Source of the DNA: a virus | Taxonomy: Duplodnaviria; Caudoviricetes | DNA length: 64,000 nt | IMG/VR virus record: IMGVR_UViG_3300047567_000025 | Span: 96,001-160,000 of that record | Strand: one strand, 5' to 3' | Shown here: positions 1 to 64,000 of the stretch, in pieces | Position numbering within the stretch: position 1 is the first letter of the stretch | How the letters are laid out: each line of letters opens with the position of its first letter | Notes under the pieces: model-generated | Seen by the model: the letters and a program-made list of their open reading frames with translations, nothing else | Database searches by the model: none | Told to the model about the DNA's origin: nothing | Translations under genes and position numbers: made by a program

Positions 1-725
1 TCTGATTTGACATATAACTTGTCGAATTCAGTATATATTTTGTCAAATATTTTGATATAATAAATGCCAAACTTTTTACATGTATTCTTCATCATGGAAT
101 CTTTACGATGCTCAATATCTCGATTGTGTATCATAAATGACTCATTAAATCCAGATTGTTTAATTTCGACCTCCAGATTTAGCGATGGTATGTAAAAGTC
201 AGGAATGTATAGATGCTGTGTACCATCTTCCCACTTGTACCAATAATTATTCGGAGATGGTGCTATTATATCAGCAGGAGACCAGTTAAGCGCATGTAGA
301 TGATCAAGAAAATCTACTTCATATGTGCCTATTACACGAAATTTATACTTTTCATTCCAAATATAATCATGTGCATTCGCATGGTTATATATCATTTTTC
401 GTTGCATATCAGCATCATTTAGCATATGCTCTTTACCATATACTTTCATCATTCGTTCTTTCATCATTCTCGTGTATGCCTCTTTACATGCTGGATCATC
501 ACATATTCTTTCGTATTTTAATGATTCTGTATTAAAATGAACATAATGCTTATGACATTCTGTACATAATCTGCCAATAGGCTTATTTACCAAGAGTGAA
601 TATGCAAACTCCAGAGGATCACATTCATCTGGTATTTGATCATTATGTTTCATAGCAATATGATTGCAATATTTTTGCTTATCGTTAAATATCATAGAGC
701 AAAAATAGCATCTTGTATTACGCAT
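1..725 (-). CDS. C2H2-type zinc finger + PD-(D/E)xK (TnsA-like) endonuclease; partial, runs off the window start
   Basis: Not in the ORF track. Manual translation from ATG 725 (SD GGAGG at 734-738, minus strand): MRNTRCYFCSMIFNDKQKYCNHIAMKH... later YIPDFYIPSLNLEVEIK; open to the window edge. Confidence 0.7.
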   Translation of the reverse strand, partial: MRNTRCYFCSMIFNDKQKYCNHIAMKHNDQIPDECDPLEFAYSLLVNKPIGRLCTECHKHYVHFNTESLKYERICDDPACKEAYTRMMKERMMKVYGKEHMLNDADMQRKMIYNHANAHDYIWNEKYKFRVIGTYEVDFLDHLHALNWSPADIIAPSPNNYWYKWEDGTQHLYIPDFYIPSLNLEVEIKQSGFNESFMIHNRDIEHRKDSMMKNTCKKFGIYYIKIFDKIYTEFDKLYVKS

Positions 726-756
726 ATTATGTACCTCCAATATATATATGATTGAT

Positions 757-770
757 TTAGATTGTGGTTT
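757..770 (-). promoter_or_regulatory. putative late promoter AAAC-N7-TAA
   Basis: AAACCACAATCTAA about 30 nt upstream of ATG 725; same motif recurs before other genes. Confidence 0.5.
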
Positions 771-832
771 CGTATGTATGGCAATTAATCAAAAAAAATA
801 AAAAATAATCATAGTATTATTGTATAGCTTTA

Positions 833-1710
833 ATTAGCTTACTTTTTTAGCTTATTAATCTTTAATTATCTAATATCTTTAATTACTCATCCTTCTTTCA
901 CTGATGTAATTATCACTATATTACATCAACCCCTACATTATAAAAATATATGTTTAGAAAATAAAAAAATAGAAATAGAAATAGAAATGTAATATTAGCT
1001 TATTTAGTTTTAATTAGTTAATATCACAACTTTTCCATTGATGTAATTATCACTATATTACATCAACCCCTACATTATAAAAATATATGTTTAGAAAATA
1101 AAAAAATAGAAATAGAAATAGAAATGTAATATTAGCTTATTAGCTTATTAATCTTTAATTATCTAATATCCTCACCTCTTTCACTGATGTAATTATCACT
1201 ATATTACATCAACCCCTACATTATAAAAATATATGTTTAGAAAATAAAAAAATAGAAATAGAAATGTAATATTAGCTTATTTAGTTTTAATTAGTTAATA
1301 TCACAACTTTTCCACTGATGTAATTATCACTATATTACATCAACCCCTACATTATAAAAATATATGTTTAGAAAATAAAAAAATAGAAATAGAAATGTAA
1401 TATTAGCTTATTAAGCTTATTAGCTTATTAATCTTTAATTATCTAATATCCTCACCTCTTTCACTGATGTAATTATCACTATATTACATCAACCCCTACA
1501 TTATAAAAATATATGTTTAGAAAATAAAAAAATAGAAATAGAAATGTAATATTAGCTTATTAGCTTATTAGCTTATTAATCTTTAATTATCTAATATCCT
1601 CACCTCTTTCACTGATGTAATTATCACTATATTACATCAACCCCTACATTATAAAAATATATGTTTAGAAAATAAAAAAATAGAAATTAAGAAATAGAAA
1701 TGTAATATTA
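833..1710 (-). repeat. tandem array 1: six 131-149 bp promoter-hairpin units
   Basis: Invariant core TGATGTAATTATCACTATATTACATCAACCCCTACATTATAAAAATATATGTTTAGAAAATAAAAAAATAGAAAT starts at 902, 1039, 1185, 1316, 1465, 1613. Confidence 0.97.
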
Positions 1711-1759
1711 TTTATAATTATTCAATATTTCGATAAAGAATGTTATATTGCTTTTATAA

Positions 1760-1773
1760 AAACTCACAGATAA
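1760..1773 (+). promoter_or_regulatory. putative late promoter AAAC-N7-TAA
   Basis: AAACTCACAGATAA upstream of the structural operon starting at 1826. Confidence 0.5.
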
Positions 1774-1825
1774 CTTCTTATGTACTATATTAACATAAGG
1801 AAATTATTATATGAAAAGGAGATAA

Positions 1826-4303
1826 TTGATCATGGCAATTAAAATTAAAATACCACATGAGAAAGATTGTGCTGATACAAAACCATTCAAATTCAGTGAT
1901 TCATTTCTTGATAGTTTTAAGAACATTTCCGACGTATATGACACTTCTCTCAAAGAATTAGATAATGCCATATACAATGATTCGGCTAAATTCGCATATG
2001 GAATTTGTAATTGCACATACAAGCTTAGATATATTACGCCAAACGATATATCTACGTATATATCTTGTTTATCAAAAGGATTAAACAGTTGCATGTTCAC
2101 AACACTTGCTGATATTCACATGTTTACCACAGCATCAATTAAGCGATGCATGGAAGACAACGACTGTTTGTCTTTTGAATCAACTGAGGATATCACGACA
2201 GGCGGAGGTAATAATTTTGGAGGTAAATATGTTAATCCAAAAGAATATACCATGTCGGATCTAATCAATATGTGTAAAGATGATTATATTAATACAATGA
2301 TATGTTCTCGTTATGAAGTGGCCGAGCGTGCAAAAAATGTTAAAGAGATTGCTGATATGTTTAAAAAGATGCGTTTTGGAATAACACTAAAGAATATCGT
2401 TGATAATTTTCCAGTACTTATTAAACAATCAGAATCATTGAAGATGTTGCTTAGTAATCCTAATTGCAAAGAAGTATTCACAACGTTTGTAGAATCATTT
2501 ATTATATTTGCATTTTCGCTGAATATAATAACTATAAAAAGTATAATGGATTATTGCAAACCATCAACAACTTATGATGTCATACCTGAAAATGATAATA
2601 GTAAGAAGCTAATAACAGAATGCTGCCTGCTTAAAACAAATGATATGTGTATTCGTAATAAGATACCATTTAATTGCAATATGCGTGATGTAGTTCTTCA
2701 GGATGTGCATCCTAGATTCAATGATACTAAATCAGCATTACAATTCATTCTTAATGATGCCAGATCTCCTATCAGCATTCTTATTAACAAATATAGCAAA
2801 TGTGAAGGATGTACTTGTCCCATAGATTCAGAATATATTTATCGGATGTTTATTGGTCATACTAAGTTTTCAGATAAAGATAAGATGACAGCAGGTCTAT
2901 GGACTGATAAAAAAGGACATAGTACAGAAAATCCATATGATAAATATTGTGTACATACGAACGTTGAATGGCTTGACAAGATAGCATATGGCAACAATTA
3001 TCTGGATGGAAACTATCGTGATGATGCAGTTGGCAATGAGCACGTTAATCCTATAACAAAAACACTTGATACGATATACAAAATGTTTGGCGGATGTGAG
3101 TTAACATCTAATTCTGATCTTGCTGATAATCTTAAACAAGTAGCATCGATGATGCTCTGTATCATTGATGCATATCCAGAAGAAGGCATTGAAAATTGGG
3201 ATCTTGTTAAAGATATACTTGCTGTATTCGGTGAAATATTTACAAGAAATATGCTAAAATTATATTATAATAATACAAGAGTATTCGTATTCGATGATAA
3301 ATCGGAAGATACAATGGTCCCGGGATACCTATACACGGAAAGTTATTATATGGAAGCTGATGATAAAACAGCGACAACTGTATCATTTAAGAACCCAGAT
3401 GGTTCAGATATTGCAGGTGGCTCTTCTGCTAAACTCGTAATCGGTAATGCTAATCGTAGATTTACAGATTGGGTAAGAAATACATTATCAAAGTTTTTCA
3501 CAAAGTTTAATGAAAATCATAAAATGGAAATTGATTATATTTCCAAAAATGATGAGATGAACAAAAATATTGCTACTGCAATTACCAATGGATCTTTTGT
3601 TCCGGTTGTCTCTAACTTTCCAAAATTTAAAGTTCCTGCTGGAGAGTTATCACGAGTTAATATCAGTAATATCGTAACAAAGTATATGTCATCTAAAAAT
3701 GCAATAGATGAAAAATCTGTTCTCAAAGAAATGCTACCTACTGGAATTGGTGATGCAGCAATTTCTACGATGGTTAATGATGAGAATACTGCTAAAGAAT
3801 ATATAACGAATTATATATTATATTCAACGACAAACAAACCCGACAGTTATACAGGAAAATTAACGGTTGATTTATGGAATGACTTGCTTGATAATATTAA
3901 AGGATCACCGAAATTAATTGAAACAGAATCAAAAGCTATTTCAGATGATTTAGCAAAAGCATGCGAAATGTTAAATAGTAAGATAAACGAAACTGCCAAT
4001 AATAGCCAAACTAAGGATGCAAATGCAAATGCAACAGCTGAAACTGATAATGCGCAAACATTATTGACTATCGTGCAAAAAATTTCTAGAATATATCAGA
4101 CAAATATGCTGAATACATTCAATAGCAAATTATTTGGTTCATGTTACAAAATATATCGTGATATTGTCGCTGGATATAAGCAGCAAGGCTCTCCAGTTAA
4201 ACAAGCAACGCCAGCACCAGCACAGCAACAGCAGTCGGCAACATCAAATACAAATAGCAATAATACACAAGCAAACAAGGAAGACATTAGTGTACCCGTA
4301 TAA
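1826..4303 (+). CDS. putative virion head/internal protein (825 aa)
   Basis: Long ORF with SD GGAG; contains LITE|C and LYTE|SYYME|A maturation-like motifs; first gene of a co-oriented operon. Confidence 0.55.
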   Translation: MIMAIKIKIPHEKDCADTKPFKFSDSFLDSFKNISDVYDTSLKELDNAIYNDSAKFAYGICNCTYKLRYITPNDISTYISCLSKGLNSCMFTTLADIHMFTTASIKRCMEDNDCLSFESTEDITTGGGNNFGGKYVNPKEYTMSDLINMCKDDYINTMICSRYEVAERAKNVKEIADMFKKMRFGITLKNIVDNFPVLIKQSESLKMLLSNPNCKEVFTTFVESFIIFAFSLNIITIKSIMDYCKPSTTYDVIPENDNSKKLITECCLLKTNDMCIRNKIPFNCNMRDVVLQDVHPRFNDTKSALQFILNDARSPISILINKYSKCEGCTCPIDSEYIYRMFIGHTKFSDKDKMTAGLWTDKKGHSTENPYDKYCVHTNVEWLDKIAYGNNYLDGNYRDDAVGNEHVNPITKTLDTIYKMFGGCELTSNSDLADNLKQVASMMLCIIDAYPEEGIENWDLVKDILAVFGEIFTRNMLKLYYNNTRVFVFDDKSEDTMVPGYLYTESYYMEADDKTATTVSFKNPDGSDIAGGSSAKLVIGNANRRFTDWVRNTLSKFFTKFNENHKMEIDYISKNDEMNKNIATAITNGSFVPVVSNFPKFKVPAGELSRVNISNIVTKYMSSKNAIDEKSVLKEMLPTGIGDAAISTMVNDENTAKEYITNYILYSTTNKPDSYTGKLTVDLWNDLLDNIKGSPKLIETESKAISDDLAKACEMLNSKINETANNSQTKDANANATAETDNAQTLLTIVQKISRIYQTNMLNTFNSKLFGSCYKIYRDIVAGYKQQGSPVKQATPAPAQQQQSATSNTNSNNTQANKEDISVPV

Positions 4304-4330
4304 TTTTAAAACGAAAGGAGAATATATCTA

Positions 4331-6724
4331 ATGGATTTAAATAGTACATCAAGTAGCATGCTTTCGTCAACAGACATGCAATTGGCTATTGACAAAGCTA
4401 TTAGCGAATCAGATAATATAGTATCAGCACTCGAAGCTGTTGGTGCAATGTATGGAATTCCTTCAACAAATATACTTATCGATGATAGTCTTAATAACCT
4501 CAAGGTGGTCAATGATTGTGTTTGCGCTCCTTCGCATATTACAAATGTAGCCGGTAACAAAAAAGCTATCATGTGTGCGATCGGTAGTGTTCTTGATTTT
4601 ATATCGCAGAGGGTAGATGATAAACTCGATAATTATCAGCTGAATAATATCAGCAAAGGTAAAATTGATGATTCTATTCGAATAAATGCAAATCCATCAA
4701 AAGGAAATGCTATTGCGCGTTATGAGGACAGCAATGGTGATGAAATCCTCGTATATGATTCAGGATTAGTTGACACTGCAAATACCCCAGAAGCATATGA
4801 AAAAATTAAGCAACTTCGCCAAGATATGAAAATACCAGAGCATGATAATATAATGAATAAAGCATCATATTTTAATGATGAAGATGATATATCAGCTGAT
4901 ACTACATCATCAACAGATGACATTAGTGATGATAGCACTACTGATGTCTCTGACGATATTCAAGAATCAGCAATGATACTTGATCTTATTGACCATTTTA
5001 ATGGGACTCGATATCTTGGATATGATCTGCTTCAGGAACAAGGCTTTGATTATATAAGACCAATAACATCTATTGTTCAAGAGTCATCATCAGAAAAGAG
5101 TAATAAGAATATTATATCAGCCGAGGATATTAAATACATGAAGTTTGACAATACAAACATCATTAATGCTATTAAATATTTTAATGAAGCTCGTGCTGAA
5201 CAGCCATATGCTAAAAAAGGTCATTTTGATATTAAGAAATTTATTAATTCAGAGAATTACAATAAAGCAATAGATTGTCTCAACAAACAGTTCAATGCAA
5301 AAATTAATGTGCGATTTGCTCAACCGGATCGCAATGTTTCTCAATTGTATACAAGCATCTGGAGTGATGTTCGTCATAATCTAACAATATCAAAATCAAA
5401 GGGATTTCAGTTGAATGGGTTGCCTATTGATATTTTCGTTATTGGAAAATCGATTGATGAAGATGCACCTGATGATATATCATTATTTGGTCAAAATGTG
5501 GTTTCTACATTTTGTCATGAAATATTTCATAATATAGCAGCTGTTCTACGAGAGAAAACAACGACGACTATGCAATCTCTTAATTTGGCACTAATGATAG
5601 CGTCTGGACAAAATAATGCAAAGAATCGACGTATCGTTATTTCAAATTATGTCAACTCTCTTGATGAATTTAATGGAAAAAAATTAAATCGTTTAACAAA
5701 GAGAATCCTTGTAAAGAATCTAGTTGTAATAACAGCCGTACAACATGACCAAAATGCACTTAACGAATTAGAGACAACCATTCGTGATTCAAATGGTGCA
5801 AATGCAAACAAAGATATTGATAACTTAATTAAAAAATATACTAAAATCATTAAACGTAACAAGCCTTCCGTAAAAGGATATGCTATTAAAGGTCTCCTCA
5901 TGGCAACATCAATTATACTATTTTATTTCAATCCATTTGCAGCAGCAGGAATTCAGTCTGAATTATTCGCAGGTATTGCTGGTTTACTAGGACTGACAAC
6001 TGCTGGTCAAATAACGAACGACATATCGACAATGGCACTCAGAAGGATGTATGAATCGTCAAATCATTATGAAGAATTTTATTGTGACATGTTTGCTGGA
6101 ATGTATAAATTACCTATAACATTCTTTATTGGTACAAAGCGAGAGTTTACTCCTAACGATGTTGACAAAGACCATTTAAATAGACTAGCTAACGTTGAAA
6201 AAGAGTTTTATTCAACACTAATGGCATCTTATCCAACTATGATGGAAAGAAACTATACTGGTGTTCGTATTGCAAAAAATCTTCTTGAAAATGGCGATGA
6301 TCTTGATCCATCAATAAAGAAATATTGTCAGTGGATAGTTGATAATTTTTCTTCAACACTTGATACTGATATTGGAGAGATATATAATCAGAACACATTC
6401 GATCCAAAGACAGCTGATGATCTTGATACACATTTGCAGCAGCTTATTGATAAAAATAGTATTGTACTTTCAGAGTCTTTTGTTACGTGGATTGGTGATA
6501 CCTCATCTGTTATTATGGAATCAGACGAGCGTGTCAATGACAAAGGCACTCCTGTTCCTGAGAAATGTCCAATATGTGGTAGTAAAGTAGGAGTATATCT
6601 CAGGGGTGAACCTGTTTGGTTATGTACCAATAAGAAATGCAATAAATATTTCGGTACATTACCTTTTCAAGAAGGATATGAAGAAACATCACAGCCAATA
6701 ATTACACATAAAAGGAGATATTAA
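4331..6724 (+). CDS. virion protein with zincin-like HExxH metallopeptidase domain and C-terminal zinc ribbon
   Basis: FCHEIFH, downstream EEFYCDMFA, hydrophobic hairpin, C-terminal CPICG...WLCTNKKC; acidic tract followed by IQE|S and VQE|S. Confidence 0.6.
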   Translation: MDLNSTSSSMLSSTDMQLAIDKAISESDNIVSALEAVGAMYGIPSTNILIDDSLNNLKVVNDCVCAPSHITNVAGNKKAIMCAIGSVLDFISQRVDDKLDNYQLNNISKGKIDDSIRINANPSKGNAIARYEDSNGDEILVYDSGLVDTANTPEAYEKIKQLRQDMKIPEHDNIMNKASYFNDEDDISADTTSSTDDISDDSTTDVSDDIQESAMILDLIDHFNGTRYLGYDLLQEQGFDYIRPITSIVQESSSEKSNKNIISAEDIKYMKFDNTNIINAIKYFNEARAEQPYAKKGHFDIKKFINSENYNKAIDCLNKQFNAKINVRFAQPDRNVSQLYTSIWSDVRHNLTISKSKGFQLNGLPIDIFVIGKSIDEDAPDDISLFGQNVVSTFCHEIFHNIAAVLREKTTTTMQSLNLALMIASGQNNAKNRRIVISNYVNSLDEFNGKKLNRLTKRILVKNLVVITAVQHDQNALNELETTIRDSNGANANKDIDNLIKKYTKIIKRNKPSVKGYAIKGLLMATSIILFYFNPFAAAGIQSELFAGIAGLLGLTTAGQITNDISTMALRRMYESSNHYEEFYCDMFAGMYKLPITFFIGTKREFTPNDVDKDHLNRLANVEKEFYSTLMASYPTMMERNYTGVRIAKNLLENGDDLDPSIKKYCQWIVDNFSSTLDTDIGEIYNQNTFDPKTADDLDTHLQQLIDKNSIVLSESFVTWIGDTSSVIMESDERVNDKGTPVPEKCPICGSKVGVYLRGEPVWLCTNKKCNKYFGTLPFQEGYEETSQPIITHKRRY

Positions 6725-6725
6725 A

Positions 6726-7817
6726 ATGGATAGTACTCTTTCTTATACCAGAATTCATGATGACGTCCTCTCATCGATAGATGATATAGATGATGTTGTT
6801 CTCGAATCCGAGTTTAGTGTTCTAAATGCAATGCTTGATTCTTATAACAAAGCAACCATAATCATGGAAAACTATAATGGTGATGCAATTGATTCATTCT
6901 CTATTTTTCAAGAAGAAGGGATTCTTGATGAAGCGACTGGTAAAAAATCAGAAGCATTAATCACCCGAATATTAGCATTTATACCTCGACTTATTATGGC
7001 TATTGGTAAACGACTTATTGGATGTAGTAAAAATGAGGATATAAAAGAAGCAGCTGTTATTATTAAAGATGAGGAAACGAATGAAGCGCCAATGACACCT
7101 GAAGAAAAAACACGTGTTCAGAAATGGCGCGAAGAACATTCTGACAGTACTGTCGACATTGATGGTGCTAAAAATAAATTTTTAAAATTCACTGGAAATA
7201 TTAAAGAAAAATGTCATCTATTATCTGTAACAAAAGATCTGTTCGCAAGAATTCATGAAGTACTTGACAAAGATGAGCCTTCGGCTTATCGAGATCTTAG
7301 CAAAGAATTTAAAGACATCGCATCTAAAAATAAAGGTTTTTCAGCACAAACAGTGTCAATTGCGTTTAGTGCTGCTTCTCAACTTTTTAATGATGCAGGA
7401 CTTCTTGCTGATGAAGCTGGTAGTGCTGCTCTTGAAGCAGGGAAAAAACTCACGGATGTTATCAATGCTAAAATTAATGATCCTAATGCAAATGAAAAAA
7501 CATTAGAAAAACAGATTGCTATAAAAGAATTAGCCGACTCAATAAATGCAGTTGGATCTGTTGCATCTGACACAGTTAAATCTATTAATGACGGTGCTGG
7601 TTTTGTTAAATGGGTATGGGGACATTCAAAGAGTAAATATGAAGGAGGCAAGAAAAAGAAACTTAAAAAAGAAATCGATTCTGTTAAGAAGCAGATCAAA
7701 GCATATGAAAAGAGTAAAGTTGACGCTAAAGAAATTGAGAAGCTTCGTAAAAAACTTGCTGATTATGAAGCTAAACTTGCTAATATGAAGGATGGAAATG
7801 ACAATGACACAGACTGA
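6726..7817 (+). CDS. putative head/inner-body protein, paralog 1
   Basis: N-terminal ~95 aa similar to the next ORF (DSY.KA..IMENYNGD...FSIFQE..ILDEA.G...RIL.FIPRLI). Confidence 0.6.
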   Translation: MDSTLSYTRIHDDVLSSIDDIDDVVLESEFSVLNAMLDSYNKATIIMENYNGDAIDSFSIFQEEGILDEATGKKSEALITRILAFIPRLIMAIGKRLIGCSKNEDIKEAAVIIKDEETNEAPMTPEEKTRVQKWREEHSDSTVDIDGAKNKFLKFTGNIKEKCHLLSVTKDLFARIHEVLDKDEPSAYRDLSKEFKDIASKNKGFSAQTVSIAFSAASQLFNDAGLLADEAGSAALEAGKKLTDVINAKINDPNANEKTLEKQIAIKELADSINAVGSVASDTVKSINDGAGFVKWVWGHSKSKYEGGKKKKLKKEIDSVKKQIKAYEKSKVDAKEIEKLRKKLADYEAKLANMKDGNDNDTD

Positions 7818-9045
7818 AATACTAGAATCAATTGATCAAATCGAAAATGTAATTACTGAATCAGAAGTTAATGTTACATTGGCAATTATAGATTCTTATC
7901 AGAAAGCATTAACCATCATGGAAAACTATAATGGTGATGATTATTCATCATTCTCTATTTTTCAGGAAGGAGCTATTCTTGATGAAGCTAGGGGCGCTAA
8001 AGACGAAAATATGATTAAACGTATTCTTCTTTTTATACCAAGACTTATACAAGCTCTTGGTAAAGCATTAATGAATGTTATCAAAAAGAGTAATACCGAT
8101 ACGTCAAAACAAGAAGCTGTTAAGGATTTTTTTGATAATATGGATCAGTATTCTGATGATACTATTCAAAAAGCTGAAAATGATATTAATGAAAAAATTG
8201 CCGAAACTGGTAAGAAAGTTTCATTTGATAAAAAGAAAAAGACAATGTCTTTCAAAGATATCAATTGGAAATTCCATATTAAGTCAGTATGGTCAGTCGT
8301 AAAAGCAATTAAGCGTCTTAAAGATGAATTTAATCTAAAAGATCCTGAAAATCCGATTAGACAGTTCGTAGATGAATGTAAATCTATTAAGAGTGGCTAT
8401 AAAAAACCCGGACTTGATACAACTGCTTATGGCGCGATCGCATTTGCATCACTTGTACAAGATTTTATAAGTGCTTCAGAAGCATTATCATATACCTCAA
8501 TTGAAGTAAGTACCGCCATGGAAAACATCATTGAACATGATGAAAATAAAGGTGAACTTGCATCTGAAAAGAAACAAAAAGTCTGTGCAAGTGTTAAGCA
8601 GGTATCAAATCAAATAGCAATGGTGCAGGGTGAAATCCTAAATAATATAGAAGTACTTAATACTGTGACATCTGTGATAGAAAAAGTACATTCGACCGCA
8701 AAAACAGTTCTCAACATTGCTTATCCATTTAACAGTATTAATTTATTATTTTCACAGGTATCGAATGAGAATAAGAGTATCGTCGAATTTTTAAAAAATA
8801 ACAGTATTCGACCAAACAAACCACTTACCGATTTGGATAAGAAATACCTTGATGACGCAACAAACTGGATAATTGAAAACGAAAAATATCCAAATGAAAC
8901 AAAGAATGACTATATGAGACGTTACTTCAGAGATGGCATTGAGCGCGGTTCTTTATTACAATTCGCAAAAGATATAAAAGGTGGTATATCTGCTAAGGTC
9001 GACTACTTTATGAAAAAAGCACAAGAAAAACGTGAATCGAGGTGA
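7792..9045 (+). CDS. putative head/inner-body protein, paralog 2
   Basis: Shares its N-terminal propeptide-like domain with 6726..7817. Confidence 0.6.
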   Translation: MEMTMTQTEILESIDQIENVITESEVNVTLAIIDSYQKALTIMENYNGDDYSSFSIFQEGAILDEARGAKDENMIKRILLFIPRLIQALGKALMNVIKKSNTDTSKQEAVKDFFDNMDQYSDDTIQKAENDINEKIAETGKKVSFDKKKKTMSFKDINWKFHIKSVWSVVKAIKRLKDEFNLKDPENPIRQFVDECKSIKSGYKKPGLDTTAYGAIAFASLVQDFISASEALSYTSIEVSTAMENIIEHDENKGELASEKKQKVCASVKQVSNQIAMVQGEILNNIEVLNTVTSVIEKVHSTAKTVLNIAYPFNSINLLFSQVSNENKSIVEFLKNNSIRPNKPLTDLDKKYLDDATNWIIENEKYPNETKNDYMRRYFRDGIERGSLLQFAKDIKGGISAKVDYFMKKAQEKRESR

Positions 9046-9050
9046 TTAAT

Positions 9051-9134
9051 ATGAAATATGCATCAATTAATGAAGCACCAAATGATGAAATTGGCGCTGA
9101 AACAGAAGCAGAACTTTCAAATGGCAAAGGCTAA
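9051..9134 (+). CDS. 27-aa acidic peptide upstream of the endolysin
   Basis: SD GAGGTG, then ATG; MKYASINEAPNDEIGAETEAELSNGKG*. Confidence 0.45.
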   Translation: MKYASINEAPNDEIGAETEAELSNGKG

Positions 9135-9192
9135 TTAAATTTGCAAATCACATCAGCAATCTTTCAAAAAAATATCAATTGGAGGTATTTAA

Positions 9193-10365
9193 ATGAGTAA
9201 TTCTAGTTTAGCAACATACGTTGCGATATCACCATTCAGGAATGATGATCGTATTGATGACAATGGTATTAAGCATTCTATTAAAAAACTAACATGGCAT
9301 CATATGGCAGGCGTGTTGAGCGTCGAGACATTTGGTAATATCGTAACTAGAGCAGGTGCTGAGATGTCAGCAACATATGCCATTGGCTCTGATGCTAGAG
9401 TTGGAAGATATCTCGATGAAAAAGATAGACCATGGACGTCGTGTTCACCGAGTAATGACTATCAGGCTGTGACAATTGAAATATCTAATTCGTCTATGGG
9501 AGAACCATGGCCGATATCAGATGCCGTGCTTGAGAAAGCAATTGACTTGAGTGTTGATATATGTCAGCGCAATGGTATCAAGAATCTCGTATATACTGGA
9601 GATAGTACAGGTAATTTCACATTTCATTATATGTTTGCTGACACAGCATGTCCGGGAACATATATCAAGAGCAAAGCTAATGAAATTGTCAAGCGTATAA
9701 ATGATAAGCTTAATTCATCCGCAAAAGTATCATCACCTACAATTGTAAAAGTAACTTCTTCTTCAAATCCTAAAGCATACAAAAAAGACGACCTCGTAAG
9801 TATTTCAGCAGATGCAACATACTATACAGGTGATTCTATACCAGGCTGGGTAAAATCACAAAAATGGCATATCTCTGAAATATCAGGAGACAGGGTTGTT
9901 CTTGGTAAAAATGAAAGCGGCGATCGAGATATTCAGTCTCCTATAAGCACTAAATTTCTGATTGGTCAGACAGCACCGGCAGCATCACCGTCATTCAAGC
10001 CGTATGTTGTTGGTCTTGCTGCATCAACACCAATTTATACTGATGCATCAGGAGCTAAAGTTTCAGGTAGAATTAATCCTGATGGTGTTTATACAATAAT
10101 AGCAGAACAAGTAACTCGTGGTATAAAGTATGGTAAACTTAAGTCTGGTGCAGGCTGGGTTAACCTCAGTACTAAGTTTGATCCAACAATACATGTTGGT
10201 GATAACGTAAGAGTTACATCAGCAATTCAGTATAATGGTAATCCATTCAAAGTATATGTATCGTCATATAAAGTTCTTCAGCTAGATGGTAATCGAGCTG
10301 TAATTTCATCTGATGGTAAAAATGTTACAGCAGCAGTTAATACAGCTAACCTTCAGAAACTTTAA
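9193..10365 (+). CDS. N-acetylmuramoyl-L-alanine amidase (Amidase_2) endolysin with C-terminal cell-wall binding domains
   Basis: Zn-amidase motifs TWHHMAG, AVTIE, HYMFADTACPG; SH3-like GKLKSGAGWVNL. Confidence 0.85.
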   Translation: MSNSSLATYVAISPFRNDDRIDDNGIKHSIKKLTWHHMAGVLSVETFGNIVTRAGAEMSATYAIGSDARVGRYLDEKDRPWTSCSPSNDYQAVTIEISNSSMGEPWPISDAVLEKAIDLSVDICQRNGIKNLVYTGDSTGNFTFHYMFADTACPGTYIKSKANEIVKRINDKLNSSAKVSSPTIVKVTSSSNPKAYKKDDLVSISADATYYTGDSIPGWVKSQKWHISEISGDRVVLGKNESGDRDIQSPISTKFLIGQTAPAASPSFKPYVVGLAASTPIYTDASGAKVSGRINPDGVYTIIAEQVTRGIKYGKLKSGAGWVNLSTKFDPTIHVGDNVRVTSAIQYNGNPFKVYVSSYKVLQLDGNRAVISSDGKNVTAAVNTANLQKL

Positions 10366-10383
10366 TTATTAAAATGATTATAA

Positions 10384-10407
10384 TGTACCGGGGTTTCCCC
10401 CGGTACA
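10384..10407. terminator. intrinsic terminator hairpin
   Basis: TGTACCGGGG-TTTC-CCCCGGTACA after the amidase, with AT-rich flanks. Confidence 0.75.
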
Positions 10408-10435
10408 ATTATAATTAAAGAAAGGATTTCTAATT

Positions 10436-11254
10436 ATGAATATCACATATGATAATCATGTATTATCTATATTTAATGAAAACGATAAAAAAGTATTTAG
10501 TACCAATTTAAATTATGATAATGAACAAATAGATTGTTCAAATATAGTAATTCATGAGGAATCATCAAAATATCTTATAAAAGATTATGTTGAACAACTG
10601 ATATTAGAATCAAATGTAGATATTGAGGATGAGAAGATAATCAATGTTGTTAATGAAATATATAATGATAAAATGATTTCATCAAAATATTTTAATATTA
10701 ATAATATTAAATCGAAAGTATCTGAGTTTACAGATTTCTTTAATGAAGCAGCTATTGCGAATAAAGAATATACTTCTAAAGAGAGGAATATAGCAACTGA
10801 TATTGTTACTGCGTATATTTCTAATAGATGGGCTAAAGGAGATACGATAGATTTAGGTTTACCAAGAATACAAAGATTAGCTTCTAAATACGGATATAAA
10901 CATAAAGCTTATAATATAAAATTAGCAATACAAAAACTCAATTCATCAGATACTGATAAAATTAAGTATTATGTAACGATGAATACTGATAATAACAATA
11001 TCAAAACAGTCGTTATATATTTTAATTTCTATATTGAAAATGATATATATCAATTATCATTTCATTTAAAAAGACATGTTGTTACAAAAGATATGGATAA
11101 TGTTGAAGCGATAGCTATTAAGAAAGAACAAACTGATTTTGATGAAATAATGAAGTATTATCAGAAAACGGAGATATTAACTCATATTAGTGATCTTAGA
11201 AAGTCTGCTTGTTCAGCAGCTACTAAATTAATAGAATATTACAATATTTCTTAA
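10436..11254 (+). CDS. hypothetical protein, possibly a head protein
   Basis: 272-aa ORF with SD; ILE|S and FFNE|A motifs. Confidence 0.5.
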   Translation: MNITYDNHVLSIFNENDKKVFSTNLNYDNEQIDCSNIVIHEESSKYLIKDYVEQLILESNVDIEDEKIINVVNEIYNDKMISSKYFNINNIKSKVSEFTDFFNEAAIANKEYTSKERNIATDIVTAYISNRWAKGDTIDLGLPRIQRLASKYGYKHKAYNIKLAIQKLNSSDTDKIKYYVTMNTDNNNIKTVVIYFNFYIENDIYQLSFHLKRHVVTKDMDNVEAIAIKKEQTDFDEIMKYYQKTEILTHISDLRKSACSAATKLIEYYNIS

Positions 11255-11260
11255 TTTTCA

Positions 11261-11343
11261 AATATATATTATTAATATGAATAAAATTATATTATAAAGC
11301 CATCACAGAGCTGTATAATCTGTGAAGAAAGAGGTATATTATG
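11261..11343 (+). promoter_or_regulatory. early promoter + conserved hairpin-SD leader (copy 1)
   Basis: AATATATATTATTAATATG followed by AAAGCCA-TCACAGA-GCTGTATAA-TCTGTGA-AGAAAGAGGTATATTATG. Confidence 0.8.
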
Positions 11344-11706
11344 AAATATACAAATGAAGTGTTCAAAGGTAATATAATAGAAAAAACATATGAAGATACT
11401 GTTTTCGATAATTGTTGTTTTGAAGGTGTTCTCTTTATAGGTGTTGAATTTAAAAACTGTCGATTTTTAAATTCAACATTTGAACAATGTACATTTGAAA
11501 ATTGTACTATAACAGCTACACGATGGACAAGTTGTACATTAAGTGAAGTCGATTTTGAGTTTACATTAGTTTATTATTCTAATTTTGATGAAGATTGTAA
11601 AATTAATGAAAACGTATTATTTATGTCAGGATGGGATGATAACATAAATAATGATATTGAAGAAATATTTGGAAATCTTCAATCACAAGTTAACATATGT
11701 AAATGA
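11341..11706 (+). CDS. pentapeptide repeat protein
   Basis: 5-residue periodicity: TVFDN CCFEG VLFIG VEFKN CRFLN STFEQ CTFEN. Confidence 0.85.
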   Translation: MKYTNEVFKGNIIEKTYEDTVFDNCCFEGVLFIGVEFKNCRFLNSTFEQCTFENCTITATRWTSCTLSEVDFEFTLVYYSNFDEDCKINENVLFMSGWDDNINNDIEEIFGNLQSQVNICK

Positions 11707-11715
11707 GATATATTA

Positions 11716-11749
11716 GTATGGGGATTAATCCCCATACGCTTCTTTTTTT
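11716..11749 (+). terminator. intrinsic terminator
   Basis: GTATGGGGA-TTAA-TCCCCATAC followed by a T run. Confidence 0.8.
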
Positions 11750-12011
11750 GTAAATGTAATATCACTCACACTCACAAAACACTATTATTTTATTACTAAT
11801 TATTCATTCAAAAATAAAAGATTAAAAAAAGTAAACTACGTGATAATTTTTTTAATATTTTTTGTGAAATGTTATGAACAAAAAGTAGTGTGTGTTTAAA
11901 ATAAAAGAAATAAAAAATATTAAACCCGGAGAGGGACGGTTTCCCTCAAACAATTATTTTTAATATTGGTGGCTTAATAGCCACCACATGTAACATCTTT
12001 TTTATACTCCA

Positions 12012-12030
12012 TACATATATTATTATTGTG
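12012..12030 (+). promoter_or_regulatory. putative early promoter of the replication operon
   Basis: TACATATATTATTATTGTG matches ANATATATTATT-N4-TG. Confidence 0.55.
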
Positions 12031-12081
12031 GACCGGATAAACACATTATCAAAGAATTATAATATTAAGGAGTGAATATAA

Positions 12082-13923
12082 TTGGAATCTGAATTACAAT
12101 GCGGACATGCACCGCGAGATTTGAATTATCCAGAGGGCTCTATGTTATTCGATGTTCGATACTCTCGTAAGCCAGAAACATTTGAAGTTATATATTGGAA
12201 CCCATTAACAAAGCAACTCGAATTGAAGTATGAAGAACCAATAATTGACATTTGGTTTCTCAAGGAGGAATATCGCACAAACAAGTATCAGATATCACAA
12301 GCAGAAATGGAAAAATGCTATCCTGTATATTGTAAGCCATCACAAGTATCAAAGATGATAGCACTTCATGCAGGCCGTACTCCTGTGTATAATAATGATA
12401 GTATGACATATAAAGAATACTATGACCAATATGTCGATCAAATAAAAACTAATGATATGGCATCTGTTATGTGTACTAATCCATATGTATTTAAGGCAGA
12501 TTTTACTCCCGACGTTTATTTTAGATTACGATGGCTGAAGAAATTTGGTGCTGAAATTGATGCATCTAATGTAACATTTGGTCTTGTTGATATTGAGACT
12601 GATGTTTTAGATAGACCGATAGATATTGCTGACATTCATTCAGCTCCGCAACCAATTAATGCTGTATCAATAATATTGCCGCATGTAAAGATTATGGCGT
12701 TGCTAGTACTTAGCCCGCGACCAAAATCACAGATACATGAAAGATTTCATTCATTGCTTGAAAATCAGATGAATGAATATAATTGGCTTATAAATAATAT
12801 AGATGCATTTAAACAACAAATTGTTGAAGATGATCCTGACAATAATAAGTATCTTAAAGGCTACGACGTGCGTATTCATACATTTGATTTTAGTGATGAA
12901 ATAAATCTAATAAAGACAGTATTTGATTACATTAACAAATACCGTCCGATGTTCACAATGTCATGGAATGCAAAGTTTGATGATAATTATCTAATTGAAA
13001 GAGCTAAATATCTTGGATATGACCCCAAGGAATTTGTCATACCAAAAGAATTTAAAACAAATACATTATTTTACAAAGAAGATCAGTCCCAAAACTTCTC
13101 ACTCAAGACATCTCGTGATTGGATGTATGTATCAACATATACAGTCTTTATATGTCAAATGCGTTTGTTTGCAGCAATACGCAAATCTCAACAAGAACGA
13201 AGATCTTATTCATTGTCATCTGTCGGAAAAGATATAGCTAAAATCGACAAGTTAACAAATACGAAGTCGGGATCATTTCGTACATTTGCGTATACGGATT
13301 TTTTAAAGTTTCTATTATATAATCCACGTGATGTTGTTGTCCAACTCGCGATTGAATTAAATTGTAATGATTGTCAATCTATTGTCACTCGGTCATATAT
13401 GTTTGCAACACAGTATTCAAAGTGTTTCCAAGAAACTCATATTGTTCGTAATCATAGAGAAGATTTTTATGAGTCGGATGGTTATGTACAAGCTTGCAGA
13501 TTGCTAATAGAACCTGGTACAGAGTCTGCTTTTAGAGGAGCTTTCGTTGCACCTACTGAAAAGAATGCACCGACAGGGTATGTACTAAATGGAAAATATA
13601 TGAATAACATCATCTATGGGGCTCTTGATGCTGATGCTTCATCATATTATCCATCAACAAAAATGGCAATGAACATGGATCCTATGTCATTGATATATAA
13701 ATGCATAATTAATAATGAAATATTTGCATCTGGTCAATGCATTAACCATTCATTTAATCAGAGCTATCTATGGTATGATAGTAAGAATAAGCCTCATCCA
13801 GAAGATTTATCCGGTCCGATTATAAATTCTTATAAGAATGGAAATGAACTATCCGTTATGTACAATTGGTTTAACTTGCCTAGTATATCTGAATATTTTC
13901 AGTATATAGATTCATTAATATAA
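12082..13923 (+). CDS. family B DNA polymerase, N-terminal subunit (3'-5' exonuclease + motif A)
   Basis: ExoI DIET, ExoII SWNAKFDDNY, ExoIII YNPRD, motif A DADASSYYPS; motifs B and C absent. Confidence 0.85.
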   Translation: MESELQCGHAPRDLNYPEGSMLFDVRYSRKPETFEVIYWNPLTKQLELKYEEPIIDIWFLKEEYRTNKYQISQAEMEKCYPVYCKPSQVSKMIALHAGRTPVYNNDSMTYKEYYDQYVDQIKTNDMASVMCTNPYVFKADFTPDVYFRLRWLKKFGAEIDASNVTFGLVDIETDVLDRPIDIADIHSAPQPINAVSIILPHVKIMALLVLSPRPKSQIHERFHSLLENQMNEYNWLINNIDAFKQQIVEDDPDNNKYLKGYDVRIHTFDFSDEINLIKTVFDYINKYRPMFTMSWNAKFDDNYLIERAKYLGYDPKEFVIPKEFKTNTLFYKEDQSQNFSLKTSRDWMYVSTYTVFICQMRLFAAIRKSQQERRSYSLSSVGKDIAKIDKLTNTKSGSFRTFAYTDFLKFLLYNPRDVVVQLAIELNCNDCQSIVTRSYMFATQYSKCFQETHIVRNHREDFYESDGYVQACRLLIEPGTESAFRGAFVAPTEKNAPTGYVLNGKYMNNIIYGALDADASSYYPSTKMAMNMDPMSLIYKCIINNEIFASGQCINHSFNQSYLWYDSKNKPHPEDLSGPIINSYKNGNELSVMYNWFNLPSISEYFQYIDSLI

Positions 13924-13946
13924 ATAAAAGGAAAGAAGTTGGAACG

Positions 13947-16211
13947 ATGTTTGATGAAAACAATATCCCCGAAAAAGAAATGGCTGAACTATCCAAAAAA
14001 TACATGTGTTTGTATGGCGTAAATGTTAATCTGCAGAGAGCCATACCATTTATATCTGATGGCTTGAAACCTGTATGGCGAAAGATTCTATTTGTAATTT
14101 ACAAAAATTATGGAAAAGGTAAGATTAAAGTTGCATCAGCAATAGGTGACGTTCTGAAAATACAGCCTCACTCCGATATAGGAATGAAAGATGTGTTTGG
14201 TCGTCTTGCACAGACATTCTCAAATAATGTGCCACTATTAACAGCACATGGTAATGCAGGAACTGCTGTTGTTGGTAGTGACGCAGCCGCTCCTAGATAC
14301 TGGAGCGTTTCACTTGCTAAATTTACATTAGATGTATTATTTGATGAATTTGATGGTAAAGTAAACATGAAGCCAAATTATGATAATACAAGTGAAGAAC
14401 CAATATCATTACCTGCTAAATTTCCATTAATATTATTGAATGGAACGTCTGGTATTGGATATACACTGTCATCTGATATATATCCATATAATCTTTCAGA
14501 AATAGCTGATGCAACAATCAAACTGTTGAAGAATCCGCAAGCTAAAGTAAAACTGATACCAGATTCTCCTACAGGATGTGACATCATAGTCAGAGATGAA
14601 CGTACATTTGTAATGCAGTCATCATTTGATATTGATAATATCAATTATGTAATTACAATCAAGAATACTCCATATATGAGATATCTTGATGATATCGACA
14701 ATAAACTTCGTGAGATACAAGACTCGCCAAATCCAATCAAAGAGATATTAGATGCCAATGATGAATCCGATCTTATCAATAACAAGATTAGATATATCAT
14801 ACATTGCAAACCATGTAATTTATATAATGTCATCAATACTCTTTTCAAACGTGTCCCCGGATTTCGTATTGTGATTAGCACAAGTAATATGCTTGTCGTT
14901 GATAATTTTCGCACAAAAGAATATGATGTTAGACAAATACTTTGCTCATGGATTAGAAACAGACTAATCGAGAAGCGAGCATGGTTCTTGCGTAGGCTTG
15001 TATCTACAACGACAGAATATAATATGCTTGAGGGCAAATCATTCATGCTTTCACCAGAGAATCTTAATAAAACTATTAATATATTCCGTTCATGCGAAGC
15101 ACGTGATGAGATAGTTCCGTCAATTGTCAAAGCATACAATGGTAAAGTGACTTCATCACAGGCAAATTATGTTTCTGAGCTCCGAGTATATAATTTAACA
15201 AATGGCGAATATAAAAAGACAATTAAGGCAATGGAATCTGTCCAGAAAGATATTGATTATATTCGTAATATTATTGAAACTCCAAACAAAGTCTGTGAAG
15301 TCATCATAGATGAGATAAAAACAATCAAGCATTTATATGGCACTCCACGAAAATCAAAGATATTAAACCTTGACAGCAATGAAAATGTGAATATTGGTGT
15401 TGTTCAGATACTACCAGATGGGAATATCTTATTTTCAGAAACAGAAAATCCAGAACACTTGTCATCTGACATAACGCCAATATCAAGTGATGAGGTTTGT
15501 CTTATTGATGATCAAGGATTCTTTCTATGGGTTGATACAGCACATGTTGATCATGATAAACCTATGACAATGACTTCTATTGGAAAATCACAGATGGGAA
15601 AATGCGTATTTGCAGCATCAAATCCGGATAATGATTTAGTAATATTGACGAATAAAGGACGCATTAAATATATGCCGATATCTAAAATACCATCGAATAC
15701 ATCACGGAAGCCACTTGTTGCATTGAATGAAGATGAATATATTGTTTCTGTATTAGAGCTTCGTGATAACACATCTGATATCCTTGTGTATACTTCGGAC
15801 GGTATGGGTAAACGTATACAAATATCTGATTTGAATAAGGTATTATCTGTTGAAGCAGCTGGACAGTTTATTTTAAAGGATTATGAAGTATCAGGAATGT
15901 TCTGTATTAATTCTAAAAAGCCACTACTTGTGTATGTAACAAAATTAGGCAGATTAAGAGTTAACCAGTCTAAATTCTTAACAAGCACAAATAAATTTGC
16001 TGAACCAAAGCCAATTATCAAGTTATCTACACAGGATGATTTAATTGCAGTCTTTTGCTGTAATAAAAATCAGTGCGTAACGCTTAATCATGCGGATGGA
16101 AGAGTTACGACTGTTAACGTTGAATCGCTTGATATATCAACAATGGCTGTTGAACCGACACGACCACGTCACGTTCCTGGTGTGAAGGTTATACGAGCAA
16201 GCTTGTCATAG
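13947..16211 (+). CDS. type IIA topoisomerase subunit A (GyrA/ParC-like)
   Basis: RAIP..DGLKPVWRKIL, PHSD, catalytic AAAPRY, PLILLNGTSGIG; C-terminal pinwheel-like repeats; no GyrA-box seen. Confidence 0.92.
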   Translation: MFDENNIPEKEMAELSKKYMCLYGVNVNLQRAIPFISDGLKPVWRKILFVIYKNYGKGKIKVASAIGDVLKIQPHSDIGMKDVFGRLAQTFSNNVPLLTAHGNAGTAVVGSDAAAPRYWSVSLAKFTLDVLFDEFDGKVNMKPNYDNTSEEPISLPAKFPLILLNGTSGIGYTLSSDIYPYNLSEIADATIKLLKNPQAKVKLIPDSPTGCDIIVRDERTFVMQSSFDIDNINYVITIKNTPYMRYLDDIDNKLREIQDSPNPIKEILDANDESDLINNKIRYIIHCKPCNLYNVINTLFKRVPGFRIVISTSNMLVVDNFRTKEYDVRQILCSWIRNRLIEKRAWFLRRLVSTTTEYNMLEGKSFMLSPENLNKTINIFRSCEARDEIVPSIVKAYNGKVTSSQANYVSELRVYNLTNGEYKKTIKAMESVQKDIDYIRNIIETPNKVCEVIIDEIKTIKHLYGTPRKSKILNLDSNENVNIGVVQILPDGNILFSETENPEHLSSDITPISSDEVCLIDDQGFFLWVDTAHVDHDKPMTMTSIGKSQMGKCVFAASNPDNDLVILTNKGRIKYMPISKIPSNTSRKPLVALNEDEYIVSVLELRDNTSDILVYTSDGMGKRIQISDLNKVLSVEAAGQFILKDYEVSGMFCINSKKPLLVYVTKLGRLRVNQSKFLTSTNKFAEPKPIIKLSTQDDLIAVFCCNKNQCVTLNHADGRVTTVNVESLDISTMAVEPTRPRHVPGVKVIRASLS

Positions 16212-16222
16212 GAGTAAATATT

Positions 16223-16369
16223 ATGGAAAAACTATTAACAGATTTAAAAAATCTGATGTGTGTTTGGAATGACACATATCCAAGTACTAAAGCAATTGTG
16301 ATTATAGCTTTGATATTAACGGTAAAACTGATAATGTGTCTGACGGGTTTCATCAGTCATATGATATGA
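16223..16369 (+). CDS. 48-aa membrane peptide
   Basis: SD AGGAG; hydrophobic AIVIIALILTVKLIMCL. Confidence 0.5.
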   Translation: MEKLLTDLKNLMCVWNDTYPSTKAIVIIALILTVKLIMCLTGFISHMI

Positions 16370-16392
16370 CAATATAATTTATTAGAAAGGAG

Positions 16393-17951
16393 GTGATGCT
16401 AATGAAGTCCGCTGCTTTTACGGTAACAATAAGAGCCACATCGATAACGATAAGTCCTGGTAATGCATCTGTTGAATTATTACATCCATTGCTTTCATTG
16501 TTTGAATATGACGATGAATTTACAGAGGAATCTCATATACTTGGCTATATGCTAGATACTGATACTGATATTTTATATATTCATAAAGGTGTAGAGTTGA
16601 GTTATCTACAACGTCTACTTGGCAATGTCATATTCGTCAAAGATGAATATGACAAATGTGATCCTATGAGATTTGAATATGAAGAGATAATATCACCACG
16701 TAATGAAGATCAGCAAGATGTAATTGATTTTATAGCGGGAACCAAAGGACATATACAAAACATTGATGCACGCCAATTATTCTTAGTAAAACAACCTGGC
16801 TTTGGTTAGGTAAAACATATTGTTCAGGCGTTGGATTATGTAAATACGGTGTTAAGACATTGATAATTGTGCATCGAGAACAACTTCGAACGCAATGGCT
16901 AAATTCGTTGTATAATATGGCAGGTCTTACTTCGCATGATGTACATGAAATAGCATCATCGGAAGAGTTATATGACATAGCATATAACCGTCATAATTAT
17001 GACTATGATGTGTATTTAATGACACATGCAACTTTCAGGTCTGGTATAAAACGTATCGGGAATCTGAATGATGTCCGTAATATATCTCGCAATTTAAAAA
17101 TAGGACTAAAAATTATCGATGAAGCACATCTTGAATTCAGAGATACATTAATAATGGATTTCTTATTTAATGTCAAACGTAATTTATATCTTACAGCAAC
17201 AGATGGAAGATCTGCAAAAGAAGAGAATGCAATTTTTAAGCATGTATTTTGTAATGCGGTATATTATAAGAAATCTATATTATATACAGACAATTTGCCT
17301 AAAAAATGGGTAAACTATGTTATGGTCGATGTGAACACTCATTGCAAGCCGAATATATATCGGTATAAAGTTGCTGGAAGCCGAGGTATGACCCCTGCAA
17401 CATATGGAAAATGGGTTATCCAGTATGATAAAAACAAAACACATTTCAAAGTATGTCGTGACCTTCTACGAATAATTTATGAGCGTGATGAACGTGCAAA
17501 AGTGCTAATATTTATGCCATTGATAGAACTGTGTGAAGAGTGTGCTCATTTTTGCAACATGGAGTTGAATTATGATGATTCGTTTGCATATGAATTAACT
17601 ATAAAAACAATAAACTCACATAATTCTAAATCGGAAAACGACAGAAACAAGAGAGCAGATGTTATAATAACAACAATTGCTTCATGTGGAACAGGAACTG
17701 ATATCCCGGGGATAACAGATATCATATCATGCTCACCATTCAAAAGTTCGATTACTGCAGAACAAGTTATGGGTAGAATTAGATACTGTGGAAAAATATG
17801 TCATTATTATGATATATACGACGTTTCTGTTCTAATAGACAAATTCATGTTTAAAGCAAGATCTAAGAAAATGATACAACTATCATTGAATTCAAAATAC
17901 ATGTCGTGGATAGATGACGATGATGCAAATAATAAGAAAGATGAGAGGTGA
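16393..17951 (+). CDS. superfamily 2 (DEAH) helicase, frame broken inside Walker A (ORFs 16393..16809 and 16812..17951)
   Basis: First ORF ends LFLVKQPGFG*; the other frame resumes KTYC...KTLIIVH; IIDEAH, TAT and QVMGRIRY motifs follow. Confidence 0.85.
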
Positions 17952-17955
17952 TATT

Positions 17956-18111
17956 ATGATTGTCAAAGTTAATTTAACAAATGGAAAATCCAAAGTAGTA
18001 GAATGCGATACGACATTTCAAGATAATGACGTCATTCGAATGATGCGAAATGGTGAATGCATTTGTGCTTTTATTAAGGAAAAAGTCGTTTCGGTTGAAA
18101 AAGTTAAATAA
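17956..18111 (+). CDS. small hypothetical protein (51 aa)
   Basis: SD GAGGTG before ATG 17956. Confidence 0.55.
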   Translation: MIVKVNLTNGKSKVVECDTTFQDNDVIRMMRNGECICAFIKEKVVSVEKVK

Positions 18112-18117
18112 TTAAAT

Positions 18118-18150
18118 ATTATTAATGGGGCAAAGGCCCCATTAATAATT
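18118..18150. terminator. intrinsic terminator hairpin
   Basis: ATTATTAATGGGGC-AAAG-GCCCCATTAATAAT. Confidence 0.75.
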
Positions 18151-18183
18151 ACATAATTTTATAGAAGGGAATACCAAAAAAAA

Positions 18184-18777
18184 ATGAATAATGAGAAATT
18201 TTATAATAAAACAATATTTGGTACAACAATATGCTTTTTATTATCAACTATATTTATTCTGATAAATCATGTATTCGATATCACATCTGCTTACATGTTT
18301 ATCATAGCAGGATATGCTATTGGAACATTAATCGCTGATGTACTCAGAAGTGTTCTATGCAAGAGGTGTGATAATAAAGATTTTAAACGTTATATCAATG
18401 ATATGATTAATATTACGAATAATGATACTCTTTTGAGCATAAAAGACACTGATATGATCAGTGCTAAAGAGTCAAACAACTTAGATCTTCCGATAGATAT
18501 AAGTAATACGGATGATAATGTTGAAAACCCTAATAAAAATGCGAAATATGATGCTGACGCTTCAGTATGTCAAAACATTGATGATAAATCAATTAGTGAA
18601 CAACTAGATTTAGCATATATAAATTCCGATGAGCATTCGATTGATTATATCGAGGAATTCGTGAATGATATTTATCAATCGATGAAAAATAAGACAGAAG
18701 AAATCGTTAATAAAATCGAAAATACTGATTATGGGAACGACGCTTGTTGCTTCTTGAAATTAAAAAAGAATAAATAA
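18184..18777 (+). CDS. membrane protein with 2 N-terminal TM segments and acidic tail
   Basis: Two hydrophobic stretches in the first 55 aa. Confidence 0.6.
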   Translation: MNNEKFYNKTIFGTTICFLLSTIFILINHVFDITSAYMFIIAGYAIGTLIADVLRSVLCKRCDNKDFKRYINDMINITNNDTLLSIKDTDMISAKESNNLDLPIDISNTDDNVENPNKNAKYDADASVCQNIDDKSISEQLDLAYINSDEHSIDYIEEFVNDIYQSMKNKTEEIVNKIENTDYGNDACCFLKLKKNK

Positions 18778-18810
18778 TAATAATATGGGGCTAATGCCCC
18801 ATATTATTTA
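18778..18810. terminator. bidirectional terminator
   Basis: TAATAATATGGGGC-TAAT-GCCCCATATTATT between convergent genes. Confidence 0.8.
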
Positions 18811-18817
18811 TTTATAT

Positions 18818-19276
18818 TTATTTAGACGGATTAGGATTATTGCTTATATTGAATACCTTTGGAGGAGGAGCACACTTTGGAAATTCAATTGATGGATCCA
18901 GTTCTATCAGTTTTGTTTCAAGCCACTGCCGATAATGTTGATTGTCATCAACTATCCAGTTCATAACAACTTGCAATCTATCATTTAAATTGTTAATTCG
19001 TTCATTTAGTTCATCATTTCTGTTTCTAAGTTCAGTTGCTTCTTTGTTAGATTGTTCTGTTATTTCTTGCAATTTTCTATTAATATAGTCGATACCTGTT
19101 ATACCTGTTTGTTTAACAACCGCATCTGCTTCTGATTTAATTTTAGCAGCTTCAGATTCGGTTTTAGCAGCTTCAGATTCATATTTGTGTCGACTAAGTA
19201 TAGCTGTTATAATTGCTGATATGCCGCCACTTCCAAGTGCAGCAACTATGATAGATGATATTAATGTAGTATTCAT
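18818..19276 (-). CDS. membrane-anchored coiled-coil protein
   Basis: N-terminal TM (IIVAALGSGGISAIITAIL), heptad region, ESEAAK duplicated; late-type motif CAAC-N7-TAA at 19326..19339. Confidence 0.6.
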   Translation of the reverse strand: MNTTLISSIIVAALGSGGISAIITAILSRHKYESEAAKTESEAAKIKSEADAVVKQTGITGIDYINRKLQEITEQSNKEATELRNRNDELNERINNLNDRLQVVMNWIVDDNQHYRQWLETKLIELDPSIEFPKCAPPPKVFNISNNPNPSK

Positions 19277-19548
19277 TTAAGATTATCGTCCTTCCTATGT
19301 AATTTTATCCGGTTGCAAATCTCCTTTACTACGGGGTTGAATAAAGTATCATTCAAGTAACTAATAAATATGAAGGCTAATAGATAAACCTTCAGTTGTG
19401 TATGTAACCCAGTTTAAGAGAAAATCCACGTGGCAGAAAGGCAAATCAAGAGTCAAAATAGTTAATCAAATTTGAATTTATGAAACTTATAACGATTAAC
19501 TATGAAAACAAATGACCCAAACAAAAACACAAAAGGAGTATTTCAAAA

Positions 19549-20538
19549 ATGAAGTTATCAAAAGCAAATATGTCTAAAAATAATAATCATAAAGAAAGGA
19601 GGAGCTTAATTAGAAAACACAAACGGATGCCGTATATATACGATATCGGTTGTTTAACCATGTTGAGTACAATTATAATATTCTCAATATTAGCATTGAT
19701 GAATACGCCATCTGCACATATTCAAAAAAATGCACTTCCAGTTGCTGTTGATAATAAAGTGCAATATGTTGTTGGAACCGAAGAGCCAACAACTTCAAAT
19801 ATTAGTACATCAACTGTTACGACAGCAATAACACATATAAGCAAAAACCTATCTACAACAACTGCTATCACATCAGCAAGTTGTCAAACAACTAATACCA
19901 CCGTAGTTGAAGTTACAACAACGAGTACAACATCGGCATCAGTTACTGAAGCCATAGAATCATCAACTACTGAAGAATATCTAGTGTACAAACCAGATAC
20001 ACATTATGTTCATAGAAGCACATGCCAATGGGCAGCTACTGGTGATGTGGAAAGAATCGAAAATACAGATGGTATTGAAGCAAGAAAATGTCCAGACTGT
20101 AATCCTGATGTAGATATAGTAAATGAATACAAAGAACCTTCTGACGAACAAGTCACGGTCAATAATTATTCATTGACATATCTAAAGTCATTTTCTAGGG
20201 GAACATTTTATCCAGGAATAGCATATTCATCTGATCCAACAAATATCATAGGCGGCTCTGGCAGAACACTGCTTGATGAAACAGGGAATACTATGTCGGA
20301 GATAAAAGGATCATTAGCTTCTAATTATATTTATAGAAATTATGGATATAATAGAAATAATGGTCGAACACTCGTTTATATTAAATGCGATGCATATGAA
20401 GAAATGAATGGCTTATATTATCTTGATGACAGCCAAGATTATAATAACGAAGTTATTGATTTCTTTTATTATTATCCTGAGAATTGTCCATTTCAGCAAG
20501 CCGGCGTTATTACTGTTGATGCATGGCTTGTTGATTAA
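19549..20538 (+). CDS. membrane-anchored protein: Thr-rich linker, Ada-like Zn site, C-terminal 3D (MltA-like) domain
   Basis: TM at about aa 35-52; T/S-rich linker; HRSTC...RKCPDC; YYLDDSQ...IDFF resembles 3D-domain aspartates. Confidence 0.55.
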   Translation: MKLSKANMSKNNNHKERRSLIRKHKRMPYIYDIGCLTMLSTIIIFSILALMNTPSAHIQKNALPVAVDNKVQYVVGTEEPTTSNISTSTVTTAITHISKNLSTTTAITSASCQTTNTTVVEVTTTSTTSASVTEAIESSTTEEYLVYKPDTHYVHRSTCQWAATGDVERIENTDGIEARKCPDCNPDVDIVNEYKEPSDEQVTVNNYSLTYLKSFSRGTFYPGIAYSSDPTNIIGGSGRTLLDETGNTMSEIKGSLASNYIYRNYGYNRNNGRTLVYIKCDAYEEMNGLYYLDDSQDYNNEVIDFFYYYPENCPFQQAGVITVDAWLVD

Positions 20539-20555
20539 TAAAAAGGAGTAAAAAT

Positions 20556-20954
20556 ATGGAACGCAAAAGAATTGTAGTAATGCATGCAATGCCAATGTCA
20601 TCCCGCACAAATGACGAAATCTTAGAAACCCGTGAGTCAGAGAATCCGCGTATAATAGAAATAATCCATGAATACTTCGATGCAAGTGTATCACCTGAAA
20701 ATATCATGGTTATTGACAATTATACACCAAAAGACAAATTAAAAAATATGACAAAAATAAAGACACCTGATTTGTATTTCTTTGGTCGTGGTATAAAGAA
20801 AATAATGGCAATTTCTGATGTTGTTGTTATGGGTGATGGATGGAGACTGTCAAGAGGCTGCATTAGTGAAGCTGCAATAGCTTCATTGTATGGTATTCCT
20901 GTGATGGAGTTAAATGGTAAATATGTAAGAATAGAAGAAATTAATTTTAATTGA
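20556..20954 (+). CDS. DUF4406 / nucleoside deoxyribosyltransferase-like protein
   Basis: PMS...SDVVVMGDGWRLSRGCISE..A..YGIPV signature. Confidence 0.7.
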   Translation: MERKRIVVMHAMPMSSRTNDEILETRESENPRIIEIIHEYFDASVSPENIMVIDNYTPKDKLKNMTKIKTPDLYFFGRGIKKIMAISDVVVMGDGWRLSRGCISEAAIASLYGIPVMELNGKYVRIEEINFN

Positions 20955-20967
20955 AAGGATAATAAAA

Positions 20968-21204
20968 ATGCGTAAAGGTGTAAAAATTTATATGGTTAAT
21001 ATTGGTGCAGACGGTACGGTATCTGCAATAGACTCTTCACTTGAGAATATAAAATTAAATCGTACAAGACGTAATCTGTTAGTCTGTTATAAAGATGCAA
21101 ATTACATAGAATCTATCAAAAAAGAGTTCAATAATCCAGATATTTTGCACAATGAGTTTACTGTTATAAAAAATGATGAAGTTGTCTTTTCAATGAATGA
21201 TTAA
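20968..21204 (+). CDS. hypothetical protein
   Basis: SD GAAAGGA; in operon. Confidence 0.55.
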   Translation: MRKGVKIYMVNIGADGTVSAIDSSLENIKLNRTRRNLLVCYKDANYIESIKKEFNNPDILHNEFTVIKNDEVVFSMND

Positions 21205-21207
21205 ACG

Positions 21208-21239
21208 TATTTTGGGTGGGCTTAGCCCACCCAAATACA
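21208..21239. terminator. bidirectional terminator
   Basis: TTTGGGTGGGC-TTA-GCCCACCCAAA between convergent genes. Confidence 0.8.
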
Positions 21240-21243
21240 TTCA

Positions 21244-21666
21244 TTAGTTTTCAGTATCATTGCTTTTGTCAGTTGCAATAGTTGCGTCAGTGCTGCTGTT
21301 ATTGTTTTCAGTGATATCTATCCTATTGATGACGTCATTAATTGATGATTGCAACTCTATTAACTTTGCTATAGTCGCAGATTCTTCCGGCGTTTCTTTT
21401 GTATGCTGTTTGATTATCTGGTGAATTCCAGTTGAACCAGATCCGGCTGCAATACCAATAAAGATTGCCTCAACTAACGAACTGCCCATGTTTGCCTCGG
21501 GCACATAGAATCCTATAATGCCAAGGATGATTCCATAGATAACAGAAAATACAGGAATCCATTTCGATATGTCTCTTTTAATGAAATTAGTTGCTATGTA
21601 CTTTGTACCCTGATTAAGAGTTGCTACAAATGCACTAATAGTTACGATTGATAGTGTCATGATCAA
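21244..21666 (-). CDS. phage holin (3 TM, Firmicute-phage type)
   Basis: KWIPVFSVIYGIILGI...AIFIGIAAGSGSTGIHQIIKQ; late motif AAAC-N7-TAA at 21706..21719. Confidence 0.75.
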   Translation of the reverse strand: MIMTLSIVTISAFVATLNQGTKYIATNFIKRDISKWIPVFSVIYGIILGIIGFYVPEANMGSSLVEAIFIGIAAGSGSTGIHQIIKQHTKETPEESATIAKLIELQSSINDVINRIDITENNNSSTDATIATDKSNDTEN

Positions 21667-21733
21667 ATCACTCCATATTTATAATATTAGGCATATTCAA
21701 ATGCCTTACAAATTTGTTTATTTCAACTTTGTA

Positions 21734-21752
21734 GACATATATTATTAGAATG
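21734..21752 (+). promoter_or_regulatory. putative early promoter
   Basis: GACATATATTATTAGAATG. Confidence 0.6.
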
Positions 21753-21768
21753 AAAGGAAGTGATATTA

Positions 21769-21924
21769 TTGCAATCAAAAAAAGATAATAAAAAAGTGAT
21801 TATTAAAGGATGTGATAAAACTGTTGACAAAGCTTTTGGTAAACGTTTGTCAAAACCAGAAGTACCTTCATCGCCAGGGCCAATTCATCCAGACTATATT
21901 AGCAAAGCAAAGAAGAACAAATAA
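21769..21924 (+). CDS. 51-aa basic protein
   Basis: SD GAAAGGAAG, TTG start, directly after the promoter motif. Confidence 0.45.
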   Translation: MQSKKDNKKVIIKGCDKTVDKAFGKRLSKPEVPSSPGPIHPDYISKAKKNK

Positions 21925-21968
21925 GTACACCAACCAAAAAAACATAAAATATTTAGGAGGAAATTAAA

Positions 21969-22727
21969 ATGGATAATGAAAAGGAAATAGCACAGTCAGA
22001 TGTTACTGGTAAATATCAAAGGACATTTCAGCCCCTTGAATATGATTTTCAAATGGATACGGATACATGTGATTGCAATGATGGTGGATATTCCAGTTGC
22101 TGTGATGAATGTGACTGTGAAGATGGTGATTATTGCAGCTGCTGTGATGAAAATAAAGTCAACGATAATGTCTCTGCAGATGATATAGCAAGTGATATGA
22201 ATGAACTTCTAATTTACATGTCTGACGGAAGTAGCTATGCTATTGACGTTGACGATTTGGAGTGGGATTCTCTAATCAATTCCATTCCACAGGCCGAGGA
22301 TAACGTTAAAACACTTCGAAATATGTTGTTAGATGTGATTGCAATGCCGACAACCTGTAGAGATACTGAAATACCAGTGATACAAGAAAAGCTTAATAAT
22401 TTTGCAGACTGCCTCGGAATCAAATTCGAATATGAAAAAATCAATTCTGCTATTACAAATTATGAAAAATGCATATTTAGTTGTAATGACATGATCAACG
22501 CCATGGAAACTGTTATCCATTATGCTAAAATGAAAGATATGTCACAGACAGTCGAATCAATATTTAAATTATTTAGCGTTGGAAATGATTCTTGTGATTC
22601 TGTTAAACGTGCTAATGTGAATGATGAAGCTGATATGGAAACATCAACCGATAGAAAGATACAGGATTTGATCAATTCTGAATGTTACGAGTGTGGTGTA
22701 TTCGACGATGATAGCATTAATGATTAA
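21969..22727 (+). CDS. acidic protein with Cys/Asp-rich N-terminal patch
   Basis: SD AGGAGG; TCDCNDGGYSSCCDECDCEDGDYCSCCDE. Confidence 0.6.
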   Translation: MDNEKEIAQSDVTGKYQRTFQPLEYDFQMDTDTCDCNDGGYSSCCDECDCEDGDYCSCCDENKVNDNVSADDIASDMNELLIYMSDGSSYAIDVDDLEWDSLINSIPQAEDNVKTLRNMLLDVIAMPTTCRDTEIPVIQEKLNNFADCLGIKFEYEKINSAITNYEKCIFSCNDMINAMETVIHYAKMKDMSQTVESIFKLFSVGNDSCDSVKRANVNDEADMETSTDRKIQDLINSECYECGVFDDDSIND

Positions 22728-22791
22728 ATGATTCTATTATACAAACTAATGCTATCTTAATAAATTATAAATGAACTAGGAGGAATAATAC

Positions 22792-23559
22792 ATGGAAATA
22801 TTAAAACCAAGCATACATTTCTATGATGAAATAGATGGTAACAAAATTCTCAAGAAGATTGAATTCTTCGGAAGAATATGTTACCAAAGCGAAGCAAAAG
22901 GAAATCCAGAAAAGTTTGTTCGTGCCATTATAAACAGAGGCCATACTAGTGTTCTTGAGCATGTTTCATTGTCATTCTGTGTAATTACCAATCGTGGTGT
23001 ATTAGCTGAGTGGACAAGACATAGGATAGCATCATATTCTGTGGAGTCAACTAGATATTGTAAGTATGCCACAGCTAGTGGTGCATCAGATAATAAAAAT
23101 GAATCAATGAAATTTATTGAGCCATTTGTTATTGAAAACGATGAAGGTAAATTTGCTATATGGAAAGAGGGATGTGAAAAGTCCGAAGAATCATATAACC
23201 AGATGATTGAATCTGGTGCAACACCACAAGAGGCTCGACAGGTTCTAAATAACTCATTAAAAACTATGATTGGATGCACAATGAATCTCCGATCATTACT
23301 AAACTTTTTATCATTGAGATGTGATAAAGCAGCACATCCTGATATAAAAATTCTTGCAATATCAATGTTAAAATATCTTCAGGAGAAGATTCCTGTTGTG
23401 TTCGATTATGTCAAATACGATGAACAGTTTTACAATGAGATGCTTGATGCATACAGATGGCGTGATTATATAAAAGCGGCGCCATGTACCATTGTTGCGT
23501 TGCATTCAACCAAAGCAATCTCTTCCGATATAGCTGATGAGATCGATAAACAAAGATGA
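22792..23559 (+). CDS. thyX: FAD-dependent thymidylate synthase
   Basis: RGHTSVLEH, ThyX motif RHRIASYSVESTRY, EARQVL, NLRSLLNFLSLRC...AH. Confidence 0.95.
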   Translation: MEILKPSIHFYDEIDGNKILKKIEFFGRICYQSEAKGNPEKFVRAIINRGHTSVLEHVSLSFCVITNRGVLAEWTRHRIASYSVESTRYCKYATASGASDNKNESMKFIEPFVIENDEGKFAIWKEGCEKSEESYNQMIESGATPQEARQVLNNSLKTMIGCTMNLRSLLNFLSLRCDKAAHPDIKILAISMLKYLQEKIPVVFDYVKYDEQFYNEMLDAYRWRDYIKAAPCTIVALHSTKAISSDIADEIDKQR

Positions 23560-23650
23560 CAATGTTAAATATGATCACTTATTGTTTAGACAATATGAAT
23601 GACTTTTCTAAATCAAAGTTTTAATAGCAAATTAATAGGAGGAATAATAA

Positions 23651-24691
23651 ATGCAAGTATATTATCATAGTGATGCTGATGGTAAATGTTCAGCATATAT
23701 TGTCAAAGCAGAGCTCTGTAATGTTTTTGATAAGCCATTACCTGAAGATTTCTATATGTATTCATATACAGGAGAAATTGGAAATATTATTAAGAATGAT
23801 GAAACAGTATACATTGTCGATCTATCTCTCAATGACGATATATATTATTTGATATATCGTTTAATAGCTAATGGATGTAAAGTCATCCATATTGATCATC
23901 ATAAAACAACGCTAGACTATCTCGACAGCTGTACACCAAAACAACTGACAACTATGAATTCAGTTACTAAGTTTTACAAAGTTGGAATTTCTGGCTGCCT
24001 ATTAACATGGATTTATTCATGCATGAATGATACTGAAAGAGAAAATCCAATGTCAGTATCATTTGATTTTGCAGAAGGTCGTTCACATGTAAAGATAATA
24101 GATAGCAATAATGATGCACGAGAATATCGAATACCAATGGCAATTCGATATATTGATGATTATGATGTTTGGCGTCATGATATTGAAGAATCGAATTACT
24201 TCATTATGGCATACAATATGCTCGGCGATAATTCCCCATCAAGTTTGATATGGGATGACCTGATATATGGATCGGATTTTAATCTCAAGCAATATGTTGA
24301 CAATGGACGACTTATATATGATTATCAGATGTCTGTAAATAAAGATATTCTCAAAAATGCTTTTGAGGTTGAATTCACAAAAATCGGTACAGTTCTATGT
24401 TTAAATTCAATATATGGCAATTCTAAAATATTTGGTGACAAATTTGATGAATATGTCGCTGTATGTAAATTCGGATATGATGGGACACATGATACATGGG
24501 TATATTCGATGTATGCTTCGGAAGTGTTTAACAAGGATAATGATGTTGATCTAACACCGATAGCAAAGTTCTTCGGAGGCGGCGGACATAAACATGCATG
24601 TGGTTGGACATTATCATTTAATATTTTTGATAGAAGATCAAATGCACCTTATGATTACAAACCATTTATTACAAATATGCAAAAAAATTGA
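23651..24691 (+). CDS. DHH/DHHA1 family phosphoesterase
   Basis: YHSDADG, IVD, IDHH, GGGGHKHACG. Confidence 0.9.
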   Translation: MQVYYHSDADGKCSAYIVKAELCNVFDKPLPEDFYMYSYTGEIGNIIKNDETVYIVDLSLNDDIYYLIYRLIANGCKVIHIDHHKTTLDYLDSCTPKQLTTMNSVTKFYKVGISGCLLTWIYSCMNDTERENPMSVSFDFAEGRSHVKIIDSNNDAREYRIPMAIRYIDDYDVWRHDIEESNYFIMAYNMLGDNSPSSLIWDDLIYGSDFNLKQYVDNGRLIYDYQMSVNKDILKNAFEVEFTKIGTVLCLNSIYGNSKIFGDKFDEYVAVCKFGYDGTHDTWVYSMYASEVFNKDNDVDLTPIAKFFGGGGHKHACGWTLSFNIFDRRSNAPYDYKPFITNMQKN

Positions 24692-24916
24692 TTGGGGAAG
24701 CTATGATGAATATTAAGATAACCAAAAAATGATAATAATAGCAATATTGTATTCTAATAAATTTAATCATGAATTGAGTAAATCAACTAGATTTGCCAGT
24801 CCATTATATCTTTAAGAATCTTCGTATCAGAAAATATTTGTATGAAGTCATAAAACCAGCATGCAACAATGTTGGTTTTTCAAGAGTACTTATGTATGTA
24901 AAATAAGGAGGAAAAA

Positions 24917-26038
24917 ATGAAAATAACAGTTATAAAGAAACAATCAAAAATGCATCATATCAATAAAGGGTTTGGCTATGATAACTTTTTCGATCTTGGT
25001 TGTTCACTTAATTTGAATAAAAGTATGTTTGATAACGTTGACAAAGAACAGGAACAATGTGAAGACATGAAGAAACAATCAAAAATGCATCATATCAATA
25101 AAGGGTTTGGCTATGATAACTTTTTCGATCTTGGTTGTTCACTTAATTTGAATAAAAGTATGTTTGATAACGTTGACAAAGAACAGGAACAATGTGAAGA
25201 CATGAAGAATGAAGAATACAGTAATGGTCATTCAACCATGCTGACAATAGCAAGGTATCCGCTGTGCGATTATGACAATGTAATTACTATCGATGAACAG
25301 TGCACACTCAATCAATTGATATCTACGATAAAAAGTAATCTACCAACATTATGTAGTGATTATATTCAATCATCAATTATAGTGTCAAATGAAAAACATA
25401 AACAGATATTCTATCTTATCGTAAATCCAGCTATTGGTGCTGCATTATATGCATTATATGATGAGCTATACTATATTAATGACGCTAAATGGGAAGAAAT
25501 CAAGCGTGATAAGTTTAAAATAAAGCCAAACAAGGTTGCTGACAAATCTGAATGTATTGACAAATTAGCTGCAAGAGCATTGAAATCCTATAATGATTTT
25601 ATGATGAAAAATTGGGTTGATACAATGATGAAAGTCAATGATAAATGTGATACGGATGTTCTTAAATTCATTTATCAGTTCAAACAACGTGGCAAGATCG
25701 GATCGACTGATAATATAATACATGATGTTTTCAGACATGGTTATTGTTGGCATTTTGCACATATACTAAAATCAACATTTGGTCGAGGCGAAGTTTGTAT
25801 CGCATATCCTTTTGGACATTTTGTCTGGAAAGATGTCAATGGCGTTGTGTATGATATTGAAGGTGAATATGGTCATGACTCGGAAGCATGCTGCTATATA
25901 CCCGAAGATTATCTACCAGATGAAGTTCTTGATACTTTTCGACATATACCGGATTGTGATGAGCACTATACAACCAAAGAAGAAATTGAAGCAATTGAAA
26001 AGCGATACGTACATGATAGATGCAAGAAAGTGAAATGA
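24917..26038 (+). CDS. multi-domain hypothetical protein with an internal 45-aa duplication
   Basis: SD AAGGAGG; middle domain paralogous to the C-terminal part of 29315..30028. Confidence 0.65.
   Translation: MKITVIKKQSKMHHINKGFGYDNFFDLGCSLNLNKSMFDNVDKEQEQCEDMKKQSKMHHINKGFGYDNFFDLGCSLNLNKSMFDNVDKEQEQCEDMKNEEYSNGHSTMLTIARYPLCDYDNVITIDEQCTLNQLISTIKSNLPTLCSDYIQSSIIVSNEKHKQIFYLIVNPAIGAALYALYDELYYINDAKWEEIKRDKFKIKPNKVADKSECIDKLAARALKSYNDFMMKNWVDTMMKVNDKCDTDVLKFIYQFKQRGKIGSTDNIIHDVFRHGYCWHFAHILKSTFGRGEVCIAYPFGHFVWKDVNGVVYDIEGEYGHDSEACCYIPEDYLPDEVLDTFRHIPDCDEHYTTKEEIEAIEKRYVHDRCKKVK
24935..25209 (+). repeat. exact 135-bp tandem duplication
   Basis: 24935..25069 repeated at 25070..25204, bounded by AAGAA microhomology. 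Confidence 0.95.
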
Positions 26039-26062
26039 AGAAAATCTAATCAGGGAGTAACT

Positions 26063-26212
26063 ATGCAACGGCGAAAAACTTATAATAGGTATGGTACAGT
26101 CCAACGAGTCGACAGATCTGAAATAAAGAAAAAGATGGATAAGCAAATTGTAAAAGCAATGCAATTTGTTGCTATTGTTAACAAGATGACAAATCATGGA
26201 CATAATAAATGA
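26063..26212 (+). CDS. 49-aa basic protein
   Basis: SD AGGGAG; MQRRKTYNRYGTVQRVDRSEIKKK... Confidence 0.45.
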   Translation: MQRRKTYNRYGTVQRVDRSEIKKKMDKQIVKAMQFVAIVNKMTNHGHNK

Positions 26213-26243
26213 AATGAATGGGGCTTAAAGCCCCATTCATTTA
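26213..26243. terminator. bidirectional terminator
   Basis: AATGAATGGGGC-TTAAA-GCCCCATTCATT. Confidence 0.8.
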
Positions 26244-26250
26244 TATTATT

Positions 26251-28170
26251 TTAGCTTTTTATAATTTTTTCTAGAGGTGTTTCTGTTGGCTTGACACCAT
26301 TCAGCGTTTGTGATAACCCCTTTACGATTGACTTTGATGTGTCCTGAAATAATATGCCTTGTAAAACACCAGCATCTTGTACTGCTTCACGGAATGATTG
26401 CTTTTGATATGACATTTGATCAATATTAGAATTTTTTCCATATGCCTTTGCAAATGTATCTATTCCATTGCGGCACATACGTCTTGCAAGTAATTCATAT
26501 ATTAGAGAAACACCAGTTAAATCAATGGAATTTAATTCCAAACATTTAAACATATAATTTGTCAGACTATTATATGGCAACTGTGCTGTTCTGCTGTAAA
26601 AATATATTTGATTTATAAAGAATTCAACATTGATAATGCTTTTTTGTATAACTAATCGACATACATCAGAATCTGGCTCATATGTTATGATATAATTATC
26701 AGCATCTTCTTGTATGTCAGAATATACATTGAATGTTAAAAGAGCAGGTACAGTCATCATTGTCGACAATAATTCTGTATTATTTTTATCATAGAATTTC
26801 ACAGGGAAAATACCCATGCAATCAACAGATGTCGCTTCACGTGAGAAACCAGAAATCTCTTCTAATACACGCGGTATGAAAAGTTTCATTGTTGTTTTGA
26901 CATGAAACGTGCCGTCATCAATACTAAAATAATTATTTTGATCAGCGAATATTTGATCTTTTGAAATAATTCCAGCTGACTGTGACAAATTATGTTTTGA
27001 TTTAAGTTTTAAATCTAGTATTCTTTTAGTAATCTGTGAAGTAAGCAATCCAATTTGTGTTACTTCAAGTTTATAAAATGCTTGTCCTGCACATTTTGCA
27101 CATATAGCGTCATTTTTACAACACTGAGGTGAATACATTTGTACCGTTTGCCCAATATAATTGTTAATGACATCTGGCGTTGTTTGTACCATTTTTCCAT
27201 TTATATTTATATTTCTATATAGTAAATATTGTTTATTCTTTTTTGTAATTGTAATCGGTATTGTTGACAAAGTTCCACAATCAGACTTTGGATTTGCATC
27301 AATATGTTCGGACTGTAGCAGAGCTAATAATATTTTCGACATATATCCGGCTTCAGCAGTACCTACAGCTGATGGGTATGCTCCAGCAACAACTGAATTA
27401 GCAAACGCAGATATATCTTTTTTAGTAACGCCATTCATCAACGAGTTTTCAACGATATCATATTTTTTAGTCGCATTATTGAAAACAGCACCTCTCATAA
27501 CATTGATAGTTTTGTAATTGTTATCGAGGTTATTTACACCTGATGCATACATGTCATATCCTGAATCACTTTTGAGATTCTCACGTACCATATCTACTAA
27601 TTCTTTTTCAATCTTATTGACTGTCATTATTTGATCAACTGGATTATCTGAATTAATTGAAGATTCATATTCCTTAAATAATTCAGCCTTACGCTTATTG
27701 ACATTATCCATTGGCCGTATTAGACCATCTGTTATGGAGGCTGCTAAAAATGCCGAGCACCAAAAGCCTATTTTATCACGTGAATCTGTAAATGCGCCTA
27801 AATCTTTTGTTGTCATTTTACCATCGATTACAATCTCATTAATGGTTAAAATTAATTCGGAAAGACCCTTATTGTCTATAACTGTATTCCAGTATCCAGT
27901 ATGCTTGATAAAACCAGTTCGTTCCAAAACATAACGATTGAAAATTAGCATTCCAATTGATGTTAAAACCTTATCCTTCACGTAAATATAGTCTTTGTGA
28001 GTCAATTCAATTTTATCGGTTGGATTAAAATTTGCTTGCTTAAAAGTATTTGTTTCTTTGTCATGATAAGATGCAAACATATCTTCTATAAAAGATTTTG
28101 TTATTTGGTCAGCTGGCACTGACATTATTTTAGCAAGTGCCATTTTTGATGAATTATTAATATCTGGCAT
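26251..28170 (-). CDS. multisubunit RNA polymerase beta'-like subunit (C-terminal part), probably virion RNAP
   Basis: Bridge helix GTAEAGYMSK, DCGT, Zn site SPQCC...ICAKCAG, trigger-loop-like IGLLTSQ...LKSKH; late motif AAACGAATCTTTAA at 28202..28215. Confidence 0.85.
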   Translation of the reverse strand: MPDINNSSKMALAKIMSVPADQITKSFIEDMFASYHDKETNTFKQANFNPTDKIELTHKDYIYVKDKVLTSIGMLIFNRYVLERTGFIKHTGYWNTVIDNKGLSELILTINEIVIDGKMTTKDLGAFTDSRDKIGFWCSAFLAASITDGLIRPMDNVNKRKAELFKEYESSINSDNPVDQIMTVNKIEKELVDMVRENLKSDSGYDMYASGVNNLDNNYKTINVMRGAVFNNATKKYDIVENSLMNGVTKKDISAFANSVVAGAYPSAVGTAEAGYMSKILLALLQSEHIDANPKSDCGTLSTIPITITKKNKQYLLYRNININGKMVQTTPDVINNYIGQTVQMYSPQCCKNDAICAKCAGQAFYKLEVTQIGLLTSQITKRILDLKLKSKHNLSQSAGIISKDQIFADQNNYFSIDDGTFHVKTTMKLFIPRVLEEISGFSREATSVDCMGIFPVKFYDKNNTELLSTMMTVPALLTFNVYSDIQEDADNYIITYEPDSDVCRLVIQKSIINVEFFINQIYFYSRTAQLPYNSLTNYMFKCLELNSIDLTGVSLIYELLARRMCRNGIDTFAKAYGKNSNIDQMSYQKQSFREAVQDAGVLQGILFQDTSKSIVKGLSQTLNGVKPTETPLEKIIKS

Positions 28171-28294
28171 AATTTAATCTATCCTTTCATAAATGCTGTT
28201 ATTAAAGATTCGTTTGGAATCTATTTACTATTCATAATAAGAGACTTTTACAATAACCTAATATTGATATCAAAATATTATTTAGGAGGACTGT

Positions 28295-28918
28295 GTGCTT
28301 ATGTCAAATGAATATGAAATCAAAGTTGAAGGGGCTGTACATACTTTCGAAGGAGGAGCTACGCGTTATTCGAAAGATAAAGGACGATTTGATCTTATGC
28401 CAAGTGATATTATCATAAAATTACTCGAGCAATATTCATCCAATGATAATAATGCATCATTCAGCATCAATGATGCTATTATTGCTGCATATAAAGGAAA
28501 TTATATTGACGCTGTAATCATAATTGCAAATCAGCATTATAAAGATGAAAAATGTCCAGTTCTAGCAATGCTTGCTGAGTTAGCAATACATTTTCAAAAA
28601 GGTGCTGCTAAATATGGTGAAAGAAACTGTGAGCATGGAATACCTTTATGGAGTTTTCGTGATTCAGGAATTCGACATTTAACGCAATATATTCTTGGAC
28701 GTACAGATGAGCCTCATCATATTTCAGCAATATGGAATTTTGTGATGGCTGAATGGACAATGGCGAACCATCCAGAACGTTGCATGGACGAAGCAACATA
28801 TTGTAATTCTCGTGCTATTAATATTTCTAAAGATTGCACAACGACGTTATATCATAATACTGATACATATACTGGGCAACTTATTGGAGATGATAATAAT
28901 ACAGAAAGCAATACTTAA
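28295..28918 (+). CDS. dATP/dGTP diphosphohydrolase domain protein (DUF5664-like)
   Basis: GATR...KGRFDLMP, HFQKGAAKYGERN..HGIP, DSGIRHL, DEPH..A.WN. Confidence 0.8.
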   Translation: MLMSNEYEIKVEGAVHTFEGGATRYSKDKGRFDLMPSDIIIKLLEQYSSNDNNASFSINDAIIAAYKGNYIDAVIIIANQHYKDEKCPVLAMLAELAIHFQKGAAKYGERNCEHGIPLWSFRDSGIRHLTQYILGRTDEPHHISAIWNFVMAEWTMANHPERCMDEATYCNSRAINISKDCTTTLYHNTDTYTGQLIGDDNNTESNT

Positions 28919-29051
28919 AATAAGATTATTAGATGATGATAATGCAGTATACATTGATATTGATCAGCTCGAATATAAAAGTCATATAAATATTATTTAA
29001 TGGAGCCCATATGGGCTCCATAATAATGTTTTTTATTATTTTGAATCTTTA

Positions 29052-29317
29052 AATATATATTATTAATATGAATAATAATCGAGCAAGAATACATAAATAT
29101 GAAAGAAGGTGTTATTATGAATGAAATTAGTGAAATTGTCATTATTGACACAACAGATTCAATCATTATAAATGATTAATTTTTAAATACTCAACCACAA
29201 ATATATCAAACCAACTTGCTCGATTATTATATAATGAGTAAAATATTTAAATATAATAAATTTATTATTAAAGCAATCACAGAGCTGTATAATCTGTGAA
29301 GAAAGAGGTATATTATG
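29052..29317 (+). promoter_or_regulatory. early promoter, 16-bp inverted repeat enclosing a mini-ORF, then hairpin-SD leader (copy 2)
   Basis: Promoter motif 29052..29070; IR arms 29072..29087 and 29215..29230; leader 29270..29317. Confidence 0.75.
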
Positions 29318-30028
29318 ATACAAAATGATTTATTCAATGAAAACTGTGCTACTGTTAGAAGTTGCATATCAGTTGCAGCAAATGCAATAAACTGCTTTTA
29401 TTTATGCTATAACATTTCGGGAAGTAATTCGGAACGATATGTTCTTAGAAGAATATCTGACAATATTGCTATGTATGAAATATATTCACGTATTTCTAAT
29501 AATGGTAGCATTCGTCTCGCAGTAAAAGAACATGGATGTGATAAGAATCGCATGGTTATCAAAATTAATAGTAAAAAAGAATTGAGTATTACAACGTATG
29601 ACGTGCCACTGTCAAACGATGATATCAAAATCATCGAATATATACAAAAATATCACAAATATCATATAAAAGGAGATTATAATATGATGAAAGATATAAA
29701 TTGCATTGATAGTGAAGCTGACCATACAGAAAAATTAATGATCATTCATCAGCCGATAATAATTCGAAACAATGTAGTTTTCATCGATGCACATTGTTCA
29801 TTATCTGAACTTATTTGTGCATTAAAAGACAACGTTGTAACGTTAGGCTTTGACGTTGGGCTTGACATAATTTCAATTGGTAATTCAGCAATTACTCAAA
29901 TATTTGTAATCGATGCTTCTAATATTAATGCTATTAAATTATACATTGGAGATGATCCTAATAGCATTGACGACGCTCGATGGGAACAGATCAAACGTAA
30001 TACGTTTGAAATAAATACAAATAAATGA
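29315..30028 (+). CDS. hypothetical two-domain protein with an internal in-frame start at 29684
   Basis: Conserved leader upstream; internal AAAGGAG SD before ATG 29684; C-terminal domain paralogous to part of 24917..26038. Confidence 0.6.
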   Translation: MIQNDLFNENCATVRSCISVAANAINCFYLCYNISGSNSERYVLRRISDNIAMYEIYSRISNNGSIRLAVKEHGCDKNRMVIKINSKKELSITTYDVPLSNDDIKIIEYIQKYHKYHIKGDYNMMKDINCIDSEADHTEKLMIIHQPIIIRNNVVFIDAHCSLSELICALKDNVVTLGFDVGLDIISIGNSAITQIFVIDASNINAIKLYIGDDPNSIDDARWEQIKRNTFEINTNK

Positions 30029-30065
30029 TATTTGCTGACAAAGAAAATCTTTAAATTAATTTATA

Positions 30066-30088
30066 TGAGTGGGCTAAAAGCCCACTCA
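30066..30088. terminator. bidirectional terminator
   Basis: TGAGTGGGC-TAAAA-GCCCACTCA. Confidence 0.8.
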
Positions 30089-30098
30089 ATTTATTTTT

Positions 30099-30362
30099 TT
30101 ATATTGTGATAGTTGAGCTTTCCCATTTTTTGTAAGCATCGAAAAATATCTCACGTGTTATACTGTTATATGTAATTTCATAATACATTTGGTCTGGAAG
30201 ATTTGTGCTTAGAAGTGCTTTCGAGTGACCAAGCTCATAGCAATACCATACGACATAAACATTATCACTGTGAAAAACAATGTCATCCGATTTGTTCAAG
30301 TGCTCGTTAACATATTCAGTGACAAGTTCAATTGCTCGATTTAGAAATTCTTTTGATCCCAT
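30099..30362 (-). CDS. DUF6275-like phage protein
   Basis: VYVVW.C..L...KALLST...D.MYYEITYN....FFDAYKKW signature. Confidence 0.7.
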   Translation of the reverse strand: MGSKEFLNRAIELVTEYVNEHLNKSDDIVFHSDNVYVVWYCYELGHSKALLSTNLPDQMYYEITYNSITREIFFDAYKKWESSTITI

Positions 30363-30368
30363 AATTCT

Positions 30369-30677
30369 TTACTTCTTTCTTAAAATTAATTTAGCCAATT
30401 TATGCTTTGCTTTCTTTATAAATAATTCGGATTCATATATCGATAATGGCTCGTATATTGGCATATCTATATTTGCATGAATGTCTGATTTATATGAATA
30501 TATCATATAATTATTATCTGAATATGTTTCATATACTAATTCAACACATTGGTCGTATTCAGTCACACCCTTATCAATAACAATATGTCGCAAATATCTA
30601 ACCAAATTATCATTTTCACTAACTCTTCTAAAACCAAGCTCTGCTATTTTATAGTCGATTGATTTGAATAATCTCAT
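30369..30677 (-). CDS. hypothetical protein
   Basis: SD GAAGGGGG; in operon. Confidence 0.55.
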   Translation of the reverse strand: MRLFKSIDYKIAELGFRRVSENDNLVRYLRHIVIDKGVTEYDQCVELVYETYSDNNYMIYSYKSDIHANIDMPIYEPLSIYESELFIKKAKHKLAKLILRKK

Positions 30678-30764
30678 GATTCAACCCCCTTCTGAATATA
30701 TGTTGACTGTTACTTTAAAAATTGATAAATGATTAGGAATGATAATCCTAATCATTTATTATAA

Positions 30765-31043
30765 TCATACGGTATGCTTTACTCTATCTGCAACTTCTCT
30801 TTGTTTAGCATTATTAAATCTGCGAACATCACCATTCAGATATCCAGTAATTCGCCTGATGCGATTAAATGGGATTAATACACTGAAATGTGTTTCTATA
30901 TCCACGAAATCACCATCGATCTTTATATCGATTGATTTAATATCGCGGTCATGATATTTTTCTTTCATGATATTGATATATGCATTTTGTTCGTCCATTG
31001 ACATTTCACCATTAATCACATTAACAATTATTTTATTTTCCAT
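30765..31043 (-). CDS. stand-alone NrdD C-terminal glycyl-radical domain protein (92 aa)
   Basis: RIRRITGYL...RFNNAKQREVADRVKH is the class III RNR C-terminal signature. Confidence 0.8.
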   Translation of the reverse strand: MENKIIVNVINGEMSMDEQNAYINIMKEKYHDRDIKSIDIKIDGDFVDIETHFSVLIPFNRIRRITGYLNGDVRRFNNAKQREVADRVKHTV

Positions 31044-31066
31044 ATAAAAAATCCTTTTGGTTATTA

Positions 31067-31531
31067 TTATTTCTTTTTATGTCTGAAAGAGTAACGTGGC
31101 AATTCCTCGTTAAATAGTATGTATCTAACATAGTCGTCTAATAGTATAGCTAATCCACTTAAAAATATCCAGTAAAAAGAATCCTTCAAACATATTTGCC
31201 CGAGTAAATTGAAAGGTCTATCTGAATAATCCCACACATTCCATCCTAATATAATATTCACAATTATACCTGTTATGAATTCAAGTACTGTTATAATACC
31301 TGCTCCAAGTAGGCATTGATATTGAAACAACATGTCCCAACTAACCCGTTCATTAATTAATCCGACTATTACAAAACAAAAGCCACCTAATAAGTACATG
31401 CTCCAATGTGAATAGCCCCTTGCAAGTATTTCAATCATATAATATATGAATCCGCCAAGATTAAATAATAGCATAAATTCGAATAAATTATTAGTTACTT
31501 GTCGTTTCATTGGATATCTCTCCTTCATCAC
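31067..31531 (-). CDS. putative ABC-transporter type IV (CmpB-like) membrane protein
   Basis: GGFIYYMIEIL.RGYSHWSM...ITVLEFITG..VN..LG..VWDYS..PFNLLGQICL. Confidence 0.75.
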   Translation of the reverse strand: MMKERYPMKRQVTNNLFEFMLLFNLGGFIYYMIEILARGYSHWSMYLLGGFCFVIVGLINERVSWDMLFQYQCLLGAGIITVLEFITGIIVNIILGWNVWDYSDRPFNLLGQICLKDSFYWIFLSGLAILLDDYVRYILFNEELPRYSFRHKKK

Positions 31532-32234
31532 ATATTCCAGTCATAACTGAGCTATCTTTTTTATAGATGTCATTGAGAATATTCATATCAAACTTTGGTA
31601 AAAATACTGTTGGATCAAAGCTATCATCAACAACACTTATGCTGAAATTAAAACCTGATGTGATTTGCTCAAATGCTGTTTTGAATTCTCCAGTAAGCGC
31701 ATCTCCGTAATTAATAACTGATATTGCAGCAGTGTCATTGATTGTTTTTATTTGAGCCTTAAGCATGTTGAAATACGTTGTGTGAAATGCTATAAAAGCA
31801 GATGCCGTCTCTGTTATGTTTATAATTTCATCAGCGCTATATTGACGACACATCTGACCATCTGCATGATAAAAAATTGGAGTTGTTGGTGATAACTTTG
31901 CTACAGTTTCTAACTTCATTAAATTAATTTGGTCATTTGGTTTCAATGAATAATTTTCACCATTGAAAGATATACCATTTTCAATTAGTTTGTTACATAT
32001 AGCACTCATATTCTGTATTTTAACATTCCGAACTTCTTCCAATATAGAATCCATGATATTGTCATTCTTTATAAATTCATTATTAATAAATTTATATTTA
32101 AATATATCTTTTAAAACGTCAAGAGGTATCTCATCGGGATTTACTTCATAACCATTTTCAGTAGGTTTAACACCCACTGAAATAACTTCAACGATATTGT
32201 TATTATTGTCAGTGCGTATATACATTTTAATCAC
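31491..32234 (-). CDS. DUF4376-like tail-fibre associated protein
   Basis: KI..MS..C...IENG...YSL...DQINL...YHADG..CR.YS...HTTYFN.LK; next to fibre genes. Confidence 0.65.
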   Translation of the reverse strand: MIKMYIRTDNNNNIVEVISVGVKPTENGYEVNPDEIPLDVLKDIFKYKFINNEFIKNDNIMDSILEEVRNVKIQNMSAICNKLIENGISFNGENYSLKPNDQINLMKLETVAKLSPTTPIFYHADGQMCRQYSADEIINITETASAFIAFHTTYFNMLKAQIKTINDTAAISVINYGDALTGEFKTAFEQITSGFNFSISVVDDSFDPTVFLPKFDMNILNDIYKKDSSVMTGICDEGEISNETTSN

Positions 32235-32246
32235 CTCTGTAAGTAA

Positions 32247-33212
32247 TTACAATAACATTGAGCAGCCATATATTTTTTGAATGCTGCACGCAGTTTGTGT
32301 CACTGCATCATAGCCGTATGTGGTTGTTCCTTTAATTACATATGCTGACATTGTTGCTGTGACCGTAGTGTTGTTCACGGATATACAGCATGATGAAACT
32401 TTCGCGTTATTATTAGACGCACCATATTGCGGTGACATACCAATTGCTGCTGTTGTTATAGCTGTCGCAGATGCAGTATCAGGACATTTTGCTTCTACAT
32501 AGTGTACACCCGTACTATCACTGATTTGGATAAGAAGATATTCAAAATTATTTGATGCCGAATTAATTGTAACTGTACCAGACCCTGATCCACTATATAG
32601 CAACGATGGTGACAATGAATTACCACCAGTCGATACGGTACCTGTCGGTGTTGTTGTTTCTGGAGTATTACTTGTGACAAGGGTTGCGTGATAATATTCG
32701 CTACTGCTTTGCTGCGCAAGAATTGTTACTCCTATACGACCATATCTCGGTATTCTCCTATAAACATATAATGTCCATACATTATTTGTAGAAGCAACAA
32801 TAACATCGCCTTCGTTGAATCCATATCTAGTCATCCATTTTAATGTCTGAACATAAAGCGTTGTAGTGTTATTACATCTAATATGCACATGTATTATTCC
32901 ACATTCCTGATCTCCATAGCCCGATTGCAATAATACAGTTAGAACTTGATCATTACTTCCGACTAAGCTACATGTTATCGCAGCATACCAACCGGTATTA
33001 TTACCCGCATCACTACTGCCAACAAATGACGAGCCAATATCTTTTATAGTTGTAGCAACACCAGACCAGCATACATTATCAAAATCATCATACCATTTTG
33101 CAATCGTACCAAGTGTATTTGATAAATTTGATCCAGAATTAATGTTTGATCTAACGCTTGCATGTGTAAATGTCGGGTATACTTTAACCTTGTTAAGTGT
33201 TTTTGTAGGCAT
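32247..33212 (-). CDS. tail fibre / receptor-binding protein (distal)
   Basis: N-terminus similar to that of 33305..34474; beta-rich S/T/G composition. Confidence 0.6.
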   Translation of the reverse strand: MPTKTLNKVKVYPTFTHASVRSNINSGSNLSNTLGTIAKWYDDFDNVCWSGVATTIKDIGSSFVGSSDAGNNTGWYAAITCSLVGSNDQVLTVLLQSGYGDQECGIIHVHIRCNNTTTLYVQTLKWMTRYGFNEGDVIVASTNNVWTLYVYRRIPRYGRIGVTILAQQSSSEYYHATLVTSNTPETTTPTGTVSTGGNSLSPSLLYSGSGSGTVTINSASNNFEYLLIQISDSTGVHYVEAKCPDTASATAITTAAIGMSPQYGASNNNAKVSSCCISVNNTTVTATMSAYVIKGTTTYGYDAVTQTACSIQKIYGCSMLL

Positions 33213-33244
33213 AGTTCTCCTCCTTGCTAATAAGCTAATTTATG

Positions 33245-33277
33245 TATGAAATTGGAGCAAATAAGCTCCAATTTCAT
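33245..33277. terminator. hairpin between fibre genes
   Basis: TATGAAATTGGAGC-AAATAA-GCTCCAATTTCAT. Confidence 0.65.
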
Positions 33278-33304
33278 AATAATATATTCATTATATAAGT
33301 TACT

Positions 33305-34474
33305 TTAATCTGCGATGCAGTTAAGTACTAATGTGTCAGCAGCAACAACTGGTTCACTAGTCCATGTACCGTTGCCTCTTAAAAATGTGCCTTGGTAACC
33401 TGCAGCTGGTATTGGAACTAAACCAGCTGTACCTGCAGAACCTGCGGTTGCACCTGTAAAAATATTATATGTTGTATCTTGTGCCGGTATTCCAAGTCCT
33501 GTTATATCTGCTTTCGCGATAGCTTCTGATCCTGTAACATGTCCTTGTGCATCATATTTGACTTTAAGAAGTGACGCTGTTGTTACTGCTGAAACCGAAT
33601 TGCTATGATTAATAGTTGTTCCTGATTTAGATAATCCGGAACCAGCTGTAGTAATAGCACCATCAATATTAGTTTGTGCTACTGTCCAGTCTGCATTAAC
33701 ATTACCAGTTCCTGCTCTATCAACAAGAGCGATAATTAAATCTCCTACCTCACAAGTGGCTCCAGCATAAGTTCCTGCTGTTATAACTCGATATGTCCAA
33801 CCTATGTTATATGTCGTAGGAAGTGCTGTAATAGTACCACTGGTACCGAGAGTTCCTTTGAATATCATAGCATCACTTGCAGCAATTCCGCTTGATATAG
33901 CTGACTGAACAAACGCAGTTGTTGCTAGTTGTGTTGTATTTGTTCCAGCGGCAGCTGTTGGTGCTGTTGGAGTTCCAGTAAACGCAGGACTTGCTATAGC
34001 AGCTAAAGATGCTATAGTGTGATATAAGTTTGTAACCTCTGTAATTGCATGTGTATGTGTTTTGGCAGCATAATTAGTAGCAATATCAGTGATGTTTGCA
34101 ACAGTATGTGTATGTGATGCTGTCGCATATGCTGTACTTGCTGTATATGCAGCTGTTCCAAGACCGTGTACTGTAACCGGAGTAGCAGTACCGCCATTTA
34201 CTGAGACATTAAACTTTCCGTTTGTAGTTCCTTCACTAAAAGTATATGTTGTATCAGTGTACTCAGCTCCAGCAGGAACATCAGAATTTACAGTATGTCC
34301 ATTTACTGTTGCTGCATCCCCAGTCCAAACGACAGAATTAAAATCAGTAAACCATTTGGAGATTTTACCAAGGCTGTTTGCAAGGTTTTCACCAGATGCG
34401 ATATTATCAGTATGAGTGGTTGCCGTTGTAAATGTAAAGTATGCTTTAACATTATCAAAAGTTTTTGTTGACAT
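33305..34474 (-). CDS. tail fibre protein
   Basis: SPAFTGTPTAPTAAAGTNTTQLATTAFV fibre motif, HTH(T/A) repeats, GLVPIPAAG...FLRGNGTW. Confidence 0.8.
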   Translation of the reverse strand: MSTKTFDNVKAYFTFTTATTHTDNIASGENLANSLGKISKWFTDFNSVVWTGDAATVNGHTVNSDVPAGAEYTDTTYTFSEGTTNGKFNVSVNGGTATPVTVHGLGTAAYTASTAYATASHTHTVANITDIATNYAAKTHTHAITEVTNLYHTIASLAAIASPAFTGTPTAPTAAAGTNTTQLATTAFVQSAISSGIAASDAMIFKGTLGTSGTITALPTTYNIGWTYRVITAGTYAGATCEVGDLIIALVDRAGTGNVNADWTVAQTNIDGAITTAGSGLSKSGTTINHSNSVSAVTTASLLKVKYDAQGHVTGSEAIAKADITGLGIPAQDTTYNIFTGATAGSAGTAGLVPIPAAGYQGTFLRGNGTWTSEPVVAADTLVLNCIAD

Positions 34475-34495
34475 AATTCAATTCCTTTCTAATTA

Positions 34496-35161
34496 CTAAC
34501 GACAGTTAAGCGTCAAGTCGTCAGTAGACTTTATGTAATCACTATTGATCAAATCGAGTGTTGATTTATCTTCAGCACTATATGACGCTGTCGTTTTGTC
34601 CAATATATCTTTGTTAATATGCTTGTGTATCTGTCCGGAATTAATAAAATCATTTAATCGCACATCAATCTTTCCAATTTGTTCGTCGACATATTTTATT
34701 TTTGCATATTCCGAAAGATCTATATGAGTATTCGTTGTACCCAGCAGTTCCCATTTCAAATCAACAGACCAGATATACTCACCGAGGATAGTTTCCTTAT
34801 TGACAACTTCTGGAGAATCAACAACAAACCATACATCACCAATAAGATTTCCTTCTTGTGGCAATTCATATTTTGTTTGTTTTTTACCACATATTCTCAT
34901 TATATTGCCGATATTATTTATCGCTGCGGTAATTAATGATTTAGTTTCATCTTTAGTGAAATAATTTGTTAAGTCGATCTGATCTGTTACATATGGCAGT
35001 TCAATAAAGTTTTTATTTCCCTCACCAATCTTTATATTAGTCTTCCCTGTTGGTGTTAGCTCGACACATAGAACACCTGTTGGGATAATTTGATATTGAA
35101 AAGAACTTCTAGACCATTGTTCTGATGTACGCACGATATGTGTTAAGTCTTCTTGTGCCAC
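34496..35161 (-). CDS. tail fibre proximal/adaptor protein (Mtd/hyaluronidase N-terminal-like domain)
   Basis: W...IIPTGVLCVE...KIGEG...ELPY; DLTNYFTK and DLSEYAK motifs. Confidence 0.65.
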   Translation of the reverse strand: MAQEDLTHIVRTSEQWSRSSFQYQIIPTGVLCVELTPTGKTNIKIGEGNKNFIELPYVTDQIDLTNYFTKDETKSLITAAINNIGNIMRICGKKQTKYELPQEGNLIGDVWFVVDSPEVVNKETILGEYIWSVDLKWELLGTTNTHIDLSEYAKIKYVDEQIGKIDVRLNDFINSGQIHKHINKDILDKTTASYSAEDKSTLDLINSDYIKSTDDLTLNCR

Positions 35162-35195
35162 GATAATCTAACACCTCTTTCACTAATGCATTCAA

Positions 35196-36332
35196 TTACA
35201 CAGATGACTTTTCTAGTGCTGTTACGCGCACATCAAGTGATGCTATGTTGGTTTTATTAGTATTAATCAAATTACTGTGATCGGTTAATGTTGTATTGAT
35301 AGTATTGATAGCTGCTGCTGTTTTTACATCATCAGCAGTCAGTGATGTTATATCGCTCTTAAGCTGAGTAATCTCTGATAAAAATGTAGCATTCTCTGCT
35401 TTGAGTGTTTCAATAGAAGCTTTTAAATCAGCAATAACAGCTTCTGTCGGCTCATTAAGTGCCTCCCATACAGTGAATGTGTTTTCAGTCGATATAACAT
35501 TTGACATATATGCATTAAAAGAAACTTTCAGTCGTGTAGTTAGATTTGACTGGAATGCAAATGCTTTATTGATATCACATGATGCTATTAAAAGCTCACC
35601 GTCTGCTGTTGTATTAACAATCGTCTCATGCTGTATGGCAATCTTTGCGTTCGTATTAATAAATTGATAATATGGATTTAAACCTTCTGAAATATGACTC
35701 TGTGTATCGATATAATCAACATATGCTTCTATCTTAGTAAGCGTTAAAGTATATAATCCCTGATAATCCATTGCCGGAATATTTGTAACAAGTAAATTTG
35801 TGCAAGACGTTACAAGATAATCATCAATATCAGTTGCATGTAATTTCATATCATGTGATGTTACAATTTCAGAGTCCTCTCGTATTGTTCCGCCTTGTGA
35901 ATCTGTTATTGTATAATATAACTTGAATTTTGTAAAAGATTTCACAACAGGAAGAATACCATTTAATGTTTTATATTTATTTTGCATTATTTGTACGAGA
36001 TAATGATTCATGACAGCATTAGCATTGTGTGAATTTGTCATATCAAATGTTGCTTGAAGATTAAGGCATGAGTCTTCTGGTCGTTGCACAACTTTTGTGA
36101 TTATATTTTCTGATACGGAAGTAAACTGTCCATATTTAACAGATGTATTATCATAAACATATGGAATACTATTTACAATTGTGAATGCATTTTCTTTCAT
36201 AAAACCACTAGCGTTATGTGCCGGCGGTGGTGGCGGTGGAACCATGTGTTTGCAGCAATCACAATTATAATGATTATTATTCATGAATGGAAATGAAGGA
36301 TTTCCACATTCACATTGTGACATATTATACAT
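35196..36332 (-). CDS. putative virion structural protein with C-terminal coiled coil
   Basis: In the late operon; heptads ending LDVRVTALE. Confidence 0.55.
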   Translation of the reverse strand: MYNMSQCECGNPSFPFMNNNHYNCDCCKHMVPPPPPPAHNASGFMKENAFTIVNSIPYVYDNTSVKYGQFTSVSENIITKVVQRPEDSCLNLQATFDMTNSHNANAVMNHYLVQIMQNKYKTLNGILPVVKSFTKFKLYYTITDSQGGTIREDSEIVTSHDMKLHATDIDDYLVTSCTNLLVTNIPAMDYQGLYTLTLTKIEAYVDYIDTQSHISEGLNPYYQFINTNAKIAIQHETIVNTTADGELLIASCDINKAFAFQSNLTTRLKVSFNAYMSNVISTENTFTVWEALNEPTEAVIADLKASIETLKAENATFLSEITQLKSDITSLTADDVKTAAAINTINTTLTDHSNLINTNKTNIASLDVRVTALEKSSV

Positions 36333-36349
36333 ATAAATCGACTCCTTTG

Positions 36350-37630
36350 TTATTTGATTTTTAATGTTTGTTTAATAATATAAATGATAATAGGTGTCCA
36401 TAAATATATCTCTTTTGACATAGAATTGTCAAATAATTGGTCACCTGTATAGAGTGACAATTTGCTTATATCAGTAATCTTGCCATGAATAAAGTCATGA
36501 ATTATTGATATATAATCGTATCGCTTTAACTTGTAATGCGAAATACATTCATTTTTAAGAGCACAGCATGGACAGTCACATATATGACATTGCCGTGTGT
36601 CATATTCATTCTCAAGTATTGAATGCACTTCAAATGGAAAAAATCTATCGCATCGTTCTGAATTACACCATGCATCGTCAGGTATCATTACGTCAACATC
36701 AGCACCATATCGAGCAAATGATGAATCAGTGTAATCATATCCTTTCATAGTATGATATTTAAATGTCTCTAGATATCTCAACGGTGCATCACGCTCAATC
36801 CATTTATATGGTGATTTCTGATACAACATGTCGATTCGTGGATCATTAACTTTGTTATTGTTTAATACAATATTACCATTAGAATCATCACGAATCATAA
36901 TACCGTGTTTTCCCATAAATGTATTTCCACATAAATCAAACAGTGATACTCCATCTAGATGACAAATAAAGCAGTTATGTATTTTGTCATAAAACTGTGC
37001 TATATATGATTCAATCATATCATTTGTCATTGATATCAATCTTGATCGGAGTTCATAATCTTCTTTACCAATTATAGGTGTTAGATCATTACCGCCTATC
37101 GTTTGAAGATCCATTACATATTCACTGACAGTCTGTCTTTTTAGATGATTAATGTCATCTTCATTTGTTGAGAATAAGCTATATGAAATCTTATACGATC
37201 CATCTGTATTAAGGCCATCCTGCATAACTTGTGTAACACGCATTAAATGATTCATTCGTAAATGATTTACTATAAAAAAATCATTCTCTCGTGGCATTAC
37301 AGTACCGGGTATTATAAAAGCATCGCCATTTAAATTATAATTCCGAACTTGTGTTGTAGATGCATTTCCTTCTTCAGGATTTAATGGTGAAAAACCCAAC
37401 AGAATCATATTTTCAATTCTATTATATCTCAACGGGGAGTCTGCACCAAGTATCTGATAAGCATCTCCCATTCCTAATGATGTTGATGTTTGCGCATCAT
37501 TACAACTGAAATATGTCACAATGGTTCTTCCACTGCCGGTATATTTATTTATACGGCTATGTAGAAACTTATCATATTTATACATTTGGGAATCAACTAA
37601 TGCATTCTCATCATATATCAAACCAGCCAA
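36350..37630 (-). CDS. putative virion structural protein
   Basis: 426-aa ORF heading the tail operon; late motif AAACCGCTTCATAA at 37683..37696. Confidence 0.55.
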   Translation of the reverse strand: MAGLIYDENALVDSQMYKYDKFLHSRINKYTGSGRTIVTYFSCNDAQTSTSLGMGDAYQILGADSPLRYNRIENMILLGFSPLNPEEGNASTTQVRNYNLNGDAFIIPGTVMPRENDFFIVNHLRMNHLMRVTQVMQDGLNTDGSYKISYSLFSTNEDDINHLKRQTVSEYVMDLQTIGGNDLTPIIGKEDYELRSRLISMTNDMIESYIAQFYDKIHNCFICHLDGVSLFDLCGNTFMGKHGIMIRDDSNGNIVLNNNKVNDPRIDMLYQKSPYKWIERDAPLRYLETFKYHTMKGYDYTDSSFARYGADVDVMIPDDAWCNSERCDRFFPFEVHSILENEYDTRQCHICDCPCCALKNECISHYKLKRYDYISIIHDFIHGKITDISKLSLYTGDQLFDNSMSKEIYLWTPIIIYIIKQTLKIK

Positions 37631-37704
37631 TTAAATCAGTCCTTTCTTCTGTAATTTGAATAGTGCATAGTTCTATCCATGATTATGAAGCGGTTTCACT
37701 ATAC

Positions 37705-38422
37705 TACATTTCTATTTCTATTTTTTTATTTTCTAAACATATATTTTTATAATGTAGGGGTTGATGTAATATAGTGATAATTACATCAATGGAAAAGTTG
37801 TGATATTAGATAATTAAAGATTAGAAAGCTAAGTAAGTAAGCTAATATTACATTTCTATTTCTATTTCTATTTTTTTATTTTCTAAACATATATTTTTAT
37901 AATGTAGGGGTTGATGTAATATAGTGATAATTACATCAGTGGAAAAGGTGTGATATTAGACTAATTAAAGATTAGAAAGCTAATAAGCTAATATTACATT
38001 TCTATTTCTATTTTTTTATTTTCTAAACATATATTTTTATAATGTAGGGGTTGATGTAATATAGTGATAATTACATCAGTGGAAAGAGTTGTGATATTAG
38101 ATAATTAAAGATTAGAAAGCTAAGTAAGCTTAATAAGCTAATATTACATTTCTATTTCTATTTCTATTTTTTTATTTTCTAAACATATATTTTTATAATG
38201 TATTGATGTAATATAGTGATAATTACATCTGGAAAAGTTGTGATATTAGATAATTAAAGATTAGAAAGCTAATAAGCTAATATTACATTTCTATTTCTAT
38301 TTTTTTATTTTCTAAACATATATTTTTATAATGTAGGGGTTGATGTAATATAGTGATAATTACATCAGTGAAAGAGGTGAGGATATTAGATAATTAAAGA
38401 TTAGAAAGCTAAGTAAGCTAAT
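37705..38422 (+). repeat. tandem array 2: five 137-152 bp units (inverted relative to array 1)
   Basis: Hairpin TGATGTAAT-ATAGTGATA-ATTACATC(A) at 37762, 37912, 38052, 38204, 38341; unit 4 lacks GGGG. Confidence 0.97.
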
Positions 38423-38443
38423 ACTACAGAAAGAAGGTATCAT

Positions 38444-39643
38444 TTGATTATGAATGAAGAACAGAAATATGTTACACCAATAGAAGAGCTTGATAAGATA
38501 ATCGAGCAAATAGATATGGGTATTGAGCCAATGATGACTGATCAGATGTCACTGGAAGTAAAGCTTCGTTATAAAGAACTGCAGAATGAATTATTTGACG
38601 AAGATGATTCGAATGATGTTGATGTTCAGCGACATCGTGAAATGATGAAAGAACATATCGCAAAAAAGAAAAGAGAAGCAACAAAACAAGATGTATTGAT
38701 AATCTCATTATCAGATGAACAGAAAAGAAAACTTAGAGCTGATATGGAAACCTCTATAGTTCGTAGTAATCCCAATATACAATATAACATACCTGATGAA
38801 AAACTATATTCATCAGAGGAATTACGAATTGTAAGACAGAAATTATCTAGAATCAAAAATTGCTATTACAATCAGATCGATTACATTAATGCGGTTAGTA
38901 TTGTGAGAGAAGCAATTGATTATTCATTACGTAGTGACTATCCTTGGATGTCTAGAGAGGAAGCTGTCAAAGCTTTTAATTCTGGCGAAATAAAATTCTC
39001 TTATTGTAACATGCCTAAATTATTTATTAACTATCAAACGCAGATAACTGATCCTGAAATACTTAAGGGAATTGTAACAGGAGACGTTATTCTCAAGGAC
39101 AAAAATGATACGGCTGAATTTAAGAGTAAGAAAAACGAGAAGTGTAATCCAATTAATGCCGAGTATAATATAACTGGCGATACAGAATATAACGAAATGC
39201 TCAGCCTTCATAAACAGGGCTATGATACTCCTATGTCTGTTGTTATTAAATCAAAATCAACGGTATATAATAGATATGCATTACCATCATCAAATCGATT
39301 TGCTATTGGTAATAATAAAGATAATATTAACGATAAATCGATATTGTTTGATTGGTCTAAGCCTGGAGCAGGCAAAGATTATTATAATTTTATTCATAAT
39401 AAGAAATATCAAGTATCAGAAATAATTCATGACATTAATGATGATAATGATGGCTTATTAAATAATATTGTATCAACCAATGCTATACAATTTCTTGGCA
39501 GTATGACTAATGATCCAAATAAGTATACAAATAGCTATAATGATAATAACTTCATATCGACATCATTACATGTTAATCAAGAAGCAGCACAGGTTGAGCA
39601 TGATATTTTAAATGCAATAAGAGCTAATAATCCAACGAAATAA
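38444..39643 (+). CDS. hypothetical protein (399 aa)
   Basis: Long ORF with SD GAAGG immediately after array 2. Confidence 0.7.
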   Translation: MIMNEEQKYVTPIEELDKIIEQIDMGIEPMMTDQMSLEVKLRYKELQNELFDEDDSNDVDVQRHREMMKEHIAKKKREATKQDVLIISLSDEQKRKLRADMETSIVRSNPNIQYNIPDEKLYSSEELRIVRQKLSRIKNCYYNQIDYINAVSIVREAIDYSLRSDYPWMSREEAVKAFNSGEIKFSYCNMPKLFINYQTQITDPEILKGIVTGDVILKDKNDTAEFKSKKNEKCNPINAEYNITGDTEYNEMLSLHKQGYDTPMSVVIKSKSTVYNRYALPSSNRFAIGNNKDNINDKSILFDWSKPGAGKDYYNFIHNKKYQVSEIIHDINDDNDGLLNNIVSTNAIQFLGSMTNDPNKYTNSYNDNNFISTSLHVNQEAAQVEHDILNAIRANNPTK

Positions 39644-39654
39644 AAATTATATTT

Positions 39655-39700
39655 AATGCAATAACATCTTATTTGTGAGATGTTATTGCATTTATTTTTT
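39655..39700 (+). terminator. long hairpin terminator
   Basis: AATGCAATAACATCT...AGATGTTATTGCATT followed by a T run. Confidence 0.7.
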
Positions 39701-39844
39701 TTAGTAAGTACAATCATATAATATCCGTTAGGATATTGATTTCTTTTCATTAGTATTCTGGTATATTTCATATGCCAGAAGAATTCCTCCATTCTTCTTT
39801 TTTATATTCAATCGGGGCAATATGCCCCGATTGTATTATTATTA

Positions 39845-40012
39845 CATTTTTTCTATGCTGAGAGAGAGAGAGAGAGAGAGTATAGTTTGAATTGATTATT
39901 CCTATTATTTTAATTTTTCAAATATATATTATTAATATGAATAAAAGAATAGCAATCAATATTTAAAAGCAATCACAGAGCTGTATATCTGTGAAGAAAG
40001 AGGCATATTATG
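39845..40012 (+). promoter_or_regulatory. cassette left end: promoter + hairpin-SD leader (copy 3), including a (GA)10 tract
   Basis: Homologous to 54526..54706 over about 170 bp. Confidence 0.85.
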
Positions 40013-40971
40013 ATGAATGATTATTTAACAATAGTAAATGGAGTAGTAATTGATTGCAATACTACTGATGTAACTGATGTTGTTATTCCTGATGGAGTAA
40101 CATCTATAGGAGACCGTGCTTTTAGATTTCATAAAAGTCTTGAATCAATTACAATCCCTGATAGCGTTACATCTATAGAAAATAGTGTTTTCTATAGATG
40201 TGAAAGTCTCAAAAGCATTGAAATCCCCAATAGCGTAACAACTATTGGGAACTATGCTTTTGCATATTGTAAAAGCCTTAAAAGCGTTATCATTCCTAAT
40301 AGCGTTAAAACTATAAAAGAGGGCTCATAGATGTGAAAGTCTCAAAAGCATTGAAATCCCCAATAGCGTAACAACTATTGGGAAATGCTTTTGCATATTG
40401 TGAAAATCTTAAAAACATCACAATCCCTAATAGTGTTACACATATTGAGGGTAGTGCTTTTGAAGGTTGCTTTAATCTTGAAAGTATTATTATTCCTAAT
40501 AGCGTTACATCTATAGAAAATAGTGTTTTCTATAGATGTGAAAGTCTCAAAAGCATTGAAATCCCCAATAGCGTAACAACTATTGGGAACTATGCTTTTG
40601 CATATTGTGAAAATCTTAAAAACATCACAATCCCTAATAGCGTTACATCTATAGAAAATAGTGTTTTCTATGAATGTGAAAGTCTTGAAGAAATTACAAT
40701 CCCTAATAGTGTTACAACTATAGAAGATATGGTGTTTGAAGGTTGCTCTAATCTTAAAACAATTACAATCCCTAACAGCGTTAAGCTTATAGGAGACGGT
40801 GCTTTTGCATATTGTAAAAGTCTTAAAAGCATTACAATCCCTAATAGCGTAACATCTATAAACATTGAAGCTTTCTATGGCCGTGCAAATGTCGTGATTC
40901 ACTGTTATAAAAATTCATATGCAGAGGAATATGCAAAGAAAAATAATATTCCTTACAAGATTATTGATTAA
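40010..40971 (+). pseudogene. BspA-type leucine-rich repeat (LRR_5) protein with two frameshifts
   Basis: 23-aa repeats IP(N/D)SVT.I...AF..C.SL.SI continue through three frames, with breaks near 40325 and 40383. Confidence 0.8.
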
Positions 40972-40987
40972 AATAACAAACAATAAT

Positions 40988-41035
40988 AAAGCCATCACAG
41001 AGCTGTATAATCTGTGAAGAAAGAGGTATATTATG
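40988..41035 (+). promoter_or_regulatory. hairpin-SD leader (copy 4), with no promoter of its own
   Basis: AAAGCCATCACAGAGCTGTATAATCTGTGAAGAAAGAGGTATATTATG identical to copy 1. Confidence 0.85.
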
Positions 41036-41242
41036 ACGAACTCTTTTAAAATAGCATTAGCTATTACAGGCGGAGTTGTTGCGGTTGAAGCAACAATATC
41101 AAAAGCATATAGACTTGGAAAAGTTAAAGGCGCGGAAGAATTCTCAATATACATTAAGAACAAAGAAGCTCAAGAAAGACAGCAGGAAGAAGAATACGAA
41201 GACTTAGACAGAACTTTGAAGAATATACATTCATTAAATTAA
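41033..41242 (+). CDS. small protein with N-terminal hydrophobic segment
   Basis: Preceded by the conserved leader; IALAITGGVVAV followed by a charged tail. Confidence 0.65.
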   Translation: MTNSFKIALAITGGVVAVEATISKAYRLGKVKGAEEFSIYIKNKEAQERQQEEEYEDLDRTLKNIHSLN

Positions 41243-41303
41243 TAAATAAAAAAATAAAAGTAGGAACGGGGGCTGTTGCCCCCGTCACCGAAATTATTTT
41301 TTT
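41241..41303 (+). terminator. cassette right end / terminator
   Basis: AATAAATAAAAAAATAAAAGTAGGAACGGGGGCTGTTGCCCCCGTCACCGAAATTATTTTTT; near-identical to 55353..55417. Confidence 0.85.
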
Positions 41304-41305
41304 AT

Positions 41306-44300
41306 TTAAATAATACGAATTGGTTTAGTATTAGGAAATGTCGAATGCAGCCACATGCCATTATATGATTTATCAATAATGACATATACACCGGTCTTTA
41401 TAAATGATATAATTTTCACAGTATTATCAATATCATCAATATTTCCATCTGATTTTTTAGATATATATAATGTAAAATATCGAGAGCTAAATCCAGACGC
41501 AAATATTACAAAATCATTAGTATCGCTTCTGACATTGAGTTTGATATGCTGGTTATTTATTAATTCCATTCTATCGCGATGAGTTGTTAAAAATAAAGGA
41601 TTTGTTGTCTCTTCATACCGCCATATATTATCAAATAATTTAATAATATCTATATTTGGTATGTCGACTAATCCTAACGATTGAACTGTCTCGTGATTTA
41701 AAGAAATGCCATTTATCGATGGAATATTATATAATGTATTATAGTCAATAGATCCTTCAGGATCATTATATGACAACCCCATCAATATGTCATCTTCGAT
41801 ATCTCGGTTGTTTGTATCTGATATAATATTACCAATATAATCCTGTATTGGATGATGCTGATTTGCATTAAACATATATCGGATATCTTGTTTAGTTATA
41901 TTGGAATTACTTAGTAAAGCCAATTTATATGATGAAAAGGCTTTACCATTCAAATCAACATAAACGTTACCTTTCCGTATGATATTGGAATCCTTCGTAT
42001 CATCAACAAGTTCAACTAATTCAAAATTGTGTAATGACCTGAGGTTGCATAGCTGAAGAGTTGTTGGTGATAATATAATCAAGTCTTTGCTATTATTAAT
42101 ATATCGCCCATTTATCCAAAATTCATATCTATCGCGTGATAATGGTGTTGGTATATATCCAGTAACATCAATGAATCCATTTTCAGGAATTATATGTGCT
42201 GAATATCTGCAAATTCCAATATAGTTAGACTTAATTAATTTAACATCAGGATTTATAGATGTATCTATAGACAATCTGTTTGTATGTGAGTTTCTGCGAA
42301 TATCCGATAATGGCAATCTGATTTTATTTTTTGTATCGAAATAATATTCGAATGGATTAAATATAGCGCTGTTGTTAATCATAACAACATCACTGGAAGT
42401 CTTCTCATATTTATTGTTAAATATGATTTTTGTTTGCTTGCTTGTATCGATTGTATTATCATCATGCGGTACAAATATGCATTCGTTTGGTATTTCTTTA
42501 TGTATTGCCAATGAACTTGGTATCCGCATCCATGCACCTTTATCATCAATCAAGTTTTCCTTATCAAATGATATTTTTACCGTTATAATACCGCCACATG
42601 TTTTATACATATCATCTTTGAAAACAGTGCATATGAATTCACCTGCAACTACTTTGTCCATTGATGAGTTCGTTATCGATATTATTTGTTTATCATCTAT
42701 CAAAGCAGTTACTGCTTCAAACATAATGTTTCCTATATTACCATCATAAACACTACTTTCATTATTTTGAATACATAGTAATTTAATCGTGCGGCCATGT
42801 ATAAATGAATCGATTGGTTGATTGATAGTAACATCATACTTTGGAATTTTAAATTGCATCGTAGACGTTACGTCTTTAAAAGGCAAACGTACATACATAT
42901 CAAATTTTGTGAAATCATATGTAACGCCATTATTATAAATAGACACATCACATAATCTAATCACAGGTGCATTTGTATATTTACCAGTTCTTCTCGGGCG
43001 TATTATATGAAATGAATTTGCAATTGATATATCAGTCGGCGGATTATAACTATCAAAAATATATGATTCATTACAATCAAAATGCTTCCTTATCCGAATA
43101 TTATCGTAAGGATTAGCAGATGATGTTATATCATTTAATGAGTATACTGATTTAAAACGAACATCACATATATTATTAGATGAATGTATATCGTCAAATA
43201 CTTTTGACGACTTATATGAAATATATATTAACAATTCTTTTGACGGAACGAATCCAGATTTTGGGATAATTGATATAGAATGTAATACATTGTTTGTTGA
43301 ATAACTATCACATTCATCGATTTTGACAGCATTAACCATGTTTGTGCTAACTGAATACATATTTGGATTTATCCAGCACTTATGCTCCCAATCATATATG
43401 TATAATTCCAATTTGTCTGTAAATGGTATATCTCCGATATTTGACATAAATGAATGCGACAATTTAGCTCTGCCATTGGCAATATAAACAAGTGCGTCTT
43501 CATATGCACGAACATTATACCATGTTGTCGGTGATTCTAGTTGCTTGATATATGAGTCCATTCGTTTCTGAAACTCTATTTCATGTTCCTTGCCACGCTG
43601 GATTGAGTCAATCTGATTAATAATTCTTTCTCTTTCATAGTCTGTAGTAGCTCGCTCAAGTTGCTCTTTATATAAGACAAGTGCTCTTTCAAAATCAGGT
43701 ATCTTTGCTTCTGAACTACTCTTATACTGCTCAAATGTTTCAATTTCCTGATCCCATACAGCATGATCATTTGGCTCTTCTCTTAAAATAGGATATTTCT
43801 CCGGATTTGTCATAGTATCAAAGTCATGGTTTATCATTTTGATAGTAATTTCATCATCAATGTTATTTATACATCCATTGCCAATATAAATAAATCTATG
43901 TTGCTTATGTTCATCGTCGATAATATTATTTGGTACGAGAGAATTGAAAATCCATTGTAGACGGGTATATACATATGGCATATTGTTTTGCACATATATA
44001 GGATCTCCTGGGACAGAATAAGCATCCTTAACATTCTCATCTGAAATATCAACGTTAATATTTGCTAACGAGTTCGAATAAGTATTGAATGACGTATCGT
44101 TATATTCATCCAGGAAGTTTGATATATTATCAGCAATAATTGAGCATTTAATATTTGTTGTTAAGTAGCGTGTTATTTCATCTTCATCGTCAATACTAAA
44201 CCATTTACATTTTTTAGAATCAACGATTGCTTCAACAAATCCTTTATTTATTGAATGATCTATTGCTGTTATTATTATCGGAAATATATAGCGTTTATCA

Positions 44301-47300
44301 TCCGTAGAGACATATACATGTTGTCCAACATGATATCTACTACCTATAGAAGTAATAGATCCGTTTTCATTAAATGGTATATGAAATACTTGTACTGGCT
44401 TAAAGAATATTTTTTTTGAAACATTTTTTCCAAATTCTTGATTTATAATTCCATTAATAGTCTGATTATTAATAAAGATACGATCGATTGATCCTGGAAG
44501 CAATGACTTTGGCTGTAATATCATCTCAGACGTGTGATCGAGCTGTGTAAAATGATTACCTGCAAGCATTTCATAATTCATATTGCTTGATTTTTTATTA
44601 ACAATTAATCCATCCGGATTTATATCAAATGACTCATGTATATTTTCAATATCAATTTTAATATTGCTAATATTTAAAATCTGTTTAAATTTACCAACGA
44701 CTGTTGCTGACGATGATACCTTGCTAAATGTCAAAGAGCAATCAATTGTTTCTATAGTATTACCAGTTGCATCAATGATATTTAACTTGCATCCAGATAT
44801 TGAATCTCCATTAAAGAATGCATATTCGCATATTTTTATTAAAGAATTAATATAATATTTCCCATCGATCAATTCAACTATTGGCTTGAATATCATAGTG
44901 ATATCACCAATTAAACTTGTTCCGACAGGTGGATAAAAGTGACTATCCCTTGGTAATGTTATTGATGCAAATATTGGCTTTACTTGATAGCTTAGTTGAC
45001 TATCATATGTGATTCTATCAAGGGTATACATGCTAAATATATATTTTTTAAATATTGAATCACAATATTTGACGAGAGGTACTATGTGAGAATAGTGCAA
45101 TGACGTTGTTAAAGATGATAGTAAATTAATCATATCATCTATTACAGGTATTCTTGTATCCTGATATGCTTTACATGATTGACTCAGCTGATCGAATGTT
45201 TCTGCATTAATACCATCTATGATTATTGTGCTATTTGAAATAGCATTACCTAGATTTTTGATCAATTCAGAATCGATCGAATTAAGCCACTGCTTATACT
45301 GGTAAGGATTCATACATGTATTTATCTTCTTTAATGTTAGATATATCTTTCGTGCATAATCCAATATATAATTATCAAATCCTTTGTTTATGTATATTTG
45401 CTTCAGTATTGATAATATACGATTGAAGAATATTATAACCGAGATAGTCTTTCCATTAAATGTACATGTGCCTATTGTATCAATTTTACTTGTCATATCA
45501 TTAAATAATGATATTATTGGATTATTTGTTATGATAGACTCGACAATATTTGATATGGTATAATATTCAAATGAAGTTTCATGATCATGATAATATTTTG
45601 CAATTGCATAAATATGCTTTTGCAATGTTTCAATACCACTTTCGATACGAGAGCGCTGGTTATATGAAATATTATAGTTCGTTTGTAAATCACTGATGTA
45701 ATCATAAACAGAAGATATATATGACATTATTAATTTTGCAATATAGATATCATTATGATATGATTTTGTTTGATATCCATGTGATGATATATCTCTATAT
45801 TGCACGAAATATTGTTTGTCAATGTCAGCATCTGCTATTAACGGATATGATATATTATTGTCATATGAATTAAAAGTATATCTATACAATGATTTTATCG
45901 TCGGCGCGCCTGTATTATCAGTTATGATAGGTAGACCGTAGAACATATATTGACCACTAATCTCTGGTAATTTTGATGAATCAATATCAATTGTATTAGG
46001 AGCTAAAGAAAATTGAGAATAATCGATATCAAATGAATCCTTTCCATCAAACAGTTGACTGATACAGATATCAGAATATCTATTGCTAAATTTATTATGC
46101 GTTAACGAATTAAGAAAAAACGATTGAAGTTTATCTTCATTATCATATAACATGGATAATGTATAATAAAGAAAATTAATCGCAAATGGAGCACGATCGT
46201 CATCTTCACCCGCATGAATATTATCAGATGTAATGTTAGATACTTCGTAATTGATATCAGATGGATAAATATCAATGATGTCATCACCTGATATTTTTCT
46301 TTTAAGTATTTTAGAAAGTACCTGTGTACATGTTTCACCATCATATTTATTATATAACATCTTTGATATCTTGAGCAATTTATTCTCGGCATACCAATAA
46401 CGGATGTATCCAATATGATTATTTACTTCTGAATAGAATGCATCAAAATCTAATACGGTGTTCATATCAAGCGGATTTACATCTTTCTCTATAGGAGATT
46501 TTGTATCAGTATATAGCACGAAGAATTTAAATATTTCATCACCAGCAAGATTTTCATCAATGTAGAATGCGTTTTGAATACCATTGAAGTGTTTAATCAA
46601 AGGCGATGCAAATAGCCAACATTCTTCAGTACGACTATATTGCATTGTAATAAAGCATTGTTCTGTTACAGGACGATTGAAACGAGTGAAATTTTCATTT
46701 ACAAAATAATTATTTGATAAATTACTTAAATTTGCGAAGTTTGCTAATGTATTATTTCTGAATGGCTTTGTTATTGTATTAACAAATATCTGATAATTAT
46801 TATCGTAGAATTCATCAATAACATATTTCTGAAGGTCGGTAATTGATGTAACCTTGCGAAGCTCATCTATGTTATCCAATAACGTTGCAAACAATGTGAT
46901 TGATTCAGTTGATACTAACGATGTTAATATACTACCTTGCAGATAATCATTGTAACATTTCGAAAGGTCATCATAAATATCATTTAAAGGATATATTATG
47001 TCTTCATACAGATGATTATCATCTAATGAATTATAATGTATAGCACTTCCGATATTTCTAAATGATGAATCATATTTTATCATTCGATTGTACATGTCGA
47101 GACAATTTAAAATAATTTTAAATGATAAATTGATTGGTCTATCTAGTACTATAGGAGGTGTGCATACTTCAAGTGCATTAATATTGTTTGCTGAGCTAGC
47201 AACTATCTTATTTCCATCAACATCAACGACTCTACTTTCATCGTCTGTGAATACATGTCGTGAATCTATAATATCATAATAATTACAAGCAGGATATACA

Positions 47301-48262
47301 TTAGGTACTTCATGCAAATATCTAAATATATATATTACGGCAGTAACTGTTTCTGATTTATAATGAGATATATCATCCAATGTTCGTTTTTGTATATTAT
47401 TAATAGATAAGCCTGAATCATTAAAGATGCCATAGTTCGGAACACTTGGTACTGTTTTCGAGAAATCTTTATCATATATATTTATCAGACATTTCATATC
47501 TGACACATTAATATTATCATTAAGATTATTCAATTGCGAAAATGGAATCTTTCCTTCCAAAATATAGGATGAATCTATATCATATGATCTAACAAGAGAT
47601 TCATCCAGCTTATATATAATAAAATCAACATCAGCAGAATATTTCCAGCCAATCTTAAACTTAAAGCCTTTGTCATCAATCGCAATCATGCAATCGTTAC
47701 ATATAAATCCATTTACGGTACATAATATTGTGAATCCCAATATGTCTGATATATCGCTCATCACAAATTCATTTATTGGAATAAAATATTCATTTTCTGT
47801 AGTATGCATTTTGCATAACTTTTGACGAATAAATTCATCTCTATCTCCAAAATGTAATTGATTAAAAGGGACATCAATCATATAGTAATGAGCCGATTTA
47901 TCCATATACACATGATCTCGATCCATATTATTACAATGAAACATGACTGCATGCGTATTTACCAACATACTACTCATTGCATTTTTTAAAGAGATATCGT
48001 ATGTTTCAATTAATGATTGATTTATATCCTCGAATGTATAATTTGATCGACTCATTAAGTCTATAAGTCTATCAAAGCCTGCGTTGTTTCCTACAACACC
48101 AAATGGTTGCTCACTTAATAATTGTGATGACATGTCTATGAGTGTTTTATAACGTTCACCAACATCAATAGCTTTAGTATCATTATATGATTCTTTACCA
48201 TCACGAATACCTGTCAAATACCGATGTTGCTCATAAAACCATTTATTGTAGTTCATTATCAT
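41306..48262 (-). CDS. very large putative virion structural protein (2318 aa)
   Basis: Uninterrupted 6.96-kb ORF; SD GGAGAGGA; late motif AAACGAATCAGTAA at 48296..48309; no catalytic motif recognised. Confidence 0.6.
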   Translation of the reverse strand: MIMNYNKWFYEQHRYLTGIRDGKESYNDTKAIDVGERYKTLIDMSSQLLSEQPFGVVGNNAGFDRLIDLMSRSNYTFEDINQSLIETYDISLKNAMSSMLVNTHAVMFHCNNMDRDHVYMDKSAHYYMIDVPFNQLHFGDRDEFIRQKLCKMHTTENEYFIPINEFVMSDISDILGFTILCTVNGFICNDCMIAIDDKGFKFKIGWKYSADVDFIIYKLDESLVRSYDIDSSYILEGKIPFSQLNNLNDNINVSDMKCLINIYDKDFSKTVPSVPNYGIFNDSGLSINNIQKRTLDDISHYKSETVTAVIYIFRYLHEVPNVYPACNYYDIIDSRHVFTDDESRVVDVDGNKIVASSANNINALEVCTPPIVLDRPINLSFKIILNCLDMYNRMIKYDSSFRNIGSAIHYNSLDDNHLYEDIIYPLNDIYDDLSKCYNDYLQGSILTSLVSTESITLFATLLDNIDELRKVTSITDLQKYVIDEFYDNNYQIFVNTITKPFRNNTLANFANLSNLSNNYFVNENFTRFNRPVTEQCFITMQYSRTEECWLFASPLIKHFNGIQNAFYIDENLAGDEIFKFFVLYTDTKSPIEKDVNPLDMNTVLDFDAFYSEVNNHIGYIRYWYAENKLLKISKMLYNKYDGETCTQVLSKILKRKISGDDIIDIYPSDINYEVSNITSDNIHAGEDDDRAPFAINFLYYTLSMLYDNEDKLQSFFLNSLTHNKFSNRYSDICISQLFDGKDSFDIDYSQFSLAPNTIDIDSSKLPEISGQYMFYGLPIITDNTGAPTIKSLYRYTFNSYDNNISYPLIADADIDKQYFVQYRDISSHGYQTKSYHNDIYIAKLIMSYISSVYDYISDLQTNYNISYNQRSRIESGIETLQKHIYAIAKYYHDHETSFEYYTISNIVESIITNNPIISLFNDMTSKIDTIGTCTFNGKTISVIIFFNRILSILKQIYINKGFDNYILDYARKIYLTLKKINTCMNPYQYKQWLNSIDSELIKNLGNAISNSTIIIDGINAETFDQLSQSCKAYQDTRIPVIDDMINLLSSLTTSLHYSHIVPLVKYCDSIFKKYIFSMYTLDRITYDSQLSYQVKPIFASITLPRDSHFYPPVGTSLIGDITMIFKPIVELIDGKYYINSLIKICEYAFFNGDSISGCKLNIIDATGNTIETIDCSLTFSKVSSSATVVGKFKQILNISNIKIDIENIHESFDINPDGLIVNKKSSNMNYEMLAGNHFTQLDHTSEMILQPKSLLPGSIDRIFINNQTINGIINQEFGKNVSKKIFFKPVQVFHIPFNENGSITSIGSRYHVGQHVYVSTDDKRYIFPIIITAIDHSINKGFVEAIVDSKKCKWFSIDDEDEITRYLTTNIKCSIIADNISNFLDEYNDTSFNTYSNSLANINVDISDENVKDAYSVPGDPIYVQNNMPYVYTRLQWIFNSLVPNNIIDDEHKQHRFIYIGNGCINNIDDEITIKMINHDFDTMTNPEKYPILREEPNDHAVWDQEIETFEQYKSSSEAKIPDFERALVLYKEQLERATTDYERERIINQIDSIQRGKEHEIEFQKRMDSYIKQLESPTTWYNVRAYEDALVYIANGRAKLSHSFMSNIGDIPFTDKLELYIYDWEHKCWINPNMYSVSTNMVNAVKIDECDSYSTNNVLHSISIIPKSGFVPSKELLIYISYKSSKVFDDIHSSNNICDVRFKSVYSLNDITSSANPYDNIRIRKHFDCNESYIFDSYNPPTDISIANSFHIIRPRRTGKYTNAPVIRLCDVSIYNNGVTYDFTKFDMYVRLPFKDVTSTMQFKIPKYDVTINQPIDSFIHGRTIKLLCIQNNESSVYDGNIGNIMFEAVTALIDDKQIISITNSSMDKVVAGEFICTVFKDDMYKTCGGIITVKISFDKENLIDDKGAWMRIPSSLAIHKEIPNECIFVPHDDNTIDTSKQTKIIFNNKYEKTSSDVVMINNSAIFNPFEYYFDTKNKIRLPLSDIRRNSHTNRLSIDTSINPDVKLIKSNYIGICRYSAHIIPENGFIDVTGYIPTPLSRDRYEFWINGRYINNSKDLIILSPTTLQLCNLRSLHNFELVELVDDTKDSNIIRKGNVYVDLNGKAFSSYKLALLSNSNITKQDIRYMFNANQHHPIQDYIGNIISDTNNRDIEDDILMGLSYNDPEGSIDYNTLYNIPSINGISLNHETVQSLGLVDIPNIDIIKLFDNIWRYEETTNPLFLTTHRDRMELINNQHIKLNVRSDTNDFVIFASGFSSRYFTLYISKKSDGNIDDIDNTVKIISFIKTGVYVIIDKSYNGMWLHSTFPNTKPIRII

Positions 48263-48311
48263 TATCTAATCATCCTCTCCTGTTATATCAAAGACTTACT
48301 GATTCGTTTAT

Positions 48312-48613
48312 ATTTCTATTTCTATTTTTTTATTTTCTAAACATATATTTTTATAATGTAGGGGTTGATGTAATATAGTGATAATTACATCAATGGAAAA
48401 GGTGAGGATATTAGACTAATTAAAGATTAGAAAGCTAAATAAGCTAATAAGCTTAATAAGCTAATATTACTATTTCTTAATTTCTATTTTTTTATTTTCT
48501 AAACATATATTTTTATAATGTAGGGGTTGATGTAATATAGTGATAATTACATCAATGGAAAAGTTGTGATATTAACTAATTAAAGATTAGAAAGCTAAGT
48601 AAGCTAATATTAC
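48312..48613 (+). repeat. tandem array 3: two units (period 162 bp)
   Basis: Same core as arrays 1 and 2; hairpins at 48366 and 48528. Confidence 0.97.
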
Positions 48614-48643
48614 AAATATAATACTAAAAGGAGTAAATAAGTA

Positions 48644-49003
48644 ATGTATGATTTGACGTTTAAAGTTAAGCAACATGGAACATATCAGGGAATGACGTAT
48701 ATTATATTTTCATCGGCATCCGGATACTATAGATGCTATATAGGAATTCCCCAAAAGCAATGGCATGATGAAATCATCTATACTAAATTTAATAAAAGAA
48801 TGACTATAGGTGATAGATTTCTCAAAAGGCAATATCCCAATTTATCATTAAAAGATATTGATAATATTTGGATGTGTTTTGTTGCAAATAGTGATACTTC
48901 ATATGATAATTATGATAACACAAAAGATTTTGACCGATATATGTTGCATGAATGTCATGATGTGATAAATCGTATCATAGATGTTACCGATAATGCACAT
49001 TGA
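48644..49003 (+). CDS. hypothetical protein
   Basis: SD AAGGAG directly after array 3; terminator follows. Confidence 0.6.
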   Translation: MYDLTFKVKQHGTYQGMTYIIFSSASGYYRCYIGIPQKQWHDEIIYTKFNKRMTIGDRFLKRQYPNLSLKDIDNIWMCFVANSDTSYDNYDNTKDFDRYMLHECHDVINRIIDVTDNAH

Positions 49004-49014
49004 CAAAAAATATG

Positions 49015-49040
49015 TATTGGGGGCTTAATAGCCCCCAATA
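49015..49040. terminator. bidirectional terminator
   Basis: TATTGGGGGCT-TAAT-AGCCCCCAATA. Confidence 0.8.
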
Positions 49041-49043
49041 TAA

Positions 49044-52000
49044 TTATTTACTTTCCCATATTTTTCGCATTTTATTTTTTGTTTCAATCAAGACTTTGTT
49101 TGCTGATGCTGTTATCATTACAGAAGGTATCATACGTTTAAATATCGATGCTGGTGCAACAAACATAGATATTTCCTCTTCAGGCTTTCCCTCAGCATAA
49201 GGTTCAAGTCCTTCTGGAATTACCTCTGAAATTATTTGCTTAGAAGCACCATATGCAACTGCTTTATCACCAGTTGATGCTTCATCACTATGCTCAATAT
49301 ATATTTCGATAAGAATATCACATGTTATTCCTTTTATAGTAGATCCTTTTAGTGGTTCTGTTGGTAAAGAATATAATGTATCCAGCTTATATACCGAATC
49401 ACTTTTATCATATTTATCAAGTATTTTTCTTTTTCGTTTATTTGTGTTGAAATAATCCTCAAATAATTTAAATAGTGAAGGCGACAACTTGTCCATACTT
49501 TTAACAGTATACATACGGACATCAACAACAGTACCTGCATGTTTAGCCTTCATGATTCGTTTTGCTGCGTTAATTATATTATTATTATTAGATTTATCGG
49601 TATTATTTTGAAATGCTTTAAGAAAATTATCAACAGAGGTATCACCTGTATTTCCCAAGCCAAATACAATTAATGGATCATTGATTTCAACTTCGTCACC
49701 AACTTTTACAATTGATTCAATATCATCTGTTACATCTATTTTCATAGACTCCATCATCGTTAAATTTGTTTTAAGAAGCTTTGACATCTTTGTTGTAATA
49801 ATACCAGCATCTTCGTATGTTGAATATATACCAGTAAAAGCAATTTTTGCCATAGGTCCAATATTCATACGAACAAGTCCTGCAGAATCCTTATGGAAGA
49901 ACTTCTCATGATATGCTAATATGTCATTCTTTTTAAATTTATCATTAACTTCGAAATTTGATTGTAACCTATTATTTACATAAAAGCCGGAGCCTGTATT
50001 GAATGAATATTTATTATCAACGTTGATAGCTTGTTTCTTGCCATTCTTATACTGTACGACCATATATCCATCTGCAATTTCTAGTACAGTTCCATCATCT
50101 TGTGCTGTTACTGCAAATTCATCTGATAGATATGTTGGTACGATTTCATCAACTCCATTAGAAACGATAGCTGGTTCAGCACCATCTGTTGATAGGATAT
50201 GCGATGTTTGTGATGTAGCGATTGCTGTACGAATAGAATCATCTCGTGTTACCGTTCCAGGTGTCAATAATTCTGAGAATGATGCTAATTGTAAATCATT
50301 GAAATCTGTTTCAATTCCATCTGTTGACGTATATCCTCTGACAGATTCTATTTTTGGGTCAGCAACAAGCTGTCTTGTTATACCAACCGTACCATTATTA
50401 GGTGATGATATTGCCATTTTACCAATCATGGTGCTATCATATGTTCGCTTATCAAGTGAATATGCACGATCGTCATTTACACCTTTGAAACCTTTCTTAG
50501 TTATATTCTCTTTTGAATGCAATTCGACCATTGGATTTAAAGCTGATGATGGCTCAACGTTTGGAACTGCCAATAATTCATTAATTACTTCATTTGGATT
50601 AAATGCTAATGAATTACCACGTGTTTTAGAGCCAATATTATTATTGTATCTTGAGATTGCAACTGCTAATCTGTAATGTATTATAGCAGGGATTATTTCA
50701 GATGAGCGTATACGATACAACGATGAGGCATTCTCATTAGTATAGTTATTATCAGCTAATAAATTTGATGCATATATCAACATTCCAGTTATATCATTCG
50801 GAATATTATAATGACTACATACATCTTCAGTTATAGCATCAACAAAGAAATTATAATATGTAATAAATGTTGTTAGCTGTGAATACTGTTTAAAGAATTG
50901 CTGATTGAATATATCGACAAATACAGAATTAGTATTCATGATTGGAATATCAAAATCAGACACATTAAATGCTTTAGTATTAATACGATAGAAACCATTA
51001 AAGATTAATTGATTTGCTATAGTATTTGCTATGGCAAGCGTTTTATCCTTAAATGGAATACGTAAATAACCCGTATCATCAAAAGAACTATCAACAAATT
51101 GATATTTACATCCAGCTTTTTTTAGTATAGTGCTTAAACCTTCCCATGCTGTTATTGCAACACCTAATGGTACTGTTACACCAATCGTAATTTCAGAAAT
51201 ACATTGAAAGCTTTCCTGGTTTGATTTTTTTATATGTCCCTTTAAGTTCATCTGGTAAAGTATTAAATATAACGTCAGTTAAAGTTATGCCATCTCTAGT
51301 CAATCCTGTTTCTGTGTTAATAACAATTGGTACTTTATTAATCATGCCACAGCAGAACTCATTGTTTTGGACATTTACAAATGTATATGATTTTAAACAT
51401 TGCTGTCTGTTAAAGTATATTTCACATGCACTATCTGTATTAATATATGAAAACCATTTTCTTGCATATTCATCATATTCTATCGTGGAAACGAACCTAG
51501 AATTTGCAGATGTTGAAGATCCATTTTTTACATATTTATTACGACCGGATTCATCAGTTGCTGATTCGATTGTTTTCATCATAATGCTTAAATCAACCAA
51601 TGATCTAGTGTCATACCTATTGACTGTAATCTTATTGTAGTTACTCGTTAAAATAACTTTTTTCTTATTTATTTTGAGTATTGGTATAGGAAAATCTTGC
51701 TTTCCAATATTATACCAAATTCCATTATTATAAAACCTACCATTCATTACTCTTGGAACTCGTATATTTATAATCGATTGCATTCCAGATTGTTTATTTT
51801 TTAGAGTAACCTTCCAGTTATTTGTTAATGAAGTAATCGTACTAACATCAGTAACTTCGACATTAGTCACATAAAATCCATCTGGCAATTTCGAAAGATT
51901 CATAAAGGTAGCTACAATATCTCTATCCATAAGATTATCTTCATATGCTTTTGATATATTTGCAAAAGATGAGCCTCTTACAGAACCTCTATTCGTTGTC

Positions 52001-53331
52001 GTTATTTTCAATGGTGTTAATGGTGCTGGTTTTGGTATATCTGTTATAGATGTGAGTTTATTAAATGTCACATTGTTTAATTTAAGCTGTCCAATTTGCG
52101 TTCTAATCTTTAGCTCTCGTGCAGATGTTGTTGTATTCATAACATTTGTAGCATTTATAGGAGAAGCATCCTTTTCAATCTTTTTAGAAGCGTCTTTTAT
52201 TAGTTTTTCTTCAACCGGATTATCTGACGAATTAATCAATTCTTCTGTAAGTTTCTTATAATTGCTGATGGAATCACTATCAGGAGTTATACGATGAATT
52301 AACTCAGCATTGATATTCAATGTCTTCGCGTTATATAAACTATTTGGTGTACTAATATTATCGTTAAGATGATTTGTTTTGCCATATTTAGCTGCTAATA
52401 ATTCAATTGATGATTTAACAGAATCTGCTGTTGATTTGTTTGATTCTTTAACACCAACGATTTCACCATCTTCTATATCAACATCATCAAGTGAATCAGA
52501 ACTATCATCATCATCAGTATCACCATCATTTTCCGTTGAAAATGAATCTATACTATCACCTGCTTCTTCATTGCTAGTAGCACTCATTTCCATAGGTTTT
52601 CCTATTTCATTAATAACCGATTTTAATTGAATTATATCATTATTATTTAATAATGATAAATCTAATCGATAATCAGCATCTGGTGATCGGAATATAATTA
52701 TAATTGGTAATGGCTTAATCATATCACGATTGTTAAGAATATATGCAGAAAGCAATGCATTGATAACATCTGTTTTGAATGTACTTCTTATTGGATTCTG
52801 ATATATACCAAATCTCTTTGTATCTATAATAAGTACTTTCTGTTTAGAAAAGTTAAATATATTCATTATCTTTGAAAATATATCAAATATATTAGACTGA
52901 ATATACTCTATGCTAAATGATCTGATATGTTGTGTCATTGCTAATATTACTTCTGACATTGGTATATAAATATTATCAGTTATCGTTTTTGGATAAGGCG
53001 GCTTTATATTGGTTAATCTCGGAAGAATATTTTGAGCATTAAGATACATTAGTTTCTTATTATAATCATTTGAATTAACATTAAATCGAAATTGTTTTAT
53101 TCCAATTTTCTCATTAATATTGCTTGGGATTATGATATCTTTATAATCACTTTTAGGGGCTGGCATATGCTTTATTAATTCAATATCATATTCATAAGAA
53201 TCTGATAATAAAAATATCGAGGCATCTTTTTTTTGAGCAGGAAGCTGAAGACGCATCTTATTTGCTGATAAATTATTACCAAATGTAAAACTTGTTGCTT
53301 CTTGAAAATAATGTTTCATTAAATAAATCAC
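49044..53331 (-). CDS. RNA polymerase beta-like subunit (probably virion RNAP), about 1430 aa, frame broken near 51198
   Basis: beta motifs in the 3' ORF: SPNNGTVGI, DDSIRTAIATSQ, YEDAGII, GDK...GASKQIIS, KRM; the 5' ORF overlaps it and ends KPGKLSMYF*. Confidence 0.85.
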
Positions 53332-53409
53332 TCCTTATATGAATTTCAGATTATTAATCTTTAAAATATCGTCACTTATGTATTAATATTATCGAGGAGG
53401 ACATTCTAA

Positions 53410-53586
53410 ATGCAAAATGATGAATATTATACTTGCCGAACATGTGGTGCGAATCTGGATATCGGCGAAGAATGTGAAGATTGCCGAAAGATATATGATA
53501 ATGTTTTCGTAGAAACACGATTGTCAGATTATGAAAATGATGATGGTGAAGGAGGTGATACATTTGAAAACTACAATTACATATAG
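53410..53586 (+). CDS. 58-aa zinc-finger protein
   Basis: Not in the ORF track; SD GAGGAGG; YYTCRTCGANLDIGEECEDC. Confidence 0.65.
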   Translation: MQNDEYYTCRTCGANLDIGEECEDCRKIYDNVFVETRLSDYENDDGEGGDTFENYNYI

Positions 53587-53821
53587 CCCATTCGTATGCA
53601 TTTCGGATGTAACTGGAAATATGGAGAAATTAAACACTGTCATATTTAATCCAATTCTTTCAAAAGAGCATAATAAAATCGTAATAAAAAAAGAATGCAA
53701 TTTACGATATGATCTCATGTTGTCGGATGAGCAACTAGAGTCATTAGTAAATAATTCTGTTAATGATTTTATCACAGAATTACACGGAATTATAGTTCGG
53801 CATAAAGCAAATAGATCATAA
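53564..53821 (+). CDS. hypothetical protein (TTG start)
   Basis: SD GGAGGTG before TTG 53564, in frame with ORF 53531..53821. Confidence 0.5.
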   Translation: MKTTITYSPFVCISDVTGNMEKLNTVIFNPILSKEHNKIVIKKECNLRYDLMLSDEQLESLVNNSVNDFITELHGIIVRHKANRS

Positions 53822-53831
53822 AATAAAAAAA

Positions 53832-53861
53832 TTATATACGGGGATTTATTCCCCCGTATAT
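53832..53861. terminator. bidirectional terminator
   Basis: TATACGGGG...CCCCGTATA between convergent genes. Confidence 0.75.
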
Positions 53862-53876
53862 AATAATATTTACTGT

Positions 53877-54467
53877 TTATGCCATTTCTTTAAATTCTGC
53901 AAATAATAAATGATCGGTCATATTAACTATTCTTGATATAGTATTGATCGATATCTTTATATCGCTGGTATCTTCGCTATTGTTATATTTTGCTACTAAC
54001 TGTGCAATATTATTGACGATCGTTGGCTTTAATGTATTTACCATTTTATTACGTATCATCTGTGGTGTGATATTAAACTGATCGATGACATACTCAAATA
54101 AACCATTAAAGGATACTACTGGGCCGGTAAATACCCATTCTTTAATTGTATTTGACATATCAGATTCCATTAAATAGATAACACAACAGATGGAGTGTTG
54201 ATGATTTCTGATATCGGATAATATGCAGCCTAACTTCATCTGTGATAATGAGTTAGTTGCAGAATTTAATAACTTGATTAGACGGTCATTTAATGATTCT
54301 GCATGTATAACTTTATCCGATACCGCTCTACATAGTGCCTGCATAAGTATGTCGTTGCCTGCCTTGTTGTCCATATTGAGAGTCGGCTTTGCATTAACAA
54401 TGTCTTTTAGTTTACTAATAGATTCCATTGTCATCATATTTTTAGCTTCTTCCAATGATATACTCAT
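53877..54467 (-). CDS. hypothetical protein
   Basis: Early promoter motif on the minus strand at 54481..54501 and SD GAAAGGAAG point to the start MSISLEE. Confidence 0.6.
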   Translation of the reverse strand: MSISLEEAKNMMTMESISKLKDIVNAKPTLNMDNKAGNDILMQALCRAVSDKVIHAESLNDRLIKLLNSATNSLSQMKLGCILSDIRNHQHSICCVIYLMESDMSNTIKEWVFTGPVVSFNGLFEYVIDQFNITPQMIRNKMVNTLKPTIVNNIAQLVAKYNNSEDTSDIKISINTISRIVNMTDHLLFAEFKEMA

Positions 54468-54525
54468 TGTATCACTTCCTTTCATATTAATAATATATTT
54501 TTCAAATCGCAAAAAAATATTATTG

Positions 54526-54706
54526 CATTTTTTCTATGCTTAGAGGGAGCGTAAAAGAAGGAATGGTTGGATTGATTATTCCTATTATTTTAACTTTTCA
54601 AATATATATTATTAATATGAATAAAAGAATAACAATCGATCAATAAATCAATATTTAAAAGCCATCACAGAGGTGTATTAATCTGTGAAGAAAGAGGTAT
54701 ATTATG
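54526..54706 (+). promoter_or_regulatory. cassette left end: promoter + hairpin-SD leader (copy 5)
   Basis: Homologous to 39845..40012; stem TCACAGA/TCTGTGA kept, loop changed to GGTGTATTAA. Confidence 0.85.
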
Positions 54707-54952
54707 ATGAACGTTTTTAAAAGAATTGAGACACTTGAAAAGCTTACAGAAATCAACACAGCTTCGAACGCTATAACAGCGCTGATTGTAACTACAGGTG
54801 CTGCAGTTACGATTGTTTCATCAGTAGTAAAAGGCGGAATGGCTATTACAAAGGCTATAAAAAATAAGAAACTTGCTAAGGAAAATAGCAAAGGTACAGA
54901 AAAAGACAATAGCAAAGGTACAGAAGAAAAGATCGATCAATCAAAAGAGTAA
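54704..54952 (+). CDS. small membrane-associated protein
   Basis: Conserved leader; hydrophobic AITALIVTTGAAVTIVSSVV plus Lys/Glu tail. Confidence 0.65.
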   Translation: MMNVFKRIETLEKLTEINTASNAITALIVTTGAAVTIVSSVVKGGMAITKAIKNKKLAKENSKGTEKDNSKGTEEKIDQSKE

Positions 54953-55025
54953 TGACATTACTATCAATATATTAGATGATATAACATCTAATAATATATC
55001 AAATTAATTTTAGGAGGAAAATATA

Positions 55026-55361
55026 ATGATTAATGAAATTATGAATGTGGCCGGACTTGCCCTAAGTGCATCTGCTAGTTGTTTAAACTCAATTAGCTTA
55101 GGTAAAAATGCAAAAAAGATAGCAGAGCTTTCTGATAGAGTGACCTCTCTTGAAAAGAGAGATCTTATCATGGAGGGTTGCTTCGTAGGCTTTGGTGCAG
55201 CAGCATTAACTGCTGACATAATCAATAAGCGTAAGCAGAATAAACTTAAAAAGAGGATAGATCTTCTCGAATCAACTGTAGAGGTACTTCAAGGAAGCTG
55301 TGTTAAGCAGTCTGACTTGAAGGCATCTACAGATGCAATTATATCAGCTATCAATAAATAA
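55026..55361 (+). CDS. small protein with hydrophobic segments and coiled coil
   Basis: SD AGGAGG; second cargo gene of the cassette. Confidence 0.65.
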   Translation: MINEIMNVAGLALSASASCLNSISLGKNAKKIAELSDRVTSLEKRDLIMEGCFVGFGAAALTADIINKRKQNKLKKRIDLLESTVEVLQGSCVKQSDLKASTDAIISAINK

Positions 55362-55417
55362 AAAAATAAAAGTAGGAACGGGGGTAATAACCCCCGTCAC
55401 CGAAATTATTTTTTTTT
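55353..55417 (+). terminator. cassette right end / terminator
   Basis: Same as 41241..41303 except the loop and a covarying closing pair (T-A versus C-G). Confidence 0.85.
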
Positions 55418-55419
55418 GA

Positions 55420-56199
55420 TTAAAGGTATTTTGCATATATTGATATCTTAGGATTCTGCTTAAATAGAAAATCCATTTCAGCAATGCAATACTCTACAAT
55501 TGCTTGATTGAGACCATCTTCGGTTAATATGGTATTGCCAGCAATTGCTGCTTCAGCAACAATATTACCGCACATCCTAAGAATTACTGATTCTTCAGTA
55601 TTGTCGACCGTATTTGTATTAGCATCTGATTTGACAAGTTTACTATCAAGATCATCAAATACAGGTGCGTCATTACTTGTTAAGACAACACCAGCAACAT
55701 CATTTATGACTTTTTTTGAAACTTGATCTTTTAGCTTTTCTCGGAGTTCATCATAGTTTTCAACATTTTTTGTTAAAGTATCAATATTAATCTTGTCAGC
55801 ATTCCCAATGTCTTTTGAATCTGATATTTCATCAGCAACATCATCTACAGTGTTATCAATCTCTTGCACAATATTTCCAATAATTGGTGATTTTAAACGA
55901 TCTCGTGCACTTGTAAGATATCCATAACACGTACCGTTGTAATCATCATGTATATGTCGCATAATTGATTCATCTATCATGTTATCAACATCTTTTGTTT
56001 CATCATGCATCATAGCACCAATCAAATCTTTCATGACATATAGACTCAATTTTTCTCTAAAAGAATCTTTGTCAAATGCTACTGGATTAAAAATGTGATT
56101 CTTTTTATCATCTGAATTATTATATTCTCCGGGTTTTGGATATGATGTATTCGTATCATTTATAATGCTATCAATTAGATTTTTTACTTCGTTAGCCAT
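55420..56199 (-). CDS. putative head protein
   Basis: Acidic; TEE|S and VAE|A motifs; co-oriented with 56215..58677. Confidence 0.5.
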   Translation of the reverse strand: MANEVKNLIDSIINDTNTSYPKPGEYNNSDDKKNHIFNPVAFDKDSFREKLSLYVMKDLIGAMMHDETKDVDNMIDESIMRHIHDDYNGTCYGYLTSARDRLKSPIIGNIVQEIDNTVDDVADEISDSKDIGNADKINIDTLTKNVENYDELREKLKDQVSKKVINDVAGVVLTSNDAPVFDDLDSKLVKSDANTNTVDNTEESVILRMCGNIVAEAAIAGNTILTEDGLNQAIVEYCIAEMDFLFKQNPKISIYAKYL

Positions 56200-56214
56200 A
56201 TTATTTCACCTCAA

Positions 56215-58677
56215 TTATTTTTCGCCAATAGGATTTCCGTTAGCTGGATTGTAAGCTGGTCCGACGCTAATTAATGCGTCTTCTTGTACATTGTTAGTTG
56301 CGCCACTAATTTTCTTTTGATCACCGACGATAATCTTATCAACAACAGCACACTGTTTTGCAAAACCAATTACTTCATTCTTAAATGCTTCATTCTGAAC
56401 ACCATTTGTCTTTATGAAATTTGCGAAAGATTTACACATTGTTCTGAGCTTAACAAGTTGATCCGATTCTGATATTTTAGAAACCTTTGGTTTCAGATAC
56501 AGACAATTATCAGCAAGCTTCTTGAGCTTCTTAATAAGTTTTCTTGGATCAATAGAAGGATCACTATTTAGCATTGTCAATAATTCAATGATAGATGTAT
56601 GTGTGTCTACTCCGGATCTTGAAATTTTTACAGCAGCGACAATTCCACCGATGATCGGATTTAATACACCGATTGTGATGTTACCGGCTAAATTAACCTC
56701 TTGGACTACAATATCAGTATCGTCGAAGCAATCGTCGAATGATTCTTGTACGTTTTTAGATGATGAATCCATTTTCTTGCGTTCAACAAATTCTGAAACA
56801 TTGGTACACTGTACAGTGAATATTTTAATCAATCTCTTAGTGACAGCCACATCATTATCAGTTACTTGTACTTTAAGAGTCATCATTAAATCTGTTAAAA
56901 TCTTATTGAGCTTCATGATACTATTAAGCTCTTCATCAGAATACACATCTTTCATTTTATAAGCTTTTGAAAGCACTCTGTTAAGTCGCTTTCCTTCATG
57001 CTTAAATGTTTTGACGATTTCTGTAAATGACATATCACTTGCATTTAGTATGCCAAGAGCTTTTCTGATATGTGTATCAACTTCGGAGTTAATGTTCTTT
57101 TTTGTAAGAATGAATGCTTCCTGAATAGCATCAGCATTATTGTCATTTAAAAATGATTTAAGCTGTTTAATTGTCATTCCCTTGAGTTTTTCAGAGCCAT
57201 TCTCAATAAGTTGATCAACTGTCATATTGTCAAAATCTGTAGTAGAATCATCATCGTCATCGTCAGATTTTTTAATTGATGTATCGAGATCATCCAGTTT
57301 ATCATCAATAGAACTATCATCATCGTTGATGTCCGAAGTATCTACATCCTGATCAGTTGACTCATCTTTGCTTGACGCAGTATTCATATCATCTGTATCA
57401 TCTGTATCTTTATTGTCGTCAGCATCTGTATTGTTTTTATTATCATCTGTATCAGCTGTGCCTTTATTATCATTATCATCTGTAGTGTCTTTATTATCAT
57501 CTGTATCAGATGTATCTTTATTGTTGTCAGAATCTGATGCAACTTTATCAGCGATTTTATCAGAGACATCATTACTATCAACTGGTGTAGTATTGACATC
57601 AGTATCAGTATTATCAGTATTCACATCAGTATTACTATCAGTTTCCTTGTCATTATCAGTAGCACCATCTTGCTCTGCAGAATCATTGAAATCAATAGCC
57701 TCTTGTACAAATCGGTTAGGCACATGCTTCTTGATTTTAAAACTTTCTCGGATAATATCTCTTTTACTAATAAAATTGTCAGCAGGTTCATTGTCAATTT
57801 TTAACGCATTTTGTGTACTACTACCTTCCATTGATTTAATCGGTACAGCCCATGCTAAATAAAGCTTATCGCTATTATTTTCTATTTCAAATTCAATTAC
57901 GACCTTATATTGGTCAATAGGATCTACTGGAACAAATAAGTTAGTCGGAGTTGCGATATCCCATACATTTGTTCCATCTGGAACATTATTATTCTCACGA
58001 ATCATTGACAGCAAGACGTCACCAGATTCCAACATTGCATCTGCGTTAGCAATAAAGCAATTAAGAGAGGCTAGCTGCTTTTTTAAGACTTTTTTATTGT
58101 TATCAGTTTTAAAAAGCACCGGAAGCTTTACAAAATAATGCTGATCAGAATCTCTTTTTATCGGACCAAAATCTATTGTTGCTACAGAAGGAACTGCATT
58201 ATCATTAATATCAATTTTATCAAATCCAAATAAACCTTCCTGGATGATATAATTGCTATACTCGTTGAATCTTTTAGAAGCATATTCGTTGCATCTATTT
58301 TTAAATCTATTTTCAGATTCACGTGGTAATTGCGAAAATTTGGAAACTGCTTCCTGATAGAAATCATCAAATGTTTTAATTTTCTTATAAAGTGACTCCT
58401 GTATAGCGGCATCTGCAGGAACATCGACAACTCGTCCATCTGCTAAGTTCATTTCGATAGATTCAATCTCAATGTCATCTTCGAGTGGAATATCAACATC
58501 CATCTTTCTGATTTTACCAGAATCGGTTCCCTCAACAGATATATCATCCAGCTCTTGAAATAAGTGTGCATATTCGTTGATGAGTTTATTTTCATCAGCG
58601 TCATTCGTAGCATGTTTCATTGAACGACCACTTGCTTCTTCACGAGCAAGAATTTGTTTTTTAATATAATCGATCAT
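56215..58677 (-). CDS. putative head/scaffold-like protein with Asp-rich repeats
   Basis: Eight xQE motifs (IQES, YQEA, IQEG, VQEA, IQEA, VQES, VQEV, VQED); TDDNKD-type repeats. Confidence 0.55.
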   Translation of the reverse strand: MIDYIKKQILAREEASGRSMKHATNDADENKLINEYAHLFQELDDISVEGTDSGKIRKMDVDIPLEDDIEIESIEMNLADGRVVDVPADAAIQESLYKKIKTFDDFYQEAVSKFSQLPRESENRFKNRCNEYASKRFNEYSNYIIQEGLFGFDKIDINDNAVPSVATIDFGPIKRDSDQHYFVKLPVLFKTDNNKKVLKKQLASLNCFIANADAMLESGDVLLSMIRENNNVPDGTNVWDIATPTNLFVPVDPIDQYKVVIEFEIENNSDKLYLAWAVPIKSMEGSSTQNALKIDNEPADNFISKRDIIRESFKIKKHVPNRFVQEAIDFNDSAEQDGATDNDKETDSNTDVNTDNTDTDVNTTPVDSNDVSDKIADKVASDSDNNKDTSDTDDNKDTTDDNDNKGTADTDDNKNNTDADDNKDTDDTDDMNTASSKDESTDQDVDTSDINDDDSSIDDKLDDLDTSIKKSDDDDDDSTTDFDNMTVDQLIENGSEKLKGMTIKQLKSFLNDNNADAIQEAFILTKKNINSEVDTHIRKALGILNASDMSFTEIVKTFKHEGKRLNRVLSKAYKMKDVYSDEELNSIMKLNKILTDLMMTLKVQVTDNDVAVTKRLIKIFTVQCTNVSEFVERKKMDSSSKNVQESFDDCFDDTDIVVQEVNLAGNITIGVLNPIIGGIVAAVKISRSGVDTHTSIIELLTMLNSDPSIDPRKLIKKLKKLADNCLYLKPKVSKISESDQLVKLRTMCKSFANFIKTNGVQNEAFKNEVIGFAKQCAVVDKIIVGDQKKISGATNNVQEDALISVGPAYNPANGNPIGEK

Positions 58678-58765
58678 TATTAAAACTCCTTTTCAAATAT
58701 TTTAAAATGATATAGATATATCATTTTAATGTATGGGGAAATATGTTGTATGATATAATAATTAA

Positions 58766-58912
58766 TCAAAGAATAAATCCAAAGGTTTCCAAGATAATCT
58801 CGGTTACCATATCGGGTGTCATCTCTGATATTCCTATATCATCAAGTCCCATTCCAGAGGTTAATTCAACTCCGTTTATAGACGGTTTGTTTTCGAGAGC
58901 TTCATAATCCAT
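58766..58912 (-). CDS. 48-aa virion-type protein
   Basis: Not in the ORF track; SD GGAGGTG; MDYEALENKPSINGVEL resembles the DY..L.NKP.INGVEL tail-protein motif. Confidence 0.65.
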   Translation of the reverse strand: MDYEALENKPSINGVELTSGMGLDDIGISEMTPDMVTEIILETFGFIL

Positions 58913-58955
58913 GGATGGCTCACCTCCAAATTTAAACGTGAAAGGTTGTGTTTAT

Positions 58956-60887
58956 GTGAGTAATATTGTTGACAGATATCAGCAAACAGTATATGATATG
59001 TATATGCAAACTCACCCGAATGTAAATCCAAGCAAGGTTCGTCAATTAATAAATCAATTGACAGAATCTAAATTACGGGATATTCCGTGTACACTGCATA
59101 ATAGTACCACTCGAGAGAAAATCGAGACGTCAATTATTAACACTTTTGACTGGATAGAAACCAGACAACCAATAATATCTGGTAATGGTACTTTCTTTAA
59201 GCAGCATGTAGAGTACCTTGCTCCGACTACAAAAATGCTAGAGCATGACAAGAATACTCGTAGTAAAAAGAAAAATGAGATGTACCAATTGAAAAAAGGC
59301 ACTGTCGGATATAATAATAAAAACCTCGGGCAAGTTTCAATAAAAGTTATTATGAATGCCGACTATGGTGGATCTGGAACACAGTTATCACCATTTTATT
59401 CATGCTATATTCCGCCGGCAACAACTGGTAGTGCTAAGAATATCACTACAACCTTAATTTGCTGTTTGGAGTTTATATCAGGTAATACAGACCCATGGGC
59501 AAAGATAAACAATATAAACGAATTATTTGATATGATATTTTCAGTGCTCAATGACAATGATGATACCAGAGACCTAATTATTGACAGCTATACTGTTGAT
59601 CAAGTTGAGCAATGGCTTTTTGATAAAACAAATAATCTGTCTTTGTCAGACAAAAAAATTATACGAAAATTCTTAATGACACTATCAGATTCAGATCTGA
59701 CAAAGTTGATGCTCTCATTCAATACACGCTTAGTACTTACTAAATATTTATATAGTAATGTGGAAACATGTATGAGTTATCTTAAAGCACATCAGATTGA
59801 CATTAATAACATCACAGAAGAGTCGCTCTATGTAGCTGGATATGGCGTCAAACCACCAGAAGAAATAGCAGATCAATTGGCTTATATAAGCAAGACGATT
59901 AATGATAATTGTGTTTATCCATTCATCTTGAACGACTCGGAAATAAGAGCAAATGAGATGAAACGAATAATTGTTTGTGTAACAGATACGGATTCACTCA
60001 TGCTGCACTTTTCATCATATTTGGATGATTTCCAAGCACGTGTCAGTAACTTTCGTGATAGTTGCATTATAGCTTCCGCATTGGGATTTCGGTTATTTAT
60101 TGAAAATATAATACCAAAAATGGTAAAATATATAGCATCATTCTGCAATATTAAGGATGAATATTATAGAAAGAAATTTGTATTTAAGAATGAATATGCT
60201 TTTCTAGCGATGGCATTATTTGCAAAAAAGATGTATGCAGCAGCGATGTTCGTCCAAGAAGGAAAACCGAGAGATCCACATGATGTATCAATAACAGGAC
60301 TGTCATTCAAAAAGCGTGATTCTGCAGAATTTCTAGAACCGATTATGACCAGATTGTATGATGAACTTATATTGACAACATCTGATATACAAGTCGGCAA
60401 ATTGCTAGATGAATTTTATGCATTGCGCAAAAAGTTGCAAAATGAGATAGACAAAGACCCATCATATTTTAAAATGTTATCTATCAAGGATATCGGTGCA
60501 TATGATCCAACCAAAGTTTTACCAGAGCAAATGCGTGGTGCAATTGTATGGAATGCTATGATGCATGATGAAGAAATGCTACCAATGGATCGAGTAATAG
60601 TTATACCATTATCATTTACATTGCTACGTGAATATTCAGCAACTAATTCAAGAGTTGCTGAAATACTAAGGCTGTCATTAATTGATAATGAAAAAGAAAA
60701 ACACAATCCTGTTATATGTTTACCAGAATATTACCATGATATACCTGATTGGATAGCATGTGTTATTGATAAAGAATATACTATTGACAAACTGCTGACA
60801 CCATTCAAGCAGATTCTTGGATTATTTGATGTAAATATGTGTGATACAAGAGGCGGAATGATTCCTAGTAGAATGATTTTTATATAA
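58956..60887 (+). CDS. family B DNA polymerase, C-terminal subunit (motifs B and C)
   Basis: KVIMNADYG (motif B), TDTDS (motif C), KKMYA, GLSFKK; GTG start after SD GAAAGG. Confidence 0.88.
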   Translation: MSNIVDRYQQTVYDMYMQTHPNVNPSKVRQLINQLTESKLRDIPCTLHNSTTREKIETSIINTFDWIETRQPIISGNGTFFKQHVEYLAPTTKMLEHDKNTRSKKKNEMYQLKKGTVGYNNKNLGQVSIKVIMNADYGGSGTQLSPFYSCYIPPATTGSAKNITTTLICCLEFISGNTDPWAKINNINELFDMIFSVLNDNDDTRDLIIDSYTVDQVEQWLFDKTNNLSLSDKKIIRKFLMTLSDSDLTKLMLSFNTRLVLTKYLYSNVETCMSYLKAHQIDINNITEESLYVAGYGVKPPEEIADQLAYISKTINDNCVYPFILNDSEIRANEMKRIIVCVTDTDSLMLHFSSYLDDFQARVSNFRDSCIIASALGFRLFIENIIPKMVKYIASFCNIKDEYYRKKFVFKNEYAFLAMALFAKKMYAAAMFVQEGKPRDPHDVSITGLSFKKRDSAEFLEPIMTRLYDELILTTSDIQVGKLLDEFYALRKKLQNEIDKDPSYFKMLSIKDIGAYDPTKVLPEQMRGAIVWNAMMHDEEMLPMDRVIVIPLSFTLLREYSATNSRVAEILRLSLIDNEKEKHNPVICLPEYYHDIPDWIACVIDKEYTIDKLLTPFKQILGLFDVNMCDTRGGMIPSRMIFI

Positions 60888-61008
60888 TTATATAATTAAT
60901 ATGATGGAGGTATTATATTGCATGCTATCTGAAAATATAATAGATATTCGATTTACAAAATGAAGATGAAGAAGCAACATCCGAAGTAGAGAAAGGAGGT
61001 GATATTAT

Positions 61009-61551
61009 ATGTGGTCAGAATTATTTATTTGGCTGGAAAGATATTCTGGAGTATCATATGATTTCAGTGAAGATATTGCAAGCATTAAAGGCGATATAGC
61101 TTTCATAGACACATATGAATGGTTTAACGTAATAAGCAATTTGTTTGATAATCTTTCTGAAGCGATTGATGTTGTTGACGAGTTTGGTGATAATCTTACA
61201 GATGAATTACCAAATAAAAAGAAAGTCAAAAATATGTTAACATCATATGTTATTAGTAATCTTCTCGATAATGTAAATGATATTAAGCGAAAATTAAATA
61301 TTGATATTGTTGACATATCAAATTCTGATACATTGATACAGCACATAAATATTATTATGGAACTAATTCAAATGTTATCAGAAAATGAAATGGATGACAT
61401 ATTCAAGCAGCAATTATTTGAAAAACATGAAGAAGAAAATGGTAATACTTTTACCGAGATACTTAATATTCAAAAGGATGATATCACAAATATGTATTTC
61501 ACGGTATCATCAATACAGCAGGATTATTTTGATTCTCTTGATGAGAATTAA
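61009..61551 (+). CDS. acidic hypothetical protein
   Basis: SD AAGGAGG. Confidence 0.6.
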   Translation: MWSELFIWLERYSGVSYDFSEDIASIKGDIAFIDTYEWFNVISNLFDNLSEAIDVVDEFGDNLTDELPNKKKVKNMLTSYVISNLLDNVNDIKRKLNIDIVDISNSDTLIQHINIIMELIQMLSENEMDDIFKQQLFEKHEEENGNTFTEILNIQKDDITNMYFTVSSIQQDYFDSLDEN

Positions 61552-61624
61552 TATAATAATAATGTTATTATTAATAATAACATTATTGTATTCTATTTAT
61601 TTAATATGAAAGGGGCAGTTTATT

Positions 61625-62224
61625 ATGGCTTTTCAGCAGAATTCTAATGTTAATGGTTTTGGCAATAATAACACTAATAACACTAATAATCAGGGAGGAG
61701 AAAAGAAGAAAAGTAATTTCCGTGTTGGAAGAATATATGGAACTGATGGTACAATTGATGTGTCAATATGGAACTCTGATAAGGGAGGAGTATATACTAT
61801 TCTTTCTATCAAGTCAGCTGTCGGCAAAGACCCTTCTACTGGTGCAAATGTTTATGAACAGAAAATGTCAGGTGAACTACCATCAATATTTATGAATCTT
61901 GAACTGATAAGGGCATTTCTCGACGGAGTTAAGGGTCATGATGTAGCTACACTTAATTTCACAATTGATACAAAACATGGTTCGAAATTGACAATGCAGG
62001 GCTCGGCTGATGCTGTTAAGATTACAATTGAAAATCAGAAGACGGGTACACGAACAATTACACTTGATGCTGTTCCAATTGGTAATGTTAATGTACACGC
62101 AAATGTTCTCAATCTAATCAGTATGATTGAAATTTGCTTCAAGAAAGCATTAAGCAATAAACTCGATCCGGAAGAATTTGCAATGGCTGTAAACACAGAC
62201 GACACTGAAGTGCCGTTTAATTAA
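61625..62224 (+). CDS. putative ssDNA-binding protein
   Basis: Beta-rich core and acidic-aromatic tail DDTEVPFN, in the polymerase operon. Confidence 0.45.
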   Translation: MAFQQNSNVNGFGNNNTNNTNNQGGEKKKSNFRVGRIYGTDGTIDVSIWNSDKGGVYTILSIKSAVGKDPSTGANVYEQKMSGELPSIFMNLELIRAFLDGVKGHDVATLNFTIDTKHGSKLTMQGSADAVKITIENQKTGTRTITLDAVPIGNVNVHANVLNLISMIEICFKKALSNKLDPEEFAMAVNTDDTEVPFN

Positions 62225-62844
62225 TGATTGATTTTAGTTTTATAGGCAAAGAAGGATTAATCATTCAATATGAAGATATAATATCTCTAATGGGCTTTAA
62301 TGTTGCATGTTATCTTCGTGAACAAAAAGCATTTGAGAAAATCAACAAGATGTCGACAGCGGACATCTTGTTGAGTTATATCAACAGATCAACTGAAGAT
62401 ATTTCTTCTTGGCTAAAAAAAGAGTTTGATATTGATTTTGATATCAAAAATTATATTGATTCATTCGCTATGCTAAGGCCGAATCTATTATATTCTTATA
62501 AGATTTTCAGTTCAGCATACAAAAATGGAATCAAAAAGCTGGGAATACATTCGAATTATTATTCAAAAGCAATAGAGCAGGCTATACAAACATATCAAAT
62601 TCCAATCGAATATACATACGGGGATATCATCCCCGTACTGAATAATCGACCTAATATTACGTACACAACAGCTTCTACAGCAAATATCATAAAATGTTCT
62701 GATATAGAAGTGCCTATTGCAATAACCATTGTTGACGATTTTATGTACACAGCTGATGTATTAATAAATAAAATAGACGATAAGTTACGAAATAATGGAA
62801 AATTTGTTTGTTTTACTAGCGTTCTAAGTGCTGGTATGATATGA
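62224..62844 (+). CDS. hypothetical protein
   Basis: Translationally coupled (TAATG) to the previous gene. Confidence 0.6.
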   Translation: MIDFSFIGKEGLIIQYEDIISLMGFNVACYLREQKAFEKINKMSTADILLSYINRSTEDISSWLKKEFDIDFDIKNYIDSFAMLRPNLLYSYKIFSSAYKNGIKKLGIHSNYYSKAIEQAIQTYQIPIEYTYGDIIPVLNNRPNITYTTASTANIIKCSDIEVPIAITIVDDFMYTADVLINKIDDKLRNNGKFVCFTSVLSAGMI

Positions 62845-62869
62845 CAAATACAGAGACTGGAGGAGTTAT

Positions 62870-64000
62870 ATGAAAGAGCCATCGAATAAGACACTCATGT
62901 ACATGTTTGATCCAGATGAAGAGTACACCTACAATATTAAGCATGGAACAGTTTATCCTTATAACGGTTTTCCAAAAGGACTATATGGAAGGAAATATAA
63001 AAAGACAAGATTCATACTCTGGGAGCCTATTCCGGAAGATATTATAATTAGGCATTATGGCTCACAGATATTTGTTAATTTCTCTGCAGTTTTTCCAAAT
63101 GATATTGAAGATCCAGCAATTCAATTGTTTCAGATGCGTGCTAAACGTGTTGATTTACAAAATCTAATTTGTGAACAAATAAATTTCTTCACGGCATTAT
63201 ATGATGACGATAATGATCTAATAACATCAATGCTGATTGCAAAATATATAACTGATTCACAAACATACACGATTGTCACGTTTGAAGATTTCTATATGAA
63301 ATTATATGAGACATTATTCCCCGAGAGGACACTTGAGAAAATCAGAAAGATGGTAGATGAAAATGATGTTGGCGATGATATCGTAGGATTGTTTCCATTA
63401 GACTTTCTCAGAGATGTATATATTGTATCTTTCATGATAAAAGTCATGCATATATACATTGAGCATTTCATTTTATCGACAGGCAATTCTCCTAAAGATT
63501 TATATGAATTATTTGCAAAAGCATTTACTTATATTATGAATTCTATTAATCCAAATATGTATGTGCTTTTGTATAACTATGTAAACAAGAGTGTTGCTCA
63601 GTCAATATCAAGCAATTCAAATATATATGATATGCAAGCTATAGATGGTGTTACTGCACCAACTACATCGCAGGTTGTAATGAGAAAGATATTACTATGT
63701 GATGGTCTAATTAAATTAACATTTGCTTCGGCATGGGATAAAATTAATAAAAGACCAACATTTTCATGTGTAGGTCTTATCAAAGCAATTGTATCAAGAG
63801 CTGCTTTCCTAACAAGGAAAACACAATTGCGATTTTCATTAGTAAATGTTGATGACGTGTCACAACTTCTCAGCGACAATATTAATTCAAATTCTCCTAT
63901 TTCAATGATTAGATCTTTTAATCCCGGAGAATATAGCTGCATGTTAAAAGATTTAAATATTATAATTGCACAAATTGCATTAGAAATAGATTTATCGCCC
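62870..64000 (+). CDS. probable sigma-like subunit of non-virion RNAP (phiKZ gp68 / AR9 gp226-like); partial
   Basis: Not in the ORF track (open to the window end); SD GGAGGAG; helical ICEQINFFTALYDDDNDL...KYITD...IRKMVDEN resembles that family from memory only. Confidence 0.4.
   Translation, partial: MKEPSNKTLMYMFDPDEEYTYNIKHGTVYPYNGFPKGLYGRKYKKTRFILWEPIPEDIIIRHYGSQIFVNFSAVFPNDIEDPAIQLFQMRAKRVDLQNLICEQINFFTALYDDDNDLITSMLIAKYITDSQTYTIVTFEDFYMKLYETLFPERTLEKIRKMVDENDVGDDIVGLFPLDFLRDVYIVSFMIKVMHIYIEHFILSTGNSPKDLYELFAKAFTYIMNSINPNMYVLLYNYVNKSVAQSISSNSNIYDMQAIDGVTAPTTSQVVMRKILLCDGLIKLTFASAWDKINKRPTFSCVGLIKAIVSRAAFLTRKTQLRFSLVNVDDVSQLLSDNINSNSPISMIRSFNPGEYSCMLKDLNIIIAQIALEIDLSP

Follow-up and report, generated by a model that had tools for sequence, protein, structure and literature searches.

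Introduction

Giant phages of the AR9 and phiKZ kind bring their own RNA polymerase (RNAP) into the infection; early promoters in these phages are generally regarded as rigid sites that occur singly. In classical phages, strong early promoters can be found in tandem, such as A1-A2-A3 of T7 and those of the T5 and SPO1 early regions. In Firmicutes, the 5′ stem-loops of aprE and ermC act as mRNA stabilizers. The STAB-SD of cryIIIA, which Agaisse and Lereclus are said to have described in 1996, is reportedly a further 5′ mRNA stabilizer, and Hue and coworkers reportedly found a polypurine stabilizer in an early RNA of Bacillus phage SP82 in 1995.

By transcript mapping, the early promoters of the AR9 virion RNAP were defined as AAATATATATTAT-N6-G(+1); they sit at junctions opposite virion genes, and one deviation from the consensus can silence such a promoter (PMC5312081). 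The giant phages 201phi2-1 and phiKZ were found to make small RNAs (sRNAs) that derive from 5′ UTRs by premature termination (PMC11512511).

Here, we analyzed a 64,000-nt stretch of viral DNA (the window) that contains repeat arrays with features of several of these systems. Like AR9/PBS1-type early promoters, the repeat units belong to a phage with a multisubunit RNAP, have an AT-rich core with a G after 6 nt, and are located before early-type genes at junctions opposite virion genes. However, they carry two consensus mismatches, they form tandem arrays of up to six where AR9 and the relatives checked have a single promoter or at most two, and a conserved transcribed part of ~100 nt is repeated together with the promoter. 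As in T7, T5 and SPO1, several promoters in a row would feed one early transcription unit, but the promoters of those phages differ in sequence and are used by host RNAP, whereas the units described here are near-identical repeats that include the leader. A start-codon-less, SD-like polypurine tract in a 5′ leader, near a 5′-proximal stem-loop, resembles the Firmicute 5′ stabilizers. The units differ in that the SD core is intact in only 8 of 19 and predicted to be paired, and in that they are tandem, with one promoter per copy. The 201phi2-1 and phiKZ sRNAs are comparable in that a jumbo-phage protein gene is preceded by a start site and, within ~100–130 nt of that site, possibly by a stop. 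Those sRNAs are single-copy, with mapped 3′ ends and canonical terminators, in contrast to the multicopy units with a predicted AU-rich helix. ToxI-like arrays of type III toxin-antitoxin (TA) systems have ~36-nt repeats under one promoter and, behind them, a gene for an endoribonuclease toxin, unlike the 140–150-nt units with a promoter each.

Results

Genome Context of the Six Arrays

The window corresponds to bases 96001–160000 of a 212,263-bp IMG/VR record, which is estimated to be 76% complete and has a GC content of ~31%. An RNAP beta/beta′-like gene of the phiKZ/AR9-type multisubunit RNAP was identified in the record (phrog_2986, E 2.6e-60). In tblastn searches, this subunit was ~30% identical to those of Listeria phage LPJP1, Bacillus phages Goe21 and BpSp, Staphylococcus phage S6 and Yersinia phage phiR1-37, which are the nearest cultured homologues. 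The source is an uncultivated AR9-like jumbo phage. The GC skew within the window tracks gene strand only, and ARAGORN detected no tRNA or tmRNA.

The whole record contains 19 units in six arrays (2, 6, 5, 2, 3, and 1 units), and a 20th promoter core, without a full unit, was located behind the three-unit array. All six arrays are directed at an open reading frame (ORF) that starts 25–110 nt past the last unit, and junctions of divergent genes host four of them. The genes behind the arrays include one nuclease-like (phrog_15137) and one primase-like (phrog_19847) gene, and the other four had no family match. Judged by the nuclease-like and primase-like members, the genes behind the arrays are of early type. 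For the six downstream proteins, no PADLOC match was obtained and nothing was found in NCBIfam. An RNA array of a type III TA system was rejected because these six proteins are mutually unrelated and without a PADLOC match. A CRISPR or integron cassette array, in which repeats alternate with unique spacers or cargo near cas or integrase genes, was rejected as well, since the units abut without unique inserts and their neighbors are virion, nuclease-like, and primase-like genes.

Layout of the Five-Unit Array

Array A3 was resolved by TRF into five head-to-tail units at 37701-38417 (score 1093, period ~140) with a unit length of ~140–150 nt. From 5′ to 3′, a unit consists of a T-rich/ATTTCT tract, an invariant core ending in TATAAT, GTAGGGGT, a hairpin, a purine tract, ATATTAG or ATATTAA, a tail, and ATATTACAT. 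The positions of these elements, together with those of two other arrays, the flanking genes and the leaders used for comparison, are listed in Table 1.

Table 1. Positions of the repeat arrays, their elements and neighboring features in the window.
Feature	Position	Strand	Description
Array A2	834..1710	-	Six units; directed at nuclease-like gene (3..740, minus strand)
Array A3	37701..38429	+	Five tandem units, putative promoter plus leader; periods ~150, 140, 152, 137 nt; TRF and alignment
Array A4	48309..48613	+	Two units; directed at 119-aa gene (48644-49003); divergent from 2318-aa gene
T-rich/ATTTCT-repeat tract, unit 1 of A3	37708..37735	+	5′ of core; alignment and folds
Promoter core, unit 1 (AACATATATTTT + TATAAT + G)	37736..37754	+	G at 37754 as predicted start site
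Identical cores, units 2-5	37886-37904, 38026-38044, 38182-38200, 38315-38333	+	
Hairpin 1, unit 1	37762..37788	+	9 bp, 9-nt loop, -6.8 kcal/mol; +9 to +35 of predicted transcript
Hairpin 1, units 2-5	37912-37938, 38052-38078, 38204-38230, 38341-38367	+	
Purine (SD-like) tract and ATATTAG, unit 5	38368..38389	+	Strong GAGGUGA allele
Weaker purine alleles, units 1-4	37789-37809, 37939-37959, 38079-38100, 38231-38249	+	
Variable tail, unit 1	37810..37853	+	Stop-rich, TAAGC-type repeats, ends in ATATTACAT; provides loop and 3′ arm in the predicted helix 2
True RBS (AAAGAAGG) and ATG (38450) of 397-aa gene	38430..38452	+	Directly 3′ of last unit
Downstream gene, 397 aa	38450..39643	+	No family match; conserved in relatives G001 (57% identity) and G002 (43%)
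Divergent virion gene, head-tail joining-like, late type	36350..37630	-	PF24214, phrog_3013; other flank of array A3
Gene leader copy	40960..41036	+	6-7-bp inverted repeat, 9-nt loop, AGAAAGAGGT, ATATTATG; families D11/D13/D15
Further gene leader copies	near 11268-11344, 29242-29318, 39947-40013, 54639-54707		Families D11/D13/D15

The inverted repeat of the hairpin reads TGATGTAAT, 9 nt, ATTACATCA; in the fourth unit (38204-38230) the final base is altered. The purine tract of unit 5 has the GAAAGAGGTGAGG form, and the tracts of units 1–4 have the GGAAAAG(T/G)TGTG or GGAAAGAGTTGTG forms. ATATTAG is located 3′ of the tract; six units in other parts of the genome have ATATTAA instead. No ATG, GTG, or TTG was present at the distance of a ribosome-binding site (RBS) 3′ of the purine tract; the ATG or GTG that immediately follows the hairpin is upstream of the tract. 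Mini-ORFs in the unit (ATG/GTG-GAA-AAG... and AUU-AGA-UAA), with no RBS of their own or a non-canonical start, were judged incidental. Neither a pyrimidine tract nor a U-run was found behind the last unit. All strings that the initial annotation had quoted from the units were recovered by sequence reading and alignment.

The Unit Core Resembles an AR9-Type Early Promoter

The unit core was compared with the 13-nt AR9 consensus. It matched at 11 of 13 positions, and the same two mismatches were present in all 20 copies. In every copy, TATAAT is followed by the G of GTAGGGG, that is, by the G six bases past the core. Besides the 20 exact copies, none with one or two mismatches was found elsewhere in the genome. 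The exact AR9 consensus occurs in ~10 copies and represents a second promoter class, located upstream of the gene leader discussed below. In other phages, copies of the AR9 motif numbered 17 (related record G001), 13 (related record G003), 23 (Goe21), 9 (LPJP1), and 21 (S6), against 0–1 in controls. The A-to-T change at core position 12 was also present in one promoter of related record G002.

When the unit was searched by BLAST against four related phage records, the promoter part alone matched. Five single-copy promoters of G001, which have a canonical core, could be aligned with the unit, and the T-rich tract, core, and start region were alike. One of them (L031) is located at the syntenic junction, between homologues of the genes that flank array A3. 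These alignments, including the one at the syntenic junction, show that the core is orthologous to canonical virion-RNAP early promoters of relatives, and the unit thus contains such an ortholog. The T-rich tract is assigned to the promoter, since it is also present before the first units and before the single-copy promoters of relatives. Because of the two consensus deviations, recognition by the virion RNAP is not assured. Sigma-70-type matches in a consensus scan, which is uninformative in such AT-rich DNA, were no more common than in shuffled sequences. The AR9 late promoter (AACA-N6-TA/G) was rejected as a match: the unit has AACA, but its spacing to the purine start is unfit.

The Predicted Transcribed Part Aligns With Leaders of Real Genes

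The initial annotation had compared the units with a gene leader and described them as expression cassettes without a start codon. The leader was confirmed: the succession of a hairpin with a 9-nt loop, AGAAAGAGGT, ATATTA, and TG was found in five copies in the window. The pattern GAAAGAGGT-N0-8-ATATTA was counted 14 times in the genome, in 8 gene leaders and 6 units, and the reversed control gave 0.

The fourth promoter copy of the primase-gene array (L012:4692-4800) runs into a true RBS and ATG. Its segment L012:4745-4775 is colinear with the hairpin region of the unit, yet not self-complementary. The purine tract of the unit aligns with the true RBS at L012:4780-4800 and also with an RBS in G001 (L045). 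At L045, the promoter is followed by a ~65-nt leader, the end of which closely resembles the strong purine allele, and this leader ends in the real ATG of a 128-aa ORF. The weak purine allele is similar to the middle part of the leader at the syntenic G001 promoter L031. The position of the purine tract is the RBS position in leaders of the same promoter class. Direct fusion to a real RBS is seen for the extra promoter copy and for the final unit in each of two arrays.

Since the hairpin and purine tract align with leaders that have a real RBS and ATG, and the unit is colinear with real cassettes in the same genome (L012) and in G001 (L045), the description as a cassette without a start codon is right, in anatomy as well as in history. 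The transcribed part is best read as a leader that lost its start codon, and the perfect hairpin as a derived feature of this lineage, perfected from an imperfect leader sequence as seen at L012 and in G001. Descent of the tail from the decayed 5′ end of the primase-like ORF is treated as a weak lead, the similarity being only patchy and below BLAST detection.

The Promoter and Hairpin Are Invariant and the Purine Tract and Tail Are Polymorphic

All 19 units of the six arrays, which are non-independent copies, were aligned. A 68-nt block comprising the T-run, the core, and the whole hairpin with its loop was substitution-free in 17 of them; one of the two exceptions has two small deletions and the other a variant T-tract. 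The hairpin, including the loop, was unchanged in 18 of 19 copies. At the purine tract, a strong SD allele was found in 6 units and two intermediate forms in 2 units, and the SD core was lost in 11, so that a core of at least 6 nt is kept in 8 of 19. The strong allele carries the 7-nt core GAGGUGA, which is complementary to a typical Firmicute anti-SD. In the commonest allele, two G-to-U changes destroy the SD core, and a GGA triplet is retained in every allele. The tail contains two or three alternative segments and 0–4 TAAGC-type repeats. The earlier statement that variation is concentrated in the purine tract therefore holds only in part: the tract does vary, but the tail varies equally.

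No pattern of the alleles was seen by array or by position, and they are shuffled differently in the near-identical strains L014, L053, and L054 from other samples. The contrast between the invariant 68-nt block and the polymorphic tail indicates that selection or gene conversion acts on promoter and hairpin, which are the conserved features of the unit. SD complementarity is not the conserved trait, because the core is lost in 11 of 19 units and the alleles are patternless. The invariant loop exceeds the needs of a stabilizing stem, which hints at sequence-specific recognition.

Predicted RNA Folds and Unit Boundaries

When folding begins at the predicted start, hairpin 1 is obtained for all units, with -6.8 kcal/mol for the hairpin alone. 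In a second predicted helix (helix 2), the purine tract and GUGAUAUUAG pair with CUAAUAUUAC and the ATTTCT/pyrimidine tract of the next unit. Helix 2 was predicted in 15 of the 15 units that have a T-rich tract behind them and ends directly before U7AU4; its 3′ strand and the U-run both come from this T-rich tract. It comprises ~17–23 bp, is AU- and GU-rich, and has a loop of 25–55 nt; the length variation of the tail falls in this loop, and both arms are invariant. Both helices were recovered by RNAalifold, and the z-scores of the folds against shuffled sequences were mostly -1.4 to -4.2. None of 26 pairs covaried, the copies being too alike for covariation. The pairing of ATGTAATAT with ATATTACAT that had been proposed for a second fold is possible, but the minimum-energy and consensus folds pair GUGAUAUUAG and the purine tract with CUAAUAUUAC and the pyrimidine tract instead.

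Arrays A3 and A4 each end in a unit that has no pyrimidine strand and no U-run and that leads into the RBS of the gene itself. A scan for canonical terminators found none, and GC-rich terminators are used elsewhere in the genome (family D17). The internal unit boundary, as modeled, looks like a weak AU-rich terminator.

Distribution of the Units

No Rfam family matched the unit at E ≤ 1, and BLAST against 50,697 phage records of GenBank gave no match. When IMG/VR was scanned for exact patterns of the hairpin and of the core, a single near-identical fragment (L014) was retrieved; other pattern matches were chance palindromes or coincidences in coding regions. A metagenome scan added two short contigs from a near-identical strain. 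Both break off at the repeat, which speaks for genuine repeats rather than an assembly artifact. The samples that contain this phage are the IMG/VR source sample and ERZ724503. At the syntenic junction of relatives, no array was found and TRF returned nothing; in G001, a lone promoter occupies the junction. A covariance model of the unit RNA had no significant match in the four related records (G001-G004) or in Goe21, and no tandem arrays of early promoters were found in the relatives checked or in three cultured AR9-like phages. Amplification and hairpin are young and specific to this lineage.

Discussion

We consider it probable that the arrays are a tandemly amplified early promoter with its 5′ leader. 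The fuller reading, in which a promoter and the first ~100 nt of its leader were amplified one- to six-fold before six early-type operons, is favored with slightly less assurance. Transcription would start at the G six bases past the core and would be carried out by the injected virion RNAP. Alternatively, host RNAP could start at the same G, being a candidate because the core variant creates a perfect TATAAT. Promoters in a row would raise early transcription of the downstream gene, and their copy number may compensate for a promoter weakened by two consensus mismatches. The 5′-proximal hairpin could protect the transcript as Firmicute 5′ stabilizers do, and the start-codon-less SD tract may help where it is intact. 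For the most part, the SD-like tract would be what is left of the ancestral RBS. Some of the transcription may end at the helix and U-run of each unit boundary, giving short leader RNAs as a by-product.

If helix and U-run at the unit boundaries stop most transcripts, the upstream promoters would not feed the gene. It is possible, as a tentative reading that does not exclude the one above, that the internal units are multicopy sRNA genes, each with an early promoter and an RNA of ~110–130 nt that has a 5′ hairpin with an invariant loop and a long AU-rich helix and ends at U7AU4. The injected virion RNAP would transcribe them in the first minutes of infection, 15–19 copies would flood the cell early to bind or titrate a host or phage factor, and the last promoter alone would serve the gene. 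The RNA would have arisen very recently from a promoter-leader-RBS cassette via start-codon loss, with a helix that hides the SD-like tract. The capacity of all 15 units with a T-rich tract behind them to form helix 2 before the U-run fits this model, as do the mostly negative z-scores (-1.4 to -4.2), the restriction of tail variation to the helix 2 loop between invariant arms, and the last units of A3 and A4, which run into the gene without pyrimidine tract or U-run. In 201phi2-1, 8 of 11 sRNAs are made by termination just past the start site (PMC11512511). However, 0 of 26 pairs covary, and the AU/GU-rich helix with its 25–55-nt loop fails the terminator scan in a genome that uses GC-rich terminators elsewhere; the T-rich tract is, moreover, already explained as a part of the promoter. 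With the covariance model empty in four relatives and Goe21, and Rfam empty, any such RNA would have to be very young. Relatives manage with single promoters, so the amplification could also be neutral slippage. An expansion by slippage or unequal crossover with gene conversion, in which the gene-proximal copy alone matters, would explain why arrays are found in this lineage only, why copy number differs among them (1–6), why variant segments are shuffled among units and near-identical strains, and why the units contain microsatellite-like ATTTCT and TAAGC repeats. We regard it as unlikely, because six independent loci have the same module in productive orientation, the 68-nt core is free of substitutions where the tail is polymorphic, and giant-phage genomes are otherwise compact.

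The arrays might act as DNA, either as binding sites of a phage protein (an early-gene repressor or initiator) that would contact the inverted repeat and the third ATGTAAT copy, or as an R-loop-primed replication origin, for which the transcript-primed origins of T7 and T4 are precedents. The hairpin loop and arms are invariant, as for a protein site, and each unit has three ATGTAAT-type half-sites; four arrays lie at strand divergence, one is beside the nuclease-like and one before the primase-like gene, and the predicted transcript starts with GUAGGGG and has a purine tract later. This reading is nevertheless improbable: strict co-orientation with the gene and the fusion to RBSs suit promoters, not origins, the elements are absent from relatives with the same replication genes, ATGTAATAT is no commoner outside the arrays than a reversed control, GC skew follows gene strand, and no candidate binding protein was found. 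The initial annotation had proposed that the units are decoys for 30S subunits or for an RNA-binding regulator or defense protein; their SD tracts would titrate 30S subunits or a purine-binding regulator. What makes a decoy of ribosomes or RNA-binding proteins conceivable is that six units have the 7-nt perfect SD core GAGGUGA and no start codon at the right distance, that every allele has a GGA triplet, and that copy number is high and early transcription probably strong. Because SD cores of at least 6 nt are present in only 8 of 19 units, being lost in the other 11, and fold prediction places the tract in a helix in every internal unit, we find a decoy very improbable. Alleles are also shuffled among arrays and strains with no positional pattern, and variation of the tract was random with respect to anti-SD complementarity in this set of few, non-independent units; given the homology of the tract to an ordinary RBS, its resemblance to an SD can be understood without a new function. 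A role in defense or anti-defense, also suggested at first, does not agree with the lack of a PADLOC match for the six downstream proteins, of an Rfam family, and of a toxin-like neighbor. The idea of cargo-less recombination slots was abandoned, since there is no recombinase context and the units carry putative promoters instead of recombination sites and always abut a gene start.

We therefore regard the locus as an unusual case of promoter amplification and not as a proven decoy for ribosomes. One promoter-leader module appears to have been multiplied up to six-fold at six loci, with promoter and hairpin kept invariant and the former RBS decaying. If the copies add up, this would be a simple natural way of tuning early gene dosage with an RNAP that is injected in limited numbers, and it would offer ready-made parts for expression systems based on such polymerases. 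If the units terminate, they would be the first multicopy sRNA gene family seen in a jumbo phage, and the birth of a non-coding RNA from an mRNA leader would have been caught in the act. Either way, the units make clean predictions, testable by mapping metatranscriptomes, on where transcripts start and where their 3′ ends lie.

Predicted promoter and terminator elements

Exact copies of AAATATATATTAT-N6-G, the early-promoter consensus defined by experiment in Bacillus jumbo phage AR9 (PMC5312081), were found at four sites in the window (table), and about six further exact copies were located elsewhere in the genome. A T-rich tract is conserved upstream of these copies, which form a second, predicted early-promoter class in this genome. 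The RNAP subunits of this uncultivated phage and AR9 are only ~30% identical; the presence of exact consensus copies nevertheless shows that the two phages share a virion-RNAP promoter code.

Features located in this analysis (window positions unless a sequence piece is named)
Feature	Position	Strand	Remark
Exact AR9 early-promoter consensus	11254-11283, 29045-29074, 39914-39943, 54594-54623		
Gene-leader inverted repeats	11296-11343, 29270-29317, 39966-40012, 40988-41035, 54658-54706		
BspA-type leucine-rich-repeat region	40010-40971		PF13306; ORFs 40010-40330 and 40378-40971
2318-aa ORF	41306-48262	minus	divergent from array A4
~45-nt element	789-830; L011:6700-6745 (minus strand); L010:4050-4095		3′ of arrays A1, A2, A6
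GC-rich hairpins	41238-41303, 53810-53875, 55350-55415		between A-runs and T-runs

Three of the promoter-leader arrays (A1, A2, and A6) are each followed by a ~45-nt element, which sits between array and gene and has exactly three copies genome-wide. Two long T-runs are followed in it by GATTAATT and CCATACAT. The GC-rich hairpins are likely bidirectional intrinsic terminators separating convergent genes, and they exemplify the canonical terminator form for this genome.

Coding regions and repeats

The BspA-type coding region is divided between two ORFs. Within it lie repeats of 69 nt; three of them share 100% identity across 58 nt, which indicates either that part of the region was duplicated recently or that the gene is broken. 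A (GA)10 microsatellite (39860-39880) lies just upstream of an early promoter and this gene, with a degenerate version in the matching cassette (54518-54571). Such tracts occur at many other genome sites, and (GA)n are the commonest 11-mers in the genome (28 occurrences). The (GA)10 microsatellite is possibly a slippage-prone switch. The 2318-aa ORF had no match in Pfam or PHROG. A 373-aa ORF contains a 135-nt tandem duplication (24932-25201) with 99% identical copies.

Possible dual promoters of leader genes

The inverted repeat of the gene leader, which precedes an SD-like tract and ATATTA-TG, includes the motif CACA-N6-TA as well as an extended -10-like TGTATAAT. This repeat may be a late promoter of the AR9 type (AACA-N6-TA/G); alternatively, a host promoter may overlap the hairpin. 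In that case the leader genes would carry both early and late promoters, resembling the continuously expressed genes of AR9.

Follow-up and report, generated by a model that had tools for sequence, protein, structure and literature searches.

Five dispersed units with common predicted early-promoter and terminator ends in a jumbo phage distantly related to AR9 and PBS1

The uncultivated, AR9/PBS1-like jumbo phage studied here carries five dispersed, self-contained units (U1–U5) that are predicted to be expressed early and whose shared ends, with a probability that we put at roughly 60%, provide homology for the exchange of segments between them. The window, a 64,000-nucleotide stretch of DNA, is part of a 212-kb genome with a split multisubunit RNA polymerase, in agreement with the jumbo phage assignment of an earlier note on this DNA, and the split RNA polymerase β genes lie inside the window. 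The phage is distant kin of AR9, PBS1 and Staphylococcus S6; its RNA polymerase β finds its best phage matches in the Staphylococcus jumbo phages S6, PALS_2 and MarsHill, in Listeria LPJP1 and in phiR1-37, at ~30% identity.

The earlier note had described two cassettes with matching ends, and both ends of both were recovered by self-comparison of the genome, in U4 (39845–41303) and U5 (54526–55417). The left ends (39837–40017 and 54518–54711) are 84% identical over 195 nt, with a shared portion ~170 nt long, and the right ends (41238–41303 and 55350–55415) are 91% identical over 66 nt. The two are not the whole family, however: the long left end occurs in five units genome-wide, three of them elsewhere in the 212-kb genome, and the matching right end, with identical stems, in four of the five. 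Each unit is autonomous, with its own promoter and its own terminator around the cargo, and is placed between conserved genes.

The left end is a predicted promoter region of the AR9 virion-RNA-polymerase type. The early-promoter consensus of that polymerase was experimentally defined as AAATATATATTAT-N6-G, where G is the start site (Lavysh et al. 2017, PMC5312081), and the core promoter of the left end matches the consensus as published there exactly. In U4, on the plus strand, the far-left edge of the shared region is an upstream box with TTTTCTATGCT (39845–39859), which is followed by a (GA)10 microsatellite (39860–39879) and by an AT-rich upstream block (TTCCTATTATTTTAA...) plus core promoter (39899–39939) with the predicted start G at 39939. 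U5 has the corresponding box (54526–54540, plus strand), a degenerate GA tract behind it, and the AT-rich block and core (54579–54619, plus strand) with the predicted start G at 54619. The box is found in all five units and also 5′ of early promoters in related phages, while GA tracts of at least 5 repeats are confined, in the whole genome, to these left ends (16, 14, 10 and 6 repeats). A GC-rich, terminator-like hairpin lies just 5′ of U4 (39809–39833, plus strand) and an equal hairpin precedes U1; the upstream hairpin stands ~90–120 nt 5′ of the promoter core in four units and is missing in the fifth.

Counts of the core are consistent with this assignment. Exact copies of AAATATATATTAT-N6-G number seven genome-wide, four of them in the window, and the 24-nt promoter core has four exact copies in the window versus 0 expected. 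When up to one mismatch is allowed, the genome contains 10 matches, oriented toward downstream genes, versus 0 in a reversed control, and five relatives contain 5–18 matches versus 0–1 in the control. A predicted divergent early promoter with one mismatch to the consensus (54483–54502, minus strand) would serve a 211-aa gene and then the split RNA polymerase β genes. Sigma-70-like sites showed no enrichment (11 versus 12.2 expected), and a sigma-70 promoter reading was ruled out by this result together with the exact fit to the AR9 consensus. Phages at only 45–65% protein identity retain the TTTTCTATGCT box, the core with its AT-rich block and the bases that are transcribed first. The promoter type fits a presumably early expression of the units.

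Downstream of the predicted start, the 5′ leader of U4 (39940–40009, plus strand) contains a 7-bp hairpin (39973–39994) and, directly after it, a purine-rich Shine–Dalgarno sequence (39996–40003) ahead of the start codon at 40010; in the U5 leader (54620–54703, plus strand) the hairpin spans 54665–54688 and the Shine–Dalgarno sequence 54690–54697. An internal hairpin/Shine–Dalgarno leader copy in U4 (40972–41032, plus strand) forms a direct repeat with the first, with a leucine-rich-repeat (LRR) gene between the two. The leader is present in 11 copies genome-wide. Among them the stem is kept while the loop varies, which ruled out its TATAAT-like loop as a promoter. Stem-loop/polypurine stabilizers at the mRNA 5′ end have reportedly been described for Bacillus and for phage SP82 early RNA (Hue, Cohen & Bechhofer 1995; Hambraeus et al. 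2002). The leader hairpin similarly sits beside a purine-rich, strong ribosome-binding site that heads each cistron, a likeness that is architectural only; in the promoter-proximal copies here, 35–45 nt separate the hairpin from the predicted 5′ end. The phage host is probably Gram-positive.

The right end is a predicted bidirectional intrinsic terminator. In U4 (41241–41303, plus strand) it consists of an A-tract, a GC hairpin and a T-tract and faces a convergent 2318-aa gene, and its U5 counterpart (55353–55417, plus strand) faces a convergent 259-aa gene; transcription is predicted to stop within 41265–41303 and 55377–55417. The terminators fold with −29.8 and −22.7 kcal/mol (z = −6.3 and −4.3), their A- and T-tracts pair, and the terminator scan also picked up the shared terminator on the minus strand. 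The 47-nt terminator pattern has two copies in the window versus 0 expected; an Rfam search with the two terminators returned only sub-threshold matches to a Staphylococcus cis-regulatory model (25–28 bits versus a gathering score of 56 bits). The units had been thought to end head-to-head with late structural genes. Their actual orientation toward these neighbours is tail-to-tail, and the structural label is unbacked because the 2318-aa and 259-aa products show no recognisable function.

Between these ends, U4 carries a BspA-type LRR gene (Pfam LRR_5; 40010–40971, plus strand) and a 69-aa ORF with one hydrophobic helix and no family match (41033–41242, plus strand). Both genes of the original description are present, but the LRR gene is frame-broken as assembled, into frames at 40010–40330 and 40378–40971, and its repeat period of 69 nt falls to 64 and 67 nt at the break. 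The LRR_5 (PF13306) matches score 99.8 and 281.5 bits against the curated Pfam cut-off of 27.7, the nearest solved structures are 4gt6 and 4fs7, and the LRR proteins have no signal peptide. The LRR genes contain exact 58-nt repeats and several copies are frame-broken, which could reflect decay or assembly error in repeats; an LRR protein of 160 aa is encoded intact at genome positions 38653–39135. U5 carries, as described, an 82-aa single-helix membrane-type ORF (54704–54952, plus strand), a 95%-identical paralogue of which heads U3 (genome position 47740), and a 111-aa ORF with two hydrophobic segments and a coiled coil (55026–55361, plus strand), which has probable orthologues at the matching site in related phages. 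The cargo of U4 is unrelated to that of U5, as the earlier note held, but cargo families recur across the five units: BspA-type LRR genes are found in three and 82-aa membrane-protein paralogues in two, while the second genes vary.

PHROGs and Pfam searches with the 69-, 82- and 111-aa proteins gave nothing beyond a weak “hemolysin” PHROG match (E = 0.007), which we do not rely on, and an ESM Atlas search with the 111-aa protein gave sub-threshold matches only; beyond the LRR fold, Pfam and PHROGs reveal no function for the cargo. The combination of early LRR proteins that lack a signal peptide with small membrane proteins suggests a host-takeover role. Further predicted early units lie in the window. 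One (11260–11706, plus strand) combines the same core promoter and leader, but neither the long left end nor the shared terminator, with a 121-aa pentapeptide-repeat protein as cargo. Another (29051–30028, plus strand) comprises a core promoter, a short upstream ORF, a leader copy and a 237-aa gene, with a duplicate at genome position 162836 (95% over 336 nt).

The flanking gene order of the units matches 12 related phage contigs. Compared with the closest relatives, four of the five syntenic sites differ in content or occupancy. At the U5, U4 and U2 sites, several relatives have the two flanking genes next to each other (gaps of 43–167 nt or 393–405 nt). At the U4 site, the closest relative carries no unit and another relative a one-gene unit that has no LRR gene; the U2 site is empty, early units on the opposite strand and with different cargo occupy the U1 site, and both the promoter and the 82-aa gene are missing at the U3 site. 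Because the closest available relative is distant, these differences could have come about by any process. At U5 the cargo appears fixed, with the same two-gene arrangement of small membrane genes in four related phages. Searches for close relatives with the terminator, the leader and the left-end spacer in IMG/VR, with the spacer in GTDB genomes and with the terminator in metagenome contigs found only one 1-kb strain-level contig. This independent metagenome contig carries the 82-aa gene, the 111-aa gene, the terminator and the neighbour gene in the same order, with identical cargo.

The agreement of this contig with U5, and that of the 12 related contigs with the flanking gene order, argue against an assembler that misjoined cargo or collapsed repeats at the repeated regulatory sequences. 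We regard such an artefact as very improbable, although the exact 58-nt repeats and the frame breaks in the LRR genes, as well as the location of U1 near the contig junction and its many indels, would be expected from it. The unit copies diverge from each other by 5–22% in the genome self-comparison; the five are therefore not collapsed duplicates, and collapse was ruled out as the origin of the family.

Recombination between the units is suggested by the patchwork of their left ends, by a gene remnant in U1 and by LRR cargo that occurs at three sites in this lineage only. Over a span of ~250 nt, the five left ends support 6 different 2:3 groupings, versus 2 allowed by a tree, and 24 of 45 site pairs fail the four-gamete test, a mosaic signal drawn from five sequences and thus of limited statistical power. 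In U1, the last codons of the 111-aa gene are retained after the LRR stop codon, before the terminator. Immediately at the LRR stop codon, the sequence passes into one of three different downstream modules, and both types of first-position cargo have their first 8–9 coding bases in common. LRR_5 is limited to three units in this genome; among four relatives it is absent from three and occurs in the fourth only in 800–1000-aa proteins, and a peptide-pattern search of IMG/VR found no LRR relatives.

Ordinary paralogous regulatory regions would offer an alternative account, in which one or a few old duplications were kept alike by selection, cargo was gained and lost independently, and the units no longer exchange segments. 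Clade-wide conservation covers most of the left end, as the promoter blocks show, and much of its similarity is therefore functional constraint and not a dedicated recombination arm. Relatives also hold several units with 45–90-nt promoter stretches in common, and the U5 cargo is conserved at its site both in relatives and in the strain variant, the sole close variant found. However, stretches without evident function are alike too (the gene remnant, the GA tract, the spacer and the sequence on the 5′ and 3′ sides of the terminator), the other early promoters and terminators of the genome have only the core, or nothing, in common with the units, the conflicting groupings are packed into a short span, and the ends remain 84–91% identical around unrelated cargo. 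We consider this account credible but unlikely. The proposal of recombination-driven, exchangeable cargo holds in part: the copies are mosaic, their ends are alike beyond the level of other early promoters and terminators, and cargo differs at four of five sites, but it does not seem to describe U5, where cargo looks fixed, nor most of the left end, which is a clade-conserved promoter.

Under the exchange of segments that we favour, the virion-carried RNA polymerase would recognise the AAATATATATTAT-N6-G core and the AT-rich upstream block and initiate at the G. The transcript would open with a 70–85-nt leader, in which a hairpin and a purine-rich ribosome-binding site precede the start codon, and would cover one or two cargo genes before stopping at the bidirectional hairpin terminator, which would also end the convergent neighbour gene. 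Near-identical promoter regions, leaders and terminators at several sites may then serve as homology for the phage recombination/replication machinery by gene conversion, unequal crossover or template switching. Such exchange could have spread the LRR gene to three sites, inserted it before an older 69-aa gene so that a copy of the leader stands on either side of it, linked it to a terminator that had first been part of the 111-aa gene's unit, and paired the 82-aa gene with different second genes.

The earlier note had likened the units to the PeSL (promoter-early stem-loop) cassettes of T4-type phages, which are 50–70-nt motifs of a sigma-70-like early promoter fused with a stem-loop, at ~50 per genome (Arbiol et al. 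2010, PMC2839356; Comeau et al. 2014, PMC4122927). PeSL copies appear to recombine, thereby inserting, deleting and replacing cargo (PMC2839356; PMC4122927), and mini-circles have been documented (PMC2839356). In both systems, small genes without a known function are bordered by repeated copies of an early promoter and a terminator and occur at variable positions in the genome of a large lytic phage, a Shine–Dalgarno sequence and start codon mark the 3′ edge of the shared sequence, and the genes without known function lie downstream in variable regions. By contrast, the promoter here belongs to the AR9 virion-RNA-polymerase type instead of being sigma-70-like, each unit starts with the promoter and finishes with the terminator where a PeSL fuses the two in one motif, and the shared left end is much longer, with five long copies as opposed to ~50 per T4-type genome. 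The mini-circles and the recombinants between near-identical phages are known from the T4-type phages. We read the units as a probable analogue that follows the same shuffling principle, and not as members of the PeSL family.

Uniform ends, a leader direct repeat around the LRR gene of the kind expected after insertion of a circle by a single crossover, and the mini-circles of T4-type PeSLs (PMC2839356) would also be compatible with a dedicated mobile element, in which a specific enzyme encoded elsewhere in the phage excises and reinserts circles and the ends are its recognition sites. This is highly improbable, as the units encode no integrase, transposase or endonuclease, their ends are neither attC-like nor inverted repeats and show no target-site duplication, and promoter and terminator fully account for them. 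The earlier observation that no integrase or transposase is visible held for the units and for the sequence beside them; with no enzyme and no matching end structure, an integron, a transposon and an integrative element were ruled out. A more ambitious form of the exchange reading, which we consider doubtful, would turn the promoter-leader and terminator ends into portable homology arms, through which a copy-and-swap system multiplies and re-assorts early host-takeover genes, possibly via excised circles as in T4-type phages, with (GA)n as a slippage-prone tuner or a recombination hotspot.

As with the early promoters of AR9 (PMC5312081), the core is exact, lies upstream of genes and occurs in a phage with split RNA polymerase subunits. 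The further conserved upstream blocks and the repeated leader are not described for AR9 in the consulted passages of that report (PMC5312081). The phage is only ~30% identical to AR9-like phages in RNA polymerase β, and the promoters here are predicted from sequence.

Classical morons are expressed from the prophage by the host polymerase, and their ends are not common to a multi-copy family. They are said to have been described in lambdoid and other temperate phages by Juhala et al. 2000 and Hendrix et al. 2000. Like morons, the units are autonomous promoter-gene-terminator insertions between conserved genes, present in one phage and absent at that place in a relative; unlike morons, they are predicted early lytic units of a jumbo phage with ends common to a five-copy family.

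In jumbo phages that bring an RNA polymerase with them, the genes expressed first are small host-takeover genes, most of them unknown. If early units re-assort through shared ends, this would explain how the early gene set is renewed without dedicated mobile-element enzymes, and the PeSL principle would extend from T4-type phages, whose promoters are of the host sigma-70 type, to a very different transcription system. The homology-arm reading, if true, would provide the first example of PeSL-like shuffling that relies on a virion-RNA-polymerase promoter. In practical terms, the analysis yields a ready set of early promoters, an upstream box whose conservation may point to regulator binding, a hairpin/ribosome-site leader in repeated copies as a candidate expression module, and candidate host-interaction proteins, cytoplasmic BspA-type LRR and small membrane proteins, of phages of gut or rumen Firmicutes.

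A whole-genome self-comparison recovered the common ends described in the earlier note for two cassettes, here called U4 (window 39845-41303, plus strand) and U5 (window 54526-55417, plus strand). The left ends align with 84% identity over 195 nt (39837-40017 versus 54518-54711) and the right ends with 91% identity over 66 nt (41238-41303 versus 55350-55415). Both the 24-nt promoter core and the 47-nt terminator pattern were absent from 100 of 100 shuffles of the window. The long left end occurs in five units genome-wide. U1 (genome 1830-4221, plus strand) carries two leucine-rich repeat (LRR) genes, the first of them damaged, and U2 (genome 39294-38601, minus strand) a single intact 160-aa LRR gene. 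U3 (genome from 47534, plus strand) harbors a 95%-identical paralogue of the U5 82-aa gene with its own terminator, followed by a leader and a 311-aa gene. As reported previously, U4 contains an LRR gene and a 69-aa gene, and U5 contains 82-aa and 111-aa genes. The cargoes had been called unrelated, which is too simple: two first-position cargoes, LRR and the 82-aa gene, recur among the units and pair with five continuations, namely the 69-aa, 111-aa or 311-aa gene, a further LRR gene, or none. The terminator stem and its flanks are the same in U1, U2, U4 and U5, with variation confined to the loop. Three further early units, two of them in the window (11260 and 29051), have the core promoter and leader only, with neither the long left end nor the common terminator. 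An assembly artefact is an unlikely source of the family: its copies are 5-22% divergent, and one unit is confirmed by an independent contig.

The core of the left end is AAATATATATTAT, followed by six bases and a G. This AAATATATATTAT-N6-G arrangement exactly equals the early-promoter consensus of the virion RNA polymerase of Bacillus phage AR9, which was set by experiment and in which the G is the transcription start (PMC5312081). With one mismatch or none, there are 10 matches to the motif in this genome versus 0 in the reversed control, and 5-18 in five relatives versus 0-1 in the control, while sigma-70-like sites showed no enrichment. The predicted transcription starts of U4 and U5 are 39939 and 54619. 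Directly upstream of the core is an AT-rich block (TTCCTATTATTTTAA...), also present in relatives, and further upstream of it a box with TTTTCTATGCT. Functional constraint on a clade-wide promoter class accounts for part of the left-end similarity, which tempers the idea of a dedicated cassette end.

In two relatives (G002 and G004), the box is followed 17 nt on by a second TATGCT, at a fixed distance ahead of several early promoters. The resulting direct repeat, TATGCTrC-N9-TATGCTrC, has an exact 17-nt spacing, lies ~55-60 nt before the core (excerpts L041:150-200, L042, L043, L040 and L045) and looks like the binding site for a regulator. The window's phage keeps only the first TATGCT half and has a (GA)n tract plus spacer in place of the second. 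Within 212 kb, GA tracts of at least 5 repeats are confined to the left ends of four units (window 39860-39879; genome 1845, 47569 and 39267), with 16, 14, 10 and 6 repeats, and none is found in the closest relative. In U3, the spacer is partly duplicated between two GA tracts. Six or seven genome sites also contain tandem arrays of ~140-150-bp repeats (window 793-1687, 37672-38419 and 48276-48606), each repeat containing a hairpin and a promoter-like sequence two mismatches off the AR9 early consensus; one array immediately precedes the 399-aa gene located ahead of U4.

The leader that follows the transcription start forms a 7-bp hairpin, and directly after it come a purine-rich ribosome-binding site and then the start codon. 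This 45-nt module has 11 copies in the genome, some ahead of second genes of units, and its copies keep the stem and vary in the loop. In the closest relative, a leader of its own is present in three copies, in which loop and ribosome site are similar but the stem differs, and other relatives have unrelated hairpins at this position. Two early units that are 95% identical (window 29051-29317 and genome 162836-163169) contain a short ORF of ~20-26 aa between promoter and leader, and the closest relative has a comparable short ORF after the same promoter (L009); it is possible that this ORF is a leader peptide. Small early units made up of a promoter and a short ORF are also repeated in the closest relative, G001, both dispersed and in tandem, at 79-96% identity (2400-2730, 50100-50430 and 165700-167200; L027, L029, L035 and L046). 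Multiplication of early units is therefore a clade-wide feature.

The right end is a strong GC hairpin (z-scores of -6.3 and -4.3) with an A-tract on one side and a T-tract on the other. It is predicted to terminate transcription in both directions, including that of the convergent neighbour. U4 and U5 meet their right-hand neighbours tail-to-tail, not head-to-head as first described, and these neighbours, proteins of 2318 aa and 259 aa that had been taken for late structural genes, showed no family match.

The best-supported reading is that these are early transcription units that function autonomously and in which the repeated promoter-leader and terminator sequences would have provided homology for recombination or gene conversion, by which cargo would have spread and been re-assorted across the common ends. 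When the five left ends are aligned, informative sites back six different 2:3 groupings, where a single tree allows two, and 24 of 45 site pairs between the upstream box and the start codon fail the four-gamete test. In U1, the stop codon of the second LRR gene is followed, ahead of the common terminator, by ~22 nt matching the last codons and stop of the U5 111-aa gene; this remnant suggests a U5-type unit as the source of the U1 terminator. At the LRR stop codon, which lies in an A-rich tract, the 3' end of the gene adjoins one of three downstream modules: the terminator, the terminator plus remnant, or an internal leader. The U4 LRR gene lies between two leader copies (87% over 71 nt), the outcome expected of a crossover inside the leader, and the LRR and 82-aa first-position cargoes are identical in their first 8-9 coding bases. 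Nothing suggests that the units are instead a specialised mobile element: they contain no integrase or transposase, as the earlier note had stated, and no nuclease, their ends are not inverted repeats, and target duplications are not visible.

By sequence, the cargo LRR proteins are ordinary BspA-type repeats without a signal peptide. Domains of LRR_5, the BspA-type family of Pfam, are found in this genome in U1, U2 and U4 only, are absent from three relatives and occur in a fourth only within 800-1000-aa proteins, so the LRR cargo is lineage-specific and has multiplied inside the genome. A 440-aa protein of G002 (L025:604-1926) combines an N-terminal coiled coil with a C-terminal BspA-type LRR region and adjoins an adhesin-like gene, so LRR domains of the clade also occur in probable virion proteins. 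The U4 LRR gene is in two frames (40010-40330 and 40378-40971), and its 69-nt repeat period falls to 64 and 67 nt at the frame break; LRR frame breaks may be assembly errors in exact repeats. The small cargo proteins (69, 82 and 111 aa) gave no informative matches. The C-terminal tail of the 82-aa protein contains a variable, KDNSKGTE-like tandem repeat (genome 47900-48100 in U3; window 54880-54930; L026:130-190, from a 1-kb strain-level contig). The two paralogues and the strain variant have unequal numbers of copies of it, and in U3 the repeat is frame-shifted.

The window is bases 96001-160000 of a 212,263-bp IMG/VR virus record, whose ends overlap (genome 1-637 versus 211624-212263, ~640 nt at 99.5% identity). 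Given this overlap, the genome is probably complete, circularly closed or terminally redundant, at ~211.6 kb, although IMG/VR classes the record as linear and 76% complete. Window 49044-53331 (minus strand) encodes split RNA polymerase beta subunits, and their best matches among deposited phages, at ~30% identity, are from the Staphylococcus jumbo phages S6, PALS_2 and MarsHill, Listeria phage LPJP1 and Yersinia phage phiR1-37. The gene order around U5 is common to 12 large IMG/VR contigs (150-278 kb; protein identity 42-63%), and no relatives closer than these distant phages were found in the searched collections. Upstream of the split beta genes, a 211-aa ORF appears to have its own early promoter, divergent from U5 (window 54465-54502, minus strand); translation probably begins at the ATG at 54467, which would give about 197 aa.

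At the U5 site, between the 211-aa and 259-aa genes, five contigs representing four phages (two contigs do not differ in this region) carry two small membrane-type genes together with an early promoter and a terminator of their own, and the second of these genes aligns collinearly with the 111-aa protein (25% identity, pairwise E = 0.002). In four relatives that are more distant, the gap of 43-167 nt contains a terminator hairpin and nothing else, a further one carries a different gene, and two yielded no 211-aa neighbour. The strain-level metagenome contig, L026, carries the same cargo as U5. Between window 55377-55392 and L026:642-657, the loop of the terminator hairpin is changed to its exact reverse complement (TAATAA versus TTATTA), which suggests that the hairpin was inverted by template switching. 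The U4 site is a 405-nt gap with no promoter and no gene in the closest relative, and in another relative holds a box, promoter, leader, one ~110-aa membrane-type gene and terminator, with no LRR. In the closest relative, the U1 site has opposite-strand early units with other cargo, the U2 site is an empty 393-nt gap, and the U3 site lacks both the promoter and the 82-aa gene. In sum, four of the five syntenic sites differ in content, the U5 site looks fixed, and the relatives are distant; by this comparison, which the earlier note had proposed, its idea of shuffling is neither refuted nor proven.

The earlier note had likened the cassettes to the promoter early stem-loop (PeSL) cassettes of T4-type phages (PMC2839356, PMC4122927), and the units would work in like manner. 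In a full-text search, no paper linked PeSL with jumbo phages beyond a reference-list citation. PeSL cassettes have a sigma-70-like promoter and a stem-loop fused to it, whereas the units have neither, and as these two defining features are missing, the units are an analogue of PeSL cassettes rather than members of that family. Each unit also fits the concept of a moron.
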